From: Verrucomicrobiia bacterium
GTDB lineage: Bacteria > Verrucomicrobiota > Verrucomicrobiia > Limisphaerales > UBA11358
Assembly (NCBI GenBank): GCA_035545995.1
Contig: DASZXH010000044.1
Span: forward strand, 1,527 to 65,526
DNA: 64,000 bases
Direction of reading: 5' to 3'
Shown in pieces: positions 1 to 64,000 of the stretch; the stretch's first letter is position 1, and each line of letters opens with the position of its first letter. The notes below the pieces were generated by a model that saw only the letters and a list, made by a program, of their open reading frames with translations, did not search any database and was not told where the DNA came from. A program made the translations under genes and the position numbers.

Positions 1-2
1 AC

Positions 3-284
3 CGGCTGGGCATGACGAAAACCAAACATCGCAACGCGGTTTTGATTTACGTCGCGCCGGCGGCGCAACAATTCGCCGTGATTGGCGACGAAGGCGTTCA
101 CCGTCAATGCGGTGACGCGTTTTGGCAATTGCTGACACAGGAAATGTCCAGCCATTTCAAGAAATCCGAATTTACGCCGGGCATTCTTCACGCCGTGCGC
201 AAAGCCGGCGAATTGCTGGCCGTGCATTTTCCACCCGAACCGGAAAACAATGATGAATTGCCGGACGGCGTGGCGCGCGATTGA
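3..284 (+). CDS. TPM-domain protein, C-terminal fragment (5' end outside window)
   Basis: The frame is open to the window edge. 'AVLIYVAPAAQQFAVIGDEGV' plus an acidic tail resembles the C-terminal half of TPM (TLP18.3/Psb32/MOLO-1) domains. The family call is from memory of the signature only. Confidence 0.4.
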   Translation, partial: RLGMTKTKHRNAVLIYVAPAAQQFAVIGDEGVHRQCGDAFWQLLTQEMSSHFKKSEFTPGILHAVRKAGELLAVHFPPEPENNDELPDGVARD

Positions 285-367
285 AATTTTGCCCGTGTTA
301 ATCTTTCTTCCCCGCACGCAATTTGAATTGAACCGGTGCGTTAACTTTTCCAAACTGACGGAATCCT

Positions 368-1090
368 ATGGGCGCACAATGGAAACAAGCCGGGCGCGAA
401 ATCAACGCGCAGAAAAAAGGCCAAATGGTCGCGAAACTCACGCGCGAAATCATGGTCGCCGCCAAACTCGGCGGGCCGGACCCCGATTACAATCCGCGCC
501 TGTATGTCGCCGTCGAAAAAGCGAAGAAAGCCAGCGTGTATAAAGACACGATTGAGCGCGCGATTAAAAAAGGCGCGGGCATCGGCGACGAAAAAATCGA
601 ATACGAGACGGTGATTTACGAAGGCTTCGCGCCGCACAAAGTGCCGGTCGTCGTGGAATGTCTCACGGACAATCGCAATCGCACCGCGCCGGAAATCCGC
701 AGCCTGTTTAAGGCCGGTTCGCTCGGCCAGCCGGGCAGCGTCGCCTTTTTCTTCAATCATCTTGGCGTCGTCGAGGCGACGCACACCGACACGAAGCGCG
801 ACGCGGAAGCGGACGCCATTGAAGCCGGCGCGCAGGAAATCGAACCGCTCGAACCGGAAGAAATTCCCGCCGGACAAACCGGCGCGCGTTTTCTGACGGA
901 AATCAAAGACCTCGACCATGTTTCCAAAGCGTTGAAAGCGGCGGGCTGGAACGTCATCGCGTCGGAAATCCGTTATCTCGCGAAAAATTTTGTCGAACTG
1001 TCCGACGCGCAACGCAAGGAAGTCATGGATTTTCTCAACGCGCTCGACGACCACGATGACGTGCATCGCGTTTACGCCGCGCTGAAATAA
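368..1090 (+). CDS. yebC: YebC/PmpR-family DNA-binding transcriptional regulator
   Basis: 240-aa ORF. 'KKGQMVAKLTREIMVAAKLGGPDPDYNPRL' and 'YEGFAPHKVPVVVECLTDNRNRT' match the YebC (DUF28) pattern. Confidence 0.9.
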   Translation: MGAQWKQAGREINAQKKGQMVAKLTREIMVAAKLGGPDPDYNPRLYVAVEKAKKASVYKDTIERAIKKGAGIGDEKIEYETVIYEGFAPHKVPVVVECLTDNRNRTAPEIRSLFKAGSLGQPGSVAFFFNHLGVVEATHTDTKRDAEADAIEAGAQEIEPLEPEEIPAGQTGARFLTEIKDLDHVSKALKAAGWNVIASEIRYLAKNFVELSDAQRKEVMDFLNALDDHDDVHRVYAALK

Positions 1091-1092
1091 AA

Positions 1093-1719
1093 TTATTTCG
1101 CGGACGAATTTGTCGAATTCGTGCTCGCCTTGACCAAACCCGCTTTCACGAACGGTTCGAGATATGCGCCGTAACCTTTCGCTTCCATTTCCGAAACGGG
1201 AATGAATTTCAGCGACGCGGAATTGATGCAATACCGCAAACCGCCTTTGTCCGCCGGGCCGTCGTCAAATACGTGGCCGAGATGCGAATCCGCGACGCTG
1301 GAACGGACTTCGGTGCGAACTCCATACGAATAATCAGCGTGTTCTGTGACATCTTTCGGGGAAAGCGGCTGAGTGAAACTCGGCCAGCCAGTGCCCGAAT
1401 CAAATTTATCCAGCGAACTGAACAGCGGCTGTCCCGAAACGATGTCCACGTAAATGCCGGGCTTGTGATTGTTCCAATAAGCATTGTTAAACGCTGGCTC
1501 AGTTCCGCACTGTTGCGTGATGGCGAATTGTTCGCGCGTCAGTTTCTTCTTCAATTCCGCTTCGTCGGGTTTCGTAAAATTTTTCATGTCGCTGATTTGA
1601 TTGGTTGAAATGTCTTCGTTATTCGTCGGCTGCGCGCGGCTGATGTTGTGTATCGCCGCAAAAAATCCCGCCGCCAATAATATCACCGCCACCATACCCG
1701 CAATTTTCATCGGTTGCAT
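1093..1719 (-). CDS. msrB: peptide-methionine (R)-S-oxide reductase MsrB with N-terminal signal/anchor
   Basis: 'GTGWPSF' and '[14 protein letters not shown]' are SelR/MsrB signatures with the catalytic Cys. The N-terminus '[19 protein letters not shown]' is hydrophobic. Confidence 0.9.
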
Positions 1720-1901
1720 ATTTGTTTGATGCGCCAGCGGAATTCTTATTCCGTGAAAAATCGCACGTTGATTTGGACTGTAAAAATGACAATGCGTTCA
1801 GGAGACAAATTAGGATAACTCTGGACAGAAATCTAATGCCAATTATAGTAAAATCGAACTACAAATGACGCCACCTAATTCGCGTTGGGCGCACAATCTT
1901 T

Positions 1902-2261
1902 ATGAACAGAAATGACATCATCATTTTGTTGGCACCTGCTCTCATGTTTGCGTTGGTTATTGCCGGCGTCATCGCAACGTCAGGTATGTTTCATAGAGAC
2001 TTGGCTGCATACGACTATGACCAACAAAAGATTGAAACGCTAATTAATAATGTTCAGAGCGGCAAATCGCATTTGACGACAAATGAATGGACATTCGTAA
2101 ACGCTTCTCAAAAATTTATTGAGGCAGACCGTGGCATGATTGAAGCCGCCGCAGAAGCGGTGCGAGCTTTCGCATGGTGCGCGCTGGTTGGAATCGGGCT
2201 GCAAATTGTTGCCATACTTCACATCAAAAAGAGATTGAAGAAAATGCCTCCCAACAATTGA
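1902..2261 (+). CDS. hypothetical small membrane protein
   Basis: 119-aa ORF with N- and C-terminal hydrophobic helices. It lies in a stretch that looks AT-rich by eye, and no family was recognised. Confidence 0.35.
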   Translation: MNRNDIIILLAPALMFALVIAGVIATSGMFHRDLAAYDYDQQKIETLINNVQSGKSHLTTNEWTFVNASQKFIEADRGMIEAAAEAVRAFAWCALVGIGLQIVAILHIKKRLKKMPPNN

Positions 2262-2266
2262 ACGGA

Positions 2267-2731
2267 TTACAAAAACTCCCACCGCTCAAACATCGCTGCC
2301 TGACCGCACGGCTGATTATCCGTCGTCAACAAATTCCAGACAATCGCGTTGCTGATGCGAAAACGTTTTCCGCTTTGGGAAATCCGCACGCCGGAATAAT
2401 TTTCAATGAAACCATTGCGCGAAACCGTTTCTAAAAACCGCGCGCGTTCCGCGCGTTCCGGCATTTCGGCGGTCAAACGCGACGGCGTGCGCGTGAATTC
2501 GTCCCACGACATTTCCCAAAGTTCGAGCGCGGCGCGATTGCCGTAATTCAAGACCGGATCGGCTTCCGTGCCGTGCGAAATGACGACGAACGGCGCTTCA
2601 AAAACATTTCGCGCCAGCCCCGCCGGATTAAACAGGCCGGGCAGCAAATCGCGTCCCGTCCATTTTTGGAAACTGCGCGCCAAAATTTGCGTGTGCGCGA
2701 TAATCGCGTCGCTTTGCCAGATTTCTTTCAC
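2267..2731 (-). CDS. MEKHLA-domain (PAS-like) protein
   Basis: 'FVVISHGTEADPVLNYGNRAALELWEMSWDEF' and 'YSGVRISQSGKRFRI' are typical of stand-alone bacterial MEKHLA proteins. Confidence 0.7.
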   Translation of the reverse strand: MKEIWQSDAIIAHTQILARSFQKWTGRDLLPGLFNPAGLARNVFEAPFVVISHGTEADPVLNYGNRAALELWEMSWDEFTRTPSRLTAEMPERAERARFLETVSRNGFIENYSGVRISQSGKRFRISNAIVWNLLTTDNQPCGQAAMFERWEFL

Positions 2732-2831
2732 CGGATGATTGTGAATTCTCCACCGACAACCGGCAATGTGTTTTACGGACTGGCGGAGAAAAAATCTTCT
2801 GGTAGGCTGTTATCAAATTTGGAAGCGGAAT

Positions 2832-3719
2832 ATGGCTGCAAAACCTCAAATTCCTGAAAGTCTCAAAGCGGAGTTGCCGCAGAACAAATGGGGCAAAATC
2901 CTCGCCGCCACGCCGGTCGTGATGGCGGTCGTTGCCACGATGCTCGCCGGTCTTGCGTCGGGCGAAATGACGAAGGCGCAATATGACCGCTCGTTCGCGG
3001 CGCAATTGCAATCGAAGGCCGGCGACCAATGGAGTTATTATCAGGCCAAAAAATTGCGCGGCGCGGAAGCGCGCAACACGCTCGATTTGCTCGCGGCCAC
3101 GGCTGAAATCCATCCGCTTGACGCAACCGTTTTGGCCAATACAGACGCAGCCACCATTGCCGCGTTCACGAGAGGCGAAATTCCAAAAATCGCGCCGGCC
3201 AAATTCAGCGACAATGTGCAGGCGGCATTGGACGCACTGGAAAATTCCGCGCCGGAACCGGAAATCGCCACGAAACTCGCCAACGTGAAAGACGCGGAAT
3301 TGACCGCCGCCTTGAACGACGCGAAGCAGGCCGCGACTGATTTCGACAACGCGACGAAGTCCATCAACAAAAATTCCGACAAGTTCGATGACGCATTGAT
3401 GTGCGGCGACAAAGACGTGTTTCGCGATTTCAGCGCGGCACGTTTGCGTTACACGGCGGCGCGTTACGACGCGGAATCGAAATTGAATTCAACCATCGCC
3501 GGCCTTTATGAATTGCAGGTGCGCAAAAGCAATCTGTCCGCCGAAAAGCATCACGCGCGCAGCGGAAAATTTTTCTACGGAATGCTCGCGGCGCAACTGG
3601 CGGTGATTATTTCCACCTTTGCGATTGCGGCGCGCAAACGGAATTTTTTGTGGTCGGTCGCGGCAGCGGCGGGACTCGCGGCGGTTTCGTTCTCGGTTTA
3701 CGTCTATCTTTGCGTTTAA
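2832..3719 (+). CDS. DUF4337-like membrane-anchored protein
   Basis: 'KAGDQWSYYQAKKLRG' follows an N-terminal TM helix, and there are C-terminal TM helices. The start was moved from 2766 to ATG 2832 (MAAKPQ...). Confidence 0.5.
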   Translation: MAAKPQIPESLKAELPQNKWGKILAATPVVMAVVATMLAGLASGEMTKAQYDRSFAAQLQSKAGDQWSYYQAKKLRGAEARNTLDLLAATAEIHPLDATVLANTDAATIAAFTRGEIPKIAPAKFSDNVQAALDALENSAPEPEIATKLANVKDAELTAALNDAKQAATDFDNATKSINKNSDKFDDALMCGDKDVFRDFSAARLRYTAARYDAESKLNSTIAGLYELQVRKSNLSAEKHHARSGKFFYGMLAAQLAVIISTFAIAARKRNFLWSVAAAAGLAAVSFSVYVYLCV

Positions 3720-4978
3720 GCAATTCGTGACGTCAGGCGGAATTTTCCCGAAGTCGCGGGCACCAAGACATCCGTCTTTTCAATTTTGATTGCGTTGCGC
3801 GATTGCAACAATGATTCCAAGCGTCGCCGCAAATCGTTCAATTCATTTTCTGTCGGCGCGTTCGTTTCGGGAACAAAACGCAACGTGCAATCGCCGTTTT
3901 CATTTTGTCGCAAACCGTAATGCGCAATGCCGTTTGTCTCCGCAAAACATTGGTCAATCTGCCAAACGGTCACGCGTGAACCGTCGCCGGCCAGCAGCGA
4001 ATCACGCGCACGACCATGAACGATGAAATAATTTCCGTAAGGCTCGGCGCATTTTTCCGCAAGGTCGCCGATGCGATAACGCAACAATGGCATGAAATCA
4101 TTGCTCAACGTCGTTACGACCAAATCGCCGATGCCGGAATTGTCCGCGTCCACAATTTCCAAAAACGCCGTGTCGTAGCTCGGCTTCATTTCGCCGCGTT
4201 CGTTTTCCATCAGCAAATGGCCGGTCTCGGTCGAGCCGTAAAGATTGAACACCGGCACGCCGAAAACGCGCGCCAGAATTTTTTTGTGGACGACGCTGAC
4301 GTATTCGTAGCTGCACAAAATGAATTTCAGCGACGGAAATTTGATTCCATGCTGTTCGCAATAAAACGCGAAGCGCGCGCCATGAACCGGGTCCAAATCC
4401 AGAAATTGCGGCGACCAGTTTGAAATCTCTTCGGCCATGCGCGCCAACTCCGTTTCGCTGACGAGAAACGGAATCCGTTGCAAATTGACGAATAATGTAT
4501 TGCCAACGGTTCGCTGCGCGACGGATTGCCAGACGGTCGGGCAGGTGAATCCGTTGCACGCGGGCGGAACAATCGTGGCGCGGCGCGCGTTCGGAAAGTC
4601 ATCAAGAATTTTCGCGACAAAGGAATTGAGCCGCAGCGCGCGTTCTTCCTGCGAGTTCCACCAGCCGCGACCGAAAATGACGGGCAACCGTTCCGCCGTC
4701 GTGCCGGAAGTGTGTTCCAGTTCAATCAGATTTTTTTCCAACAGCGAGTCGAGCGATTGCTCGCCGGAAAGGAAATTGCGCGGAAAGTCGTTTTGGATTT
4801 CGCGTTTGGCCAATGGCGGCAGGCGTTTGAAACATTCCAGATTTTGCCGGCGGCAGCGGCCAAGTGAATTGCGATACAGCGGCACGTTGCGCCAACGCGG
4901 CAGGAGTTCTTCCAATTGCGCGAGTTGACTCGTTTCGCGGATGAGTTCCGGCGTCGCAAGCATGGACGCAATATACAC
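3716..4978 (-). CDS. adenylate-forming enzyme, phenylacetate-CoA ligase / CapK / F390-synthetase family
   Basis: 'EHTSGTTAERLPV' is an AMP-binding P-loop-like motif. 'NLYGSTETGHL' and the C-terminal 'SGKFR' fit the PaaK-like family. Confidence 0.7.
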   Translation of the reverse strand: MYIASMLATPELIRETSQLAQLEELLPRWRNVPLYRNSLGRCRRQNLECFKRLPPLAKREIQNDFPRNFLSGEQSLDSLLEKNLIELEHTSGTTAERLPVIFGRGWWNSQEERALRLNSFVAKILDDFPNARRATIVPPACNGFTCPTVWQSVAQRTVGNTLFVNLQRIPFLVSETELARMAEEISNWSPQFLDLDPVHGARFAFYCEQHGIKFPSLKFILCSYEYVSVVHKKILARVFGVPVFNLYGSTETGHLLMENERGEMKPSYDTAFLEIVDADNSGIGDLVVTTLSNDFMPLLRYRIGDLAEKCAEPYGNYFIVHGRARDSLLAGDGSRVTVWQIDQCFAETNGIAHYGLRQNENGDCTLRFVPETNAPTENELNDLRRRLESLLQSRNAIKIEKTDVLVPATSGKFRLTSRIA

Positions 4979-5031
4979 GCAGTTGGATTTTGCTCAACTG
5001 CGGGAAAAATCTCTTTGGAATCAACCAAATG

Positions 5032-5772
5032 TTAGTTACTAATCGGTCGAACCTTGATGTTGCGAAATTCCACACTGCCGTGGTCGCCTTGCAAGCCGAT
5101 GTAGCCGATGTCCGATTTCGCAAAGGACGGCATCTTGGCAAATTTTGTGTGCGCGACTCGATTGGTGAAATCTTCGCTGCCTAAAACATATTCAAAATAT
5201 TTCACGCCGTTGATCCAATGCTCACATTTTTCGGGTGTGATGAGAAGGCGTACGTGATTCCATTGGCCAACCGGCTTGGTGGCATCGAGAATTTTCCCCG
5301 TCGCCGGGTCAATCGGTGGTTGATACAGCGCGTAAAGCCAGCCGCAACGTTGCGGGTCGGCGGCCTTTTCATTGTCTTCCAATTGAAATTCCGGGCCGGT
5401 TGCCCAAATGGCGTTGCCAGCGTCGGTGACGTGAAACATGATGCCGCTGTTGCCTGCCTCGGAGATGTTGTAATCCAACTGCAATTCAAACCAACTGAAT
5501 TGGTTCGACGTGACGATGTCGCCCGCGTTGTGCGGGTCGGCGCAAATCAACGCGCCGTCCTTCACCTGCCAGCCGGAACGGACGCCGTCTTTTTTGAAAT
5601 TATGCCAGCCGGAAAAATCTTTGCCGTTGAACAAAAGTTGCCAGCCTTCAGCTTGTTCTCGCGGCGTCAATGTATTGATGGGTGCATCGTCAGCGAATGT
5701 CGGGAGTGCGATGGCCAGTGCTAATGCCTGAAAAACGAATGCGAATTGTTTGATCATGAAAAATAAATACAA
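5032..5772 (-). CDS. secreted DUF1080 protein (3-keto-disaccharide hydrolase family)
   Basis: It has a signal peptide, then 'GWQLLFNGKDFSGWHNF...WQVKDGALI' and the C-terminal 'IGLQGDHGSVEFRNIKV'. An alternative start is at 5757. Confidence 0.8.
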   Translation of the reverse strand: MYLFFMIKQFAFVFQALALAIALPTFADDAPINTLTPREQAEGWQLLFNGKDFSGWHNFKKDGVRSGWQVKDGALICADPHNAGDIVTSNQFSWFELQLDYNISEAGNSGIMFHVTDAGNAIWATGPEFQLEDNEKAADPQRCGWLYALYQPPIDPATGKILDATKPVGQWNHVRLLITPEKCEHWINGVKYFEYVLGSEDFTNRVAHTKFAKMPSFAKSDIGYIGLQGDHGSVEFRNIKVRPISN

Positions 5773-5801
5773 GCGAACGAGCTTAAAGCCAATGCAAAAT
5801 T

Positions 5802-7061
5802 CTATGCCGATTTTACACCTTTGCAGATATTGCGATAAAATTCGCCGACGCGCGTCATTTTGCGCGGCAGATTTTCATCGGCAAAATCCACGGAAAACAA
5901 ACCGAATTTTTTGGTGTAACCGAATTGCCATTCAAAATTGTCGAGCAACGACCAATAAAAAAACCCGCGCACATCCACGCCGGCGTTCATCGCATCGCTC
6001 AATTCATGCAAATGAAGTTTGAGATCGCCGATGCGAAAATCTTCGTCCGTTGAAGCCGCGCCGTGTTCGGTGATGTAAACCGGCAAGTTGTATCTGCGAT
6101 AAAATTTTTTTAGCAACTCACCAAATCCGGCCGGATGCCGCTCAAACATGTCGTCACTGACGATGCCAAGTTTTTTTAATCTCTCCCGCGAAACGCCATT
6201 GGTCGGCACGAGTGCTTGAAAATGTTTCAGCCGCGCGCGTCCGTAATAATTCACGCCGAGAAATGTGGATGCCTTTTTGCGTTCGCCACCCAAAAACTCG
6301 TTCAACACAAAACGGTTGAAAGCGTGATGCGAAATTTCTGCGAGCAAATGATCCCAAAACGCATAAATCTCGAATGCGCCAAACGTCGTCCAATTTTTCG
6401 CGATGCCGATTTCAGGCAATTTCCCATTGGTATATTGCTGCCGGATTATTTCACTCGCGCGCGTGTGCGCTTGCGCCATGTGCTGGATCACTTTGCGATA
6501 CTTCAGGAATTTCCATTTTTCAAACGGCGGAAATCCGCCGAGCAGATACGTCAACGACGCGTAAGTGTCCGGCTCGTTGAACGTGTTCCAGATGTGAACG
6601 CGATCTTTCAAAGCCGAGACCAGTTTCGTCGCGTAATCCACAAACATAGAAATCGTTTCCGGGTTCAGCCAGCCGCCATTTTTTGTAATCCATAATGGAT
6701 TGGAAAAATGATGCAACACGACCATCGGCGTGATGTTCGCTGCTCTGAGCAAATCGAGCAGATGAACGTAGCGCGCCAATTCAGTTTGATTGAGCGGCGC
6801 AAACGGTTTGTCCTGCAATCGCGACCACTCGATGCCCATGCGATACGCGTTCACGCCCAAACCAGCCATCAATTCCACGTCCTTTGCGTAAAAATGATAA
6901 TGATTGCATGCGATGCGGCAATGTCCGCCGTCTGACGCGACGTAATCCGTCCATTCATTGATGACGTGACCTTCCACCTGCGTCGGCGAAGTCGCCGTGC
7001 CCCACAAAATTTTTTTTGGAAACTTAAAATCCTCGGACATTTTCGCGGATAATATATTCAA
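5802..7061 (-). CDS. glycoside hydrolase family 1 beta-glucosidase
   Basis: The motifs are 'WGTATSPTQVEG', 'TFNEP' (acid/base Glu) and 'YITEHG' (nucleophile Glu). An alternative start is at 7040. Confidence 0.9.
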   Translation of the reverse strand: MNILSAKMSEDFKFPKKILWGTATSPTQVEGHVINEWTDYVASDGGHCRIACNHYHFYAKDVELMAGLGVNAYRMGIEWSRLQDKPFAPLNQTELARYVHLLDLLRAANITPMVVLHHFSNPLWITKNGGWLNPETISMFVDYATKLVSALKDRVHIWNTFNEPDTYASLTYLLGGFPPFEKWKFLKYRKVIQHMAQAHTRASEIIRQQYTNGKLPEIGIAKNWTTFGAFEIYAFWDHLLAEISHHAFNRFVLNEFLGGERKKASTFLGVNYYGRARLKHFQALVPTNGVSRERLKKLGIVSDDMFERHPAGFGELLKKFYRRYNLPVYITEHGAASTDEDFRIGDLKLHLHELSDAMNAGVDVRGFFYWSLLDNFEWQFGYTKKFGLFSVDFADENLPRKMTRVGEFYRNICKGVKSA

Positions 7062-7101
7062 CCATAAATCAAACGACAGGATTCAATTGTTAAAATTTTG
7101 T

Positions 7102-8334
7102 TTAGAGTTTCCCGGCCATCGCACAACCGGCAATCCAACCAGTTGTCCACGCGGCTTGAAAGTTGAACCCGCCCGTGATGCCGTCAATATCCAGCACTTC
7201 ACCCGCGAAAAATAATCCCGGACAAATCTTGCTTTCCATCGTTTTGAAATTTACCTCGCTTAATTTTACTCCACCACAGGTCACAAATTCGTCCTTGTTC
7301 AAACTTTTGCCGGTCACAGCAAATTCTGTGCGTAACAATCGCTGAATCAATTGATGCTGCGTGGAGCGGGAGAAGTCTGCCCAACGCGCATCGGCAGCAA
7401 TTCCAGATGTCAGCACCAATTGTTCCCACAATCGCGTTGGCAATGCTGCAATGGGCGAATTGACAATCTGTTTTGCCGGTTGCAATTTCCGGCACGATTG
7501 AAATTCCGCTACCAACTTTCCCTCGTTCCAATCCGGCAACCAATTGATTTGCAGCGTGAAATGATAATCTTTTTCGTGCAAAATCCGCGCGCCCCAGGCT
7601 GACAATCGTAAAATCACCGGTCCGCTTAATCCCCAATGCGTGACCAGCAACGCGCCGCGCTCTCGAAGTTTGGTTTCAGGAACCGACACAACCACATTTT
7701 CAACCGAAATTCCAGCAAGCTGCCGCAACCATGTCGTTTCGATGTGCAATGTGAACAACGACGGCACGGGCGGTTCCAAAATGTGACCGAGCGAGACCGC
7801 CAGTTGTCCGAGCGCGGGCGTGCGACAGCCGCCCGTCGCCAAAAGCAATTTGTCGCACAATAATTTTTCGCCATTGGAAAGCATCAATCCAAATCCGCCA
7901 ACGGGATTTTTCACGGCATTTTCCACTCCGCAATTGGTTCTCAATTTCACGCCGGCATCACGCGCGGCCTTGAGCAAACATTCCACAATTGTTTGCGACG
8001 AATCGGTCACCGGAAACATCCGGCCATCGCTTTCGGTTTTGAGTTTCACGCCGCGCGCCGCAAACCACGCCGCGGTATCGCCCGCCTGAAATTGTTGGAA
8101 CAGCGCGATCAACGTGCGTTCGCCGCGCGGATAGCGAGTCGCGAATTCCCGTTCGTTGAAACAGGCGTGCGTCACGTTGCAACGGCCGCCGCCGGAAATG
8201 CGGACTTTGGAAAGAAATTGCGCGGTCTTTTCCAAAATGATGATTTCCGCGTCGCGATTTTTTTCAGCACAGGCGATGGCGGCGAAAAATCCCGCCGCGC
8301 CGCCGCCGACAATCACGATGCGTTCCGGATTCAT
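7102..8334 (-). CDS. NAD(P)/FAD-dependent oxidoreductase, HI0933/BaiN family
   Basis: '[15 protein letters not shown]' is a Rossmann motif. 'GGGRCNVTH' and the C-terminal 'FFAGEVLDIDGITGGFNFQ' also fit. The start was set at ATG 8334. Confidence 0.85.
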   Translation of the reverse strand: MNPERIVIVGGGAAGFFAAIACAEKNRDAEIIILEKTAQFLSKVRISGGGRCNVTHACFNEREFATRYPRGERTLIALFQQFQAGDTAAWFAARGVKLKTESDGRMFPVTDSSQTIVECLLKAARDAGVKLRTNCGVENAVKNPVGGFGLMLSNGEKLLCDKLLLATGGCRTPALGQLAVSLGHILEPPVPSLFTLHIETTWLRQLAGISVENVVVSVPETKLRERGALLVTHWGLSGPVILRLSAWGARILHEKDYHFTLQINWLPDWNEGKLVAEFQSCRKLQPAKQIVNSPIAALPTRLWEQLVLTSGIAADARWADFSRSTQHQLIQRLLRTEFAVTGKSLNKDEFVTCGGVKLSEVNFKTMESKICPGLFFAGEVLDIDGITGGFNFQAAWTTGWIAGCAMAGKL

Positions 8335-8426
8335 TGCGAAATGATACCAGAGACGCGCTGGCTTCAAATAATTTCGTAATTTGCTTCGGCATTGAAAACT
8401 TTCGCGTTCGTCTTATGATTTGATTC

Positions 8427-9560
8427 ATGCCCAAGAAAAACCTGCCCACTCACTTTGTGTTGTCCTGTACAATAATTGGTCTGTTGATTCAGATAAACCC
8501 GGCTACGGCTCAAACAGCCCGACCTCAGCCACCCACACGCAACCCGCACACACCGGGATACGTCACAGCTATAGAATTGCCTGACGGCACCGTTCCTTCG
8601 CCAACGGAAGACGGAAATTTCATCATCGGCCCCACACATCATCCCGCGCCGGAAATGGTGACGAACACCAACGCGCCGCAGGGAAAAATTTTTACTTTCA
8701 CGATGAATTCCGCTGACAGCAAAATTTATCCGGGTATCGCGCGCGAACCTGGCACATTTGGCACGCCCGACCTAATCGATCCGGCCAAGCTGATTGTGAC
8801 CACCAGTCATCTCGCGCCTTACACACGCCACGTTTCAGTTTTTGTTCCGGCGCAATATGTTCCCGGCACAATCGCGCCGTTCATCGTTGGCGCGGATGGT
8901 CCCGACCATGAATTGTTCACCGCCTTGAATAATTTGATCGCCGAGAAAAAATTGCCGGTGATAATCGGCATTTCCATCGGCAACGGCAGCGGCGACGCGC
9001 AAGGCAGCGAACGCGGATTGGAATACGACACGATGTCCGGCCGCTACGCTGAATTCGTCGAACAGGAAGTTTTGCCGCTCGTGGAAAAAAATTGCGGCGT
9101 GAAGCTGACCAAAGACCCTGATGCTCGCGCGACGATGGGCGGCAGTTCCGGCGGTTCCTGCGCCCTCATCATGGCGTGGTATCATCCCGAACTTTACCAT
9201 CGCGTGCTGACCTACTCCGGCACTTATGTGAACCAGCAATGGCCGTCGAATCCCGAAACACCGGGCGGCGCGTGGGAATTTCATAAGACCATCATCCCGA
9301 ACAATCCCGCCAAACCCATCCGCATCTGGATGGAAGTCGGTGACCGCGACCTTTTTAATCCGAACATCATGCGCGACAACATGCACGATTGGGTCGTCGC
9401 GAATGAAAACATGGCGCGCGTTCTTGCCGCAAAAAATTATCATTATCAATTTGTTTTCGCCCGCAACGCCGGCCATGTGGATGGTGCGGTGAAACGGCAA
9501 TCGCTGCCTGAAGCACTGGAATGGTTATGGCAGGATTACAAACCAAGTTTGCAGAATTGA
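8427..9560 (+). CDS. secreted esterase, enterochelin-esterase-like alpha/beta hydrolase
   Basis: It has a signal peptide. 'GGSSGGSCALIMAWYHPELY' is a nucleophile-elbow-like motif, and the protein has the length typical of the 'putative esterase' family. Confidence 0.65.
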   Translation: MPKKNLPTHFVLSCTIIGLLIQINPATAQTARPQPPTRNPHTPGYVTAIELPDGTVPSPTEDGNFIIGPTHHPAPEMVTNTNAPQGKIFTFTMNSADSKIYPGIAREPGTFGTPDLIDPAKLIVTTSHLAPYTRHVSVFVPAQYVPGTIAPFIVGADGPDHELFTALNNLIAEKKLPVIIGISIGNGSGDAQGSERGLEYDTMSGRYAEFVEQEVLPLVEKNCGVKLTKDPDARATMGGSSGGSCALIMAWYHPELYHRVLTYSGTYVNQQWPSNPETPGGAWEFHKTIIPNNPAKPIRIWMEVGDRDLFNPNIMRDNMHDWVVANENMARVLAAKNYHYQFVFARNAGHVDGAVKRQSLPEALEWLWQDYKPSLQN

Positions 9561-9590
9561 CATTCAACCATTGCGAACAATCACAACAAT

Positions 9591-10697
9591 ATGAACACCT
9601 ATTTACTCATCGCCATTTTGTTGATTTGCGCCGTGATTTTCGCAAAGACAGCGCGAGCGCAATCTTTGCCTGCGGACACAACTCAAGTATTGGAAATCAT
9701 CCGCAAGAAATATGATTTGCCCGCGCTCGCGGTCGTGGTGGTGAAAGATGGAAAAATTTGCGACCGCGCCGTTGTCGGTGTTCGCAAGTTGGGCGATTCA
9801 ACGCCTGTAACAATTGATGACCAATGGCACATCGGCTCCTGCACTAAATCCATGACGGCGACACTTGCGGTGATGTTCATTGAGGAAGGCAAATTGCGTT
9901 GGGATTCCACCATCGCGGAAGTGTTTCCAGAATTGAAGGGCAAGATGGACAAACAATACGAAACGGTCACGGTCGAACAATTACTGACACAGCGCAGCGG
10001 TGTTCCCGCGGAGCCGCCTGCCGATGCCTGGAAACGCGCCTGGGAACAAAAAGAAGCGCCAACGCAGCAGCGTTATGAATTTATTCAAGCCGTGCTGGCG
10101 CAATCATCCGCCGCCGTGCCCGGCACAAAATTTATTTATTCCAATCAAAACTACGCCATTGTCGGCGCGATGTTGGAAAAAATTTCCGGCAAAGCGTGGG
10201 AAGACCTCATCACCGAAAAACTATTTAAGCCGTTGCGCATGGGTTCCGCCGGTTTCGGTGCGCCGGGCACGATTGGGAAAGTTGACCAACCATGGGGACA
10301 TACTAAAAATTTACAGCCGACACAAAGCGACAATCCGCCCGCGATTGCGCCGGCTGGTCGCGTGCATTGTTCGCTCGACGACCTTGCGCGCTACACCATT
10401 TTTCAAATGGAAGGCGAACGCAAGGATGGTTTGTTAAAAGCTGAAACCATTCGCAAACTTCACACGCCGCCGCCGGGCGAAAATTATGCCTGCGGTTGGC
10501 GCGTTTTACAGCGTGGCTGGGCAGACGGACGCGCGTTGACACACAACGGTTCAAACAACATGTGGTATTTGGTTATGTGGCTCGCGCCGGAAAAAGATTT
10601 TTCCGTCATCGTTGCGACAAATATCCGCAAAGATGACATACCAAAGGGATGCGACGAAGTTGTCGGCGCGATGATTAAAAAGTGGCTCGCCAATTAG
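9591..10697 (+). CDS. serine hydrolase, beta-lactamase (class C / PBP4*) family
   Basis: It has a signal peptide, an SxxK motif ('GSCTKSMTA') and 'YSNQNY' (a YxN motif). Confidence 0.8.
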   Translation: MNTYLLIAILLICAVIFAKTARAQSLPADTTQVLEIIRKKYDLPALAVVVVKDGKICDRAVVGVRKLGDSTPVTIDDQWHIGSCTKSMTATLAVMFIEEGKLRWDSTIAEVFPELKGKMDKQYETVTVEQLLTQRSGVPAEPPADAWKRAWEQKEAPTQQRYEFIQAVLAQSSAAVPGTKFIYSNQNYAIVGAMLEKISGKAWEDLITEKLFKPLRMGSAGFGAPGTIGKVDQPWGHTKNLQPTQSDNPPAIAPAGRVHCSLDDLARYTIFQMEGERKDGLLKAETIRKLHTPPPGENYACGWRVLQRGWADGRALTHNGSNNMWYLVMWLAPEKDFSVIVATNIRKDDIPKGCDEVVGAMIKKWLAN

Positions 10698-10704
10698 TAG
10701 GCGC

Positions 10705-10796
10705 TCAATTCTTTATCATCGCCAATTCTTCTTCGAAATCCACAATCTCTTTTATCTGCACGAGAAACCAGTGGTCAATTTTGGTGGGATTGAAAA
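10705..10796. repeat. orphan copy of the last 92 bp of carB-N (direct repeat of 11384-11475)
   Basis: Aligned by eye at an offset of 679 bp. The 76-bp core 10721-10796 has 2 mismatches. The 7 positions 10714-10720 near the stop differ at 6, changing AAAKN* to AMIKN*. Confidence 0.85.
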
Positions 10797-10800
10797 AATT

Positions 10801-11349
10801 TCAACGCCTTTTCGCCTTTGGCTTGTCGTCGTCATATTTCACATGAAACCCAATTTCGCGGCGTTTGGGTTCCGGTGGAGACATTAACTGCCGGATGGCA
10901 TCGAAGACAACTTTGAATTGTTTGTCGTATTTCTTCTCCATCGCATCCAGTTTGCGGGCGAGTTCAGCGTTGGAGGCGAGCATCTGCCGCAATTTCACAA
11001 ACGCGCGCACCACCTGCACGCTGGTCTGCGCGGCGCGTTCGCTGTTCAGCACATTCGCCAGCATCAATGCGCCGTGCTCGGTGAAGGCATGGGGTAAATG
11101 AGGTGAAAATTTGAGCCGCACGAGGTTGTCACAATTTGTGATAACCTCGGTTTTCTCGGCTTCGGTAAGTTGAAACATGAAATCTGGCGGGAAACGGTTC
11201 AAATTGCGTTTGACGGCTTGGTTCAAGGACTTGGTGGAAACGCCATAAATGACGGCCAAATCCGAATCCAACATGACCTTCTCGCAGCGAATCAGCAGGA
11301 TGGCCCGCTCGATTCGTTCCATCGGAATCAGGTTTGCATTTTCGCTCAT
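10801..11349 (-). CDS. ORF6N-domain (KilA-N-related) DNA-binding protein
   Basis: 'IRCEKVMLDSDLAVIYGVSTKSLNQAVKRNLNRFPPDFMFQLTEAE' is the ORF6N signature. The start was moved to ATG 11349 so the gene no longer overlaps carB. Confidence 0.8.
   Translation of the reverse strand: MSENANLIPMERIERAILLIRCEKVMLDSDLAVIYGVSTKSLNQAVKRNLNRFPPDFMFQLTEAEKTEVITNCDNLVRLKFSPHLPHAFTEHGALMLANVLNSERAAQTSVQVVRAFVKLRQMLASNAELARKLDAMEKKYDKQFKVVFDAIRQLMSPPEPKRREIGFHVKYDDDKPKAKRR
11122..11148. promoter_or_regulatory. 27-bp palindrome GAGGTTGTCACAA-T-TTGTGATAACCTC inside the ORF6N gene
   Basis: Read directly: 12 of 13 arm positions pair. It shares the 13-mer GAGGTkGTCACAA with the site at 11357-11380. Confidence 0.5.
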
Positions 11350-11356
11350 GGGTTTG

Positions 11357-11380
11357 GAGGTGGTCACAAATTGTGACCGC
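11357..11380. promoter_or_regulatory. palindromic candidate operator GGTCACAA-A-TTGTGACC just upstream of the ORF6N start
   Basis: Perfect 8-1-8 inverted repeat at 11362-11378, ending 13 bp from the ATG at 11349. Confidence 0.5.
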
Positions 11381-11383
11381 CCT

Positions 11384-12889
11384 TTAATTCTTCGCCGCTG
11401 CCAATTCTTCTTCGAAATCCACAATCTCTTTTATCTGCACGAGAAACCAGCGGTCAATTTTGGTGAGATTGAAAATCTCCTCGATGCTGAATCCGGCGCG
11501 CAGAGCGTGGCGGATGAAGAAAATGCGCTCGGCGTTCGGGACGGACAGTTTTCGCGTGATTAAATCGCGCGGCAAAATGTCGCGGTCGCCATAAACGTCC
11601 GCACCGATGCGCCACGGTTTGCCGTCGCCGCCCAAACCGCTGCGGCCAATTTCCAGCGAACGCAGACATTTTTGCAGCGATTCCTTGAACGTGCGGCCAA
11701 TCGCCATCGCTTCGCCGACGGATTTCATCTGCGTCGTCAGCGTGGGGTCGGCTTGCGGGAATTTCTCGAACGCGAAGCGCGGAATTTTCGTGACGACGTA
11801 ATCAATCGTCGGCTCGAAACTCGCGGGCGTTTCACGCGTGATGTCGTTTTTGATTTCATCAAGCAAATAACCGACGGCAAGTTTGGCGGCAATTTTCGCG
11901 ATGGGAAATCCGGTGGCTTTTGACGCAAGCGCGGAGCTGCGCGAAACGCGCGGATTCATTTCGATGATGACCATGCGACCGTTTTCGGGATTGACTCCGA
12001 ATTGGATGTTCGAGCCGCCGGTCTCGACGCCGACGGCGCGAATCACGGCGAAACTTTGGTCGCGCATGATCTGAAATTCCTTGTCTGTGAGCGTTTGAAT
12101 CGGCGCGACGGTGATGGAATCGCCGGTGTGAACGCCCATCGGGTCGAAATTTTCGATGCTGCAAATGATGACGCAATTGTCCACGCGGTCGCGCATGACT
12201 TCCATTTCGTATTCCTTCCAGCCAAGCAGCGATTCTTCGATGAGAATTTCGTTCACGGGCGAGAGGTCAATGCCGTTTTTGGCGATGGCTTCAAATTCTT
12301 CCTGATTATAACCGATGCCGCCGCCGGTGCCGCCGAGCGTGAACGCGGGTCGAACGATAAGCGGAAAGCGTCCAATTTTTTTCGCGATGTCGCGGACTTC
12401 GTCCATGTTGTGCGCGACGCCGGAAATGGGAACGTCGAGGCCGATACTCAACATCAAATCTTTGAACGCGAGACGGTCTTCGCCTTTGTGAATCGCTTCG
12501 GGTTTTGCGCCAATCATTTCGACGCCGTGACGTTTGAGCGCGCCGTTTTTGTGCAACGCCATCGCGGTGTTGAGCGCGGTTTGTCCGCCGAGTGTGGGAA
12601 GCAAAACGAGTTTTCCTTTTGCACCAAGTTTTTGCATTTCCGCTTTTTCGCGCGCGATGATTTTTTCGACAGCTTCGGGTGTGATGGGTTCGATGTAAGT
12701 GCGGTCGGCAAATTCCGGGTCGGTCATAATCGTCGCGGGATTGGAATTGACGAGCACGACGCGGTAGCCTTCTTCCTTGAGGGCTTTGCAGGCTTGGGTG
12801 CCGGAATAATCAAATTCGCACGCCTGGCCGATGATGATCGGGCCGGCGCCGATGATGAGAACCGAGTGAATGTCCGTTCGTTTGGGCAT
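11384..12889 (-). CDS. carB: carbamoyl-phosphate synthase large subunit, stand-alone N-terminal half (501 aa)
   Basis: The N-terminus '[50 protein letters not shown]' is canonical CarB. The ORF stops in the oligomerisation domain at '[23 protein letters not shown]'. Confidence 0.9.
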
Positions 12890-12903
12890 GGCAAATTAAA
12901 CAG

Positions 12904-12924
12904 CCACAGATGAAACACGGATTG
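12904..12924. repeat. REP-like motif CCACAGATGAAACACGGATTG (inverted partner at 13638-13657)
   Basis: The reverse complement matches 13638-13657 (CAATCCGTGTTCATCCGTGG) except for one indel and one mismatch. Confidence 0.5.
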
Positions 12925-13001
12925 AGTGCGAAACGAAAGAAAATTCCCTTTGAACCTATTTCGTCTGACCGCCAATCATCCAAGCCGGTGACGATTTAAT
13001 T

Positions 13002-13541
13002 TTACTCTTTTAATTTTTTCACTTCGGTGAAGAAGGTGAAATAGCGCGAGGCCGTAAAACCAATCGGCAACAGCAAAATGGCGAGCACAAACCAATCGCG
13101 CCATTCCGGATGGCGGAACATTTCCGCCGCCAGAATCAAAACGGCCAGCAGCAGCAGCGTCAGTGAAATGCCGCGATGGAAGCGGCTCAATTCAGATTGC
13201 AGCCATGCGTCCATGCGGCTTTCCAAAACGCGGCCATGATGGGAATCGGTGCAGTTGCCTTTGAGGTGGCAGCCGTTGCAATGATGCGCCGGGGCGCGGT
13301 AGGTGGCGATTTTCCGCTGGAAATCCGTCTGTTCGCGCGTCAGGTGAATGCCGGTCGGACATTGCCAGACGTCCAGTCGCTTTTGGTAGGTGAAACCGGA
13401 ATGGCGAAAATGTTCCGAGCGGCGATGTGAATGACGCGCGATGAGTTCCAAAATCACCGCGACGCCGACGAGCAACAGCGCGTAGCCGCCGGCCAAAATC
13501 ACTTCGATATGGATGCCGTGAAACATTTTATTTTCAAACAC
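13002..13541 (-). CDS. hypothetical Cys/His-rich membrane protein
   Basis: 179 aa with hydrophobic helices at both ends. The central loop reads 'WQCPTGIHL...YRAPAHHCNGCHLKGNCTDSHHGR' and contains a CxxCH. Confidence 0.45.
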   Translation of the reverse strand: MFENKMFHGIHIEVILAGGYALLLVGVAVILELIARHSHRRSEHFRHSGFTYQKRLDVWQCPTGIHLTREQTDFQRKIATYRAPAHHCNGCHLKGNCTDSHHGRVLESRMDAWLQSELSRFHRGISLTLLLLAVLILAAEMFRHPEWRDWFVLAILLLPIGFTASRYFTFFTEVKKLKE

Positions 13542-13550
13542 AGATTCTTA

Positions 13551-13616
13551 ATCCGCAGATGACGCAGATTTTCGCAGATTTAATTTTAATCTGCGTTCAT
13601 CGGCGAAATCTGCGGT
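13551..13616. repeat. REP-like element: 3x CGCAGAT then 2x ATCTGCG (nested hairpin)
   Basis: Read directly: CGCAGATTTAATTTTAATCTGCG forms the core hairpin, flanked by CCGCAGAT ... ATCTGCGG. Confidence 0.6.
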
Positions 13617-13637
13617 TAAAAATCAAATCAAACAAAT

Positions 13638-13657
13638 CAATCCGTGTTCATCCGTGG
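13638..13657. repeat. REP-like motif CAATCCGTGTTCATCCGTGG
   Basis: Inverted partner of 12904-12924. Together the two bracket the 179-aa gene. Confidence 0.5.
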
Positions 13658-13665
13658 TTCATTTT

Positions 13666-15960
13666 TTATCCGCCAAAGTTTTTCGTTTCGTGAATTTCTT
13701 CAAACAGCGTGCCGTCGGGAATTTCGCGCGGGGTTTGTTTTTTCATGTGAACCAATCCGTGCCAGCAGAGCCATAAAAGCGGCAGCGTGCCGCCGACGAT
13801 GAACAGCGCGTCGCCGGGCAAACGCAGCCATTCAAACAACGAATTGGCGTGGCTGGAAATGAATTTCAACGACCGCGCGTCGTAATAACTGACGCTGACG
13901 GAGTGATAGAGTTGAATCAAACCGAGCGGAAACAGTGTGGCGAAAACCATCCACGCGAGGCCGAGGTTGAGCGACCAAAAACTGATTTTCGCGGCGCGGT
14001 CGCTCCACAATTTTTCGGGAATCATGTAGCGCAGACAAAAGAGCGCGAGGCCGACGGCCAGCATTCCATAAACGCCCATCATCGCGGCGTGGCCGTGATT
14101 GGCGGTGAGCGCGGTGCCGATTTCGTAATAGGAAACAATCGGCAGGTTGATGAGAAATCCGAAAATGCCCGCGCCGAGAAAGTTCCAAAAACCGACGGAC
14201 GCCAGAAACATCACCGACCAGAAATGCGGAAACGGCGTTTTCGCATTGGATTCCTGCTGCGCGCCGAGTTGGAGAAAGCTCCACGCTTCGACGGTCAGGA
14301 ACGTGAGCGGAATCACTTCCGCCGCCGAGAAAAACGCGCCCATCGCCATGTGCAACGCCGGTTCGCCGGAAAAATAAACGTGGTGCATCGTGCCGATGAC
14401 GCCGCCCGCCGAATACAAAACCACGTCGAGATAAATCAGCCGCAACGCGACGCGCTGATGGACGACGCTGAGCAGCACGAAAATGTAGGCGACCATGACC
14501 GTCGTGAACAATTCGAGAAAATCTTCGACCCACAAATGCACGACCCAAAACCGCCAGAAATCCGTCGTGGTGAAATTGGAATTGGTGTGCACGAGCAGCC
14601 CAACAGCGTAAAACGCGGGAATGGAAAGCGCGGCGAAGAAAAACAGCCACGGCATATTGCCCATGTGCTCGTCGCGCAGGCGATGGCGCAGACCGCGAAA
14701 AAGGATGACGACCCAAAACGTGAGGCCGACGGTCAGCAGGATTTGCCAGAAACGTCCCAAATCCAGAAACGTAAAACCTTGATTGCCGAACCACGACCAA
14801 CCGCGTTCAATCCAGTGAAACACGCCCGCGTATTCGCCCGCCATGCTGCCGAAAACGACGAGCGCGAGCGCGCCGAGCAGCAAATAAGACAGGACGTTTT
14901 GTCCGCGCGGTTCGCGTCCGGTGATCATCGGCGCGAGAAAAATTCCGGCGGCAAGATAAGATGTGGCCACCCAAAAAATCGCCAGTTGCAGATGCCACAT
15001 GCGCGCGAGGTTGAACGGCAAAATTTGCGCGAGGTCGAAGCCGAAGAAATTGGAAATTTCCGCGCGATAATGTTCCGCCGCGCCGCCGAACATCGTTTGC
15101 AGGAAAAACAGCAGCGCCATGACGAAGAAAAATCCTGCGCACGCGCGTTGCGCCGGCGTGAGCATGACTTGATCGGGCGGACGAAACGAAATGCGCTGTT
15201 CCTCGCGTCCGTGCCAGCCGAGAAAATTCCAGCGTCCAAACGCGGCGAACAACAGCCCGATGCCGCCGAGCAGCGCGGCGAGCGAAAGCATACTCCAGAC
15301 GACGGCTTCCGCCGTGGCGTGATTGTTCACGAGCGATTCCGGCGGCCAGTTGTTCGTGTAGGAATAATTTTTGTTTGGCCGCAGCGTCGAACCCGCCCAC
15401 GCGGACCAACTGAAAAACGCGGTGAGTTGCCGGATTTTTTCCGGGTCGGTGATAGCGTTTGGGCGCAAACCAAATTTTGTCGTGGGCGAACCAAAAAATT
15501 CGCCGTAGTAAGCGGTGAGTTTTTGAAACGCGTCGGCTTGCGCGTCGCTGTAAATCAAAACGCCGGTTGCGGCGTCGTAACGATTCGTTTTGAAATCGGC
15601 GACGGTTTTTTCATGCGCGACGTCCAAAGCGTTTCCGCCGTAAAAATCAATCGTCATTTCGGCGGCGCGATGCAAATAGCCCGCCGTGAAATCCGGGCCG
15701 AGCCACGCGCCGTGGCCGAAAATCGAGCCGTATTCCATCAACCCGTTTTGCAGAAAAACTTCCTGCCCGGCGGTGATATCCGCGCCGGTGAACAAAACTT
15801 TTCCGCTGGCGTCCGTGACTTTGGCGGGAATCGGCGGCTCGTCGGTGTAAGTGTAATACGCGAGCAGTCCCATGATGAAAAAACCGAACAGCATCACGAG
15901 CGCGACGGCTTGCAGCCAGCCTTTGGAAACGAGCAGGGTTTTATTCGGAGATTCGTTCAT
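13666..15960 (-). CDS. norZ: quinol-dependent nitric-oxide reductase (qNOR), single-subunit NorZ/NorB type
   Basis: 764 aa with an N-terminal TM helix and a periplasmic extension, followed by a 12-TM haem-copper-oxidase core ('HLWVEDFLELFTT', 'GTMHHVYFSG', 'NHGHAAMMGVYG'). Confidence 0.9.
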   Translation of the reverse strand: MNESPNKTLLVSKGWLQAVALVMLFGFFIMGLLAYYTYTDEPPIPAKVTDASGKVLFTGADITAGQEVFLQNGLMEYGSIFGHGAWLGPDFTAGYLHRAAEMTIDFYGGNALDVAHEKTVADFKTNRYDAATGVLIYSDAQADAFQKLTAYYGEFFGSPTTKFGLRPNAITDPEKIRQLTAFFSWSAWAGSTLRPNKNYSYTNNWPPESLVNNHATAEAVVWSMLSLAALLGGIGLLFAAFGRWNFLGWHGREEQRISFRPPDQVMLTPAQRACAGFFFVMALLFFLQTMFGGAAEHYRAEISNFFGFDLAQILPFNLARMWHLQLAIFWVATSYLAAGIFLAPMITGREPRGQNVLSYLLLGALALVVFGSMAGEYAGVFHWIERGWSWFGNQGFTFLDLGRFWQILLTVGLTFWVVILFRGLRHRLRDEHMGNMPWLFFFAALSIPAFYAVGLLVHTNSNFTTTDFWRFWVVHLWVEDFLELFTTVMVAYIFVLLSVVHQRVALRLIYLDVVLYSAGGVIGTMHHVYFSGEPALHMAMGAFFSAAEVIPLTFLTVEAWSFLQLGAQQESNAKTPFPHFWSVMFLASVGFWNFLGAGIFGFLINLPIVSYYEIGTALTANHGHAAMMGVYGMLAVGLALFCLRYMIPEKLWSDRAAKISFWSLNLGLAWMVFATLFPLGLIQLYHSVSVSYYDARSLKFISSHANSLFEWLRLPGDALFIVGGTLPLLWLCWHGLVHMKKQTPREIPDGTLFEEIHETKNFGG

Positions 15961-16053
15961 AATTTCTGTGGGTGAAATTTCGTTATTTTTTAGGTCAAGT
16001 TGCCGCGCTTGTCAAAACGGCAGTCAGTGTGTCGCAAAAGCGGCGGCAACTCC

Positions 16054-16067
16054 TTGACTTAAATCAA
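16054..16067. promoter_or_regulatory. FNR/Dnr-type box TTGACttaaATCAA upstream of norZ
   Basis: One mismatch to the TTGAT-N4-ATCAA consensus. It lies 94-107 bp upstream of the norZ ATG, in the 120-bp feoB-norZ spacer. Confidence 0.6.
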
Positions 16068-16080
16068 ATTCGGAAATGAA

Positions 16081-18117
16081 TTAAGCGAAGCCGAAATGTC
16101 GCAACGTTTGATAAACAATCAGCGCCGCAACGTAAGCCAGACCGCTCATGTAGGCGATTTGAAACAGCGGCCATTTCCACGAATTCGTCTCGCGGCGCAC
16201 GACAGCGGTCGTCGAAAGGCATTGCGCCGCCAGAATGTAAAACACGAGCAGGCTCGCGCACGTCGCCACGCTGAAAACGGGCGCGCCGTCCGAGCGCGTC
16301 GCGCGCCGCAGCGAATCGTAAAGCGAACCGCGATTGTTTTCCGCCGCGTCGCCGCCGACGCCATAAACAATGGCCAGCGTCGAAACAATCACTTCGCGCG
16401 CGGCGAACGAACTCACGATGCCGATGCCGATTTGCCAGTCGAAGCCAAGCGGACGGATGACCGGCTCAATGGTGCGGCCAATTTTTCCGGCGAAGGAATT
16501 TTGCAAGGAATTTTGCTGCGTCAGCCGGTCGGCGTTCGCGCGAATTTCATTTGCCTTTTGGGCGTCGCCGGATTTTTCAAGTTGCGCGGCCTGTTGCGTC
16601 ATGGCAATGGCCGGCGCGGGCGTCGCGGATTTGGGATAATACGACAGCGCCCAGAGAATCAGCGAAACGGCCAGAATGATCGTGCCCGCCTGTTTCACGA
16701 AAATTTTCGCGCGGTCGAACGTGTGCAGCAGCGCGACGCGCAGCGCGGGAATCCGGTATTGCGGCAGTTCAATCATGAGCGGTTTGCCGCCGCCGGGCAA
16801 AATCGTTTTGCGGAAAACCAGCGCGGCGACCAGCGCGGCGGCGACGCCCGTGGCGTAAGCGCCGGTAAAAATGGCGGCGGCCTTCAGCGGCGAATCGGGA
16901 AAAATCAGCGCCGTGACCATCGCATAGACCGGAATGCGCGCCGAGCACGTCAGCAGCGGCGTGATTAAAATGGTGACGAGCCGGTCGCGCGAATTTTCGA
17001 TGACGCGCGCGGACATGATGGCGGGAATCGCGCAGGCGTGCGCCGAAAGCATCGGCACGAACGCTTTTCCGGGAAGGCCAAACCGCCGCATGATTTTGTC
17101 CATCACAAACGCAGCACGCGCGAGGTAGCCGGTGTCTTCGAGCAGTGACAGCGCGAAAAACAAAATGCAAATCTGCGGCAGAAAAACAAGGATGCCGCCG
17201 ACGCCGCCGATGACGCCGTTGACCAGCAAACTTTGCAAATCGCCGGCGGAAATTTTTTCCGCGACGAATCCGCCGAGCGTGGCAAATAAATGGTCAATCA
17301 AATTCATCGGAATTTTCGCCGCCCAAAAAATCAGCGCGAACAGCGAAAGCATGACGGCCATGAAAACGGCGACACCGGCGACCGGATGCGTGAAGATTTT
17401 GTCCAATCTGTCCGTCCAAACGGAACGCCTGATGGCGCGCGCATCCAGAACGCGTGTGGAAATTTTCTCCGTCCAGTCGTAGCGCACCTGAAACGCGCAG
17501 CCGGAACAACCGGCGCAATTCAATTTGAAATTGCCAGCCGTTTCCGGCGTCGGAATTTTGGCGAGCCGCGCGATTTCATTTTTCAATTCGGAAACGCCCG
17601 AACCGTCGCGCGCGGAAATCGAAACGACGGCGCAGCCGAGTTCGTTTCGCAATTTGGGAACGTCAATCCAAATTCCGTCGCGCCGCGCCATGTCCATCAT
17701 GTTCAGCGCGACGATGACAGGACGGTTCAATTCGAGAATCTGACTGACGAGAAACAAATTGCGTTCGAGATTGGTCGCGTCCACGACGACGAGCGCGGCG
17801 TCCGGCGCAAGATTTTCCACGCCGCAACGCAAGGCGTCGCCGGCGATTTTTTCTTCCGGCGACAAACCATCCAAACTGTAAAGTCCGGGCAAATCCACGA
17901 CGACAATTTGCTCCCTGCCAATTTGAAAGCGTCCGGTTTTGCGCTCGACGGTCGTGCCGGGAAAATTCGCGGTTTTTGCGCGCAGGCCGGTGAGCGCGTT
18001 GAACAAGGTGGTTTTGCCCGCGTTGGGATTGCCGACGAGCGCGAGCATGAATTTTTTTTGCGCGCGCGATTTCGTTGGCGGTTCAATCACATTGTCGGAA
18101 TGGTGACAATTGCTCAT
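16081..18117 (-). CDS. feoB: ferrous iron transporter FeoB
   Basis: 'LVGNPNAGKTTLFNALTG' is the G1 motif of the G-domain. 'FPGTTVE' and 'DLPG' follow, and then a polytopic membrane domain. Confidence 0.9.
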   Translation of the reverse strand: MSNCHHSDNVIEPPTKSRAQKKFMLALVGNPNAGKTTLFNALTGLRAKTANFPGTTVERKTGRFQIGREQIVVVDLPGLYSLDGLSPEEKIAGDALRCGVENLAPDAALVVVDATNLERNLFLVSQILELNRPVIVALNMMDMARRDGIWIDVPKLRNELGCAVVSISARDGSGVSELKNEIARLAKIPTPETAGNFKLNCAGCSGCAFQVRYDWTEKISTRVLDARAIRRSVWTDRLDKIFTHPVAGVAVFMAVMLSLFALIFWAAKIPMNLIDHLFATLGGFVAEKISAGDLQSLLVNGVIGGVGGILVFLPQICILFFALSLLEDTGYLARAAFVMDKIMRRFGLPGKAFVPMLSAHACAIPAIMSARVIENSRDRLVTILITPLLTCSARIPVYAMVTALIFPDSPLKAAAIFTGAYATGVAAALVAALVFRKTILPGGGKPLMIELPQYRIPALRVALLHTFDRAKIFVKQAGTIILAVSLILWALSYYPKSATPAPAIAMTQQAAQLEKSGDAQKANEIRANADRLTQQNSLQNSFAGKIGRTIEPVIRPLGFDWQIGIGIVSSFAAREVIVSTLAIVYGVGGDAAENNRGSLYDSLRRATRSDGAPVFSVATCASLLVFYILAAQCLSTTAVVRRETNSWKWPLFQIAYMSGLAYVAALIVYQTLRHFGFA

Positions 18118-18124
18118 GGCGTTT

Positions 18125-18385
18125 TCAGGGTTGCGCGCAATGTTCCGGCGTGCAGATTTCGACGCGGACGCGCGCGGCCAGTTCCGCCGAGAGGCCGAGC
18201 CGCGAATTGAAAACCTTGAGAATCAGCGGATCGCCGCCGCGCACCAGTTCCACGCGGCGACCGGCGCAAACGCCGAGCGTCTTCAGCCGCTGGATTTCCT
18301 CGTCGTCCGTCGCGATGTCGCGGACGATGCCGCAAACGCGCGGCGGCAAATCGTTCAACCGGACGAATGAGCGTGTCGCTTTCAT
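18125..18385 (-). CDS. feoA: FeoA-domain protein
   Basis: 86 aa with 'LKTLGVCAGRRVELVRGGDPLILKV', an SH3-like FeoA pattern. It lies directly upstream of feoB. Confidence 0.8.
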   Translation of the reverse strand: MKATRSFVRLNDLPPRVCGIVRDIATDDEEIQRLKTLGVCAGRRVELVRGGDPLILKVFNSRLGLSAELAARVRVEICTPEHCAQP

Positions 18386-18491
18386 TTTTTAATCGAGTCT
18401 GGCAAATCGGCGGACCATCCGCTGTTGTTCGATTGCCAAAAGCCAGCCTCAAATTGCTCTGAAAATTTAACCGGTGGATTCGCCGATTTCT

Positions 18492-18505
18492 TTGATTTGA
18501 GTCAA
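18492..18505. promoter_or_regulatory. FNR/Dnr-type box TTGATttgaGTCAA in the feoA / cupin divergent region
   Basis: One mismatch to the consensus. The centre is 41.5 bp upstream of the cupin ATG (18540). CAGAAT at 18527-18532 is spaced as a -10 element for a class II promoter. Confidence 0.6.
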
Positions 18506-18539
18506 AACATTGGCGCGGCGCTTGTGTCAGAATTTCAAC

Positions 18540-18893
18540 ATGAGCGAAAAGCCCCTGATTGATTTGACGCAGGAAAAAATCCTTTCGCTGGCGGCGGAAA
18601 CGAAATTTGCCGCGAACGGAATTGTCAGCCGCACTTTGTTGCGCGCCGAAAATGCGCGCGCCGTGCTGTTCGGTTTTGCCGAGGGGCAGGAATTGACCGA
18701 GCACACTTCCACGCAACACGCGCTGATACAAATTTTGTCCGGCGAATGCGAATTTTTTCTCGCGGGCAAACCGCACGCGCTCAAGGCCGGCGATTTGCTT
18801 TACATGCCGCCGCATTTGCGCCACGCGGTAAAAGCCACGCAACCATTTTCCATGCTGCTGACGCTTTTCAAACCGGAGAATCAAAATGCCTGA
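18540..18893 (+). CDS. cupin-domain protein
   Basis: 'GQELTEHTSTQHALIQILSGECEF...GDLLYMPPHLRHAV' is a cupin_2 pattern. The start was moved from 18510 to 18540 because 18510 abuts the FNR-type box. Confidence 0.75.
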   Translation: MSEKPLIDLTQEKILSLAAETKFAANGIVSRTLLRAENARAVLFGFAEGQELTEHTSTQHALIQILSGECEFFLAGKPHALKAGDLLYMPPHLRHAVKATQPFSMLLTLFKPENQNA

Positions 18894-19407
18894 AAAAATT
18901 GTGACCCTTGACGTTCGCGAAGACATCCGCAACGGGCGCGAACCGTTCTCAAAAATCATGGCCGCCGTCGCGGAATTGCGCGCGGACGAAAACTTTTTGC
19001 TGCTCGCGCCGTTTGAACCAAAGCCACTGTTCGGCCTTTTAGCCCGGCAAGGTTTCAATCATTCGGCGCGTGAAATTGAAAACGGCGATTGGGAAATCAT
19101 TTTCGCCCGCAACGGAAACAATTTTGAATCAAACAACCACCAACATAAAGCGCCTGCGGTTGAAAAATCGGCGATCCGCAACCGGCCATCGAAAATGATT
19201 GAAGTGGATGTGCGCGGACTCGAACCGCCGCAGCCGATGGTGAAAATTCTCGAAGCGCTCACGGCGCTGCCCGATGGCGCGGAAGTCCGCGCCCGCACCG
19301 ACCGCCGCCCGATGCACCTTTACGCGCAACTCGAAGCGCGCGGCTTCACCGGCGAAACCGAGGAACAAAATGATGGCAGTTTTCTTACCCATATCCGCGC
19401 GCGTTGA
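18886..19407 (+). CDS. tandem DUF2249-domain protein
   Basis: Domain 1 ('LDVREDIRNGREPFSKIM...LLLAPFEPKPL') aligns by eye with the 27184 gene product. Domain 2 is 'VDVRGLEPPQPMVKILEAL...'. There is an 8-bp overlap with the cupin gene. Confidence 0.7.
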   Translation: MPEKIVTLDVREDIRNGREPFSKIMAAVAELRADENFLLLAPFEPKPLFGLLARQGFNHSAREIENGDWEIIFARNGNNFESNNHQHKAPAVEKSAIRNRPSKMIEVDVRGLEPPQPMVKILEALTALPDGAEVRARTDRRPMHLYAQLEARGFTGETEEQNDGSFLTHIRAR

Positions 19408-20767
19408 AGCGTTGAAACGAAATGCGTTAAAGCGGAACGCGTCTGGCAACGCTTCAACGCTTCAACCCTTCAATGTTTCAACGGCATCCATCGCCCTGCC
19501 GCTTTCGTTCATCGTCGCCGGCTTGTTCGCGCTTTTTGCCGGCGCAATCTGGCTGGTCGCGCAGCCGCAAATTCTCACGGCGTATCATTACAACGCCAGC
19601 GCCGTCGCCGCGATGCATTTGTTCGCGCTCGGCTGGCTTGGCAGCGTCGTCATAGGTGCGATGTATCAACTCGTGCCGGTCGCGCTGGAAACAAAACTAT
19701 TCAGCGAACAGCTCGCGAAAATTCAGTTCGCTTTTCACGTCGTTGGCTTCGTCGGAATGGTTTTAGCGTTTCGCGTTTGGAATATGAAATTTGTCGGCGC
19801 GTTCGGAACTGTTTTCACCATCGGCGTCGCCCTGTTCATTTACAACGTCGCGCGAACGCTGGTGCGGATTCCGAAATGGAATGTTATTGCCGCCGCCGTC
19901 GCGTCCGCGCTCGCGTGGATTTCGCTGGTGGTCGCCGCCGGACTTTTGATTGTGTCCGCGAAAACCGGCCACGCGAATTTCATGTTCCGTTTCAATCCCA
20001 TCGGCGCGATGCACGCGCACGCGCATTTGGGCGCGCTGGGATTTTTCATCATGCTCATCGTCGGCGTGTCTTACAAATTGATTCCGATGTTCACGTTGAG
20101 CGAAATTCAAAATCATCACCGCGCGCTGGCATCCGTGATTTTGCTCAATGCCGGACTCGCCGGTTCGTTCATTTCCATTTTATTGCAACTCGCGCTCAAA
20201 CCGCTGTTCGCGCTCATCATTGTCGCCGCGCTCGCGATTTATGGCTGGGAAATGATGGCGATTTTGCGCGCGCGAAAACGCCGCGCGCTGGATTGGGGCG
20301 TGAGATATTTTCTGACGGCCATTTCATTGCTCGCGCCGCTGTCAATTCTCGCGCTCGTTCTGTCGTGGCCGAAACTGCCGCTCAATCCGTTCACCGGCCA
20401 GCTTGAAAATGTTTATGGCTTCGTCGCGTTTGTCGGTGTCATTTCGTTCGCGGTCATCGGGATGCTTTACAAAATCATTCCGTTTCTCGTCTGGTTCGGA
20501 ACTTACAGCAAACACATTGGACGCGCGCAAGTGCCGGCGCTGGCGGAAATGGTTTCGGAAAAATGGCAAAGGCTCGGCTACTGGATTTTTCTCGCGGCGC
20601 TGGCCGTGACCATTTTCGGAATTTTATTTTCAAACGCGCTGGTCGCACGAATTGGTAGCGCATTTTTCGCCGCAAGCCTGGCGACGCTTGCGCTCAATGT
20701 CGGAAAAATTCTGTCGCATTGTTTTCAACCGAAACTTGCGCCGCTGGCCGCGCCAAAAAAATTATGA
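19370..20767 (+). CDS. 12-TM His-rich integral membrane protein of unknown function (possibly NnrS-like)
   Basis: About 12 hydrophobic helices. The motif G-x2-Y-[QK]-[LI]-[VI]-P occurs three times, and 'MHAHAHLG' is present. The start is uncertain: ATG 19370 overlaps the upstream gene, and TTG 19412 is an alternative. Confidence 0.5.
   Translation: MMAVFLPISARVEALKRNALKRNASGNASTLQPFNVSTASIALPLSFIVAGLFALFAGAIWLVAQPQILTAYHYNASAVAAMHLFALGWLGSVVIGAMYQLVPVALETKLFSEQLAKIQFAFHVVGFVGMVLAFRVWNMKFVGAFGTVFTIGVALFIYNVARTLVRIPKWNVIAAAVASALAWISLVVAAGLLIVSAKTGHANFMFRFNPIGAMHAHAHLGALGFFIMLIVGVSYKLIPMFTLSEIQNHHRALASVILLNAGLAGSFISILLQLALKPLFALIIVAALAIYGWEMMAILRARKRRALDWGVRYFLTAISLLAPLSILALVLSWPKLPLNPFTGQLENVYGFVAFVGVISFAVIGMLYKIIPFLVWFGTYSKHIGRAQVPALAEMVSEKWQRLGYWIFLAALAVTIFGILFSNALVARIGSAFFAASLATLALNVGKILSHCFQPKLAPLAAPKKL
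19402..19483. repeat. array of 8-mers CGTTGAAG (forward) then CTTCAACG (reverse), long imperfect hairpin
   Basis: Read directly: GTTGAAGCGTTG at 19403-19414 pairs with CAACGCTTCAAC at 19447-19458. The same 8-mer family occurs at 43244-43275. Confidence 0.6.
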
Positions 20768-21081
20768 CCGGAACAAAAATTGATGAAGCCGCCGTTCTCG
20801 AGACGCTGCGCCAAATCATTGACCCGGAAATCGGCGTCAACATCGTTGACCTCGGCTTGATTTACGGCGTGAGCATCGCGGACGGAATGGTGCGCGTGAA
20901 AATGACGCTGACCACGCCCGGTTGTCCGATGCACGACAGCATTTCGGGGGGCGTCAAAAACACGCTGCTCGAGCTTGAAGGCGTCACCGAGGCGGAAGTG
21001 GAAATTGTTTTCGAGCCGCCGTGGCATCTGTCGTTGATGAGCGAACAGGCGCGCATCGCCTTGCGCGTCGGAAATTTTTAA
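20764..21081 (+). CDS. DUF59 / MIP18-family metal-sulfur cluster assembly protein (SufT-like)
   Basis: 'IIDPEIGVNIVDLGLIY...MTLTTPGCPM' is the classic DUF59 motif. An ATGA overlap links it to the upstream gene. Confidence 0.85.
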   Translation: MTGTKIDEAAVLETLRQIIDPEIGVNIVDLGLIYGVSIADGMVRVKMTLTTPGCPMHDSISGGVKNTLLELEGVTEAEVEIVFEPPWHLSLMSEQARIALRVGNF

Positions 21082-21093
21082 CTGAAACAAAAC

Positions 21094-21399
21094 ATGAAAA
21101 ACACCAACCAAAATCAAATTCCCGCCGACAAAATCATGGACGTTCGTCCGATTCCGTGTTCCATCAAACACGGCCAGATCATCCAAAAATGGCTCGACCT
21201 CGCCGTCGGCGATTATTTCGTGCTGCTCAACGACCACGACCCGGTGCCATTGTATTATCAATTCGCCGCCGAATGGCCGCAGGCGTTTTCGTGGGAGCAT
21301 CTGGTCAAAGGACCGGACGAATTCCGCGTTAAAATCACCAAACTGAAATCCGGCGCGGAAAATGCCAAAACAGAAACCGCGTGTTGCGGCAGCCATTGA
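21094..21399 (+). CDS. DUF2249-domain protein
   Basis: 'DVRPIP...HGQIIQKWLDL..GDYFVLLNDHDPVPLYYQF...FSWEHL..GPDEFRVKITK' is the canonical DUF2249 pattern as recalled. Confidence 0.75.
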   Translation: MKNTNQNQIPADKIMDVRPIPCSIKHGQIIQKWLDLAVGDYFVLLNDHDPVPLYYQFAAEWPQAFSWEHLVKGPDEFRVKITKLKSGAENAKTETACCGSH

Positions 21400-21400
21400 A

Positions 21401-22210
21401 ATGAAAATGGCGGCGACCACTTCCGAGACTGTTTCCACGCGCAAAATCATCAAATTGATTTTGCCGAAAGAACACGGAAGCTGGTCGCTCGCGCTGGAGC
21501 CGGTTGCACTCGGATTGCTGACCGCGCCGACGGCGGCGGGCGGCGCGCTGGCCGTCGCCGCATTCGCGGGATTTTTCCTGCGGCGACCGCTGAAAATTTT
21601 TTTCCGCGAGGAAAATCGCGAACGATGGAAAACGGCGCGCGCCGCAATCTTTATTCTGGCAACCATTGCCATCGCCGGTTTGCTGTTGGCTATAAAATTT
21701 GGCGGCGCGAAAAATCTTTGGCCGCTGATTCCGGCGGCCGTTGCCGGAATGGCATTCGCGTTTTTCGATTTGCGCAATGAAGCGCGTGAAGGCGCGGCGG
21801 AAATTTCCGGCGCCATCACCTTTGGAATTTTGCCGGCCGCCTTTGCGACATTGGCCGGATGGAACTTTGTCGCGGCAATTTCTCTCGCGGCGGTGATGCT
21901 CGCGCGCTCCGTGCCGACGGTTTTATTCCTGCGAACGTATTTGCGAATCAAAAAAGGCAAAGGCGTAAAAATTTTTCCGGCGATTTTCGCGGCCATAATT
22001 GGATTTCTTCTCATCGTCTGGCTGGCCATTTCAAAATTTGCACCGTGGATTTCCGTCGTTTTTGTCCTGCTGATGGCCGCGCGAACAATTTATTTGCTCG
22101 CCAGCCGTCCGCGTTTCGCCGCCAAAACTCTCGGCATCACGGAAACAACTTTTGGCGCGACGATGGTTTTGACTTTGGCCGTTGCGTGGAGATTTTTTCA
22201 GCAACAATAG
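21401..22210 (+). CDS. YwiC-like membrane protein
   Basis: 'LPKEHGSWSLALEPVALGLL' starts a polytopic protein of about 270 aa. The start was set at ATG 21401, 2 nt after the upstream stop. Confidence 0.6.
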   Translation: MKMAATTSETVSTRKIIKLILPKEHGSWSLALEPVALGLLTAPTAAGGALAVAAFAGFFLRRPLKIFFREENRERWKTARAAIFILATIAIAGLLLAIKFGGAKNLWPLIPAAVAGMAFAFFDLRNEAREGAAEISGAITFGILPAAFATLAGWNFVAAISLAAVMLARSVPTVLFLRTYLRIKKGKGVKIFPAIFAAIIGFLLIVWLAISKFAPWISVVFVLLMAARTIYLLASRPRFAAKTLGITETTFGATMVLTLAVAWRFFQQQ

Positions 22211-22235
22211 GGCGCGTAAATTAGAAGAAATACTT

Positions 22236-22250
22236 AATCATTTAATGATT
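22236..22250. promoter_or_regulatory. 7-1-7 palindrome AATCATT-T-AATGATT upstream of the nirK-operon FNR-type box
   Basis: Read directly. It lies 19 bp upstream of the box and its function is unknown. Confidence 0.3.
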
Positions 22251-22268
22251 GATTAAAAGTTTAACTTA

Positions 22269-22282
22269 TTGACTTGGGTCAA
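22269..22282. promoter_or_regulatory. FNR/Dnr-type box TTGACttggGTCAA upstream of the DGC-porin-nirK operon
   Basis: A perfect palindrome with 2 mismatches to TTGAT-N4-ATCAA. GATAAT at 22305-22310 is spaced 22 bp from the box, as in class II promoters. Confidence 0.6.
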
Positions 22283-22314
22283 GTCTTCCTTCCGGTAGTC
22301 GTCCGATAATTCTA

Positions 22315-22333
22315 CTGCAATTAAAAATTGCAG
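22315..22333. promoter_or_regulatory. hairpin/palindrome CTGCAATT-AAA-AATTGCAG abutting the start codon at 22336
   Basis: Perfect 8-bp arms, read directly. It would occupy the whole predicted short 5' leader. Confidence 0.35.
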
Positions 22334-22335
22334 TT

Positions 22336-22770
22336 ATGAACAACGAAATTCTGCCATCGGACAAAACGGGAAAATCCAAGCCGTTGTCGGAAAAACCCGC
22401 CGTGGTTTATGCCTGCTCCGGCTGCTCGGACGCGGGCGAAATCGCCGACCGCGTCGCGCGGCAACTCACGCGCGAAGGCGCGGCACAAATGTCCTGCCTC
22501 GCCGGAATCGGCGGGCGCGTGAAAAGTTTGGTGATGAAAGCCGAAAACGCCGGACGCATTTTGGTTGTGGACGGCTGTCCGCTGAATTGCGCGGCGCACA
22601 CGCTTCGGCTCGCGGGGTTTCAACATTTCGAGCATCTCGAATTGCACAAAATCGGCATCCGCAAAGGCTCGTGCCCGGCGACGGATGAAAAAATTTCCGC
22701 CGGTGTCGCGGCGGCCAAAGAAATTCTTTCACGCCATCAAACCATCAATGAAATCTGTCCTGAAATATGA
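22336..22770 (+). CDS. DGC-domain putative zinc-binding protein
   Basis: 'VVYACSGCSDAGEIADR' and 'LVVDGCPLNCA' give the DGC motif plus four Cys. Confidence 0.7.
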   Translation: MNNEILPSDKTGKSKPLSEKPAVVYACSGCSDAGEIADRVARQLTREGAAQMSCLAGIGGRVKSLVMKAENAGRILVVDGCPLNCAAHTLRLAGFQHFEHLELHKIGIRKGSCPATDEKISAGVAAAKEILSRHQTINEICPEI

Positions 22771-24188
22771 AAAATAATTGCAACCGTAAAAAAGTTCTTG
22801 CCGGCGCGCTCGCGTTAAGCGCCGCTGCCGCGTTGGCGCAACAAAAACCATTCATACAGGCGGGCACGGCGCAGCCGCCGACGTTGCCGCCGCTGCAAAC
22901 GACGAACGCGCCCGCCGTTGCAATGGGCGCGAACACCAATGCGCCGTCGTTCAGCAATTTGTCCGACAAATTTTTCAACGGCGAAATTCCCGACGCCATC
23001 GCTAAAGGAAAATTTAATTTTGATGCGCGGCTCCATTACGAGCAGGCGGATGAAGAAGGCGTTTCCGGCGTCACCAAAAATTCCTACGCGCCGACGTTGC
23101 GCACGATGTTCGGTTACACGACCGCGCCGCTTTACGGATTTCAGGGGATGCTCGAAGGTTTGAACGTCACGGCGTTCGGCGGGCAAAATAATTACAACGC
23201 CGCCGGTTCAAACGGCCAAGGCAGCCGTCCAGTTGTGGCCGACCCACCGTTGACGCGACTCGACCAGGCATGGTTGAGCTGGAATTACACGAATTATTTT
23301 TCCATCAAGGGCGGGGAACAACGCATCAATCTGGACAATCAACGTTTCATCGGCGATTCCAATTGGCGTCAGAACATTCAGACGTTTGATGCCGTCAGCC
23401 TCGGCGGCGAGCCGGTTGCCGGACTGGATTTGTATTACGCCTACGTTTGGGACGTTCATCGCGTTTTCGGAAACGTGAGCGGATTGCCCGCAGCGAACAC
23501 GGATTTTGATTCGCGCTCGCATTTGATCAACGTCTCGTATTCCGGCTGGAAATACGGCACGTTCACCGGCTACGACTATTTGCTCGACTTGCGCAATTTG
23601 GCCGGCGACGCCAATTCCTGCGAAACATTCGGCGGCGCTTTCGCCGGCAACGCGCCCGTCACCGATAAAATCGCCGCCGATTATCGCGCGGAATTCGCGT
23701 ATCAAAAAAATTGGGCCGGCAGCCCGTTGCGCTACGACGCGACGTATTACAATCTCGAGGGTGGCTTGAACCTCAAACCGGTCGCGTTCGGCGGCGGCTA
23801 CGAAGTTCTCGGCAGCGGCGCAAATTCCGGCGCGGGCGGCGGACGCGCGTCATTTCGCACGCCGCTGGCCACGCTTCACGCGTTCAACGGCTGGGACGAT
23901 GTTTTTCTGACGACGCCCGCGAACGGACTCGACGATTTATACGGCTACCTTCAAGTCACTTTGCCCGCGCAAATTCCCGTGCGGTTTGTGTTTCACAAAT
24001 TCGACGCCGATTTCGGCAACGGCGATTACGGCAACGAGTTTGACATCATGGCGTCCAAAAAATTCGGCAAGCACTGGAGCGCGCTGGTCAAATACGCCTA
24101 TTTTCAGGGACAAGACGCGGCCTCGCCGTCCATCGCCAGCAATGTGGACATCCAAAAATTCTGGGCGCAGGTGGAATTTACTTTTTGA
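22767..24188 (+). CDS. outer-membrane beta-barrel porin (alginate-export-like)
   Basis: It has a signal peptide 'ALALSAAAALA', alternating amphipathic strands and a C-terminal '...WAQVEFTF'. An ATGA overlap links it to the DGC gene. Confidence 0.6.
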   Translation: MKNNCNRKKVLAGALALSAAAALAQQKPFIQAGTAQPPTLPPLQTTNAPAVAMGANTNAPSFSNLSDKFFNGEIPDAIAKGKFNFDARLHYEQADEEGVSGVTKNSYAPTLRTMFGYTTAPLYGFQGMLEGLNVTAFGGQNNYNAAGSNGQGSRPVVADPPLTRLDQAWLSWNYTNYFSIKGGEQRINLDNQRFIGDSNWRQNIQTFDAVSLGGEPVAGLDLYYAYVWDVHRVFGNVSGLPAANTDFDSRSHLINVSYSGWKYGTFTGYDYLLDLRNLAGDANSCETFGGAFAGNAPVTDKIAADYRAEFAYQKNWAGSPLRYDATYYNLEGGLNLKPVAFGGGYEVLGSGANSGAGGGRASFRTPLATLHAFNGWDDVFLTTPANGLDDLYGYLQVTLPAQIPVRFVFHKFDADFGNGDYGNEFDIMASKKFGKHWSALVKYAYFQGQDAASPSIASNVDIQKFWAQVEFTF

Positions 24189-24217
24189 ACCGGCAAAAAA
24201 TTGAACCGAAAAATTAT

Positions 24218-25720
24218 ATGAAAACGAATGTTCTGAAAATCAGCTTCGCAAGCCTTCTGTTGACGGTTGCGGCGATTTGTCCTTCAAAATCGGAAACGCA
24301 AGCCGCCGCAATTCCTGAAATTATTGGCAGCGAAAACGCCGTTTTGACCGACGCGCCAAACGTGCCGCCGCCCATCACGCGCACATACGCGACGAAAGTC
24401 ATTGTGAATCTCGAAGTCAAGGAAGTCACCCGGCGGCTCGCCGACGGCGTGGATTACACGTTTTGGACGTTTGGCGGCAGCGTGCCGGGAAAATTCATCC
24501 GCATCCGCGAAGGCGACGAAGTGGAATTTCATCTGGCCAACGCGCCCGACAGCAAAATGCCGCACAACATTGATTTGCACGCTGTCAGCGGGCCGGGTGG
24601 CGGCGCGGCGGCGTCATTTGTCGCACCGGGACACGAATCGCAATTTACTTTCACGGCGCTGAATCCGGGACTTTACGTTTATCACTGCGCGACCGCGCCG
24701 GTCGGAATGCACATCGCTAACGGAATGTATGGCTTGATTCTCGTCGAACCGGCCAACGGCCTGCCGAAAGTGGACAAGGAATTTTACATCGTGCAAGGCG
24801 AGTTTTACACCGCCGGAAAATTCGGCGATCCCGGCTTGCAACCGTTCGACTTGGACAAGGCGGTTGACGAGCGTCCGGCTTACGTCGTTTTCAACGGCGC
24901 GGTCGGTTCGCTCACGGACAGCAACGCGCTCACGGCGCGCGTCGGCGAAAAAATCCGTTTCTTCGTCGGCAACGGCGGACCGAATCTCGTCAGCTCATTT
25001 CACGTCATCGGAAATATTTTCGACACGGTTTATGACGAAGGCGGGACGACGCCGATCCACAACGTGCAAACGACGTTGATTCCGGCGGGCGGCGCGGCGA
25101 TGGTGGAATTCACGCCGAAAGTTCCCGGCACTTACACTTTTCTCGACCATTCCATTTTGCGCGCGTTCAACAAAGGTTGCATCGGGCAATTGAAAGTGAC
25201 CGGCGACGCGAACGGCGCGATTTTTTCCGGCAGGCAAAGCGACACCATTTTTACCGAACCGGAAACCAATTCTGTTCCGGCGGTCAAAGTTGAGCCGGTG
25301 GCCGCGAAGCCGGCGAAAAATTCCCAATCCGTTCCGGCAAACGCAACTCCAGCCGTTGCAGCGCAAATGGAATCGGGTAGACAAGTTTATCAACAAATTT
25401 GTTTCGTTTGCCATCAACCGAACGGCCTCGGCGTGCCGAATCAAATCCCGCCGCTGGCCGGCTCGGATTTTCTCGCGCATGAAAAAGTGGAATTGATCCG
25501 CACGTTGATTCAAGGACGTTCCGGCGAAATCGTCGTCAACGGGAAAAAATTCAGCGGCATCATGGTTCCGCAGGCCGATTTGACCGACGAGCAAATCGCC
25601 AACGTGCTGACGTTTGTGCGCAACAACTGGAACAATTCCGGCGACGCGGTGACGGCGGACGAAGTCCGCGCCGCGCGCGCCGGAGCGAAGCCCGTGGCCG
25701 CCGCAAATTCGTTTGAATGA
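24218..25720 (+). CDS. nirK: copper-containing nitrite reductase NirK with C-terminal cytochrome c domain
   Basis: 'HNIDLHAVSGPGGG' carries T2Cu/T1Cu His ligands. 'YVYHCATAPVGMHIANGM' gives T1Cu Cys-His-Met. The C-terminal 'CFVCHQPNG' is a CxxCH after a Pro/Ala linker. Confidence 0.9.
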   Translation: MKTNVLKISFASLLLTVAAICPSKSETQAAAIPEIIGSENAVLTDAPNVPPPITRTYATKVIVNLEVKEVTRRLADGVDYTFWTFGGSVPGKFIRIREGDEVEFHLANAPDSKMPHNIDLHAVSGPGGGAAASFVAPGHESQFTFTALNPGLYVYHCATAPVGMHIANGMYGLILVEPANGLPKVDKEFYIVQGEFYTAGKFGDPGLQPFDLDKAVDERPAYVVFNGAVGSLTDSNALTARVGEKIRFFVGNGGPNLVSSFHVIGNIFDTVYDEGGTTPIHNVQTTLIPAGGAAMVEFTPKVPGTYTFLDHSILRAFNKGCIGQLKVTGDANGAIFSGRQSDTIFTEPETNSVPAVKVEPVAAKPAKNSQSVPANATPAVAAQMESGRQVYQQICFVCHQPNGLGVPNQIPPLAGSDFLAHEKVELIRTLIQGRSGEIVVNGKKFSGIMVPQADLTDEQIANVLTFVRNNWNNSGDAVTADEVRAARAGAKPVAAANSFE

Positions 25721-25729
25721 AATCCGATT

Positions 25730-26563
25730 ATGAATTTTAACGCAAAAACGCAAAGACGCGACGGTGCCAGGATTGGGGAAATTTTCCTTTGCTGCGTCCT
25801 CGCCTCTTTGCGTTTTTGCGTTGATTCTTCCGCCGCCACCAACGCGAGCATCGCGCCCGCTGGCATGGTTCAAATTCCCGCCGGCGTTTATCGTCCGCTG
25901 CTTAAATCCAAAACCGACGCGGCGGAAATTGCCGTGAAAAGTTTTTATCTGGATGTCGAGCCGGTTTCCAACGGCGAATTTTTGGAATTCGTCCGCGCCC
26001 ATCCGCAATGGCAACGCTCAAACGTCGCGCGCCTTTTCGCCGACAAATCGTATTTGAAAAATTGGGCGGGTGATTTGGAGCCGGGGAAAAATGCGCCGTC
26101 GAACGCACCGGTCACATTCGTTTCCTGGTTCGCGGCGAAAGCCTACGCGCAATGGAAACACGAACGGCTGCCGACCATCGCCGAATGGGAACTCGCGGCA
26201 AATGCCAGCGCGACGCGCGCCGACGGCGAAAATGACCCGCAATTCAAGGCGGAAATCCTGAAGTGGTATTGCGAATCGTCCGCGACGGAATTTCTGCCGG
26301 TCGGCGTCGGCGGGAAAAATTTTTACGGCGTCCGCGATTTGCACGGCCTGGTTTGGGAATGGACCGCCGATTTCAATTCCGCAATTTTATCCGGCGATTC
26401 GCGCGATGACGGCGCCGACGCGAAATTGTTTTGCGGCGCGGGCGCGCAAAGCGCGCGCGCCGTGGACGATTATCCGGCGTTCATGCGATTTGCTTTTCGC
26501 AGTAGTCTCAAGGCGGATTATTGCATCCACAATTTGGGCTTTCGCTGCGCCAAAGATTTATGA
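25730..26563 (+). CDS. nirV: formylglycine-generating-enzyme (SUMF1) family protein, NirV-like
   Basis: The motifs are 'FYLDVEPVSNGEFLEFV', 'RLPTIAEWELAA', 'GLVWEWTADF' and 'NLGFRCAKD'. The start is ambiguous between 25730 (through the REP hairpin) and ATG 25865. Confidence 0.75.
   Translation: MNFNAKTQRRDGARIGEIFLCCVLASLRFCVDSSAATNASIAPAGMVQIPAGVYRPLLKSKTDAAEIAVKSFYLDVEPVSNGEFLEFVRAHPQWQRSNVARLFADKSYLKNWAGDLEPGKNAPSNAPVTFVSWFAAKAYAQWKHERLPTIAEWELAANASATRADGENDPQFKAEILKWYCESSATEFLPVGVGGKNFYGVRDLHGLVWEWTADFNSAILSGDSRDDGADAKLFCGAGAQSARAVDDYPAFMRFAFRSSLKADYCIHNLGFRCAKDL
25739..25822. repeat. REP-like hairpin: 22-bp arms AACGCAAAAACGCAAAGACGCG / CGCCTCTTTGCGTTTTTGCGTT
   Basis: Read directly: arms at 25739-25760 and 25801-25822 with 1 mismatch and a 40-nt loop. 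It sits between the nirK stop and the FGE domain. Confidence 0.8.
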
Positions 26564-27174
26564 AAACAAAACTCCCAACCGCCATCGTGGCCGCGCTCGT
26601 TTTCCAACTTGGAATTTCGGGCGCGACAGAAACCAATTTCATTCATCGCCCGTGCTGCGCGATGGATTTGCCCGCGAAAAAATTCACCGACAAATCGCTT
26701 TATCAAGTCGAATCGGTTTGGACGACGGACGCGCAAAAACAAATCAAGCTGGGCGCGCTCGCGGGAAAACCGCAGGTCGTTTTGATGTTTTACTCGCGCT
26801 GCACGACGGCCTGCCCGATTTTGGAAAATGAATTGCGACAAATTGAATCCGCGCTGACGTCGGAAACACGCGCGAAAACCGGTTTTACCTTGATTTCATT
26901 CGACAGCGAGCGCGACACACCGACGGCGCTCGCCGAATATCGCAAAGTTTGGAATTTGCCGGAAAATTGGACGCTGCTTTCCGGCCAGCCGGACGACGTT
27001 TTGGAATTGGCCGCGTTGCTCGGAATTCAATTCAAGAAATCCGGCGATGGCGAAATCGCGCACTCAAACGTCGTCACGCTTTTGAACGCGCAAGGCGAAA
27101 TTGTTTTTCAGCAAACCGGATTGAACGCTGGCGCAGATGAAATGGTTCGCCGGATTGAACAAATTGTGAAATGA
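26560..27174 (+). CDS. SCO1/SenC-family copper chaperone
   Basis: It has a signal peptide, 'VLMFYSRCTTACP' (CxxxC) and the downstream 'IAHSNVV'. An ATGA overlap links it to nirV. Confidence 0.85.
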   Translation: MKTKLPTAIVAALVFQLGISGATETNFIHRPCCAMDLPAKKFTDKSLYQVESVWTTDAQKQIKLGALAGKPQVVLMFYSRCTTACPILENELRQIESALTSETRAKTGFTLISFDSERDTPTALAEYRKVWNLPENWTLLSGQPDDVLELAALLGIQFKKSGDGEIAHSNVVTLLNAQGEIVFQQTGLNAGADEMVRRIEQIVK

Positions 27175-27183
27175 TCAATCGTT

Positions 27184-27438
27184 ATGCCGCCGCTGAGCCA
27201 GTTCAAACGCTTTGACGTTCGCGATTTGATTCGTCGCGGCATTGAGCCGTTTCCCGAAATCCGCCGGCGCGTGGACGCGCTCAAGCCGGACGAAGGATTG
27301 ATTGTCGTCGCGCCGTTTTTGCCGTCGCCGCTCGTGGAAATTTTGAGCAGCGAGGGATTTTCATCGAAAGTGGAACGCGGCGGCGGCGCGGACTGGCTGG
27401 TTTATTTTTGGCGCGAAACTGATTTGATCTCATCATGA
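27184..27438 (+). CDS. DUF2249-domain protein
   Basis: 'FDVRDLIRRGIEPFPEIRRRVDALKPDEGLIVVAPFLPSPL' parallels domain 1 of the 18886 gene. An ATGA overlap links it to the regulator gene. Confidence 0.7.
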   Translation: MPPLSQFKRFDVRDLIRRGIEPFPEIRRRVDALKPDEGLIVVAPFLPSPLVEILSSEGFSSKVERGGGADWLVYFWRETDLISS

Positions 27439-28151
27439 GCGCTGTCACGGATTACAAAACGATTGCGCTGATCAACACGTTGCGCAGTTGCCAGCTTTTC
27501 ACGGGCCTGCCGCAATCGGATTTGGAAAAAATCGCGGACGTGACGGTTTTGAAATCGCTGGAAAAGGACGATTATCTCTTTCACGAAGGCGATCCGGCGC
27601 ACGGCTTTTATGTCGTTCAACGCGGCGCGGTGAACGTGCATCGCGTCAGTGCCACGGGCAAGGAGCAGGTCATTCACGTTTTTCGCGCGGGCGACTCGTT
27701 TGCGGAGGTCGCGCTGGCTTCCGAACGCGGTTATCCCGCCGATGCGCGCGCCATCGAACCGACGCAGGTTTTGCTCGTGCAAAAGGGCGGCATTTTGGAA
27801 TTGCTCAAGTGCCAGCCGGAACTGGCGCTGCGGATGCTCGGCTCGATGAGCAGCCATTTGCGCGTGCTGGTCGGGCAGCTTGAAGATTTGACGTTGAAGG
27901 ACGTCGAAACACGGCTGGCGAACTGGCTGGTGAAGCGCTGCGCCAATCCGCAAGGCGAAACGCCGGCGAAAATCGAGTTGACCCTGACCAAGCGGATGCT
28001 CGCGGCGGAATTGGGCACGGTAAGCGAAACGTTTTCGCGGACGCTGGCGAAATTCCGCGCGCAAAAACTGATCGCCGTTAAAGGCAAAACCATCACCGTC
28101 CTGTCGCCCGCAAAATTGAGCGCGCTGTTGCGGCGCAATTTGGGGGAATGA
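27435..28151 (+). CDS. Crp/Fnr-family transcriptional regulator, Dnr/NnrR-like (no Fe-S Cys cluster)
   Basis: It has a cNMP-binding-like fold ('LFHEGDPAHGFYVVQRGAV') and a C-terminal HTH 'LAAELGTVSETFSRTLAKF' with the E--SR recognition motif. It lacks the N-terminal Cys cluster of FNR. Confidence 0.85.
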   Translation: MSAVTDYKTIALINTLRSCQLFTGLPQSDLEKIADVTVLKSLEKDDYLFHEGDPAHGFYVVQRGAVNVHRVSATGKEQVIHVFRAGDSFAEVALASERGYPADARAIEPTQVLLVQKGGILELLKCQPELALRMLGSMSSHLRVLVGQLEDLTLKDVETRLANWLVKRCANPQGETPAKIELTLTKRMLAAELGTVSETFSRTLAKFRAQKLIAVKGKTITVLSPAKLSALLRRNLGE

Positions 28152-28159
28152 CAGATGGA

Positions 28160-29176
28160 CTAAAAAAAATTCTGCTGGTTTCTGCCCGCCGGTTTCAATC
28201 CCAATTTTTTGTAGCTTAATTCCGTCGCCACGCGGCCTTGCGGCGTGCGATTGAGAAATCCTTCCATGATCAAATACGGTTCATAAACTTCCTCAATCGT
28301 GTCCGGCTCCTCGCCGACGGCGACGGCGAGGGAATTCACGCCGACCGGCCCGCCGCCGAACTTTGTGATGATAGCTTCAAGAATGCGTTTATCCATTTCG
28401 TCCAAACCGTTTTGGTCAATTTCCAGCATCGCCAGCGCACGGTCGGCAATTTCTGCGGAAATTTTTCCATCATGTTTCACTTGCGCGTAATCGCGCACGC
28501 GGCGGAGCAGATTGTTCACGATGCGTGGCGTGCCGCGGCTGCGTTTGGCGATTTCCAACGCACCGTCCGGTTCGATTTCCACACCAAGCAGATTTGCCGA
28601 GCGCAGGACAATTTTTTGCAAATCCTCGCCGACGTAGTAATCAAGGCGCTCGCGCATTCCAAAACGCGTCAGTAACGGCGCGCTCAACAAACCGCTACGG
28701 GTCGTCGCGCCAATCAAGGTGAAACGTGGCAGATTCAAGCGCACGCTGCGCGCGTTCGGGCCTTGGTCAATGATGATGTCCAATTTGAAATCTTCCATTG
28801 CGGGATATAGATATTCCTCAATGGTTTTTTGCAGGCGATGGATTTCGTCAATGAACAACACGTCGCCTTCTTCGAGATTCGTGAGCAAACCCGCGAGGTC
28901 ACCGGCTTTTTCAATCGTCGGGCCGCTCGTGGATTTCAAATTCGCACCCATTGATTTTGCCAAGATATTTGCCAATGTCGTTTTGCCCAAGCCGGGTGGG
29001 CCGTTCAACAAAATGTGGTCGAGCGGTTCCTTTCTTTTTTTTGCGGCGGCGACGGCGATTTCCAGTCGCTCCTTCACTTTTGGCTGGCCGGTGAATTCGG
29101 AAAAGAGCGACGGGCGCAGCGTTATTTCCAACGCCGCGTCCGGTTTGTTCAAGGTGGCAACCGCGCGTTCGGACAT
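28160..29176 (-). CDS. ruvB: Holliday junction branch-migration helicase RuvB
   Basis: '[19 protein letters not shown]', Walker A '[11 protein letters not shown]' and 'DEIHRL' are present. The start was set at ATG 29176. Confidence 0.95.
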
Positions 29177-29315
29177 CGCGTGAAAGATTGCGGAAACCGC
29201 GCGCAGCGGCAAGCTGCGATTCTGTGCGCCGTAGAAAAACACATGAAATAGCGCACTTTTTTCAATAAAAAATGCTGGAAAACCGGTTCGACATCAGGCA
29301 AGCTGCGCGCCCTTT

Positions 29316-31787
29316 ATGGGACGAAAGAAATCACTTATCTGCGGCGCCATCGCGTTGATTTTATGCTCTTGCGCGGCGAACGCGTTTGCGGGCGACGCGG
29401 ACATCAATTTGCCTTCGTTGCAGGACGCGTCCTTTTTCGGCGGCAGCTTGAGCGGACACGCGATTTTATATTTTGGCCTCGTCGTTTGCGTCATCGGCGC
29501 GCTGTTCGGGCTTTTTCAATACAAGCAAACCCGCGCGCTGCCGGTTCACAAAATGATGGCCGACGTTTCCAATATCATTTGGGAAACATGCAAAACGTAT
29601 CTGTGGCAACAGGGAAAATTCCTGCTCGCGCTGTGGATTCTCATCGCGGTGTGCATGATTTATTATTTCGCCGCGTTGCAGCACAAAACTTTCGCGAGCG
29701 TTTTGATCATTTTGGCGTCTTCGATTCTGGGAATTCTTGGCAGTTACGGCGTCGCGTGGTTTGGCATTCGCATCAACACCACGGCGAATTCACGCGCCGC
29801 GTTCGCCTCACTCAAGGGCAATTCACTCAAAACTCTTTTCATCCCGCTCAAAGCCGGCATGAGCATCGGCCTGCTGCTCGTCTGCGTGGAATTGTTTTGT
29901 ATGATTTGCATTCTCGCGTTTATTCCGCGCGAACTGGCCGGACCCTGTTTCATCGGCTTTGCGATTGGTGAATCCCTCGGCGCGGCGGCATTGCGCATCG
30001 GCGGCGGCATCTTCACGAAAATTGCCGACATCGGCAGCGATTTAATGAAAATCGTTTTCAACCTGCCGGAAGACGACCCGAAAAATCCCGGCGTCATTGC
30101 CGATTGCACCGGCGACAACGCAGGTGATTCCGTCGGCCCGACGGCGGACGGCTTTGAAACTTACGGTGTCACCAGCGTCGCGTTGATTGCCTTTCTCGCG
30201 CTCGCGCTCGTCGCCTCGCCGGTTCTTTGCGGCAAATTGATCGTCTGGCTGTTCGCGATTCAAAGTCTGATGGTGCTCGCGTCGTTGTTTTCTTATTACG
30301 CGAACCGCTTCATGAGCGGAATTCTTTTCGGCGACAAAAAACATTTCAACTGGGAATCGCCGCTGACCAATCTCGTTTGGACGAATTGTATCGTTGCGAT
30401 TGTCGTCGCGTTTGGCGCGAGCAAATTGCTGCTTGGCGATTTGACCGATGTGACCGGCGCGCCACTCGCAAATCTCTGGTGGTCGCTGGCCGGAATCATT
30501 TCCTGCGGCGTGCTGGCCGGCGCGCTCATCATGGAATTCACGAAAATTTTCGTCAGCACCTCATCCAAACACGTGCAGGAAGTCATGCGCTCGTCCGAAC
30601 AAGGCGGCGCGTCGCTGAACATTTTGTCCGGTTTCGTCGCTGGCAATTTTTCCGCGTTCTGGATGGGACTTGTGATTTTGTTCCTGATGTTCATCGCCTA
30701 TTTGTTTTCGCAAAACGGCGATTTGACGCGGCTCATGCCGCCGGAATTCGGCTTCGCCGCGCCGATTTTCGCGTTCGGCCTCGTCGCATTCGGTTTTCTG
30801 GCGATGGCGCCGGTGATTGTCGCCGTGGACAGTTTTGGCCCCGTCACTGACAACGCGCAATCGGTTTATGAATTGAGCCAAATCGAGCACGCGCCAAACA
30901 TCGCGGCGGAAATCGAAAAAGAATTCGGGTTCAAACCCGATTTCGACCACGCGAAATTGGAATTGGAAAAAGGCGACGGCGCGGGCAACACTTTCAAAGC
31001 GACGGCTAAGCCGGTGTTAATCGGCACCGCCGTCGTCGGCGCGACCACAATGATTTTCGGCATCATCATGCTGCTCCAAAACGCTTTCGGCAACGCCGCC
31101 AGCAGCTTGAGTTTGATTGAACCGCAGATTGTTTTCGGCCTGCTCATGGGCGGTTCGGTGATTTACTGGTTCACCGGCGCGAGCACGCAAGCCGTCGTCA
31201 CCGGCGCGTATCGCGCGGTCGTGTTCATCAAGAAAAATCTCAACCTCGAAAAAGCCGCCGCCTCGACCGAAGACAGCAAAAAAGTCGTCGAGATTTGCAC
31301 CATTTACGCGCAACGCGGCCTCATCAACATTTTCGTCGTCGTCTTTGCCTTCGCGCTTGGTCTGCCGTTCTTCAACCAATACTTTTTCATCGGCTATTTG
31401 ATTGGCATCGCGTTCTTCGGATTGTTTCAGGCGATTTTCATGGCCAACGCCGGCGGCGCGTGGGACAACGCCAAGAAAATTGTCGAAGTGGATTTGCGCC
31501 AGCGCGGAACGGAATTGCACGCGGCCACCGTCGTCGGCGACACCGTCGGCGACCCGTTCAAGGACACCAGCTCCGTCGCGATGAATCCAATCATCAAATT
31601 CACGACGCTCTTCGGCTTGCTGGCGACCGAAATCGCCGTGACAATGAAAAAAGCCGACGCCGATTCGCACACGCATTCGCATTTGTCTTACATCATCGGC
31701 GCGATTTGTTTTCTGATCGCGCTCATTTTCGTCTATCGCTCGTTCTACTGTATGAGGATTCCTGACGAAAAAACCGGCGCAAAATAA
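29316..31787 (+). CDS. hppA: membrane-bound proton-translocating pyrophosphatase
   Basis: The motifs are 'ADCTGDNAGDSVGPTADGFETY', 'GGAWDNAKK' and 'VVGDTVGDPFKDTS'. It is a polytopic protein of 823 aa. Confidence 0.9.
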   Translation: MGRKKSLICGAIALILCSCAANAFAGDADINLPSLQDASFFGGSLSGHAILYFGLVVCVIGALFGLFQYKQTRALPVHKMMADVSNIIWETCKTYLWQQGKFLLALWILIAVCMIYYFAALQHKTFASVLIILASSILGILGSYGVAWFGIRINTTANSRAAFASLKGNSLKTLFIPLKAGMSIGLLLVCVELFCMICILAFIPRELAGPCFIGFAIGESLGAAALRIGGGIFTKIADIGSDLMKIVFNLPEDDPKNPGVIADCTGDNAGDSVGPTADGFETYGVTSVALIAFLALALVASPVLCGKLIVWLFAIQSLMVLASLFSYYANRFMSGILFGDKKHFNWESPLTNLVWTNCIVAIVVAFGASKLLLGDLTDVTGAPLANLWWSLAGIISCGVLAGALIMEFTKIFVSTSSKHVQEVMRSSEQGGASLNILSGFVAGNFSAFWMGLVILFLMFIAYLFSQNGDLTRLMPPEFGFAAPIFAFGLVAFGFLAMAPVIVAVDSFGPVTDNAQSVYELSQIEHAPNIAAEIEKEFGFKPDFDHAKLELEKGDGAGNTFKATAKPVLIGTAVVGATTMIFGIIMLLQNAFGNAASSLSLIEPQIVFGLLMGGSVIYWFTGASTQAVVTGAYRAVVFIKKNLNLEKAAASTEDSKKVVEICTIYAQRGLINIFVVVFAFALGLPFFNQYFFIGYLIGIAFFGLFQAIFMANAGGAWDNAKKIVEVDLRQRGTELHAATVVGDTVGDPFKDTSSVAMNPIIKFTTLFGLLATEIAVTMKKADADSHTHSHLSYIIGAICFLIALIFVYRSFYCMRIPDEKTGAK

Positions 31788-31824
31788 AAGCTCGAAATTC
31801 CCGTCTAAATTCACAGACTGAAGC

Positions 31825-33009
31825 ATGGCTGTGCTTCAGCGCTCCATTCAAGTCGGCTGGCAATTGCGCGTCTTTTTCACCGAAGACGTTTTTGCCCCGG
31901 CTAATCTTACTTTGAGCAACGCGCTGTCCGACAACACGGTGCGCAAAGTGCTTGTTGTTTTGGATGAATCATTGGCCAACGCGCAACCTCATCTCGCGCA
32001 ACAGATTGAAAATTATTTCGCCGCGCACGACGACAAACTGCAACTCGTCTGCCCGCCAATTTCAATTGAAGGCGGCGAACGCGTGAAAAATTCCTACGCG
32101 CCCGTCGCCGAAATCCATTCGCATATTGACCGCCATCATATTGACCGTCACTCGTATCTGATTGCCATCGGTGGTGGCGCGATGCTTGATGCCGCCGGAC
32201 TTGCCGCCGCGACCGCGCATCGCGGTGTCCGTCACATCCGCGTTCCGACGACGACGCTCGCGCAGGCCGATTCCGGTGTCGGCGTCAAAAATGGCATCAA
32301 CGCCTTCGGCAAAAAAAATTTCATCGGCACCTTCGCGCCGCCGTTTGCAGTCATTAACGATTTCAACCTGCTCGCCACGCTCGACCCGTGCGACAAACGC
32401 GCCGGTTACGTCGAAGCCGTCAAAGTCGCCTGCATCCGCGACCAAAATTTCTTCGACGAAATCGAACGCGACGCAGACAAATTGATTTCATTTGAGCCTG
32501 CGGCGATGAAAAATCTGATTCGCCGCTGCGCCGAATTGCATTTGAATCACATCGCCACGAGTGGCGACCCGTTTGAAACCGGCTCTGCCCGTCCGCTCGA
32601 TTTCGGTCATTGGGCGGCGCATAAACTGGAGCAACTTTCCGATTTTCAGATTCGCCATGGCGAAGCCGTCGCCATCGGCATCGCGCTCGACGTGATTTAT
32701 TCGCAGAAGATTGATTTGATTGACACCAACTCCGCCGAACGGATTTTCAAGTTATTGGAGCGACTCGGTTTCAATTTGTTCGCCAACGAATTGCTGAATG
32801 TCGCCTGCGACGGAAATCTGCAAATCCTCGGCGGCCTGAATGAATTTCGCGAACATCTCGGCGGCGAATTGACGATTACACTTTTGCGCGAAATCGGAAC
32901 TGGCATTGAAGTCCACGAAATGAATTTGCCAAAAGTTGTCGAAGCGATTCACGAATTGCGCGAGCGCCACGCAAATCGCGCCCAAAACATTCTTCGCGCC
33001 AACGCCTGA
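31825..33009 (+). CDS. sugar-phosphate cyclase superfamily protein (3-dehydroquinate-synthase-like)
   Basis: 'AIGGGAMLDAAGLAAATAHRGVRHIRVPTTTLAQADSGVGVKNGIN' parallels the DHQS 'GGGVIGD...VPTTLLSQVDSSVGGKT' core. Confidence 0.7.
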   Translation: MAVLQRSIQVGWQLRVFFTEDVFAPANLTLSNALSDNTVRKVLVVLDESLANAQPHLAQQIENYFAAHDDKLQLVCPPISIEGGERVKNSYAPVAEIHSHIDRHHIDRHSYLIAIGGGAMLDAAGLAAATAHRGVRHIRVPTTTLAQADSGVGVKNGINAFGKKNFIGTFAPPFAVINDFNLLATLDPCDKRAGYVEAVKVACIRDQNFFDEIERDADKLISFEPAAMKNLIRRCAELHLNHIATSGDPFETGSARPLDFGHWAAHKLEQLSDFQIRHGEAVAIGIALDVIYSQKIDLIDTNSAERIFKLLERLGFNLFANELLNVACDGNLQILGGLNEFREHLGGELTITLLREIGTGIEVHEMNLPKVVEAIHELRERHANRAQNILRANA

Positions 33010-34499
33010 TGAATCGTCTCGCCGTCATCAACGTCGTCGGCCTGACCGAATCGCTCATCGGCGAACACACGCCGCGCATTGCGGCATTTGCGAAACGTGG
33101 TGCGCTCGCAAACATTTCTCCGGCATTCCCCGCCGTCACTTGCACCGCGCAATCCAATTATCTCACCGGAAAAAATCCGTCACAGCACGGCGTTGTCGGC
33201 AACGGCTGGTTCAACCGCGAATTATCCGAAGTTCAATTTTGGAAACAGTCAAACCACATTGTCACCGCACCAAAAATTTGGGACGAACTCCGCAAACAAT
33301 CCGAAATCATCAATCATCAATCATCAATCGCAAATTGCTTCTGGTGGTTCAACATGTATTCGAGCGTGGACTATTCCATCACGCCACGTCCGATGTATCC
33401 CGCCGATGGTCGCAAATTTTTCGACATTTATTCGTGGCCGTATTCCATCCGCACCGAAATCAAAAAAGATTTGGGCGAGTTTCCGTTCTTCGGATTTTGG
33501 GGGCCGGCGGCGGGTGTGAAAACCCCGCAAGGCGCGGCGGATTCCGCGACGCGCTGGATTGCCGAATCCGCGAAATGGATTGAAAATGAATTTTCGCCCA
33601 TGCTGAATCTGATTTACCTGCCGCATTTGGATTACAATTTGCAACGACACGGAACTTATATTTCAAATCTCCTCACCCGGCCCTTGGCCACCCTCTCCTC
33701 GCAAAACGGGGAGTGGGACGGGGTGAGGGGTTCGTCACAAATCAATCCCGCAATAATTCCTGATTTACAAATAATTGATTCCATCGTCGGCGATTTGATT
33801 GATTTTTTCCACAAACGCGATGTGCAAATCACTTTGCTTTCCGAATATGGAATTACGAACGTGGACACACCGATTTTTCTGAATCGCATTTTCCGCGAAC
33901 AAGGTTGGCTGACAATCAAAGACGAACTCGGTTTGGAAATTTTGGACGCGGGTGCGAGCAAAGTTTTTGCCGTCGCCGACCACCAAATCGCGCACGTTTA
34001 CGTGAACGACAAATCACTGGAAAAATCCGTGCGCGATGTTTTGGAGAAAACGTCCGGCGTGGGAAACGTCCTAGGTGAAACGGAGAAAATCACGGCGGGC
34101 ATTGACCATCCGCGCACGGGCGATTTGATTGCCGTCGCCGCCGAAAATGCGTGGTTCACTTATTGCTACTGGCGCGATGAAACGCGCGCGCCGGATTTTG
34201 CGCGCACGGTGGACATCCATCGCAAACCCGGCTACGACCCGGCGGAATTATTTCTCGACCCAAAAATTCCGCTGCCAAAATTGAAAATCGTGTGGCGGCT
34301 GTTGCAAAAAAAATTGGGCTTTCGGATGTTGATGGACGTGATTCCGCTCGACGCCCATTTGGTGAAAGGCTCGCACGGACGAAAACCGGCGGACAAAAAA
34401 GATTGGCCGATTCTAATTTCGCAGACAAATTTGAGCGCAACCAAAATCGAATCCACGGACGTCTATCAATTTTTGCTGCGGCAATTTCAGGCTGATTGA
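33009..34499 (+). CDS. alkaline-phosphatase-superfamily nucleotide pyrophosphatase/phosphodiesterase
   Basis: 'PAFPAVTCTAQSNYLTGKNPSQHGVVGNGWF' carries the catalytic Thr and the metal-site pattern. A TGATG overlap links it to the upstream gene. Confidence 0.75.
   Translation: MNRLAVINVVGLTESLIGEHTPRIAAFAKRGALANISPAFPAVTCTAQSNYLTGKNPSQHGVVGNGWFNRELSEVQFWKQSNHIVTAPKIWDELRKQSEIINHQSSIANCFWWFNMYSSVDYSITPRPMYPADGRKFFDIYSWPYSIRTEIKKDLGEFPFFGFWGPAAGVKTPQGAADSATRWIAESAKWIENEFSPMLNLIYLPHLDYNLQRHGTYISNLLTRPLATLSSQNGEWDGVRGSSQINPAIIPDLQIIDSIVGDLIDFFHKRDVQITLLSEYGITNVDTPIFLNRIFREQGWLTIKDELGLEILDAGASKVFAVADHQIAHVYVNDKSLEKSVRDVLEKTSGVGNVLGETEKITAGIDHPRTGDLIAVAAENAWFTYCYWRDETRAPDFARTVDIHRKPGYDPAELFLDPKIPLPKLKIVWRLLQKKLGFRMLMDVIPLDAHLVKGSHGRKPADKKDWPILISQTNLSATKIESTDVYQFLLRQFQAD
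33670..33737. repeat. REP/MITE-like GC-rich hairpin (CCTCACCCGGCCC ... GGGACGGGGTGAGG) inside the phosphodiesterase CDS
   Basis: Read directly: nested imperfect inverted repeats. It is translated in frame as 'LLTRPLATLSSQNGEWDGVRGS'. Confidence 0.6.
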
Positions 34500-34514
34500 T
34501 TCTGCGCAACAAAA

Positions 34515-34540
34515 AACCGGCTGGATTTCTCCAGCCGGTT
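34515..34540. terminator. bidirectional intrinsic-terminator-like hairpin between convergent genes
   Basis: AACCGGCTGG-atttct-CCAGCCGGTT has a perfect 10-bp stem. An A-run precedes it and 'TTTCACATTT' follows. Confidence 0.6.
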
Positions 34541-34559
34541 TCACATTTACAAAATGACT

Positions 34560-35969
34560 TCAACTAATCTGCCACGGCGCGCGATATTCGCGCGTTAATA
34601 ATTTACTCGCTTCAGCATCGCCGATGATTTTCTCGTGTTTGACGTCCCAATTGATTTTCCGCCCCACGCGCATGGAAATGAGTCCGAGATGGCCGGGAAT
34701 CGCCGAGTGATGTCCGACTTCCACCGGCGTAATCGTCGGCTTACGCGATTTCACACAATCCAAAAAGTTTTGCTGGTGATTATTTGAAACGTAAAGTTTG
34801 ATTTTACGCAATTCTTCCGGCAGCGATTTCCCTTTTTTCCAATCGGGGTTCGACGCGTCAAAACCACCGCGGTCCACCCAAACCCAACCTTCGGTGCCAA
34901 TCCATTTCACGCCGCTGCGAATGTCGGAATAGCCGCCGGCAATTGTCATCGTAATGTTCTTCGGATATTTCAGTTCAATCCGGTATTTGGGCGATGTGTT
35001 CCAGACGGCGTCCGGCGCGGGAAATTCTCCGTGGCCTTCGATTTCCGACGGGCCGGACAAATCAAAGCCCAAACCCCAGTGCGCGATGTCGCAATGATGG
35101 CCGATCCAATCCATCAATTGTCCGCCGCCGGTGTCGTAATTCCAGCGCCAGTTTTTGTGCAGGCGCGCGGTGATGTAAGCCTCCATTTGGGACGGGCCAA
35201 TCCATGTGTTGTAATCCAGTTCCGCCGGTGGTTGTTCGACGAGCGCGTTCCAGGCATCCGAGCCGGGCGTGATTTTCGTGAGGTCAAAGTCATCGGCATT
35301 CTTGTTGAACAATTTCGCCAGTTTTTCCTTCGCATTTTTGCCTTCGCCGGAAAAATCCGCCCAACCGGCGGGCAATCCGACTTCAACGTGCGTGACCTCA
35401 CCGATCAATCCGTTGCGAACGATTTCCGCCGCCTTGTGAAATGGCGCTTGCGAGCGCTGCCACGAACCCATCTGCCAGATAATTTTATTTTTTTCAACCG
35501 CGCGGACGATGGCTTGTTGTTCGGCAATCGTTTTCGCCAGCGGCTTTTCGCCATAAACATCTTTTTTGCGGCGCGCCGCTTCGGTTGCGACCAATTCATG
35601 CCAATGATCCGGCACGGCAATCATTACCGCGTCAATGTCATCGCGCGCCAGCAATTCGCGATAATCGTGGTAGCCCTTGCAATCCTTGTTACCGTAATGG
35701 TCGTTGACCATGTCGAGTGCGCTTTGCAGATGGTTCGCGTCAATGTCACACGCGGCGATGACCTGGCAATCATTCAATGCCAGAAATGCCTGCGTGTTGC
35801 CCGGCCCCTGCCAGCCCATGCCGATGACACCGAGATTGATGCGATTGGATGGACGCGGACGGCTTTGACCGGTGGCGCAACCCGGCAAAATCAAAGGCAA
35901 AACCATGGCCGCGCCGGTCGTGGCGATGAAATGACGACGATCCATTTTTTGAACAGAATTCTTTTTCAT
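34560..35969 (-). CDS. TAT-exported Gfo/Idh/MocA-family oxidoreductase
   Basis: It has the twin-arginine signal 'MDRRHFIATTGAAMV', a Rossmann motif 'INLGVIGMGWQG' and 'EKPLA'. The start was set at ATG 35969. Confidence 0.85.
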   Translation of the reverse strand: MKKNSVQKMDRRHFIATTGAAMVLPLILPGCATGQSRPRPSNRINLGVIGMGWQGPGNTQAFLALNDCQVIAACDIDANHLQSALDMVNDHYGNKDCKGYHDYRELLARDDIDAVMIAVPDHWHELVATEAARRKKDVYGEKPLAKTIAEQQAIVRAVEKNKIIWQMGSWQRSQAPFHKAAEIVRNGLIGEVTHVEVGLPAGWADFSGEGKNAKEKLAKLFNKNADDFDLTKITPGSDAWNALVEQPPAELDYNTWIGPSQMEAYITARLHKNWRWNYDTGGGQLMDWIGHHCDIAHWGLGFDLSGPSEIEGHGEFPAPDAVWNTSPKYRIELKYPKNITMTIAGGYSDIRSGVKWIGTEGWVWVDRGGFDASNPDWKKGKSLPEELRKIKLYVSNNHQQNFLDCVKSRKPTITPVEVGHHSAIPGHLGLISMRVGRKINWDVKHEKIIGDAEASKLLTREYRAPWQIS

Positions 35970-36185
35970 GACTGAATCAATTGATTGGTGAAACCTTAAT
36001 ATCCAAATAGCAGAGCCGAAAGCCAATCCGAAAGTTACGGAAACTTCATCCTCGTTTTCGGGGATGCGGAAACGTGCCAAATGTGCCAACGCGTGCGAAA
36101 AACTAATCATTGAAGGCCGGACTTTCCCGGGTCCAAGTTAAAAAACTTTGTCGGATTTCGCTGCCGACGGTTGTTTAATAAGTGA

Positions 36186-37736
36186 GTGAACGCGAAATCC
36201 GACGTCCAATTGCTGCGCGAATACGCCGCGCACGGCCACGAAGCCGCTTTCACCGAAATCGTCCGGCGACATTTGGATTTGGTTTATTCCGCCGCGTTAC
36301 GTCAGGTGGAATTGCCCGCTGCTGCCGACATCGCACAAAGTGTTTTTGTTGATCTCGCGCGCAAGGCAGCGTCCGTGAGTGAAAAATTTCCCGCCGACGC
36401 CGCGCTGACCGGCTGGTTGCATCGCAGCACGCGCTACGCCGCGCTCAATCATTTGCGCGACACACGCCGCCACCTCACAAATGAAAGGCAGGCCATGGAA
36501 CAACTTATCACCAATTCCGAATCCGACGCCGATTGGGAACAAATCCGTCCCGTGCTCGATGAAGCCCTCGACAACCTTGCCGACGAAGACCGCGAAGTTT
36601 TGCTGCTCCGCTATTTTGAAAATAAAAATCTGCGCGAAGTCGGCGAGCAATTGAAAATTTCCGATGCCGCCGCGCAAAAGCGAGTGAGCCGCGCCGTAGA
36701 AAAACTCCGTGAATTTTTCTCGAAACGAAAAATAACGATTGGCGCAAGCGGATTGACCATTTTGATTTCCGCCAACGCCGTCCAATCTGCGCCGATTGGA
36801 TTAGCTGCGACCATTTCTGCCGCCGCAGTTTTTACAGGAACGACGATTTCAACTTCAACGGCTATTGCCACAACCAAAGTGATTGCCATGACTACAATTC
36901 AAAAATCAATTATCGGAGCGACGCTCGCCATTGTCGCCGGAGCTGGAATTTTTGAGGCGCATCAAAATTCCAAGTTGCAAAACCAAATCCAAGCGCTCCA
37001 GCAACAGCAAACGCCGCTGAATGAACAAATTCAGCAATTGCAATCGGCATTGAACGAAGCGACGAATCAATTGGCTGCGTTACTTGCGGAGAACGCGCAG
37101 TTGAAATCCAATTCAAATGAAAATGAGCTTTTGAAATTGCGCGGCGAAGTGACGCAATTAAGGACAGCAAATTTACAAAAGGAAACTGACCCGACTGAAT
37201 CTGCCGCCAAAGTTTTGGTGGCCACAGTGAATCAACTTAAACAACGATTGGAACAAATGCCGTGGCAAAAGATTCCCGAACTTCAATTTCTAACAACTCA
37301 AGATTGGTTGAGAGAAGCTTCGCTTGTTGGCGACTTAAACACCGACGATGATTTTGACAGAGCGTTAGCTGAATTGCGGAGTAGTGCCAAACAAAGATTT
37401 GCGTATTCGATGGGCGCAGCTTTGGATGATTATATCGCAGCCAATAATGGACAGTTACCCAATGACATTTCAGACCTAAAATCTTACTTCAATCCGCCGG
37501 TGGATGACGCCATGCTTCAACGATACCAACTTCTACAGACAGGAAATTTGAATGATCTATCTACATCAGATTCATTGATCAAAGAAAAATCTCCCGTGAA
37601 TGACCAACATGACACGCTCATCACAATTGGAGCTTTTGGTTATCATTATGAGGGCGTTGGGGCGTGGGGCGGAAGCGGAACCGGCGGATTTGGAACAAAC
37701 ATAACGGCGAAAATAAAACCATTTGCAAAACAATGA
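36186..37736 (+). CDS. ECF-type sigma-70 factor fused to TM segments, a coiled coil and a C-terminal domain
   Basis: Region 2 is 'FTEIVRRHLDLVYSAALR'. The region 4 HTH is 'NLREVGEQLKISDAAAQKRVSRAVEKLR'. A hydrophobic stretch and a Gln/Leu heptad-rich segment follow. The start codon is GTG. Confidence 0.75.
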   Translation: MNAKSDVQLLREYAAHGHEAAFTEIVRRHLDLVYSAALRQVELPAAADIAQSVFVDLARKAASVSEKFPADAALTGWLHRSTRYAALNHLRDTRRHLTNERQAMEQLITNSESDADWEQIRPVLDEALDNLADEDREVLLLRYFENKNLREVGEQLKISDAAAQKRVSRAVEKLREFFSKRKITIGASGLTILISANAVQSAPIGLAATISAAAVFTGTTISTSTAIATTKVIAMTTIQKSIIGATLAIVAGAGIFEAHQNSKLQNQIQALQQQQTPLNEQIQQLQSALNEATNQLAALLAENAQLKSNSNENELLKLRGEVTQLRTANLQKETDPTESAAKVLVATVNQLKQRLEQMPWQKIPELQFLTTQDWLREASLVGDLNTDDDFDRALAELRSSAKQRFAYSMGAALDDYIAANNGQLPNDISDLKSYFNPPVDDAMLQRYQLLQTGNLNDLSTSDSLIKEKSPVNDQHDTLITIGAFGYHYEGVGAWGGSGTGGFGTNITAKIKPFAKQ

Positions 37737-37811
37737 ATCATTGTAACGCCTTCACCGCGATGTCGCGGCGGAAATGCGCGCCTACGGCACTCAAAATTTG
37801 TCTGACGAATT

Positions 37812-37977
37812 TTCACAAAAGGCAATGAAGGAAACGAAAATTTTGTAGGAGCCGACGTGAGGAGGCTTTGACCAAACATTTGAGCGATGACGTCATTTGG
37901 CTGGCAGAAACGCCTGCGGGCGTCCGTGGTCGATTTAGAACACCATCTTCGTTCCCTTTGTTTGCTTCTGTAAAAAC
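37812..37977. repeat. possible MITE-like element with imperfect ~28-bp terminal inverted repeats
   Basis: TTTCACAAAAGGCAATGAAGGAAACGAA matches the reverse complement of TTCGTTCCCTTTGTTTGCTTCTGTAAAA at about 20/28 positions by eye. The interior has ATGACGTCAT and ACGCCtgcgGGCGT palindromes. Confidence 0.3.
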
Positions 37978-37997
37978 TTTTCGCTAAATTTGTCGAA

Positions 37998-38378
37998 ATG
38001 AAAGTTGGCAAATTGCTGCACACGCGCTATCGCGTGAACGATTTGGAACGCACCGTGAAATTTTATCGCGACGTGCTTGGCCTTGAGGAAACCCGCCGTC
38101 ACAAATCGCCACGCGGATCGGAATTGGTTTTTCTCAAATCCGCCGGCAGCGCCGAAGAAATCGAGATTTGCTATTTTCCCAACAGCGAATCCGTCAAATG
38201 CCAGCCGGATTTAACGCATCTCGCGTTTGAAGTCGAAAGTCTCACGGAATTTGAAAAGCACCTTGCCAAACTCGGTATCAAATTTTCCGACGGCCCGACA
38301 ACAACTTCCAGCGGCAGCGTCATCGCTTTCGTGGATGCGCCCGAAGGCTATGAAATTGAATTGATTCAGAAGAAATAA
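37998..38378 (+). CDS. VOC-family protein, glyoxalase I-like
   Basis: 'LLHTRYRVNDLERTVKFYRDVLGL' and the C-terminal 'FVDAPEGYEIELIQ' are present. Confidence 0.8.
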   Translation: MKVGKLLHTRYRVNDLERTVKFYRDVLGLEETRRHKSPRGSELVFLKSAGSAEEIEICYFPNSESVKCQPDLTHLAFEVESLTEFEKHLAKLGIKFSDGPTTTSSGSVIAFVDAPEGYEIELIQKK

Positions 38379-38431
38379 TTACGTCAGAATTTTCCGACTT
38401 CCAACTCCAATCTCCCAACTGCTAAATCAAA

Positions 38432-39331
38432 ATGAGCGTTTTAATCGTCGGCTCCACGGCGCTGGACTCCATCAAAACTCCGCGCGCGGAAAATCCCAAA
38501 TTGCTCGGCGGCTCGGCCAGCCACGCGGCGGTCGCGGCCAGTTTTTTTTCGCCGGTCAAATTGATTGGCGTTGTCGGCGAGGATTTTCCGAAAAAATACA
38601 TTGAATTGTATCGCCGGCACAAAATTGACTTGAACGGATTGCAGATTCAGCCGGGAAAAACATTTCATTGGAGCGGCGAATACGAATTGAATATGAACAA
38701 TCGCCGCACGTTGTTGACCGAACTCGGCGTGTTCGAGAATTTCACGCCGCATTTGCCCGACGCGCACAAAAAATCCGAATTCGTCCTGCTCGCGAACATT
38801 GCGCCCGCGTTGCAACATCACGTGCTCGACCAAATGCAACGGCCAAAATTTGTCATCGCCGACACGATGGATTTGTGGCTGAACATCGCGCTCAACGATT
38901 TGCTGAAATTGCTGCCGCGCATTGACGGTTTCGTTTTGAACGACAGCGAAGCGCATCAACTTACAAAGAAAGACAACGTTTTTGCCGCGCTGAAAAAAAT
39001 CCACAAGCTCGGCCCGAAATACGTCATCATCAAAAAAGGTTCGCACGGCTCGATTTTATCCTCGCCCAAAGGACTTTTCATTTGTCCGGCGTATCCGCTC
39101 AACCAAGTCATTGACCCGACCGGCGCGGGTGATTCATTTGTCGGCGGCCTGATGGGATTTTTGGCGACGGCCAAAGGCTCGATTGAAAATAATTTCCGCC
39201 GCGCGATGATTTACGGCAGCGTCACCGCCAGTTTTTGCTGCGAAGGTTTTGGCTTGAACCGCACCACGAAAATCAAACGCGCCGACATTGAAAAGCGCGT
39301 GAAGGAATTGGAAAAGTTGACGAAGTTTTAA
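38432..39331 (+). CDS. PfkB-family carbohydrate kinase
   Basis: 'DPTGAGDSFVGG' is the ribokinase-family ATP/anion-hole motif. The N-terminus reads 'VLIVGSTALDSI'. Confidence 0.85.
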   Translation: MSVLIVGSTALDSIKTPRAENPKLLGGSASHAAVAASFFSPVKLIGVVGEDFPKKYIELYRRHKIDLNGLQIQPGKTFHWSGEYELNMNNRRTLLTELGVFENFTPHLPDAHKKSEFVLLANIAPALQHHVLDQMQRPKFVIADTMDLWLNIALNDLLKLLPRIDGFVLNDSEAHQLTKKDNVFAALKKIHKLGPKYVIIKKGSHGSILSSPKGLFICPAYPLNQVIDPTGAGDSFVGGLMGFLATAKGSIENNFRRAMIYGSVTASFCCEGFGLNRTTKIKRADIEKRVKELEKLTKF

Positions 39332-39390
39332 TCGAGGTCGAAGAAATCGTGTTAATTGAGTCTATCAAATCTAGCGATGACAATTGAAGA

Positions 39391-39778
39391 TTATCCTTCA
39401 ATTTTTCCGTTTACTGAAACAATGAAAGATGAACCGCGTTTGGCGTTTTCCGCTTTTTCAATAATTTGCGGAAAACATTTAGTAAATTTTTGTGCTTGAT
39501 CCCAAAATTTCATGTTTAACCATCCGGGCTTTAAGAAGAAAATAGTATGTCCTGCTTCTTTCCACGCAGCTATTTCATGCGGATTTTTCCCCAATCCGAA
39601 CATCAGCCGTCACAATAATCCAATCTTCTTGCTGTGCGAGTTGTCTCATCCAAACCGTATCTTCCGTATTTGCCGCAAATTGTTCTTTCAAATGAACAAC
39701 TTGATGGTCTGGAGAAACAAAACCATTTAGTCCTTTGGCAATTTTTGCAGCCAAATTGTTATCGAAGAAAAATTTCAC
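39391..39778 (-). pseudogene. DUF5615 / VapC45-like PIN-type toxin gene disrupted by a 1-nt frameshift
   Basis: Two ORFs (39778->39575 and 39603->39391) join into one ~130-aa protein if one base is removed from the G4/A5 run (plus strand T5C4, 39584-39592). The junction reads ...TADVRIG|KNPHEIAAW... Confidence 0.55.
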
Positions 39779-40467
39779 GCGGCGAGCGATTGCTCGTAGT
39801 CAATAGCCTCTTGGACAGATTTTGGACTAATTTCATACCACCTTGCGACTTCTTCCACCGAACCATTGGCTTGATAACTTTTTGCTAATGTTTGCGTAGG
39901 GATTCCATTTGTCACAATCGTTGGTTGTCCAAAATTTTTTCGCGGATCTACTACAATTGAATGGTCTGTTCCAAGCGGCCACCAACGTTCGAGAATCGTT
40001 CCGTCCTTAAATTCCAATTGCTTCAAAAATGGCTTTGTAATTTCAGTAAAAACACGCTGGTCAGTGGCAATTTCTTCAAGACAAGTCTCGCCAGTTTCTT
40101 CATGCACTTCTCGAAGTATCTGATGACCATCCGTAAAAAATTTCTGCGTGCAAAATGGATGGTCTGCTTCTGGATAAAGTTTTTGCGCCTTTTCGCGAAC
40201 TTTATGAATTATATGCCAAGAAACGCCCTGATTTAAGAAGGCATCAACGAATTTGATTTCAATCAAATCTAAAAAGCCAAGGGCAACTTTATTTTCCAGC
40301 GATGGCAGTTGGCTTTTCCAAAGCGGAGGGTAATTTTTCTTTCGCAAATCGGAGTGATAACCGCGCAACCAGCGACGAATACGATCTTTGGAAACACCGG
40401 TCAACCGCCATGCTTCGTTGACGGTGTAAATTCCAGTATTCAGATAAACTGTTTTCCTGTCCGTCAT
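39775..40467 (-). CDS. DUF433-domain protein with N-terminal HTH, VapB45-like antitoxin
   Basis: The C-terminal 'FGQPTIVTNGIPTQTLAKSYQANGSVEEVARWYEISPKSVQEAIDYE' is the DUF433 signature. A 4-bp overlap links it to the downstream toxin remnant. Confidence 0.7.
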   Translation of the reverse strand: MTDRKTVYLNTGIYTVNEAWRLTGVSKDRIRRWLRGYHSDLRKKNYPPLWKSQLPSLENKVALGFLDLIEIKFVDAFLNQGVSWHIIHKVREKAQKLYPEADHPFCTQKFFTDGHQILREVHEETGETCLEEIATDQRVFTEITKPFLKQLEFKDGTILERWWPLGTDHSIVVDPRKNFGQPTIVTNGIPTQTLAKSYQANGSVEEVARWYEISPKSVQEAIDYEQSLAA

Positions 40468-40541
40468 AAAGTTATTTACAGATTGTTCACAGCCAATTAA
40501 CAGTCAAAAACTGCGGCATTCAACTTAAATTTTAGGATAAT

Positions 40542-41783
40542 TTACCTTCTCCGTCTCGCCGGACCAAAATGATAACCGCCGTGAACGCGGACGGCGCGGG
40601 CTTTGCCGGGAAAACCGCCTTGTCTGCCGGGTTTATTTTCGTCGAAAAGCGTCGTGTATTTGTAGTCGAAATTTTCCAGTTTCACGCGCTCGATTTTCTT
40701 GCTGATGAACCGTTCGATGGCAAAAACGTGGCTGGCGTCCTCGGCGGTCATAATCGTGAAAGCGTCGCCGGTGGCTTCGGCGCGTCCGGTGCGCCCGATG
40801 CGGTGGATGTAATCTTCGGGATGTTGCGGCACGTCGTAGTTGACGACGTGGCTCACGTCGGCGATATCGAGTCCGCGCGCGGCGATATCCGTGGCGACAA
40901 GCACTTCAAATCGTCCGTCGCGAAAACCTTTGAGCGCCTGCTCGCGCTCGCGTTGGGTGCGATTGGAATGCAGCACGGCGACGGCGTGATTCGCGCGCTT
41001 GAGCGTGTGCGCGATGCGGTCGGCGCCGTATTTCGTGCGGCAAAAAACCAGCACGGAATTGTAATTTACGGAATCGAGCAACTTGAGCAGCAGATCGGTC
41101 TTTTGCGAATCGGCAACGGGATAAATGACGTGCTTCACCGTTTCGGCGGGCGAACGGCGCGCGCCGATTTCGACCGTTTCGGGACTGCGCATCGCCCATT
41201 TGATGAGCGTTTCGATTTGTGGCGGAATTGTCGCAGAAAAAAGCGCGGTGTGACGCGCGCGCGGACAGCGTTCGACAATTTTGCGAACGTCCGGCAGAAA
41301 TCCCATGTCCAGCATCCGGTCGGCTTCATCCAAAACCAGAAATTCAATTTTGTCCAGACGCACCGTGCCGTGTTCGAGGTGATCGAGCAACCGTCCGGGC
41401 GTGGCGACAATGATGTCCGTGCCGGCGCGCAGCGAATCGTTTTGCCGACCGTAACCGACGCCGCCGAAAACGACCGTGATGCGCAAATCGGTAAAACGCG
41501 CGTAATCGCGAAAAGACGTTTCCACTTGTGCGGCAAGTTCGCGCGTGGGTTCGAGCACGAGCGCGCGCGGAAATTTTTCCGGCGACCGTTTTTCGAGTTT
41601 GGAAAGAATCGGCAGGGCGAACGCCGCCGTTTTGCCTGTGCCGGTTTGCGCGCTGCCGATGACGTCTTTGCCAGACAAAATCAGCGGAATGGCGCGCAGT
41701 TGAATGGGCGTCGGCTCGACGTAACCCATCGCTTTCACGCCTTCAACGATTTTTTCGGAAAGGCCTAATTTGCCAAATGCCAT
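40542..41783 (-). CDS. rhlE: DEAD-box ATP-dependent RNA helicase (RhlE-like)
   Basis: The motifs are 'AQTGTGKTAAF', 'PTRELA', 'VLDEADRMLDMGF', 'SAT' and 'HRIGRTGRA'. Confidence 0.9.
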   Translation of the reverse strand: MAFGKLGLSEKIVEGVKAMGYVEPTPIQLRAIPLILSGKDVIGSAQTGTGKTAAFALPILSKLEKRSPEKFPRALVLEPTRELAAQVETSFRDYARFTDLRITVVFGGVGYGRQNDSLRAGTDIIVATPGRLLDHLEHGTVRLDKIEFLVLDEADRMLDMGFLPDVRKIVERCPRARHTALFSATIPPQIETLIKWAMRSPETVEIGARRSPAETVKHVIYPVADSQKTDLLLKLLDSVNYNSVLVFCRTKYGADRIAHTLKRANHAVAVLHSNRTQREREQALKGFRDGRFEVLVATDIAARGLDIADVSHVVNYDVPQHPEDYIHRIGRTGRAEATGDAFTIMTAEDASHVFAIERFISKKIERVKLENFDYKYTTLFDENKPGRQGGFPGKARAVRVHGGYHFGPARRRR

Positions 41784-41825
41784 GAGCTAATTTAGCAGAT
41801 TGGAAAATTAAGGGAAGCGGCGAAT

Positions 41826-43559
41826 TTACGACGGTGACGAAACTTCTTCCGCCGATTTAGACAAATTTGTTTCCGGCGTTTCCGCTGGCGACAAATTTTC
41901 CGGCGGAGTTGAAGCGGCAATTTCCGCCGTCGTTACCGCAACCGTTTCAGTTGTGCTTTCAGGCGTAACTTCCGTCGCGGATTTTTCTTCAACTTTTTCG
42001 TCAGATTTCTTTTCCACCTTTTCGGGCTTCGGCGGTTTGGGCAACGGTTTTTTCGCCGTTTCCATCCGGCCATCGGCAAATTCCAAAACGTGGCCTTGAT
42101 GAATCAGCCAGTGCAAATCGGAAATCACCGCCGTTTGTTCCGGCGTCGGTTCGACAGATTTCGGTTTTTGTTCCGCCGGTTTTGTTTCCGGCGCGGGCAC
42201 AGATGTGGCGGCTTGAGTTTCGCCTTCCGCTGTTGGTGCAGGAGCAGATTCTGCAACCGCTTCCGTTTTTGGCACGATTTCAATTTTCTCAACCTTCGGC
42301 ATGGGCGCGAGCGATTCAATCAATTTTTTGCGCGTGGTTTTTAGATTCGCGTTGAGAAATTCGACGATGCGTTTTACGCCATCCGAAACCGGCGTGGTTT
42401 CCAAATCCAAAAATTGCGGGCGCGCGACGCTGACATGCACGGCCATTTTATTGACCTTGAAAAATTGCAGGCCGTGCGCGGCGAATTGATGGCTCAATTT
42501 TGTCGCCACTTGCAGCGGAAAATGTTTTTGATGCTCCCATTCCTTGCGAATGAGACGATAAAGTCCGTCGCTGCGGAGATTACGACTGGCTGCGCCCGCG
42601 ACGATGTGCGATTCAACCGCTTTAATAATTGAATCTTTGTGCGTCGCGCGAAAATGTTTTTCGACTTCTTCGAGTGATGGCAACTTCAACGGCTCGGCGA
42701 TGTTCAACGCGGTGTATTCCGTTTTGAAGCTTTGCTCTTCCAGCCATTTTTTGACGACGGTTTCGTCCTTCACGATTTTCACGCGCGCTTTGAAAACGTC
42801 GAACGGCATCCGCGCAAATTTTTCCGCGTGCAATTTGCGCAGTTGATTTTGGTAATCGTGATAATTCGGCGGGCCGAGAATCACGCCGCTCATGCCGCAT
42901 TGTGCGACAAAAGTGTAAGTGCCCTTCGGCGGTTCGGTCGGCGTGCGGTCGGTCTGATAAAACGTGACGAAATGATTTTTGAGCACGTGCGCGACGGCTT
43001 CGTCCTCGGAAAGCCACGGCGTGTCGTCCAGCGCGCAAACGAAAATTTGTTGCGCAATCGTGCCGTCGGCTTTTTTCTTCGCCTTGAGTTGAACGGAATA
43101 ACGTTCCGCCTTTTGCAAAATCAATTCCGCGATTTGAAACAGCGGATACGCGCGACCCGTCACGCGGATTTGCCGCGCGAGTTGCTCGACGCCTTTTTCT
43201 TCGGGCAAAAACGCGACGTTCAATTCCGGCAATGGCTTTTCTTCGTTGGAGCGTTGAGGCGTTGAAGCGTTGAAGCGGTCGCCTTCGCGATTTCCACCGC
43301 GACGAAAATCGCGTTTGCCGCCCGGCTTGCCGCCGAATTTCTTTTCACCACGCGGACGGTCGCCGCCGCCAAATCCGCCGCCGGCATTTTCGCGACGCGG
43401 ACCACGGCGTTCGCCGCGCTGGCCACCACCGCGACGTTCGGGCTTCACGCCTTCGTTGCCGGTGAATTTTTCAAATTTGTTCGCCTCGGTTTTGCCCTGC
43501 GCCCAAGCGGGCTGGAACAGGGTGTCCAAATCGAGACCTAAATCAGGCACAGTGCTCAT
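41826..43559 (-). CDS. conserved hypothetical protein with N-terminal RGG/Gly-Arg-rich region and Pro/Glu/Lys-rich tail
   Basis: The start was set at ATG 43559 (MSTVPDLG...). 'RRGGGQRGERRGPRRENAGGGFGGGDRPRGEKKFGGKPGGKRDFRRGG' is followed by a globular core of about 330 aa. No family was recognised. Confidence 0.6.
   Translation of the reverse strand: MSTVPDLGLDLDTLFQPAWAQGKTEANKFEKFTGNEGVKPERRGGGQRGERRGPRRENAGGGFGGGDRPRGEKKFGGKPGGKRDFRRGGNREGDRFNASTPQRSNEEKPLPELNVAFLPEEKGVEQLARQIRVTGRAYPLFQIAELILQKAERYSVQLKAKKKADGTIAQQIFVCALDDTPWLSEDEAVAHVLKNHFVTFYQTDRTPTEPPKGTYTFVAQCGMSGVILGPPNYHDYQNQLRKLHAEKFARMPFDVFKARVKIVKDETVVKKWLEEQSFKTEYTALNIAEPLKLPSLEEVEKHFRATHKDSIIKAVESHIVAGAASRNLRSDGLYRLIRKEWEHQKHFPLQVATKLSHQFAAHGLQFFKVNKMAVHVSVARPQFLDLETTPVSDGVKRIVEFLNANLKTTRKKLIESLAPMPKVEKIEIVPKTEAVAESAPAPTAEGETQAATSVPAPETKPAEQKPKSVEPTPEQTAVISDLHWLIHQGHVLEFADGRMETAKKPLPKPPKPEKVEKKSDEKVEEKSATEVTPESTTETVAVTTAEIAASTPPENLSPAETPETNLSKSAEEVSSPS
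43244..43275. repeat. 4 tandem 8-mers CGTTGRRG inside the RGG-protein CDS
   Basis: Read directly: cgttggag cgttgagg cgttgaag cgttgaag. Same family as 19402-19483. It is translated as 'RFNASTPQRSNE'. Confidence 0.6.
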
Positions 43560-43683
43560 GTAAAAAATGCCCCGACACGCGGGGTTGAAATGGATGATTA
43601 TGATGGATTGACGCAGTGCAGAAAGCAAGCGCGGCTTCGGATGCTTTCTACAAAATTGACTTGGCAATTCTGAAACGTTGCCA

Positions 43684-43983
43684 TCAATCATCACCAGCCG
43701 AACGACTGATGAACCATATAATTCCTCGAATAAACGCGACGAGACCAATAGCTATCAACGGCAGAAACCAATGTAATTCTGGATAAAACCGTTTCAAAAT
43801 AATTACGGCGGTAATAACGATGCCGATAAAAATAACCTCAAGCCAAATGAGATTATGCCAATTAAGTATCAAGCCGACGTTATCTAATGCTTCGTCAGGA
43901 AAAATAATTACGATAGCAAGCCCAAGAAACATCCAATCATACCAAGTTGCGCCTTTTGAGCCGAGATAAATCCAAGCAATCAT
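43684..43983 (-). CDS. hypothetical small membrane protein (3 TM)
   Basis: 99-aa hydrophobic ORF in a stretch that looks AT-rich by eye. No family was recognised. Confidence 0.4.
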   Translation of the reverse strand: MIAWIYLGSKGATWYDWMFLGLAIVIIFPDEALDNVGLILNWHNLIWLEVIFIGIVITAVIILKRFYPELHWFLPLIAIGLVAFIRGIIWFISRSAGDD

Positions 43984-44017
43984 ATTTCATAGGCGACTAA
44001 CAATGGAGAAAATGTCG

Positions 44018-44581
44018 TTACTTTTTACGAGTCCACGTCATTGTTCCCTTTGTTTTATTGTGACCTCCGTTTGCAGTTATCGTGTAAACATCAATCTCAC
44101 AAATCAGTTCGTCGTTATTTACGCTAATAATTTTGTGCTGGTTTACGAATCCTCCATTCGCTAAGCCTTTTTTAAGATCGTCTCCGACTGCGCCTTGAGG
44201 GATTGGATTGGCTTTTGTGATGGTTGTTATCAAGATGCCATCTTTGATTTGCCACGTTCCCAAGCCTAGAAAATTATTTCGCTCTGTTTTATGAACCTCT
44301 ATGGTCTGCTTTGCATAGTTGCCGTTGGGAGCAAGGGTGAATGTGTTTTCGGAAATGATGCCAAATACTTTATTCGTTGAGCTATATTCCCAAACTCCAG
44401 TGACCTTTTGACGTAATTCTTCATCGCTCGGTGGTTGTTGAACCTCTTGATTTGTCAAAACTATGGCAGGTGCGGTGTTTGTTTGTGACGTAGGGTTGTT
44501 ATTTTGTGATGAATTATTTTTATTACAACCCATCAGCAAAACACAGACCGCAGTAATTCCAATGATACCGATGGCTTTCAT
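44018..44581 (-). CDS. hypothetical lipoprotein (lipocalin-like?)
   Basis: The lipobox 'LLMGC' follows a signal sequence, and the body is beta-rich. The region looks AT-rich by eye. Confidence 0.5.
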   Translation of the reverse strand: MKAIGIIGITAVCVLLMGCNKNNSSQNNNPTSQTNTAPAIVLTNQEVQQPPSDEELRQKVTGVWEYSSTNKVFGIISENTFTLAPNGNYAKQTIEVHKTERNNFLGLGTWQIKDGILITTITKANPIPQGAVGDDLKKGLANGGFVNQHKIISVNNDELICEIDVYTITANGGHNKTKGTMTWTRKK

Positions 44582-44589
44582 AAGGTTAA

Positions 44590-45642
44590 TTATTCAGTCG
44601 GAGTCGCGTTTCGCTTTTCCAAAATCGCATCCACGATTTTCTTTGCCAATTCCGGTTTTTCTTCGAGCGATTTTTTGGCGGCGTCCTTGCCTTGACCGAT
44701 GAGCGCGCCGTCGAATTGCAGCCACGCGCCTTTTTTCTCCACCACGCCGGTTTCGACGCCCACGTCCAAAATGCTGCCTTCCTTGTCTATGCCATGATTG
44801 TAAATGATGTCGAACTCGGCTTCGGCGAACGGCGGCGCAACTTTGTTCTTCACGATTTTCACGCGCGTATGGTTGCCAATCGCGTTGCCGGCGGAATCTT
44901 TCAGCGTGTCTTTGCGGCGGATATCAATACGCACGCTCGCGTAAAATTTCAACGCTTTGCCACCGGGCGTTGTTTCGGGATTGCCGAACATGACGCCGAC
45001 TTTTTCGCGCAACTGATTTGTGAAAACGCACGTCGTTTTCGACTTGTTCAAAATTGCGGTCAACTTGCGCAATGCCTGCGACATCAAGCGCGCTTGCATA
45101 CCCATCGTGGCCATGCCCATGTCGCCTTCGAGTTCGGCTTTCGGCACGAGCGCGGCGACGGAATCCACGACAATCACGTCGAGCGCGTTCGAGCGCGCGA
45201 GCGTTTCGCAAATCGTCAACGCTTCTTCGCCGGAATCCGGTTGCGAGACGAGCAAATCGTCCAGATTTACGCCGAGTTTTTTGGCGTAAGCGGGGTCAAG
45301 CGCGTGTTCGGCGTCAATGAACGCGGCAAGTCCGCCCGCTTTTTGCGCGTTGGCGATGACGTGAAGCATGAGCGTGGTTTTGCCGGAAGATTCGGGGCCG
45401 AAGATTTCGATGACACGACCGCGCGGCAAACCGCCGACGCCGAGCGCGAGGTCAATCGCCAATCCGCCGGTCGGAATGACTTCGATTTTCACCTGCGCGC
45501 GCGCGTCGCCGAGCCGCATGATCGCGCCTTCGCCGTAATTTTTCGTGATGTCGGAAATCGCGGATTCCAGCGCGCGGTCGCGGGCGGCGGAAGTTTTGGT
45601 TTCAGCGGAATTTTTTTCGGGTTTTTCAGCGGTTTTGGCCAT
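44590..45642 (-). CDS. recA: recombinase RecA
   Basis: The motifs are '[13 protein letters not shown]', 'FIDAEHALD' and 'VVDSVAAL'. Confidence 0.97.
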
Positions 45643-45745
45643 AGAATTTTCAGGATTTTGACGTTGAAAACGACGTTAACCAACCGTCGTAAAATGGTCA
45701 ATCGAATTGAATTGAAAACGGCGGGCATTTTCGCAAATTGTTCGT

Positions 45746-46261
45746 GTGAAATTTACTAATGTTTTTGTGTTGCTGCTGGCAGCAATGATTTTCGCCGGTT
45801 GTAAAAAGTCGGAATCCATCGCCGCGCCGCAAAGCAATGGAGATTCGCTGCCGACACAGGCGCAGCCGAAATTGCCGACGCTGAAAATTTATCTCGGCGC
45901 GGAAACGCTGGACACCGAACTGGCCACAACACGACAGCAAGAGGAAACCGGCATGATGTTTCGCACGAACATTTTAGAAACCGACGCGATGCTGTTCGTC
46001 TTTCCGTTTCCACAACGTGCGAATTTCTGGATGAAGAATTGTCCCGAATCTATTTCCGCCGCCTACATTTCGCCCGACGGCGTGATTCAGGAAATCCATC
46101 ATTTGGAGAAAGAGGATACGAACACGGTTTCGTCCGCCACGGAAAACATCGGCTACGTTTTGGAAACCAAAGACGGCTGGTTTGGCCGGCACAACGTCAG
46201 CACCGGCATGGTGATTCGCACGGAACGCGGTTCGTTGCACGACACATTTTTTGGGAAATAA
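45746..46261 (+). CDS. DUF192-domain lipoprotein
   Basis: 'GMMFRTNILETDAMLFVFP...FWMKNCPESISAAYISPDG' is the DUF192 pattern. The N-terminus has 'FAGC'. The start is a non-ATG codon in the ORF track. Confidence 0.75.
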   Translation: MKFTNVFVLLLAAMIFAGCKKSESIAAPQSNGDSLPTQAQPKLPTLKIYLGAETLDTELATTRQQEETGMMFRTNILETDAMLFVFPFPQRANFWMKNCPESISAAYISPDGVIQEIHHLEKEDTNTVSSATENIGYVLETKDGWFGRHNVSTGMVIRTERGSLHDTFFGK

Positions 46262-46263
46262 CT

Positions 46264-47373
46264 TTACGCAAGACGGACAGCTTTTCCGGTTTTGGCCGAT
46301 TCATAAATCGCCATCATAATTTTCACGTCGCGCAAACCTTCTTCGCCGGGAACACGCGTTGGGTGATTTTCCAAAATACACTGCGCGAAGTCATCCATTT
46401 CGGCGGCGAATTGATCAATCTGCGGAAGTTGAATCAATTCACCGTTGCTGCGCTGACCTTGAATGCCGCCATAACCGTAAGCCGGATCAAGGCCAAACCA
46501 ACCGCGATCGGCAAATGCTTTGAAGCCGGCGATGCCGGGAACTTTGTAGGAAGCGCTATTGTAAGAAATGATGCCGCTCGGAAATTTCATCTGCCACACG
46601 ACTGATTCTTCAACGTCTTTGAATTTCACCGGGTCGGTTACAGTAGTGATGCCGGAAACTTCAATCGGTTCTTCACCAGAAATGTAACGTGTCGCCTGCA
46701 ACGCATAAATGCCCACATCCATGAGCGGGCCGCCGCCGGCCAATTCCTTTTTCAAACGCCATTGCGTCGGGTCGCCAATGGGAAAACCGAATCCGGCGTC
46801 AATGATCCGCACATCGCCAAAAGTTTTTTCGCGCGCGAGCCGGACACATTCCAGATTGTTCGGTTCGAAATGCAAACGATAGCCGATGGCCAATTGCTTT
46901 CCGGCTTTTTTACATTCATCAATCATCTGCTGACATTTTTCCACGGACACTTCCATCGGTTTTTCACAAAGCACGTGTTTGCCCGCGCGCGCGGCTTTGA
47001 TGGTGTGCTCGGCGTGCAGCGCGTTGGGTGTGACGACATAAACGACATCAATGTCGGGATTGTCCGCCATTTGTTCCATGTTGTCATAGTTGTAAATGTT
47101 CTTGTCGGGAATGTCGTATTGCGCTTTCCATTTTTCGGCTTTCGCCGGATGGCCGGTGACGATGCCAGTGAGTTTGCAGAATTTTGTCTTTTGCAACGCA
47201 GGCGCGAGTTGATGTGTGCTCAAATTGCCGAGACCGGCGAGCGCGAAACCAATTTTGCGCGACGGCTCCGCGGATTGCGCGCAGGAATTTAACGCGCCGA
47301 TGAACGGCAAGCTCGCGGCGACGACAGAAGTAGCTTTGATAAAATCACGGCGGGATTGGAATTTGGTTTTCAT
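46264..47373 (-). CDS. TAT-exported Gfo/Idh/MocA-family oxidoreductase
   Basis: 'SRRDFIKATSVVAA' is a twin-arginine signal. 'IGFALAGLGNLS' and 'CEKPM' are also present. Confidence 0.85.
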   Translation of the reverse strand: MKTKFQSRRDFIKATSVVAASLPFIGALNSCAQSAEPSRKIGFALAGLGNLSTHQLAPALQKTKFCKLTGIVTGHPAKAEKWKAQYDIPDKNIYNYDNMEQMADNPDIDVVYVVTPNALHAEHTIKAARAGKHVLCEKPMEVSVEKCQQMIDECKKAGKQLAIGYRLHFEPNNLECVRLAREKTFGDVRIIDAGFGFPIGDPTQWRLKKELAGGGPLMDVGIYALQATRYISGEEPIEVSGITTVTDPVKFKDVEESVVWQMKFPSGIISYNSASYKVPGIAGFKAFADRGWFGLDPAYGYGGIQGQRSNGELIQLPQIDQFAAEMDDFAQCILENHPTRVPGEEGLRDVKIMMAIYESAKTGKAVRLA

Positions 47374-47447
47374 GGCGAAAATTCAGTTAGCTCGGACGAC
47401 TCAAAAAATGCTCGCCGTTTCACCGGAGCGCAAACTAAATTATTGCG

Positions 47448-48731
47448 ATGTCGCGCGTTGAATCTGAAAAACTTTTTGCCGAAGCGTTGAATTATATTCC
47501 CGGTGGCGTCAATTCACCCGTGCGCGCATTCCGCGCCGTCGGCGGCAATCCATTTTTTGTTCAACGCGCCAAAGGCTCAAAAATCTGGGACGTGGACGGC
47601 AATGAATTGATTGATTACGTCGGCACTTGGGGACCGGCGATTCTCGGCCACGCGCATCCGAAAATCATTGCCGCCGTCAAAACCGCCGCCGAATTAGGAA
47701 CGAGTTTCGGCATTCCCAATCCGCTCGAAGTGAAAATGGCGAAGTTGATTTGTGAATTTGTTCCGTCAATTCAAAAGGTGCGGATGGTGAATTCGGGAAC
47801 GGAAGCGTGCATGGGCGCAATCCGCCTCGCGCGCGGTTTCACGAAGCGCGACAAGATCATCAAATTCGACGGTTGCTATCATGGTCACGCCGATTCGCTT
47901 TTGGTCAAAGCTGGCAGTGGCGCGTTGACGTTTGGCAATCCCGACAGCGCGGGCGTGCCGGCGGCGTTCACGCAACACACCATCGTCGCGCCGTTCAACG
48001 ACGTGGACACGCTGAAACATATTTTTGCGGCGAACAAAAATGAAATCGCGGCAATCATCGTCGAACCGGTTCCGGGCAACGCTGGTTTATATTTGCCGAA
48101 ACCCGGCTATCTGGAATTTTTGCGCGAAATCACAAATTCAAATGGCGCGCTGTTGATTTTCGATGAAGTGATGACGGGTTTTCGTCTCGCACGCGGTGGC
48201 GCGCAGGAACGATTCAACATTTTGCCGGACTTGACGTGCCTCGGCAAAATCATCGGCGGCGGTTTGCCGGTCGGCGCATTCGGCGGACGCGCGGACATCA
48301 TGGATTGGCTCGCGCCGCTCGGGCCAGTTTATCAGGCGGGAACGTTGAGCGGCAATCCGGTGGCGATGGCGGCGGGAATCGCGGCGTTGGAGGAATTGAA
48401 TCGCGGAGATCAATATGCGTTGCTCGAAAAGTTCGGCGCGCAACTCGAAGCGGGAATTGGCGACGCAGCGCGCGCGGCGAAAATTCCAATTCAATTCAAT
48501 CGCTGTGGCTCGATGTTCTGCATTTATTTCACGAGCGAGCCGATTTGGAATTTATCCGACGCCATGAAGAGCGACCGCGAGCGGTTCAAGAAATTTTTTC
48601 ACGGAATGTTGGACGCAGGCATTTACCTTGCGCCGTCGCAGTTTGAGGCCGGCTTCATTTCCACTGCACACGCGGCGGCGGACATTGAAAAAACGGTGCA
48701 AGCGGCAATGAAAGTTTTGCGTGAACTGTAA
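47448..48731 (+). CDS. hemL: glutamate-1-semialdehyde 2,1-aminomutase
   Basis: The motifs are '[12 protein letters not shown]', '[16 protein letters not shown]' (PLP Lys) and '[10 protein letters not shown]'. Confidence 0.95.
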
Positions 48732-48811
48732 CCTTCGATTTTCACAAACGTCTGACCAGATAACTCCTCGGCATGATGCTGCGGAAAATTAACGTAAAAT
48801 CACGACAGTTT

Positions 48812-49234
48812 ATGAAAGCAAATAGAATAACACTCATCACGGCACTAGCCGTTGGCGGTTTGCTGGCCTTGGGCACGGCTTTGCACGCGGATGACAGCAC
48901 GAACACTCCGCCTGCCGCGCCGACGCCCAAAAGCAACTCCGGTGGACACGTGCGCGGGCCAAACATTGATCAAATTGCCAAGCGATTGGATTTGACCGAC
49001 GACCAGAAGCCGAAGGTCAAGACGATTCTTGACGAACGAAACGACAAGATGCGCGCGGTAATGCAGGATAAAGACGCGTCGCGCGATGACAAAATGGCCA
49101 AAATGAAAACGATCCGCGAGGATACCGATACGAAAATGAAAGCCGTTCTCACGGCGGATCAATTTGCGAAATGGCAAAAGATGCAGCCGCAACCGCGCCA
49201 ACACCGCGCGCCCAATGACGCGCCGCAAAATTAA
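48812..49234 (+). CDS. periplasmic LTXXQ/Spy-CpxP-like helical protein
   Basis: It has a signal peptide. The repeats 'LDLTDDQKPKVKTIL' and 'LTADQFAKWQKM' are present. Confidence 0.55.
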   Translation: MKANRITLITALAVGGLLALGTALHADDSTNTPPAAPTPKSNSGGHVRGPNIDQIAKRLDLTDDQKPKVKTILDERNDKMRAVMQDKDASRDDKMAKMKTIREDTDTKMKAVLTADQFAKWQKMQPQPRQHRAPNDAPQN

Positions 49235-49264
49235 GTTTTGCGCGAATCGGTAAAGTGATAATCA

Positions 49265-49290
49265 AGGACGGCCCGCGCCGTCCTTTTTTG
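49265..49290 (+). terminator. intrinsic terminator
   Basis: AGGACGG-cccgcg-CCGTCCT is followed by TTTTTT. Confidence 0.75.
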
Positions 49291-49386
49291 TTTTTCAGCG
49301 GCATTTATTTTTCCCGGTGGGTGTTGCGGCAAGAGCCGTGAAATTCATTTGAGCAAAGGCGTTGACGTCGTTATCGTGATGACATT

Positions 49387-49463
49387 GCGCGCGTAGCTCA
49401 ACTGGATAGAGCGTCGGCCTCCGGAGCCGAAGGTTGTGGGTTCAAATCCCGCCGCGCGCACCA
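49387..49463 (+). tRNA. tRNA-Arg (anticodon CCG)
   Basis: The cloverleaf was folded by eye. The acceptor stem is GCGCGCG/CGCGCGC, the D-loop is AGCTCAACTGGATAGAGC, the anticodon arm is TCGGC-CTCCGGA-GCCGA and the T-arm is GTGGGTTCAAATCCCGC. CCA is encoded. Confidence 0.9.
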
Positions 49464-49523
49464 TCTTTTGTTTTATCGGTGAATGGATGAATTACCGGTT
49501 TTGCAATTAAGAATTATTGTGTA

Positions 49524-52500
49524 ATGATGACCGTCATGTTCCGCAATGCTTTCTTTCTTTCCGCGTGGACGGCGTATTTTGTTTTTTTTAATTCACATCC
49601 GGCTTGTGCGGAAAGTTCAAATTGGTTTGCGCGTGTGTGGCAATCGGATGACGGGTTGCCGGACAACAATGTCACCGGCGTGGCGCAGACATCGGACGGT
49701 TATTTATGGGTGGCGACGCAAGGCGGTTTGGTGCGTTTTGACGGCATCCAGTTCAAAAGACTTTCGCTGCCGACAATTTTGGGAATGCCGGTGGGGATGA
49801 TTCGCGCATTGACGGTTTGCAACGGAGATCATTTGTGGCTGGCGTTGGAAGGCGGTGTGGTGATTTCCGTGAGTCCTTACGAAACCAAAATTTACACCAC
49901 GGCGCAGGGATTGCCGGGAGTCCGTCCGGCTTCCATCACCGAAGGCGCGGATGGTTCGGTTTGGGTGGGATATTGGGATGACTCCGCCTGTCGAATTGCA
50001 GACGGTGAAGTAAAGCGTTTCACCAACAAAGAAGGATTGCCCTATACCGGGTTTTGTTCATTGGCGACTGACGTTAAGAAACAACTGTGGTTTGCCGAGG
50101 GCAATCACGTTGGCATTTTCCGCGACGGCAGATTCGTCTCTTTGATAACCGCGCCCGGACGGCTGGCGGGCATTGCGGCAAAGGATGACGGAGGTATTTG
50201 GATTGTCGCCGGTCGGAAATTATTCAAATACGAAGCCGGTGAAATGTTGACGCAAGTGGCCGAACTGCCGGCGTCCGGTGAAAATATCGAGCCGCTGGCT
50301 CTGTTTGAGGACCGGACAAAGGCGGTTTGGATCGGCACCGCGGCAAACGGCCTGTTTCGTTTTGATGGCACGAATGTGTCTCATGTGCGCGCGTCCCGCG
50401 AAGAAATCAGAAGCATCACACAAGACAGCGAAGGCAACATTTGGGTTGGTTCAAGCGGCTCCGGCTTGAGCCGTTTGTCGCCGCATGTGTTGGAATTGTT
50501 TGGCGTGGAACGCGGTCTGCCTTTCGAGATGGTGCAATCGGTTTGCGAAGACGCGGACAGCAATTTGTGGGTTGTCGCGCCGAATGGTTCTTTGGTGCGC
50601 CAACAGGACAAGGACTGGCAATTGATGAATGGCAATCCCGAATGGCCCGGCGGACAGGCTTCCTGTGTCGCCGCGGACGGAGTTGGCAAAGTCTGGATTG
50701 GCACAGTGAACAACGGCTTATACGAATGGGATGACGGCCATTATTCTGTGATTCGCAAGACAAATGGTCTGGCCAGCGACAAAGTTTGGACATTGATGAC
50801 GGATTCTCAAAATGACATTTGGATTTCCTTGAGCAATCCCAATTGCGTGGAACGCCTGCACGATGGAAAATTTCAAAAATTTGATTTACCCGCCGGCAGT
50901 CATTTTGCGCGGGCGATGGTGGAAGACGCGGCGCACGTCATTTGGATGGGGACTGAAGATGGAAAATTGTTACGGGTGAAAGATGGCGTTTTGTTGGATG
51001 AAACCGCGCGCACGTTGACGAAGTTGGTGCCGATTCGATGTCTGCAAGCGACTGCTGATGGAAGTTTATGGATTGGATACGCCGGCGCGGGTTTGGGCCG
51101 GCTCAAGGACGGGCAGTTTGTGCAAATCAGCGCGGAACAAGGATTGCCCGATGATTTCATTTCTCAAATTCTACCGGATGATTTTGGCCGGCTGTGGATT
51201 GCCGGCAACAAAGGCATTTTTGAAGTGCAACAGCCGGAATTGGAAACCGCCGGCGAGCCGGTAAAAAATGTCCAGCCCATGCTCTTCGGAAAAAACGAAG
51301 GTTTGCCGAGTCTTCAAGCGAATTTTGGCTACGGGCCGAATTTCATACGGCTGCGGGATGGCCGGCTCTGTTTTTCCATGTTGACCGGTCTCGTGATGGT
51401 GAATCCGCAAAAAATTTCCATCCATCAACAAGCCGTTCCGGTTTTGATTGAGCGCGTGAGTGTGGACGGCAAAATTTTGCCGTTCCCCGGATACAATCAA
51501 CTGTTGGGAAACGAACTGACCGCGTCGAATGAATTTCAATCCGTCCGCGCGTTGGAGATTCCGCCCGAACATCGCGAATTGAAAATTGACTACAATGCGC
51601 TTGGCTTTGCCGCGCCGCAGAATGTCCGTATGCGCTATCAATTGCTCGGATACGACCAACAGCCGGTCGAGACGGCGCAGCGCAGCGTAACGTATTCGCA
51701 AATCCCGCCGGGGCGCTATCAATTTCAAGTCACCGCGTGCAACGATTCCGGCGTGTGGAATCAAACCGGCGCGCAATTGAATTTTATTGTGGAACCGTTT
51801 TTCTGGCAGACTTGGTGGTTTCGAATGGCGGCGTTGCTGGCATTTGCCGGCGCGATTGTCGTGGCGATTTATTATGTTTCCGTGCGCCGTTTGCACCGTA
51901 AAGTGTGGCGGCTTGAACAGGAGTCGGCAGTCGAAAAAGACCGCGCTCGCATCGCCAAGGATTTGCATGACGACTTGGGCGCGCATTTGAGTCAAATCGC
52001 GATGTTAAGCGAGCTGGCGCAGACGGATTTGGAGAAACCGGCGCAGGCAAGAAGTCACATTGACCAGATTTTTCGCAACGCACGATTGCTCACGCGTTCG
52101 CTCGATGAAATCGTCTGGGCGGTCAATCCCAAAAACGACACGTTGGAACGGTTCGTGGCGCACATCTGTCAATTCGCACCGGAATTTTTGCGAACGGCGG
52201 ACATTCGTTGCCGGTTGGACATGCCGATGGATTTGCCCTCGCTCCAACTTGCTTCCAATGTTCGGCATCAACTTTATCTCGGTTTCAAGGAATCATTGCA
52301 CAATATCGTCAAACACGCGGAAGCTACCGAAGTTTGGTTGCGGCTCAAATTGATGGACGGCACGATTGTTTTCACGATTGAAGACAACGGTCGGGGTTTT
52401 GAGACCAATAAAGTTTTCAAAAATGGCGAGGACGGATTGCTGAATTTGCATGACCGCATGACGGAAATCGGTGGACGTTTTGAACAGCAAAGCCAGCCGG

Positions 52501-52550
52501 GGCAGGGCACACGCACGATTTTTATCGCGCCGATTCATTCAAGACCGTGA
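49524..52550 (+). CDS. sensor histidine kinase with periplasmic beta-propeller/Y_Y_Y ligand-binding region (HisKA_3 type)
   Basis: It has repeated 'W(I/V)GT..GL' propeller blades and a Y_Y_Y segment ('RMRYQLLGYDQQ...YSQIPPGRYQFQV'). After a TM helix come 'IAKDLHDDLGAHLS' and 'EDNGRGF'. Confidence 0.85.
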   Translation: MMTVMFRNAFFLSAWTAYFVFFNSHPACAESSNWFARVWQSDDGLPDNNVTGVAQTSDGYLWVATQGGLVRFDGIQFKRLSLPTILGMPVGMIRALTVCNGDHLWLALEGGVVISVSPYETKIYTTAQGLPGVRPASITEGADGSVWVGYWDDSACRIADGEVKRFTNKEGLPYTGFCSLATDVKKQLWFAEGNHVGIFRDGRFVSLITAPGRLAGIAAKDDGGIWIVAGRKLFKYEAGEMLTQVAELPASGENIEPLALFEDRTKAVWIGTAANGLFRFDGTNVSHVRASREEIRSITQDSEGNIWVGSSGSGLSRLSPHVLELFGVERGLPFEMVQSVCEDADSNLWVVAPNGSLVRQQDKDWQLMNGNPEWPGGQASCVAADGVGKVWIGTVNNGLYEWDDGHYSVIRKTNGLASDKVWTLMTDSQNDIWISLSNPNCVERLHDGKFQKFDLPAGSHFARAMVEDAAHVIWMGTEDGKLLRVKDGVLLDETARTLTKLVPIRCLQATADGSLWIGYAGAGLGRLKDGQFVQISAEQGLPDDFISQILPDDFGRLWIAGNKGIFEVQQPELETAGEPVKNVQPMLFGKNEGLPSLQANFGYGPNFIRLRDGRLCFSMLTGLVMVNPQKISIHQQAVPVLIERVSVDGKILPFPGYNQLLGNELTASNEFQSVRALEIPPEHRELKIDYNALGFAAPQNVRMRYQLLGYDQQPVETAQRSVTYSQIPPGRYQFQVTACNDSGVWNQTGAQLNFIVEPFFWQTWWFRMAALLAFAGAIVVAIYYVSVRRLHRKVWRLEQESAVEKDRARIAKDLHDDLGAHLSQIAMLSELAQTDLEKPAQARSHIDQIFRNARLLTRSLDEIVWAVNPKNDTLERFVAHICQFAPEFLRTADIRCRLDMPMDLPSLQLASNVRHQLYLGFKESLHNIVKHAEATEVWLRLKLMDGTIVFTIEDNGRGFETNKVFKNGEDGLLNLHDRMTEIGGRFEQQSQPGQGTRTIFIAPIHSRP

Positions 52551-52621
52551 TGAAAACGAATTTCGACCTTCGGCAGAATTGCCGACTGTCAGCTTTTGGT
52601 TGGAACGCCTAACCTGAAAGA

Positions 52622-53266
52622 ATGATGGCCGTTAAACAAACACCGATAACCATCGCAATCATTGAAGACGACGCCGGATTGCGCGAAAGTCTGCGCGGCA
52701 TTGTGCAGCGCGCGCCGGATTGCCGTTGCGTCGGCGCTTTCGGCAGCGCCGAGGAAGCGTTGCAGGCCATTCCTGAATTGAATCCGACAGTGGTTTTAAT
52801 GGACATCAATTTGCCCGGCATGGATGGCGTGGAATGTGTGCGCCGGATGGTTGAATTGGAGCCGCATCCGCAAATCATCATGCTGACGGTCCACGAAGAC
52901 ACGGATTTCATTTTTGAATCATTGGCGGCGGGCGCGTCCGGTTATTTGCTCAAGCCGGTGCGCGCCGTTGAATTGCTGGCGGCGGTCAAGAATGTCCATG
53001 CCGGCGGCGCGCCGATGACCAGCAGCATTGCGCGCAAAGTGGTGCAGTCGTTCAAGCAGGCCAAGCCGTCGCAGAACGAAGTGGATGAATTGTCTCCGCG
53101 CGAGCAGGAAATACTGGATTATCTGGCCAAAGGTTACAGCTACAAGGAAACTTCGGAACAAATCGGCATCAGTTACAGCACGGTTCATACGCACATCGAA
53201 CACATTTATCACAAGTTGCACGTTCGTTCCCGCGCTCAAGCGGTGGCTAAATATCTGGGGGTTTGA
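52622..53266 (+). CDS. NarL/LuxR-family response regulator
   Basis: The receiver domain has 'VVLMDINLPGMDG'. The C-terminal HTH is 'KETSEQIGISYSTVHTHIEHIYHKLHV'. Confidence 0.9.
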   Translation: MMAVKQTPITIAIIEDDAGLRESLRGIVQRAPDCRCVGAFGSAEEALQAIPELNPTVVLMDINLPGMDGVECVRRMVELEPHPQIIMLTVHEDTDFIFESLAAGASGYLLKPVRAVELLAAVKNVHAGGAPMTSSIARKVVQSFKQAKPSQNEVDELSPREQEILDYLAKGYSYKETSEQIGISYSTVHTHIEHIYHKLHVRSRAQAVAKYLGV

Positions 53267-53319
53267 CGGTTAAGATAATTGCCGAGGCGAAACATCGGCA
53301 GTTTTGCTGACTTCACAAG

Positions 53320-54123
53320 ATGAAAAATCGCTCTAAATTGAAACCATACAAACACGCTAGATTTAATCCGTCCATGTTTACGTTTTTCATGACCCGGAAA
53401 AACCGGGGTTTTACGCTCATTGAATTGCTGGTGGTGATCGCGATTATCGCGATTCTGGCGGCTATGTTGTTGCCCGCTTTGGCCAGAGCGAAAGCGCGGG
53501 CGCAGGGAATCCAATGCGTCAGCAACGGCAAACAATTCATGCTCGCATGGCTGATGTATGCGGACGATTCCAACAACTATTTGGTTCCCAATCCGTCATC
53601 GGGAACTTCATCGGATTTGAACATAACGACCAACAATTCCTGGGCTGCCGGAAACATGGCCGAGCCGGAAGAAGCGACCAACGAAACGCTTATCGAAAAT
53701 GCGTTGCTTTTCCCTTATGTCAAGTCCATCGGTTTATACAAATGTCCTGGCAATCAAAAAGACATGGTTCGCGGCGTTTCGATGAACGGTTACATGGGAA
53801 CTACAAACGGCGGCGCAACTTTTGGCCCGAATTATCAAAATTATACCAGACTGGCTTCAATCCGAAAGCCGACAGACCGGTTTGTGATCATTGATGAAGA
53901 CGCGGGAACCATCAATGACGCCTGTTTCCGGGTAGATGCGCCCGCGAACACAGTGGATGACTGGCCAGCCGAATATCATTTAGGCTGCAGCGGCGTTTCC
54001 TTTGCCGATGGTCACGCTGAATTGCATCGCTGGAGATATATCAGGCCGCCGACCTTTGCCCCCACGTCGAGCCAATTAAGTGATTTGAATGATTTGATTA
54101 ATTTGGCCACTGAACACAAATAA
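53320..54123 (+). CDS. prepilin-type N-terminal cleavage/methylation protein with H-X9-DG motif
   Basis: '[25 protein letters not shown]' and the C-terminal '[13 protein letters not shown]' are present. The true start is probably ATG 53374 or 53389. Confidence 0.85.
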
Positions 54124-54145
54124 ACCCAACAACCAAGAATCCGTT

Positions 54146-57100
54146 ATGAAAAAATCCATCATGGTTTCCGTGCAAACAGCGGTGATTGCCGCGAGTTTTG
54201 CCTTGTCATTGCCCCTGCGCGCGACCGTCACCAACATCGTCTGCAATTCCGCCGACTACACCTGCCAGCCGACAAGCGGCGTCAACAATCCTGTGTCCAG
54301 CTCGACGGACGCGATTGGATTCGCCGGTTCGCCTGGTTCAAGCTGGTGCGCCATTTTGATGTTTCCGTTGCCCACGCTGCCGCCGGGGAAAATAGTCGGG
54401 CCGCAAACCACATTGTCGGTGACTTTAAGTTCCATCGGCGCCAGCACGACCATCAACGGCGACCTTTGGGGCGTGGCAAATTTTCGGAACACGTTGCCGG
54501 GAGCAACGCCTGATTCAACTTACTGGTATTATCTCGCCAACGATACCGGTCCGGGAAGTAATCCCACGCCGACCGACACGAAATTGATGGATAATTTTCT
54601 TACTCCAAGCCTGATTAACCAAGCCGGCGCGATTGTTTCGACGCCGACCGGGACGACCAATAATCTTCAGAATTACATCCAGAATTTTTATATCAACAAT
54701 CCCGGTTATGACGCTTCCGTGTCGCAAGCGTATGTCTGGGTGCGGATCAATCCTGATTCCGCTTCGACTTCAACGGCCAACCGGTATGTGATTATTGCCG
54801 GTGACAGCAGCACTTCCAAACCCACTTTGAATCTGGATATTGCGGATATTCCGACAAACACTTTAGTTTGGAACGGCAACGCATCGGCTGTTTGGGATGA
54901 TTCGACAGCGAATTGGAAATCCAACAATATCACCGGATTCGTTTATCAGGACGGAGCCAATGTGATTTTTGACGACACGTTCAGCGCCAATCCGGCAGTC
55001 ACATTGGACACGACGGTGTTGCCCACCAGCGTGACGGTGAACAATAGCGTGGCCAATTACTCCATCAGCGGCTCAGGGAATATCAGCGGCGCGGCATCGT
55101 TATTGAAATTGGGAACCGGCACTTTGGTTTTGGACACGGACAATGATTATTCCGGCGGAACCATTTTGGCGGGCGGTGTTTTGCAAATCGGCAACGGCGA
55201 CACGCACGGTTCAATTGGTTCCGGTCCGTTGACCAATAACATCAACGGAACGGCGCTGGTGTTCAATCGCACGGATGCCATCAGCGTGAATACCATTACC
55301 AGAAATTCTTCTTACAATGCCAGTATTGTCGTGAACTCAGGTTCAGTCAGTTTGGGCGGAACTGATGATAATTCCGGCACGCTGGCCACGGTTAACAGCG
55401 GCGGCACGTTGATTTTGGCCAAACCGAGCAGCAGTAGCGCGCACGCGCTGGGTTCTTCCAGCACCATCAATGCCGGTGGCGTTATGCAACTGGGCGGCAC
55501 AGGCGGCGACCAGATTTATCAAAGTGCTTATATCACCAACAACGGCACATTCGATTTGGCCGGATTGAGCGAAGGATTTAACGGCATGACCGGCAACGGA
55601 TTGGTGACCAATTCTGCCATTGGCAATTCAACACTGCAATTGGGCGATGGCGGCGGCACGGCTTCATTCGCCGGCTCGATTGTGGATGGCGCGGGAGCGG
55701 TCGCGTTGATTAAGACCGGCGCAGGAACTCAAACTTTGACCGGAACCAATACTTATTCGGGCGGAACCACGGTCAACGGCGGCAAATTGGTGGTTTTGAC
55801 CAGCGGCAACGGCGGCGATTATACAGTCACCAATTCTGCGACATTGGGCATCAACGTGGCGGCGATAAACGCGGCACTTGACATCAATACTTTGAATTTG
55901 GGAACGGCAAAAATTGAATTTCAAAGCATCAATAGCGCGACCGTAGCTCCGCTTCAGATTGGCAACCTGGTTCTCAACGGCACGGTTACGATAAATATCA
56001 CCAACAACAGCATTACCTATCTTCCCGGACAAAGTTATCCGTTGATTGCTTATACCAATTTGTCCGGTAGCGGCAGTTTCGTCATCGGCACGTTGCCGAC
56101 GGGCGTGTCCGGTAGTCTGGACACCAGTGCCAGCCCGATTAAGTTTGTCGTTTCAAATGTTCCGGTCACATGGAACGGCAATGTTTCGGGCGTTTGGGAC
56201 ATCAACACCACGCCCAATTGGAAATTCGGGACGCTGACCGGACTGGTTTATCCCGACAATGAGCCGGTGACGTTTGACGATACGTTGAGCGGCACTTCGT
56301 CCATTGATTTGGAAGCGTATGTCAATCCGATCAGTGTCACCTTTAGCAATTCCACCCATGCCTACATCGTCAGTGGCCCCGGCGATATTTCCGGGCCGGG
56401 CCTGTTTACCAAAACCGGCACGAACATTTTGATTCTGGACACGGACAATGATTATTATGGCGGAACTGTATTGTCCGGCGGCACGTTGCAAATCGGAAAC
56501 AACGATACGCATGGCAACCTCGGCACGGGGCCGCTCACTAATTTAGTGGGTGGAACCATTTTGGCCTTCAACCGGACGGATTCTATCACCGTTAATACAA
56601 TCACCAGAACCACAGTGGACAACAGCGCGCATATCGTGGTCAATTCCGGCATCGTGTCGTTGGGCGGAACCGGAGACAACGCCGGCACGTTGGCCACGGT
56701 CAATAGCGGCGCCACATTGATTCTGGCGAAGGACAGCAGCAGCACAGTCCACGCTCTTTCGGGCATCGGCGGACTGGTGATTAATCCCGGCGGCACTATG
56801 CAATTAGGCGGTTATGGCAATGACCAGATTTATACGAGTTCGATCCTCACCGACAACGGCACGTTTGACATGGCCGGTTACAATGAAGGTTTCGACGGCC
56901 TCAACGGCAATGGAATTGTCACCGATTCAGCCGGCGGCAGTTCTACGTTGCAGTTGGGCGAAAATAACGGCTCCTATACGTTCGACGGCGCCATCGTGAA
57001 CGGCAACGGAGTTTTGGGGTTAACCAAAGTTGGCGCGGGCACGTTGATTTTGACTGGCGCCAGCTCTTACAACGGAGACACAACCGTGAGCACCGGCAAG

Positions 57101-57691
57101 CTGGTTGCGACAACGGCCAGCACGGGCGGTGGTAATTACACCGTTGCGGACGCTGCGACTTTGGGTATCAACGTGGCCACAGCCAATGGTTCGCTCAATG
57201 TCTATTCATTGACGCTGGGCGCTTCGTCGCTTGAGTTTCAAAACTTGAACAGCACAACCACGGCGGCTATCAACGCTCAAGCGATTAACCAGACCGGCAA
57301 TGTGGTCATCAATGTGACCAGCGGTTCGTTGGTCGCGGGTCAGAGCTATCCACTTTTAAGCTATTCGAGTTCGTTTGGTAGCGGCGCTTTCACTCTCGGC
57401 ACATTGCCTGACGGCGTGACGGCCACGCTGAACACCAGTGCCAGCCCGATCACGCTGCAAGTTTCAAGCGTTGTGAACCCGACGCCGACCAATATCGTGA
57501 CGACATACACCAATGGCACGCTGACATTGCAATGGCCGGCGGATCATATCGGCTGGCTGTTGGAATCCAATTCCATTGATTTGGGTAACACCAACGATTG
57601 GTTTGTGATTCCAAATTCTTCCGGCACAAACGTTATAAATATCCAGGTTGACCCGAATTCACCGCACGTTTTCTATCGGATGAGCCATTGA
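54146..57691 (+). CDS. giant secreted autotransporter-associated beta-strand-repeat protein
   Basis: It has a signal peptide and repeated 'G.GTL.L...N.Y.GGT...GG.LQ.G' units. There are two ~434-aa tandem modules and a C-terminal 'LQWPADHIGWLLESN...VFYRM' domain. Confidence 0.8.
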   Translation: MKKSIMVSVQTAVIAASFALSLPLRATVTNIVCNSADYTCQPTSGVNNPVSSSTDAIGFAGSPGSSWCAILMFPLPTLPPGKIVGPQTTLSVTLSSIGASTTINGDLWGVANFRNTLPGATPDSTYWYYLANDTGPGSNPTPTDTKLMDNFLTPSLINQAGAIVSTPTGTTNNLQNYIQNFYINNPGYDASVSQAYVWVRINPDSASTSTANRYVIIAGDSSTSKPTLNLDIADIPTNTLVWNGNASAVWDDSTANWKSNNITGFVYQDGANVIFDDTFSANPAVTLDTTVLPTSVTVNNSVANYSISGSGNISGAASLLKLGTGTLVLDTDNDYSGGTILAGGVLQIGNGDTHGSIGSGPLTNNINGTALVFNRTDAISVNTITRNSSYNASIVVNSGSVSLGGTDDNSGTLATVNSGGTLILAKPSSSSAHALGSSSTINAGGVMQLGGTGGDQIYQSAYITNNGTFDLAGLSEGFNGMTGNGLVTNSAIGNSTLQLGDGGGTASFAGSIVDGAGAVALIKTGAGTQTLTGTNTYSGGTTVNGGKLVVLTSGNGGDYTVTNSATLGINVAAINAALDINTLNLGTAKIEFQSINSATVAPLQIGNLVLNGTVTINITNNSITYLPGQSYPLIAYTNLSGSGSFVIGTLPTGVSGSLDTSASPIKFVVSNVPVTWNGNVSGVWDINTTPNWKFGTLTGLVYPDNEPVTFDDTLSGTSSIDLEAYVNPISVTFSNSTHAYIVSGPGDISGPGLFTKTGTNILILDTDNDYYGGTVLSGGTLQIGNNDTHGNLGTGPLTNLVGGTILAFNRTDSITVNTITRTTVDNSAHIVVNSGIVSLGGTGDNAGTLATVNSGATLILAKDSSSTVHALSGIGGLVINPGGTMQLGGYGNDQIYTSSILTDNGTFDMAGYNEGFDGLNGNGIVTDSAGGSSTLQLGENNGSYTFDGAIVNGNGVLGLTKVGAGTLILTGASSYNGDTTVSTGKLVATTASTGGGNYTVADAATLGINVATANGSLNVYSLTLGASSLEFQNLNSTTTAAINAQAINQTGNVVINVTSGSLVAGQSYPLLSYSSSFGSGAFTLGTLPDGVTATLNTSASPITLQVSSVVNPTPTNIVTTYTNGTLTLQWPADHIGWLLESNSIDLGNTNDWFVIPNSSGTNVINIQVDPNSPHVFYRMSH

Positions 57692-57736
57692 AACGTGTCT
57701 TTGATTTGAATTTCAGACACGCCAAGGTTAATAAAA

Positions 57737-57768
57737 CGCCGTTTGCCGCAGTCGGGCGGCAAACGGCG
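57737..57768 (+). terminator. terminator-like hairpin after the giant gene
   Basis: CGCCGTTTGCCG-cagtcggg-CGGCAAACGGCG has a perfect 12-bp stem. The downstream T-tract is weak. Confidence 0.5.
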
Positions 57769-57795
57769 AAACTTTTCAGGATAAATCACAAATTC

Positions 57796-59964
57796 ATGCT
57801 GCTTAAAATTGTCCAAATCACGCTGATTTTTTTAGGTGTTCCCCTTGCAATGCTGGCTGTGGATTCTTCGCCGGAAAAATATCTCTCCCTGTTGCAAAAA
57901 CCCGGCACGCTGGAGCAAGCCGAAAATCAAGCCCGACAACTCATGCAGGCCATGACGCCCGAAGAACGGTTTGATTTCGTCTGTGGCAGCGGTTTTGGCG
58001 TTCGCGCAATTCCGCGGCTGGGCATTCCTGAATTGCGTTTTGGCGATGCCAGTTGCGGATTACGGATTGCCGCCGACCCGACCGGAAAACATGTGACCAC
58101 GGCATTTCCCTGCACGTTATTACTGGCGGCGACGTGGGACACCAACGCTTTTCAGGAATACGGAAAATCGGTGGCCGAGGAATTTCGCGCGGACGGGCGG
58201 CATTTCATTCTCGGTCCCGGCATGAATCTTTACCGGAATTCAAAAGACGGTCGTAATTTTGAATTTCTGGGCGAAGACCCATTTCTGGCGGGCGAAGCGG
58301 TTACGGCGTATGTTCGCGGAGCGCAAAGCGTCAATGTCGGCACGACATTGAAACATTTTATCGGCAATGAAACCGAAAACCGGCGGCGGGCGGAAAACAC
58401 CATCGTGGACGACCGGACGCTGCATGAAATTTACATGGCTCCATTCAAAGCCGGCATTGACGTGGGCGCGTGGGCGGTGATGACTTCCTACAATCTGGTC
58501 AACGGAGAATGGGCGGGACAAAGCAAATTTGTCAGCACCGAACTGTTGCGCCATCAACTTGGATTCCAATACCTGATTATGACGGATTGGAGCTCGACCT
58601 GGCATGGCGATTTGCTGGCACAATCGGGAAACGACCTCGAAGAACCAAACGGCTTCGCATTAAAACTGGATCGCGACAAGATTTTTGGCAGCGCCAACAT
58701 TGACCGCATGGCGGTAGATATTCTCAAAACCGGCATTGCGTCCGGCATTTACGAATTGGAGGCGAAAAAAGAATTTAAGAAACCTGAATGGCTGGCCAAA
58801 TATCCCGAACATGAAAAATTTGCCGGACAGGTCAACCGCGAAGGAATTGTGCTGCTCGCCAACAATGGGCTGTTACCGCTGGAATCCGAAATGGCAGGAA
58901 AAATTCTCGTCAGCGGAAACGCCGCGACGTTGAAGGAATTGGGCGGCGGCGGTTCGGGGCACGTCGTCGGCTACAACTTGAACACGTATCTTCAAGCGGT
59001 TCAAAAAACTTTTGGCGTCAACAATGTCATTTATTCCGAAAATCCAACCGATGACGAAATCCGTTCGGCCAAACTGGTTTTGTTGTTCGCCGGGCGAACG
59101 CCGCGCAGCGGCTACGAAGGCGAAGCATCCAATCACACCTTCGAGTTGCCCGACGACGCCTTGATTTCGCGTTGCACAACATTGAATTCCCAAACCGTCG
59201 TGAATTTAATTTGCGGCGGCGGCGCGCAAATGGATTGGGCGAATCAAGCCGCGGCCATTATCCTCGCATTTTATGGCGGGCAAACGGGAGCGGCCGCATT
59301 GTTGGATGTTCTGACCGGAAACACCAATCCATCCGGCAAACTGCCGTTCACAATTGAAAAACATTTTCAGGATTCCTGCGCCGCCGGCGATGATGATTTG
59401 GTGAAAACAGGCAAAATAATTGTTGATCCAAAGGAACTTGCCCGCCGCGCCGGAGCATCGCGTCACAGTGATTTTGTGTCCCGACAAGGAAGCAGCGAAT
59501 TTTACACTTACGACTTGGAATACAAGGAAGGCATTTTTGTCGGGTATCGTTGGTATGACGAAAAAAACATTCAGCCGCGTTTCCCTTTCGGGTTCGGGCT
59601 TTCATACACCAAATTCGCCTATTCTGATTTGAACGTTGTTACCAACGAGAAATCAGCATCGCTTTCGGTAGCTGTCAATTTCAAGATTGCCAACGTCGGG
59701 AAACGAGCCGGTGATGAAATTGCGGAGATTTACGTTGAATATCCGCAAACCGATGTGCCGCAACCGAAAAAACAACTCAAAGGATTTACCCGCGTGCACT
59801 TGTCTCCCGGTGAAACCGAGAACGTTTCAATTCATTTGGGCGCGGAAGCATTTTCGTATTGGCACCCGCAAAAAAAGGTTTGGATGCCGGCAACAGGCAC
59901 CTTCAAAATTGATGTCGGCGCGTCTGCTCAAGACCTCAAGCTGGCTCAAAATGTAAATTTTTGA
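57796..59964 (+). CDS. glycoside hydrolase family 3 beta-glucosidase with C-terminal Fn3-like domain
   Basis: 'KHFIGNETENRR' and 'LIMTDWSS' (nucleophile Asp region) are present, plus the C-terminal 'GFGLSYTKF'. The start was set at ATG 57796, which gives a signal peptide. Confidence 0.9.
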   Translation: MLLKIVQITLIFLGVPLAMLAVDSSPEKYLSLLQKPGTLEQAENQARQLMQAMTPEERFDFVCGSGFGVRAIPRLGIPELRFGDASCGLRIAADPTGKHVTTAFPCTLLLAATWDTNAFQEYGKSVAEEFRADGRHFILGPGMNLYRNSKDGRNFEFLGEDPFLAGEAVTAYVRGAQSVNVGTTLKHFIGNETENRRRAENTIVDDRTLHEIYMAPFKAGIDVGAWAVMTSYNLVNGEWAGQSKFVSTELLRHQLGFQYLIMTDWSSTWHGDLLAQSGNDLEEPNGFALKLDRDKIFGSANIDRMAVDILKTGIASGIYELEAKKEFKKPEWLAKYPEHEKFAGQVNREGIVLLANNGLLPLESEMAGKILVSGNAATLKELGGGGSGHVVGYNLNTYLQAVQKTFGVNNVIYSENPTDDEIRSAKLVLLFAGRTPRSGYEGEASNHTFELPDDALISRCTTLNSQTVVNLICGGGAQMDWANQAAAIILAFYGGQTGAAALLDVLTGNTNPSGKLPFTIEKHFQDSCAAGDDDLVKTGKIIVDPKELARRAGASRHSDFVSRQGSSEFYTYDLEYKEGIFVGYRWYDEKNIQPRFPFGFGLSYTKFAYSDLNVVTNEKSASLSVAVNFKIANVGKRAGDEIAEIYVEYPQTDVPQPKKQLKGFTRVHLSPGETENVSIHLGAEAFSYWHPQKKVWMPATGTFKIDVGASAQDLKLAQNVNF

Positions 59965-59969
59965 TTGGA

Positions 59970-62144
59970 TTATTTTGCCGGAGGAAGTTGAAAATCCGGC
60001 GCACCAAATTGCCACAGAAGAAAAGTCAGCATGTCGGCAAATTGTTCTTCGCTTTGTTTCTTGGTGTTGCCGATGCCGTGTCCGGCTTCGTAATCCACGC
60101 GCAATAAAACCGGTTTGCCGCTGGCGGTGGCGGCTTGCAAACGCGCGGCCATTTTTGCCGATTGCCACGGCTCGACACGCGGATCATTGATGCCGGTCGT
60201 CAGCAGCACAGCGGGATAATCCGTTTCATCCACAATGTGATGATACGCGCTCATTTCGTAAAGCGCCTTGAATCCGTTCTCGGTTTTCACGCTGCCGAAT
60301 TCGGGAATGTTCGGCACGCCGTTGGGCGTCGTTTCGATACGCAGCATATCCAGACAACCGACTTGGATGATGGCTGCACCAAATAAATCGGGACGTTCCG
60401 TGATGGCGCGGCCAATCAAAATGCCGCCCGCGCTGCCGCCGGTTCCAGCCAATTTGGCCGGCGAAGTGTATTGGTTTTGAACCAGATATTCCCCGCACGC
60501 GATGAAATCCTTCCATGTGTTCGGCTTGGTTTGTTTGTAGCCGGCTTTATACCAATCCTCGCCGTATTCGCCGCCGCCGCGCACGTGGGCGACGGCATAA
60601 ACGCCGCCTTTTTCATACCACGCCAGCAATGCAGGACTGAAACCGGGGTCGCGTGAAATGCCATACGCGCCATAGCCTGCCAGCAATGCGGGATTTGAAC
60701 CGTCCAATTTGATGCCGCGTTTGTAAATGATGGACAACGGAATCATCACGCCGTCGTGACTGCGCGCTTTGACCTCGACGGATTCCAAATCATCCGGCGC
60801 GTCGAATTTTCCCAGCGGCTGTAATTCCGTGTTCGTGATTTTTTTGGTTTGCGGGTCATAAGCGTAAATCTGCCCGGCCTTCGTCCACGTGGCCATGTCC
60901 AGCAAAGTTCCGCTAACCCGCGAATCCGTTGCCATGAGCGATAGTGAACCGTCAAACGGCAGCGCAACTTGTTCTGTTTTTCCGTCAAATGACACGCGCA
61001 AGAGCCGTCCAATGCCGCCGTCGCGCAATTGCACATACAGCGCGTCCTTCGCAACGGCCACGCCGGTAATCACCGCGTCGCCGGCGGCCACAATTGTTTT
61101 GGCCGTCGCCAAATCCGGTTTGGCCAGCGAAGTTTCGATGATTTCAAAGCGCGGCGAATTTTTGTGCGTCAGCAAATAAATTTCTTTTCCGTTCACGGCA
61201 AAATCCGTGGCGCCGTCCTCAACATCGCAAATTTTTTGCCACGGCGTATTGGTTTTGCCTACGGACGCGAGCGGCGCGGCGTATAAAGTCATTTCGCGCC
61301 GCGTTCCATGTTCAATGATTCCAAAGGCGTATTTGGAATTTGGCGCTGTGCTGACAAACGAATCATCTGCCGCGTCCATTTTCACGAGCGGCGAAACTTC
61401 GTAGCCGAAAACCGCCGCGTCCTTATCGGCGTCGCTGCCAATTGTATGCAAATAGACGCGGCTTTTCTGGTAACGCTCCGTTTCCGCCATGCCGGGTTCC
61501 AATTTTTGCAGGCGATTGTAGAAAAACGATTTTCCATCGGGACGCCAATTGACGCCGCCAAATTGCGCACGGTCAATCGGCGAATCCACTTCCTTGCCCG
61601 TCGCCGTTTCCAGCACGTGAATTGCCGCGTCTTCCGAACCGGCGGCGGAAAGTCCGCACGCGACGAATTTTCCGTTGGGCGACGGTTCATAATAATTGAT
61701 GGCAAACGGTTTGCCGGCGGCTTTCGCAAATTTCTCCGGGTCGAGCAACAAGGTTTCTTTTCCGTCCAAACCATCGCGCGCGTAAAGTTTGAACGTGTTG
61801 TCATGCGGCAATCGTTTTTCGTAAAAATACAAACCGTTCGGCAACCGGCGAACATCGCCGACGCGCTCGGCGACGGCGTTGTCCAATTCCTGAATCCGCG
61901 CGAGCAATTCTTTGCGCGCCGGAATCCCGTCCAACTGCGAGCGCGTGAAATCATTTTGCGCCTTTATCCATGCCGCGACGTTGGTGTCCGCCAGATTTTC
62001 CATGTAGCGATACGGGTCGTTCACGGCCACGCCGAAATAAACATTTGTTACATTTTCCACCGGCGCGACGGGCGGCATTGGCGCGGCAATCAAAGAATTC
62101 CAAACCAATTGCAGGCAAAAGCCCGCAGCCCACATTTTTTTCAT
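59970..62144 (-). CDS. prolyl oligopeptidase (S9A) family serine peptidase
   Basis: 'DPYRYMEN' lies at the N-terminus and 'GGSAGGILIG' is the catalytic Ser motif. The protein has a beta-propeller plus a hydrolase C-domain. The start is ATG 62144, with 62156 as an alternative. Confidence 0.9.
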   Translation of the reverse strand: MKKMWAAGFCLQLVWNSLIAAPMPPVAPVENVTNVYFGVAVNDPYRYMENLADTNVAAWIKAQNDFTRSQLDGIPARKELLARIQELDNAVAERVGDVRRLPNGLYFYEKRLPHDNTFKLYARDGLDGKETLLLDPEKFAKAAGKPFAINYYEPSPNGKFVACGLSAAGSEDAAIHVLETATGKEVDSPIDRAQFGGVNWRPDGKSFFYNRLQKLEPGMAETERYQKSRVYLHTIGSDADKDAAVFGYEVSPLVKMDAADDSFVSTAPNSKYAFGIIEHGTRREMTLYAAPLASVGKTNTPWQKICDVEDGATDFAVNGKEIYLLTHKNSPRFEIIETSLAKPDLATAKTIVAAGDAVITGVAVAKDALYVQLRDGGIGRLLRVSFDGKTEQVALPFDGSLSLMATDSRVSGTLLDMATWTKAGQIYAYDPQTKKITNTELQPLGKFDAPDDLESVEVKARSHDGVMIPLSIIYKRGIKLDGSNPALLAGYGAYGISRDPGFSPALLAWYEKGGVYAVAHVRGGGEYGEDWYKAGYKQTKPNTWKDFIACGEYLVQNQYTSPAKLAGTGGSAGGILIGRAITERPDLFGAAIIQVGCLDMLRIETTPNGVPNIPEFGSVKTENGFKALYEMSAYHHIVDETDYPAVLLTTGINDPRVEPWQSAKMAARLQAATASGKPVLLRVDYEAGHGIGNTKKQSEEQFADMLTFLLWQFGAPDFQLPPAK

Positions 62145-62278
62145 CGTCGCCGTCATAAGTTTAATTGTTGTGCTTCGACATTGTGCGGGATTGACCGGTT
62201 CAATTCCAGCAAACGCGTCTGCAAATTTTTGCGATTTCAATTGACGTGAAACGATGAAAGCGCGAAAACAAGTTCGCC

Positions 62279-62908
62279 GTGAAACCGAAAAACCTGTTTC
62301 TGGGACTGTGCGTGGCCGTGCTTCTGGTCAGCGAATTTTTTCTCTTCTCGGCCAACCGACAAAAGGACGCGGCGCAAAGCGCGTTGCAGGACGCAAAACA
62401 GCAGATCAGCCAATTGCAAAAAGAGTTGCAGCAGGCGACCAATTTCAACGCCACCGCCCGCAGCGTGGAATACTCGCGCCTGCGGGCGGAAAATCAGGAC
62501 TTGCCGCGTTTGCAGGGACAGCTTCAGCAATTGACGACGGCGAATCAGCAATTAAAACAGCAATTGGAGGAGGTGCGCACACAGGCGCAGCAGCAACAAC
62601 AGCAATTGCAACAGTTGCAGGCGCAAAATCAGCAACGGGAACAACAGGCGGAAATGGCGGCGCAGGAGCAATCCGAGACCGAAGATGAAAATGCCTGCCT
62701 CAATAATCTCCGCCAAATTGACGCGGCCAAGCAGCAATGGGCGTTGGAAAATAATAAAACTGCCGACGCCGTTCCGACCGAGCGGGATTTGTTGCCGTAT
62801 TTCAAAAATCAGACGTTTCCGGTTTGTCCTTCGGGTGGCGTTTATTCAATCAACGCGGTCAGTGTTTCCCCGTCTTGTTCCGTTCACGGGACATTGCCGT
62901 CACAATGA
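62279..62908 (+). CDS. TM-anchored Gln-rich coiled-coil protein with Cys-containing C-terminal domain
   Basis: An N-terminal TM helix is followed by a long 'QQLQ' heptad region. The C-terminus reads 'CLNNLRQIDAAKQQWALENNK...CPSGGVY...PSCSVHG'. Confidence 0.55.
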   Translation: MKPKNLFLGLCVAVLLVSEFFLFSANRQKDAAQSALQDAKQQISQLQKELQQATNFNATARSVEYSRLRAENQDLPRLQGQLQQLTTANQQLKQQLEEVRTQAQQQQQQLQQLQAQNQQREQQAEMAAQEQSETEDENACLNNLRQIDAAKQQWALENNKTADAVPTERDLLPYFKNQTFPVCPSGGVYSINAVSVSPSCSVHGTLPSQ

Positions 62909-62986
62909 TTGTAAAATTTTGACGGCCGGCGATTTGCTGATTTTCATTCTTGGCTTTCGTTGTTTCTCGCGTAAATTGTGCGCTCC

Positions 62987-64000
62987 ATGATTGAGACCGA
63001 CATCGAACTTTTGAAAGGCATCGCGAATCAACTGCGAATCCATTCCATCAACGCGACCACCGCGGCGGGCAGCGGACATCCCACCTCGTGCCTCTCGGCG
63101 GCGGACCTCGTGGCCACGCTGTTTTTCGGCCACACGAAATATGACCCGAAAAATCCGCGTTATTACAACAACGACCATTTTATTTTGTCAAAAGGTCATG
63201 CCGCGCCGTTGCTTTACGCGGTCTGGGCGGAAAACGGTTTCCTGCCGATTCCTGAATTGCTGACGCTCCGCCAGCTTAACAGCCCGCTCGAAGGTCATCC
63301 GACGCCGCGCCTCCCGTTTGTGGACGTCGCCACCGGTTCGCTCGGTCAGGGACTTGGCGTCGGGGTCGGCATCGCGCTGGCGGCGCGACTGGATAATCTG
63401 GATTACAACACTTACGTTTTACTCGGCGACGGCGAACTCGCCGAAGGCGCGGTTTGGGAAGCCGCCTCGCTTGCGGGCGTCAACAAGCTGAACAATTTGA
63501 TTGCCATCGTGGACGCCAATCGTCTCGGCCAAAGCGAAGCCACTGCGTTTGGCCATCACACTGAAGTGTATGCGGAACGCTTTGAAGCCTTCGGCTGGCG
63601 CGTGGAAACCGTGGACGGCCACGACATCGAAGAAATCGTCGAGGTTTTGAGCGGCATTGGATTGGATGACAAACCGCTCGCCATCATCGCCAAAACTTAC
63701 AAAGGCGCGGGCGTTTCTTTTTTGCAGGACAAGGACGGCTGGCACGGCAAACCGCTCAACAAGGAAGAGGCCGCGCGCGCCATTGCCGAACTGGCGCCCA
63801 CCGCAAAATCCGGCTTGAACGTTCCGATTCCTGCGCCGACGCCACTGCCCGAACCGCCAAACCCTGCGCCCGCGAGTTTCCCACCGCTCAATTACAAGCT
63901 GGGCGATTCAGTGGCGACGCGCGAAGCCTACGGCACGGCGCTCGAACGCATCGGCGGAGCCGACCAACGCATCGTTGCCGTGGACGGCGACACGAAAAAT
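62987..64000 (+). CDS. tkt: transketolase (3' end outside window)
   Basis: This gene is not in the ORF track because it has no stop within the window. Hand translation from ATG 62987 gives 'AAGSGHPTSCLSAADL', 'SKGHAAP', 'LLGDGELAEG' and then 'ATREAYGTALERIG'. So the TPP and Pyr domains are fused in a single ORF. Confidence 0.9.
   Translation, partial: MIETDIELLKGIANQLRIHSINATTAAGSGHPTSCLSAADLVATLFFGHTKYDPKNPRYYNNDHFILSKGHAAPLLYAVWAENGFLPIPELLTLRQLNSPLEGHPTPRLPFVDVATGSLGQGLGVGVGIALAARLDNLDYNTYVLLGDGELAEGAVWEAASLAGVNKLNNLIAIVDANRLGQSEATAFGHHTEVYAERFEAFGWRVETVDGHDIEEIVEVLSGIGLDDKPLAIIAKTYKGAGVSFLQDKDGWHGKPLNKEEAARAIAELAPTAKSGLNVPIPAPTPLPEPPNPAPASFPPLNYKLGDSVATREAYGTALERIGGADQRIVAVDGDTKN

Follow-up and report, generated by a model that had tools for sequence, protein, structure and literature searches.

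A coupled six-gene unit in a denitrification island

The question raised by this locus is what six co-directional genes, lying together near an NO reductase gene, do for the cell that carries them. In the 64,000-nucleotide stretch of DNA analysed here (the window), open reading frame coordinates and Pfam matches place genes for a cupin, a protein with two DUF2249 domains (2xDUF2249), a twelve-helix (12-TM) membrane protein, a DUF59 protein, a third DUF2249 gene product and a YwiC-like protein at positions 18540 to 22210. The cupin and 2xDUF2249 genes overlap by 8 bp, the 2xDUF2249 and 12-TM genes by 35 bp (38 bp with the alternative ATG at 19370) and the 12-TM and DUF59 genes by 4 bp (ATGA), a 12-nt gap separates the DUF59 and third DUF2249 genes, and a start of the YwiC-like gene at 21362 makes the last junction a 38-bp overlap, a start at 21401 a 1-nt gap. 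The same genes are present in an independent public gene call on the identical contig. The coupled, operon-like unit proposed in an earlier note is thus confirmed as genuine in its coordinates, Pfam families and junctions, and the arrangement is not confined to this genome, having been found in more than 150 independent loci, and is therefore far from chance.

The surroundings form a denitrification island with genes for an NO reductase (qNOR; 13666 to 15960, minus strand, with NorB_cytochrome_c-like and COX1 matches), NirK (24185 to 25720) and a Crp/Fnr-family regulator (27435 to 28151, plus strand; Pfam cNMP_binding and HTH_Crp_2), which bears out the NO reductase context that had been noted; the parts of the operon likewise indicate haem/iron-centre biology under N-oxide respiration. 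The regulator lacks the FNR cysteine cluster, carries the recognition helix E-x-x-S-R and matches the NCBIfam FtrB, Fnr and FixK models under cut-off in every case. Genes for an Fe-S scaffold, hemerythrin or RIC were not found in the window. The best explanation of the host setting is an N-oxide respiration regulon in a Verrucomicrobiia (Limisphaerales-like) bacterium.

Three FNR-type boxes occur in the island, all at promoter regions, and the 27435 regulator is a candidate activator acting through them: one precedes the six genes (18492 to 18505), another (22269 to 22282) lies 5′ of the DGC-porin-nirK-nirV-sco1-DUF2249-crp string, and the third (16054 to 16067) lies 5′ of the qNOR gene. The operon box, TTGATTTGAGTCAA, is an FNR/DNR-type palindrome of the pattern TTGAT-N4-GTCAA centred 41.5 bp 5′ of the cupin ATG. 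An exact TTGAN6TCAA box occurs within 260 bp 5′ of the first operon gene in 54 of 73 related loci, where the background of 0.18 per kb would give about 4 by chance, and its centre is exactly at -41.5 in 32 of 36 cupin-first loci, so that the box noticed earlier keeps its position across relatives. Since this spacing from the first ATG is conserved, a class II, leaderless promoter is predicted, and the operon is probably transcribed without a leader, with an FNR/DNR-family regulator as activator. CAGAAT (18528 to 18533, plus strand) is a candidate -10 element, deduced from the -41.5 spacing on the supposition that the first transcribed base is the A of that start codon. A consensus scan found no sigma-70 consensus promoter, and no Shine-Dalgarno sequence precedes the cupin ATG.

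The conserved triad and its proteins

The conserved unit comprises just three of the six genes, in the order 2xDUF2249, 12-TM protein and DUF59. The 2xDUF2249 gene lies directly 5′ of the 12-TM gene, hereafter the haem-copper oxidase (HCO)-homology (HCOH) gene, in 73 of 74 Limisphaerales species loci and in 55 of 59 divergent metagenome loci (27-76% identity to the respective query), while the DUF59 gene is found 3′ of it in 74/74, in 7/7 of another set and in 62/63 divergent metagenome loci, with -4 as the most common spacing. The order is kept in approximately 90% of 80 very divergent metagenome loci, as well as in Opitutaceae, where the triad adjoins a cytochrome c and COX1 gene pair and Rrf2, or HemN, and in Melioribacter/Bacteroidota, where it adjoins Crp, or Rrf2, HemN and nosZ; on Thermus megaplasmids the same genes occur in looser order directly after narGHJI-MFS. 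The triad is present in many denitrifying bacteria and archaea. Its most frequent neighbour in divergent loci is crp (21 of 32 long loci), a gene also found in 38 of 66 long Limisphaerales loci. In many divergent loci the 6 kb or so around the triad contain no N-oxide gene that can be recognised, so the link to denitrification is frequent and not universal.

The remaining genes are best explained as lineage-specific additions to the triad. The first encodes a small single-domain cupin (18540 to 18893, plus strand, 117 aa; Pfam Cupin_2, 1e-10) with conserved EHTS, E70 and H94, whose closest solved structures, 3rns and 1yhf, are structural-genomics cupins with no assigned function; it occurs in 41 of 66 long Limisphaerales loci as against 5 of 32 diverse metagenome loci. 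The third DUF2249 gene is a frequent accessory (48/66 long Limisphaerales loci, 7/7 of another set and 12/32 diverse metagenome long loci), and the YwiC-like membrane protein (21362 to 22210, plus strand; 282 aa, or 269 aa from 21401; Pfam 7e-19) is rare, being encoded in 5 of 80 related loci, and shows no relatedness to HCOH by hhalign (probability 0.7%). Of the six-gene combination set out in the earlier note, the triad therefore stands as universally linked, but the set as a whole, with the cupin in about half of the loci and YwiC in few, does not extend beyond particular lineages.

The first core gene (18886 to 19407, plus strand) encodes a 173-aa protein that matches Pfam DUF2249 (2e-35) in two stretches, sub-types a1 and a2, the second of which also matches TusA (3e-8). 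In a single-sequence AF2 model the protein folds into two beta-alpha-beta-alpha-beta-beta domains, for which the best PDB folds are the SirA-like 3hz7, YeeD of the YeeE-YeeD complex and TusA, domain 2 superposing on 3hz7 with a TM-score of 0.83 (normalised to the target) and an rmsd of 1.5 Å. Where TusA has its Cys-Pro motif this protein reads GLEPPQP, and with the catalytic cysteine of TusA and YeeD absent, sulfur relay by DUF2249 is ruled out. The third DUF2249 protein, the single-domain, 101-aa sub-type c (21094 to 21399, plus strand; Pfam 2e-21), conserves Cys22, His25, NDHDP and a C-terminal CxxH, and the gene of the single-domain, a1-like sub-type d (27184 to 27438, plus strand) shares 4 bp with the regulator gene that comes after it, a pairing that recurs in many loci; conservation analysis found no conserved metal-binding Cys or His in sub-types a1, a2 and d. 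The distinction of three sub-types holds by BLASTP, as do the fourth copy at 27184 (Pfam 2.5e-13) and its resemblance to domain 1 of the 18886 protein (38% identity, E 4e-17).

The second core gene (19373 to 20767, plus strand) encodes a 464-aa protein, assigned by AF2, Foldseek and Pfam, whose model (pLDDT 80.6, pTM 0.80) has the fold of haem-copper oxidase subunit I, with TM 0.6-0.7 to cbb3 CcoN, bo3 and NOR subunit I by Foldseek; its membrane topology would follow from the same homology. Within a family of 2643 clusters at 50% identity, His82 of helix 2 (codon 19616 to 19618, plus strand) is fixed in 46 diverse and 455 total members and aligns with the low-spin haem ligand histidine of helix X in cbb3 CcoN, while His216 of helix 6, in the motif MHAHAHLG (codon 20018 to 20020, plus strand), is likewise fixed in 455 sequences. 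Across the family, therefore, only two of the six canonical ligand histidines are kept, and in 29% of representatives no further histidine occurs at any of five other positions tracked; H122, H218 and H449 are invariant in just two sub-families of the 455-sequence set, those of Limisphaerales and Opitutaceae. With only H82 and H216 invariant, no CuB/FeB binuclear site is conserved, so that the 'haem/Cu-type' label given earlier fails for want of copper ligands, and HCOH most likely holds, to judge by homology, one bis-His b-type haem and no binuclear catalytic centre. The public annotation of this protein reads 'cbb3-type cytochrome c oxidase subunit I'.

The third core gene (20764 to 21081, plus strand) encodes a 105-aa DUF59/SufT-like protein (Pfam FeS_assembly_P, 1e-23) that does not reach the NCBIfam cut-offs for SUF_assoc and SufT and conserves the cysteine motif TTPGCP. 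In two family members, P0229 and P0231, the C-terminus of HCOH is fused to DUF59.

Relation to described systems

Pei, Li, Kinch and Grishin reportedly defined in 2014 (Protein Sci 23:1220) the HCOH proteins, built of three units. By that description the window protein fits among them: both take the HCO subunit I fold in twelve helices, resemble HCO most closely in sequence at helices 9-12, conserve just two histidines, which implies a single haem, and occur in a denitrification or NO context with a DUF2249 neighbour. A link between DUF2249 and the HCO superfamily is credited to the same work in a report (PMC11218638) that describes the induction of Haloferax DUF2249 genes during denitrification and the fusion of one such gene with a P-loop Fe-S carrier. 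NnrS, a membrane protein that contains haem and copper, plays an auxiliary part in resistance to NO (PMC3345576), and HCOH is homologous to it (PF05940; 93% hhalign probability across a single four-helix unit, His aligned). Both have twelve helices and are encoded beside a Crp-type NO regulator, NnrS belonging to NnrR/NorR regulons, and in one locus (L089) an nnrS gene follows the DUF59 gene of the triad. However, the window HCOH does not match the NnrS model, which just 1 of 46 family members matches, weakly, and obligatory DUF2249 and DUF59 partners such as those of HCOH are not reported for NnrS.

Thermus strains that lack either DrpA or DrpB derepress dnrST and nar, and those that lack both show nitrate-independent expression. 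Nitrate reductase protein is made in the drpAB double mutant but has little activity, and DnrT, a CRP-type regulator, is required for drp expression (PMC6282519). DrpA and DrpB are DUF2249 proteins and head a cluster with the genes of the window module: in T. thermophilus SG0.5JP17-16, narGHJI-MFS precedes genes for DUF2249 proteins of 72 aa and 273 aa, and beyond these, with no change of strand, come a single-unit HCOH, a protoglobin-domain protein, a 383-aa HCOH and DUF59. The two systems thus have the DUF2249 family and a CRP-type denitrification regulator in common, and the Thermus cluster differs by two additional genes that separate drpB from the HCOH gene, by the N-terminal DUF1858 of DrpB, which the window 2xDUF2249 protein lacks, and by a DrpA-like gene ahead of it, where the window has sub-type c after DUF59. 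The DrpB architecture lies directly 5′ of HCOH in Melioribacter; drpAB was treated as bicistronic, with the downstream genes unmentioned (PMC6282519). These experimental data on DUF2249 overturn the statement that DUF59 alone has an assigned role, and 'undescribed' was too strong a term for the system: the components are partly described, and the module is of a known kind without a solved function.

SufT/DUF59 acts in Fe-S protein maturation (PMC4982691), and the window protein resembles it in fold family, TxxxCP cysteine motif and stand-alone domain size, but lies outside a suf operon and is coupled, or in relatives fused, to a membrane protein. Similarly, in YeeE-YeeD (TsuA-TsuB) a small cytoplasmic TusA-like protein is encoded beside its membrane partner, on which YeeD docks in the complex structure, whereas the HCOH fold differs from that of YeeE.

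Possible functions of the module

The reading that we favour, tentatively and as somewhat less than probable, is that of an accessory module under FNR/DNR-family control for the maintenance of iron and haem cofactors, and not of a pathway enzyme. A genuine catalytic subunit of a terminal oxidase or NO reductase, as publicly annotated, is very improbable. The fold matches that of HCO/NOR subunit I, the Pfam COX1 score of 39.3 just exceeds the gathering score of 34.8, and H122, H218 and H449 could form a second metal site in the two sub-families that fix them, but the COX1 match is weak and partial (E 5e-10, profile positions 306-398 only), the protein reaches 27 bits where the NCBIfam ccoN cut-off is 583, no gene for subunit II/III, CcoO/P or NorC is linked to it in the window, and the two-histidine pattern largely refutes either activity. 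A pair of invariant transmembrane histidines, such as HCOH has, is a usual feature of proteins that handle haem, and this is the ground for a further, improbable reading, wherein HCOH would pass haem or iron across or within the membrane from the cytoplasmic partners as donors to NOR, the cytochrome c domain of NirK or other cofactor acceptors. HemN and a Haem_bd protein neighbour some loci, and FeoAB divergently adjoins the operon in the window; that adjacency is, however, kept in just 1 of 66 long Limisphaerales loci, HCOH carries no WWD or other haem-handling motif, and in its fold, which encloses a haem pocket, it corresponds to a subunit of a redox enzyme.

Signal transduction is a serious rival, although on balance we consider it rather unlikely: a haem-bearing HCOH would sense NO, O2, nitrate or redox state, and DUF2249 would relay the signal to the DNR-type Crp, with DUF59 as adaptor and without phosphorylation, as proposed for DrpA/DrpB. 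The published Drp phenotypes, mainly regulatory in that losses alter dnrST and nar expression, favour this rival, although DUF2249 shows neither DNA-binding nor phospho-acceptor features (PMC6282519). The overlap of the sub-type d gene with crp, the rank of crp as commonest neighbour and the protoglobin-domain protein in the Thermus cluster are also in its favour, but a regulated effector would be just as likely to adjoin its regulator, with nnrR-nnrS as precedent, DUF59 has no known signalling role, and the DUF59-HCOH fusion and the enzyme-maturation defect in Thermus indicate cofactor work.

For cofactor maintenance, the HCOH-DUF59 fusions and the likeness of the DUF2249 fold to YeeD/TusA argue for contact between the partners, while we know of no defined biochemical mechanism for DUF59, which counts against it. 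The lack of Fe-S scaffold, hemerythrin and RIC genes in the window, the divergent loci in which the triad has no N-oxide gene nearby and the missing metal ligands of DUF2249 sub-types a1, a2 and d also speak against it. If this reading is correct, HCOH would be a membrane-anchored, NO- or redox-reactive haem platform, NnrS-like in its action, on which the cytoplasmic 2xDUF2249 protein, TusA-like with its cysteine lost, and DUF59, in physical contact with the HCOH C-terminus, would operate. Presumably induced by NO, these partners may keep the Fe-S, haem and non-haem iron cofactors of the denitrification enzymes assembled or repaired while NO is produced, and such upkeep would in turn feed back on DNR-type gene expression.

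The operon, its island and its conservation

All six genes mapped in the earlier note were confirmed by the ORF list and by Pfam and NCBIfam scans, namely a cupin (18540-18893), a two-domain DUF2249 protein (2xDUF2249; 18886-19407), a polytopic 464-aa protein with homology to haem-copper oxidases (HCOH; 19373-20767), a DUF59/FeS_assembly_P protein (20764-21081), a single-domain DUF2249 protein (21094-21399) and a YwiC-like membrane protein with its stop at 22210. A public gene call for an identical contig of 5.9 kb lists the same six products. The close junctions that the earlier note had described were likewise found: in gene order, the genes overlap by 8 bp, by 35 bp and by an ATGA and are then 12 nt apart, and at the last junction the single-domain DUF2249 gene and the YwiC gene are separated by 1 nt or overlap by 38 bp, according to which YwiC start is chosen. 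The closest relatives are Verrucomicrobiia/Limisphaerales MAGs, with the best match of the membrane protein being 86% identical.

In a first locus set of 80 species-level genomes, almost all of them Limisphaerales/Verrucomicrobiia, the gene order 2xDUF2249, HCOH, DUF59 (the triad) was essentially invariant: DUF2249 lies immediately upstream of HCOH in 73 of the 74 Limisphaerales-set loci with enough flank, and DUF59 lies downstream in all 74, at a modal spacing of -4 which corresponds to the ATGA overlap. A metagenome scan seeded with a 5-sequence alignment of a distant sub-family yielded 80 loci, 27-76% identical to the query, in which DUF2249, either fused or split into two genes, was found upstream of HCOH in 55/59 cases and DUF59, counted with a trimmed HMM, downstream in 62/63. 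This gene-neighbourhood comparison, which the earlier note had suggested as a check, bears out the association of DUF2249 with DUF59, and members of the DUF2249-HCOH-DUF59 family occur in Verrucomicrobiota, Bacteroidota/Ignavibacteria, Deinococcota and haloarchaea. Of the six-gene unit that had been proposed, it is thus the triad that is conserved across phyla; YwiC is present in just 5 of the 80 genomes and a cupin comes first in about half of the Limisphaerales-set loci, and a DUF2249 gene of the 21094 sub-type (DUF2249c) follows in most.

The genes around the triad vary with lineage. A nirK-nirV-sco1-DUF2249-crp string adjoins it in about a third of the Limisphaerales-set loci, and in Opitutaceae (including Horticoccus luteus) it is located beside a cytochrome c and COX1 pair and Rrf2, or beside HemN. 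Loci of Melioribacter and Bacteroidota encode a DUF2249 protein, a DUF1858+2xDUF2249 protein, HCOH, DUF59 and a 151-aa single-unit HCOH, and adjoin either Crp or Rrf2, HemN and nosZ. Among the metagenome loci, Crp was present in 21 of the 32 long ones, norZ in several, and an NnrS gene after DUF59 in one; their other neighbours vary, often without a link to nitrogen oxides. HCOH was also detected by tblastn of plasmid records on 18 Thermus and 7 haloarchaeal megaplasmids. Halogeometricum borinquense pHBOR02 (locus L170, 4402-7206) represents a variant arrangement, in which a 469-aa HCOH of the two-histidine type is preceded by a small molybdopterin-oxidoreductase-domain gene in place of 2xDUF2249, with no adjacent DUF59 and with two cupins and one DUF2249 nearby on the opposite strand. 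Genes of the IS605 OrfB/TnpB family adjoin the module in two unrelated loci (L164, 8345-9583; L170, 9871-11127) and, together with the megaplasmid location in Thermus and haloarchaea, they fit lateral mobility of denitrification islands.

The denitrification island in the window comprises a qNOR gene (13666-15960), feoAB, the operon, and a second gene string (22336-28151) in the order DGC-porin-NirK(cyt c)-NirV-like-SCO1-DUF2249-Crp. The feoAB genes (16081-18385) are divergent from the operon, and FeoAB was rejected as a component of the system, as this adjacency is kept in only one of 66 related loci (L001). The DGC-domain protein encoded by the first gene of the nirK string (22336-22770) has conserved CSGCS and DGCP cysteine motifs, and its gene recurs in 15 of 66 related long loci. 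The copper nitrite reductase (24185-25720) bears a C-terminal cytochrome c domain; next to its gene in the string come an FGE-sulfatase-like (NirV-like) gene and then SCO1. A 501-aa ORF in 10801-12889 covers roughly half of a normal carB, having just D1-D3, the N-terminal domains of the CPSase large chain, and overlaps the start of an ORF6N-domain gene; it may represent a carB that is split or interrupted, on the edge of the island.

The HCO-homology membrane protein

The AlphaFold2 model of HCOH (pLDDT 80.6, pTM 0.80) has the twelve-helix subunit I fold, and Foldseek aligned it with subunit I of cbb3 (CcoN), bo3 and aa3 oxidases and of NO reductase at TM-scores of 0.55-0.71. At the sequence level the resemblance is weak: Pfam COX1 matched with 39.3 bits (cut-off 34.8) at profile positions 306-398 of 436 only, and the NCBIfam ccoN model scored 27.3 bits, far below its cut-off of 583, neither being a full-length match above the curated cut-off. 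The catalytic subunit of haem-copper oxidases and NO reductases carries six ligand histidines, of which two bind the low-spin haem, one the high-spin haem and three CuB or FeB. In a family for which a profile search (E<=1e-3) of 1.84 billion representatives gave 2643 clusters at 50% identity, H82 and H216 are the sole invariant histidines, both in 46 diverse members and in 455 aligned full-length sequences, with H82 aligned with the low-spin haem ligand of CcoN helix X. The canonical six-histidine set is consequently absent from these 455 sequences, so that HCOH is not an oxidase or NO reductase, and the label 'cbb3-type cytochrome c oxidase subunit I' given to it by some sources is, to judge from the sequences, wrong for the family. 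No histidine was found at any of five other tracked positions in 29 of 100 family representatives, and the Thermus and Halogeometricum proteins retain only H82 and H216. H122, H218 and H449 are additional histidines that only the Limisphaerales and Opitutaceae sub-families have jointly fixed and that are absent or variable elsewhere in the family; they could form a second metal or haem site in those two lineages. H214 and H218 would share one helix face, with H216 on the opposite face.

Pei et al. 2014 reportedly defined HCO-homology proteins by twelve HCO-like helices with the strongest similarity to HCO helices 9-12, and are said to have described them as built of three four-helix units, with a pair of conserved histidines that probably ligate a single haem, and as occurring in settings of denitrification or NO. 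The membrane protein of the window fits this reported definition of a three-unit HCO-homology protein. Membership of NnrS was rejected, since the NnrS profile (PF05940) gave no match to the window HCOH at E<=1; an hhalign probability of 93% over one unit indicates homology at the superfamily level only, and by profile comparison the HCOH family is best regarded as homologous to NnrS yet distinct from it. YwiC was also considered as a distant HCOH relative, and was discarded at an hhalign probability of 0.7%.

Two family representatives of about 535 aa (P0229 and P0231) are HCOH proteins with a C-terminally fused DUF59; two longer homologues, P0086 and P0120, were rejected as such fusions as they have only extended ends. 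Another representative, P0149 (862 aa), carries two complete copies of HCOH fused in tandem, a hint that the protein may form dimers. Stand-alone four-helix proteins of 144-151 aa, which carry an HxH motif, correspond to a single unit of the HCOH profile (5650-6084 in the Thermus locus L169, and 9579-10034 and 5874-6329 in the Melioribacter/Bacteroidota loci L081 and L083); such proteins occur alongside the triad in Thermus, Melioribacter and Bacteroidota, and none is present in the window.

The soluble proteins of the operon

PF10006 identified DUF2249 in the three genes with 120.9, 76.2 and 50.1 bits (gathering cut-off 29.5). The fourth copy that the earlier note had aligned by eye (27184-27438) indeed shares 38% identity with domain 1 of the 18886 gene (E 4e-17), and BLASTP reproduced the three sub-types which had been distinguished, with domain 1 of that gene (a1) resembling the 27184 protein (d), and its domain 2 (a2) and the 21094 protein (c) each being distinct. 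The single-sequence AF2 model of the 2xDUF2249 protein consists of two beta-alpha-beta-alpha-beta-beta domains joined by a disordered linker, and its best PDB matches were a SirA-like protein (3hz7; Foldseek TM-score 0.83 normalised to target, rmsd 1.5 A), YeeD bound to the transporter YeeE, and TusA; DUF2249 sequence searches of the PDB gave no meaningful match. Pfam TusA also matches the protein (3e-8), in keeping with the TusA/SirA fold. The persulfide-carrying cysteine (CPxP) of TusA/SirA is not found in 2xDUF2249, which has a conserved GLEPPQP instead, and a TusA-type sulfur relay was rejected on that ground. Sub-types a1 and d are without conserved Cys or His, and sub-type c has a conserved His and NDHDP, with Cys22 and a C-terminal CxxH in addition in the window lineage.

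The DUF59 protein (PF01883, 1e-23) keeps the TTPGCP cysteine motif. It scored below both SufT equivalogs (TIGR02945, 111.7 vs 143.4 bits; TIGR03406, 105.1 vs 202.6), no suf genes adjoin it in the window, and a literature search for DUF59 with denitrification gave no relevant paper. The cupin resembles structural-genomics cupins without known function, and no recognisable signal peptide was seen by eye at the N-termini of the soluble proteins of the operon. A literature search for YwiC likewise returned no relevant paper. In Bacillus subtilis, ywiC adjoins fnr/narGHJI.

The FNR-type box reported in the earlier note was verified as TTGATTTGAGTCAA at 18492-18505, a palindrome of the TTGAT-N4-ATCAA type, located in the intergenic region 18386-18539. 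With its centre about 113 bp from the feoA start, it may act in both directions. An exact TTGAN6TCAA box is present in the 260 bp that precede the first operon gene in 54 of 73 loci, where about 4 would be expected from a background rate of 0.18 per kb. It is centred exactly 41.5 bp before the extrapolated cupin ATG in 32 of the 36 cupin-first loci, and at -44.5 in eight loci with 2xDUF2249 as first gene. Class II FNR/CRP sites are centred at -41.5 relative to the transcription start, and the fixed distance between box and ATG thus predicts a probably leaderless mRNA that would start at the A of the cupin ATG, consistent with the absence of a Shine-Dalgarno sequence before that codon; GGAG and GAGGA precede the next two genes. 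Consensus scans found no sigma-70 promoter, and 20 terminator-like sites against 17 expected, which is chance level, both results being neutral on internal transcription signals. A GC-rich hairpin of 8 pairs with a T run (21048-21079), within the final codons of the DUF59 gene, sits at the exact border between the universal triad and the lineage-specific DUF2249c and YwiC genes; it could be a partial terminator, with the reservation that such sites are regionally not above chance.

Two more FNR-type boxes lie ahead of qNOR and ahead of the DGC gene (22269-22282). The regulator encoded at 27435-28151 has C19, C125 and C168 as its only cysteines, lacks the N-terminal [4Fe-4S] cysteine cluster and carries the E-x-x-S-R recognition motif, and its NCBIfam matches are all below cut-off. 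The missing cluster rules against an O2-sensing FNR proper and, with the recognition motif, argues for an island regulator of the DNR/NnrR/FixK kind. The DUF2249d gene (27184-27438) shares 4 bp (ATGA) with the beginning of the regulator gene, and the recurrence of this DUF2249-crp pair in many related loci suggests that the DUF2249 protein works with the regulator.

The Thermus drp cluster and the proposed role of the module

The Thermus drpAB genes head a cluster with the same genes as the module of the window. On the plasmid of T. thermophilus SG0.5JP17-16 (NC_017273.1; locus L169), narGHJI and an MFS transporter gene are followed by genes for a DUF2249 protein (72 aa) and a DUF1858+2xDUF2249 protein (273 aa), the sizes, positions and architectures of which are exactly as published for DrpA and DrpB, and then by a 144-aa single-unit HCOH, a protoglobin-domain protein, HCOH (383 aa) and DUF59 (103 aa). 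All of these genes share a strand and are no more than about 50 nt apart, with drpAB and the genes after it at 4638-8436. DrpB-type proteins of Thermus and Melioribacter possess an N-terminal DUF1858 and two DUF2249 domains, whereas the 2xDUF2249 protein of the window consists of the two DUF2249 domains alone. Induction of drp under anoxia with nitrate is DnrT-dependent, loss of DrpA or DrpB derepresses dnr and nar, and the drpAB double mutant makes nitrate reductase protein with little activity (PMC6282519). Co-transcription was assayed for drpA-drpB only, a kat insertion was used and the downstream genes are unmentioned (PMC6282519), so that polar effects on those downstream genes could contribute to the defect in nitrate-reductase activity.

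The best-supported reading, which we favour only tentatively, is that of an accessory module of an FNR/DNR-family regulon. HCOH would be a one-haem, NnrS-like membrane platform, as its two histidines, fold and homology suggest, with DUF59 probably docking at its cytoplasmic C-terminus, to which the fusions and the translational coupling point, and with the TusA-like DUF2249 domains acting as putative adaptors by analogy with YeeD-YeeE. The module may maintain or mature the iron cofactors of respiratory enzymes in the presence of NO, a role which draws on SufT biology, on the Thermus activity defect and on the fusion of DUF2249 to a P-loop Fe-S carrier in Haloferax (PMC11218638). The main rival is a kinase-less sensor relay to the Crp regulator, in favour of which stand the regulatory phenotypes of Drp and the coupling between DUF2249 and crp genes; we consider it rather unlikely. 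Haem or iron trafficking is improbable, and a true oxidase or NO reductase, in the face of the histidine pattern, highly improbable. A broader form of the favoured cofactor-maintenance reading, also unlikely as a whole, is that the triad is a very widespread, hitherto uncharacterised membrane haemoprotein machine which would couple the NO or redox state at the membrane to maturation or repair of iron cofactors in anaerobic respiratory enzymes; the Drp 'nitrate sensor' phenotypes would then partly be its read-outs, possibly through polarity on HCOH-DUF59, and H122/H218/H449 would add a second metal site in Limisphaerales and Opitutaceae.

The earlier note's description of an undescribed system was overstated, since the protein families and the link between DUF2249 and HCO are in the literature and genetic data exist for DUF2249; PMC11218638 cites Pei et al. 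2014 for the association of DUF2249 with the HCO superfamily. The finding is nonetheless real and of moderate interest, and what it appears to add to the literature consulted is the near-invariant order of the triad in different phyla, the fusion of HCOH to DUF59, the rule of two histidines in 455 sequences, the -41.5 geometry of the predicted leaderless promoter and the link to the drpAB cluster. Denitrification islands hold many conserved genes without an assigned role, and those roles affect the release of NO and N2O. A six-gene curiosity has here been narrowed to a module of three genes which hardly changes between phyla and whose regulator site is precisely positioned, and the only genetically studied DUF2249 proteins are tied to genes a short way downstream, for a predicted haem membrane protein and an Fe-S assembly factor, which the original drp study did not consider.
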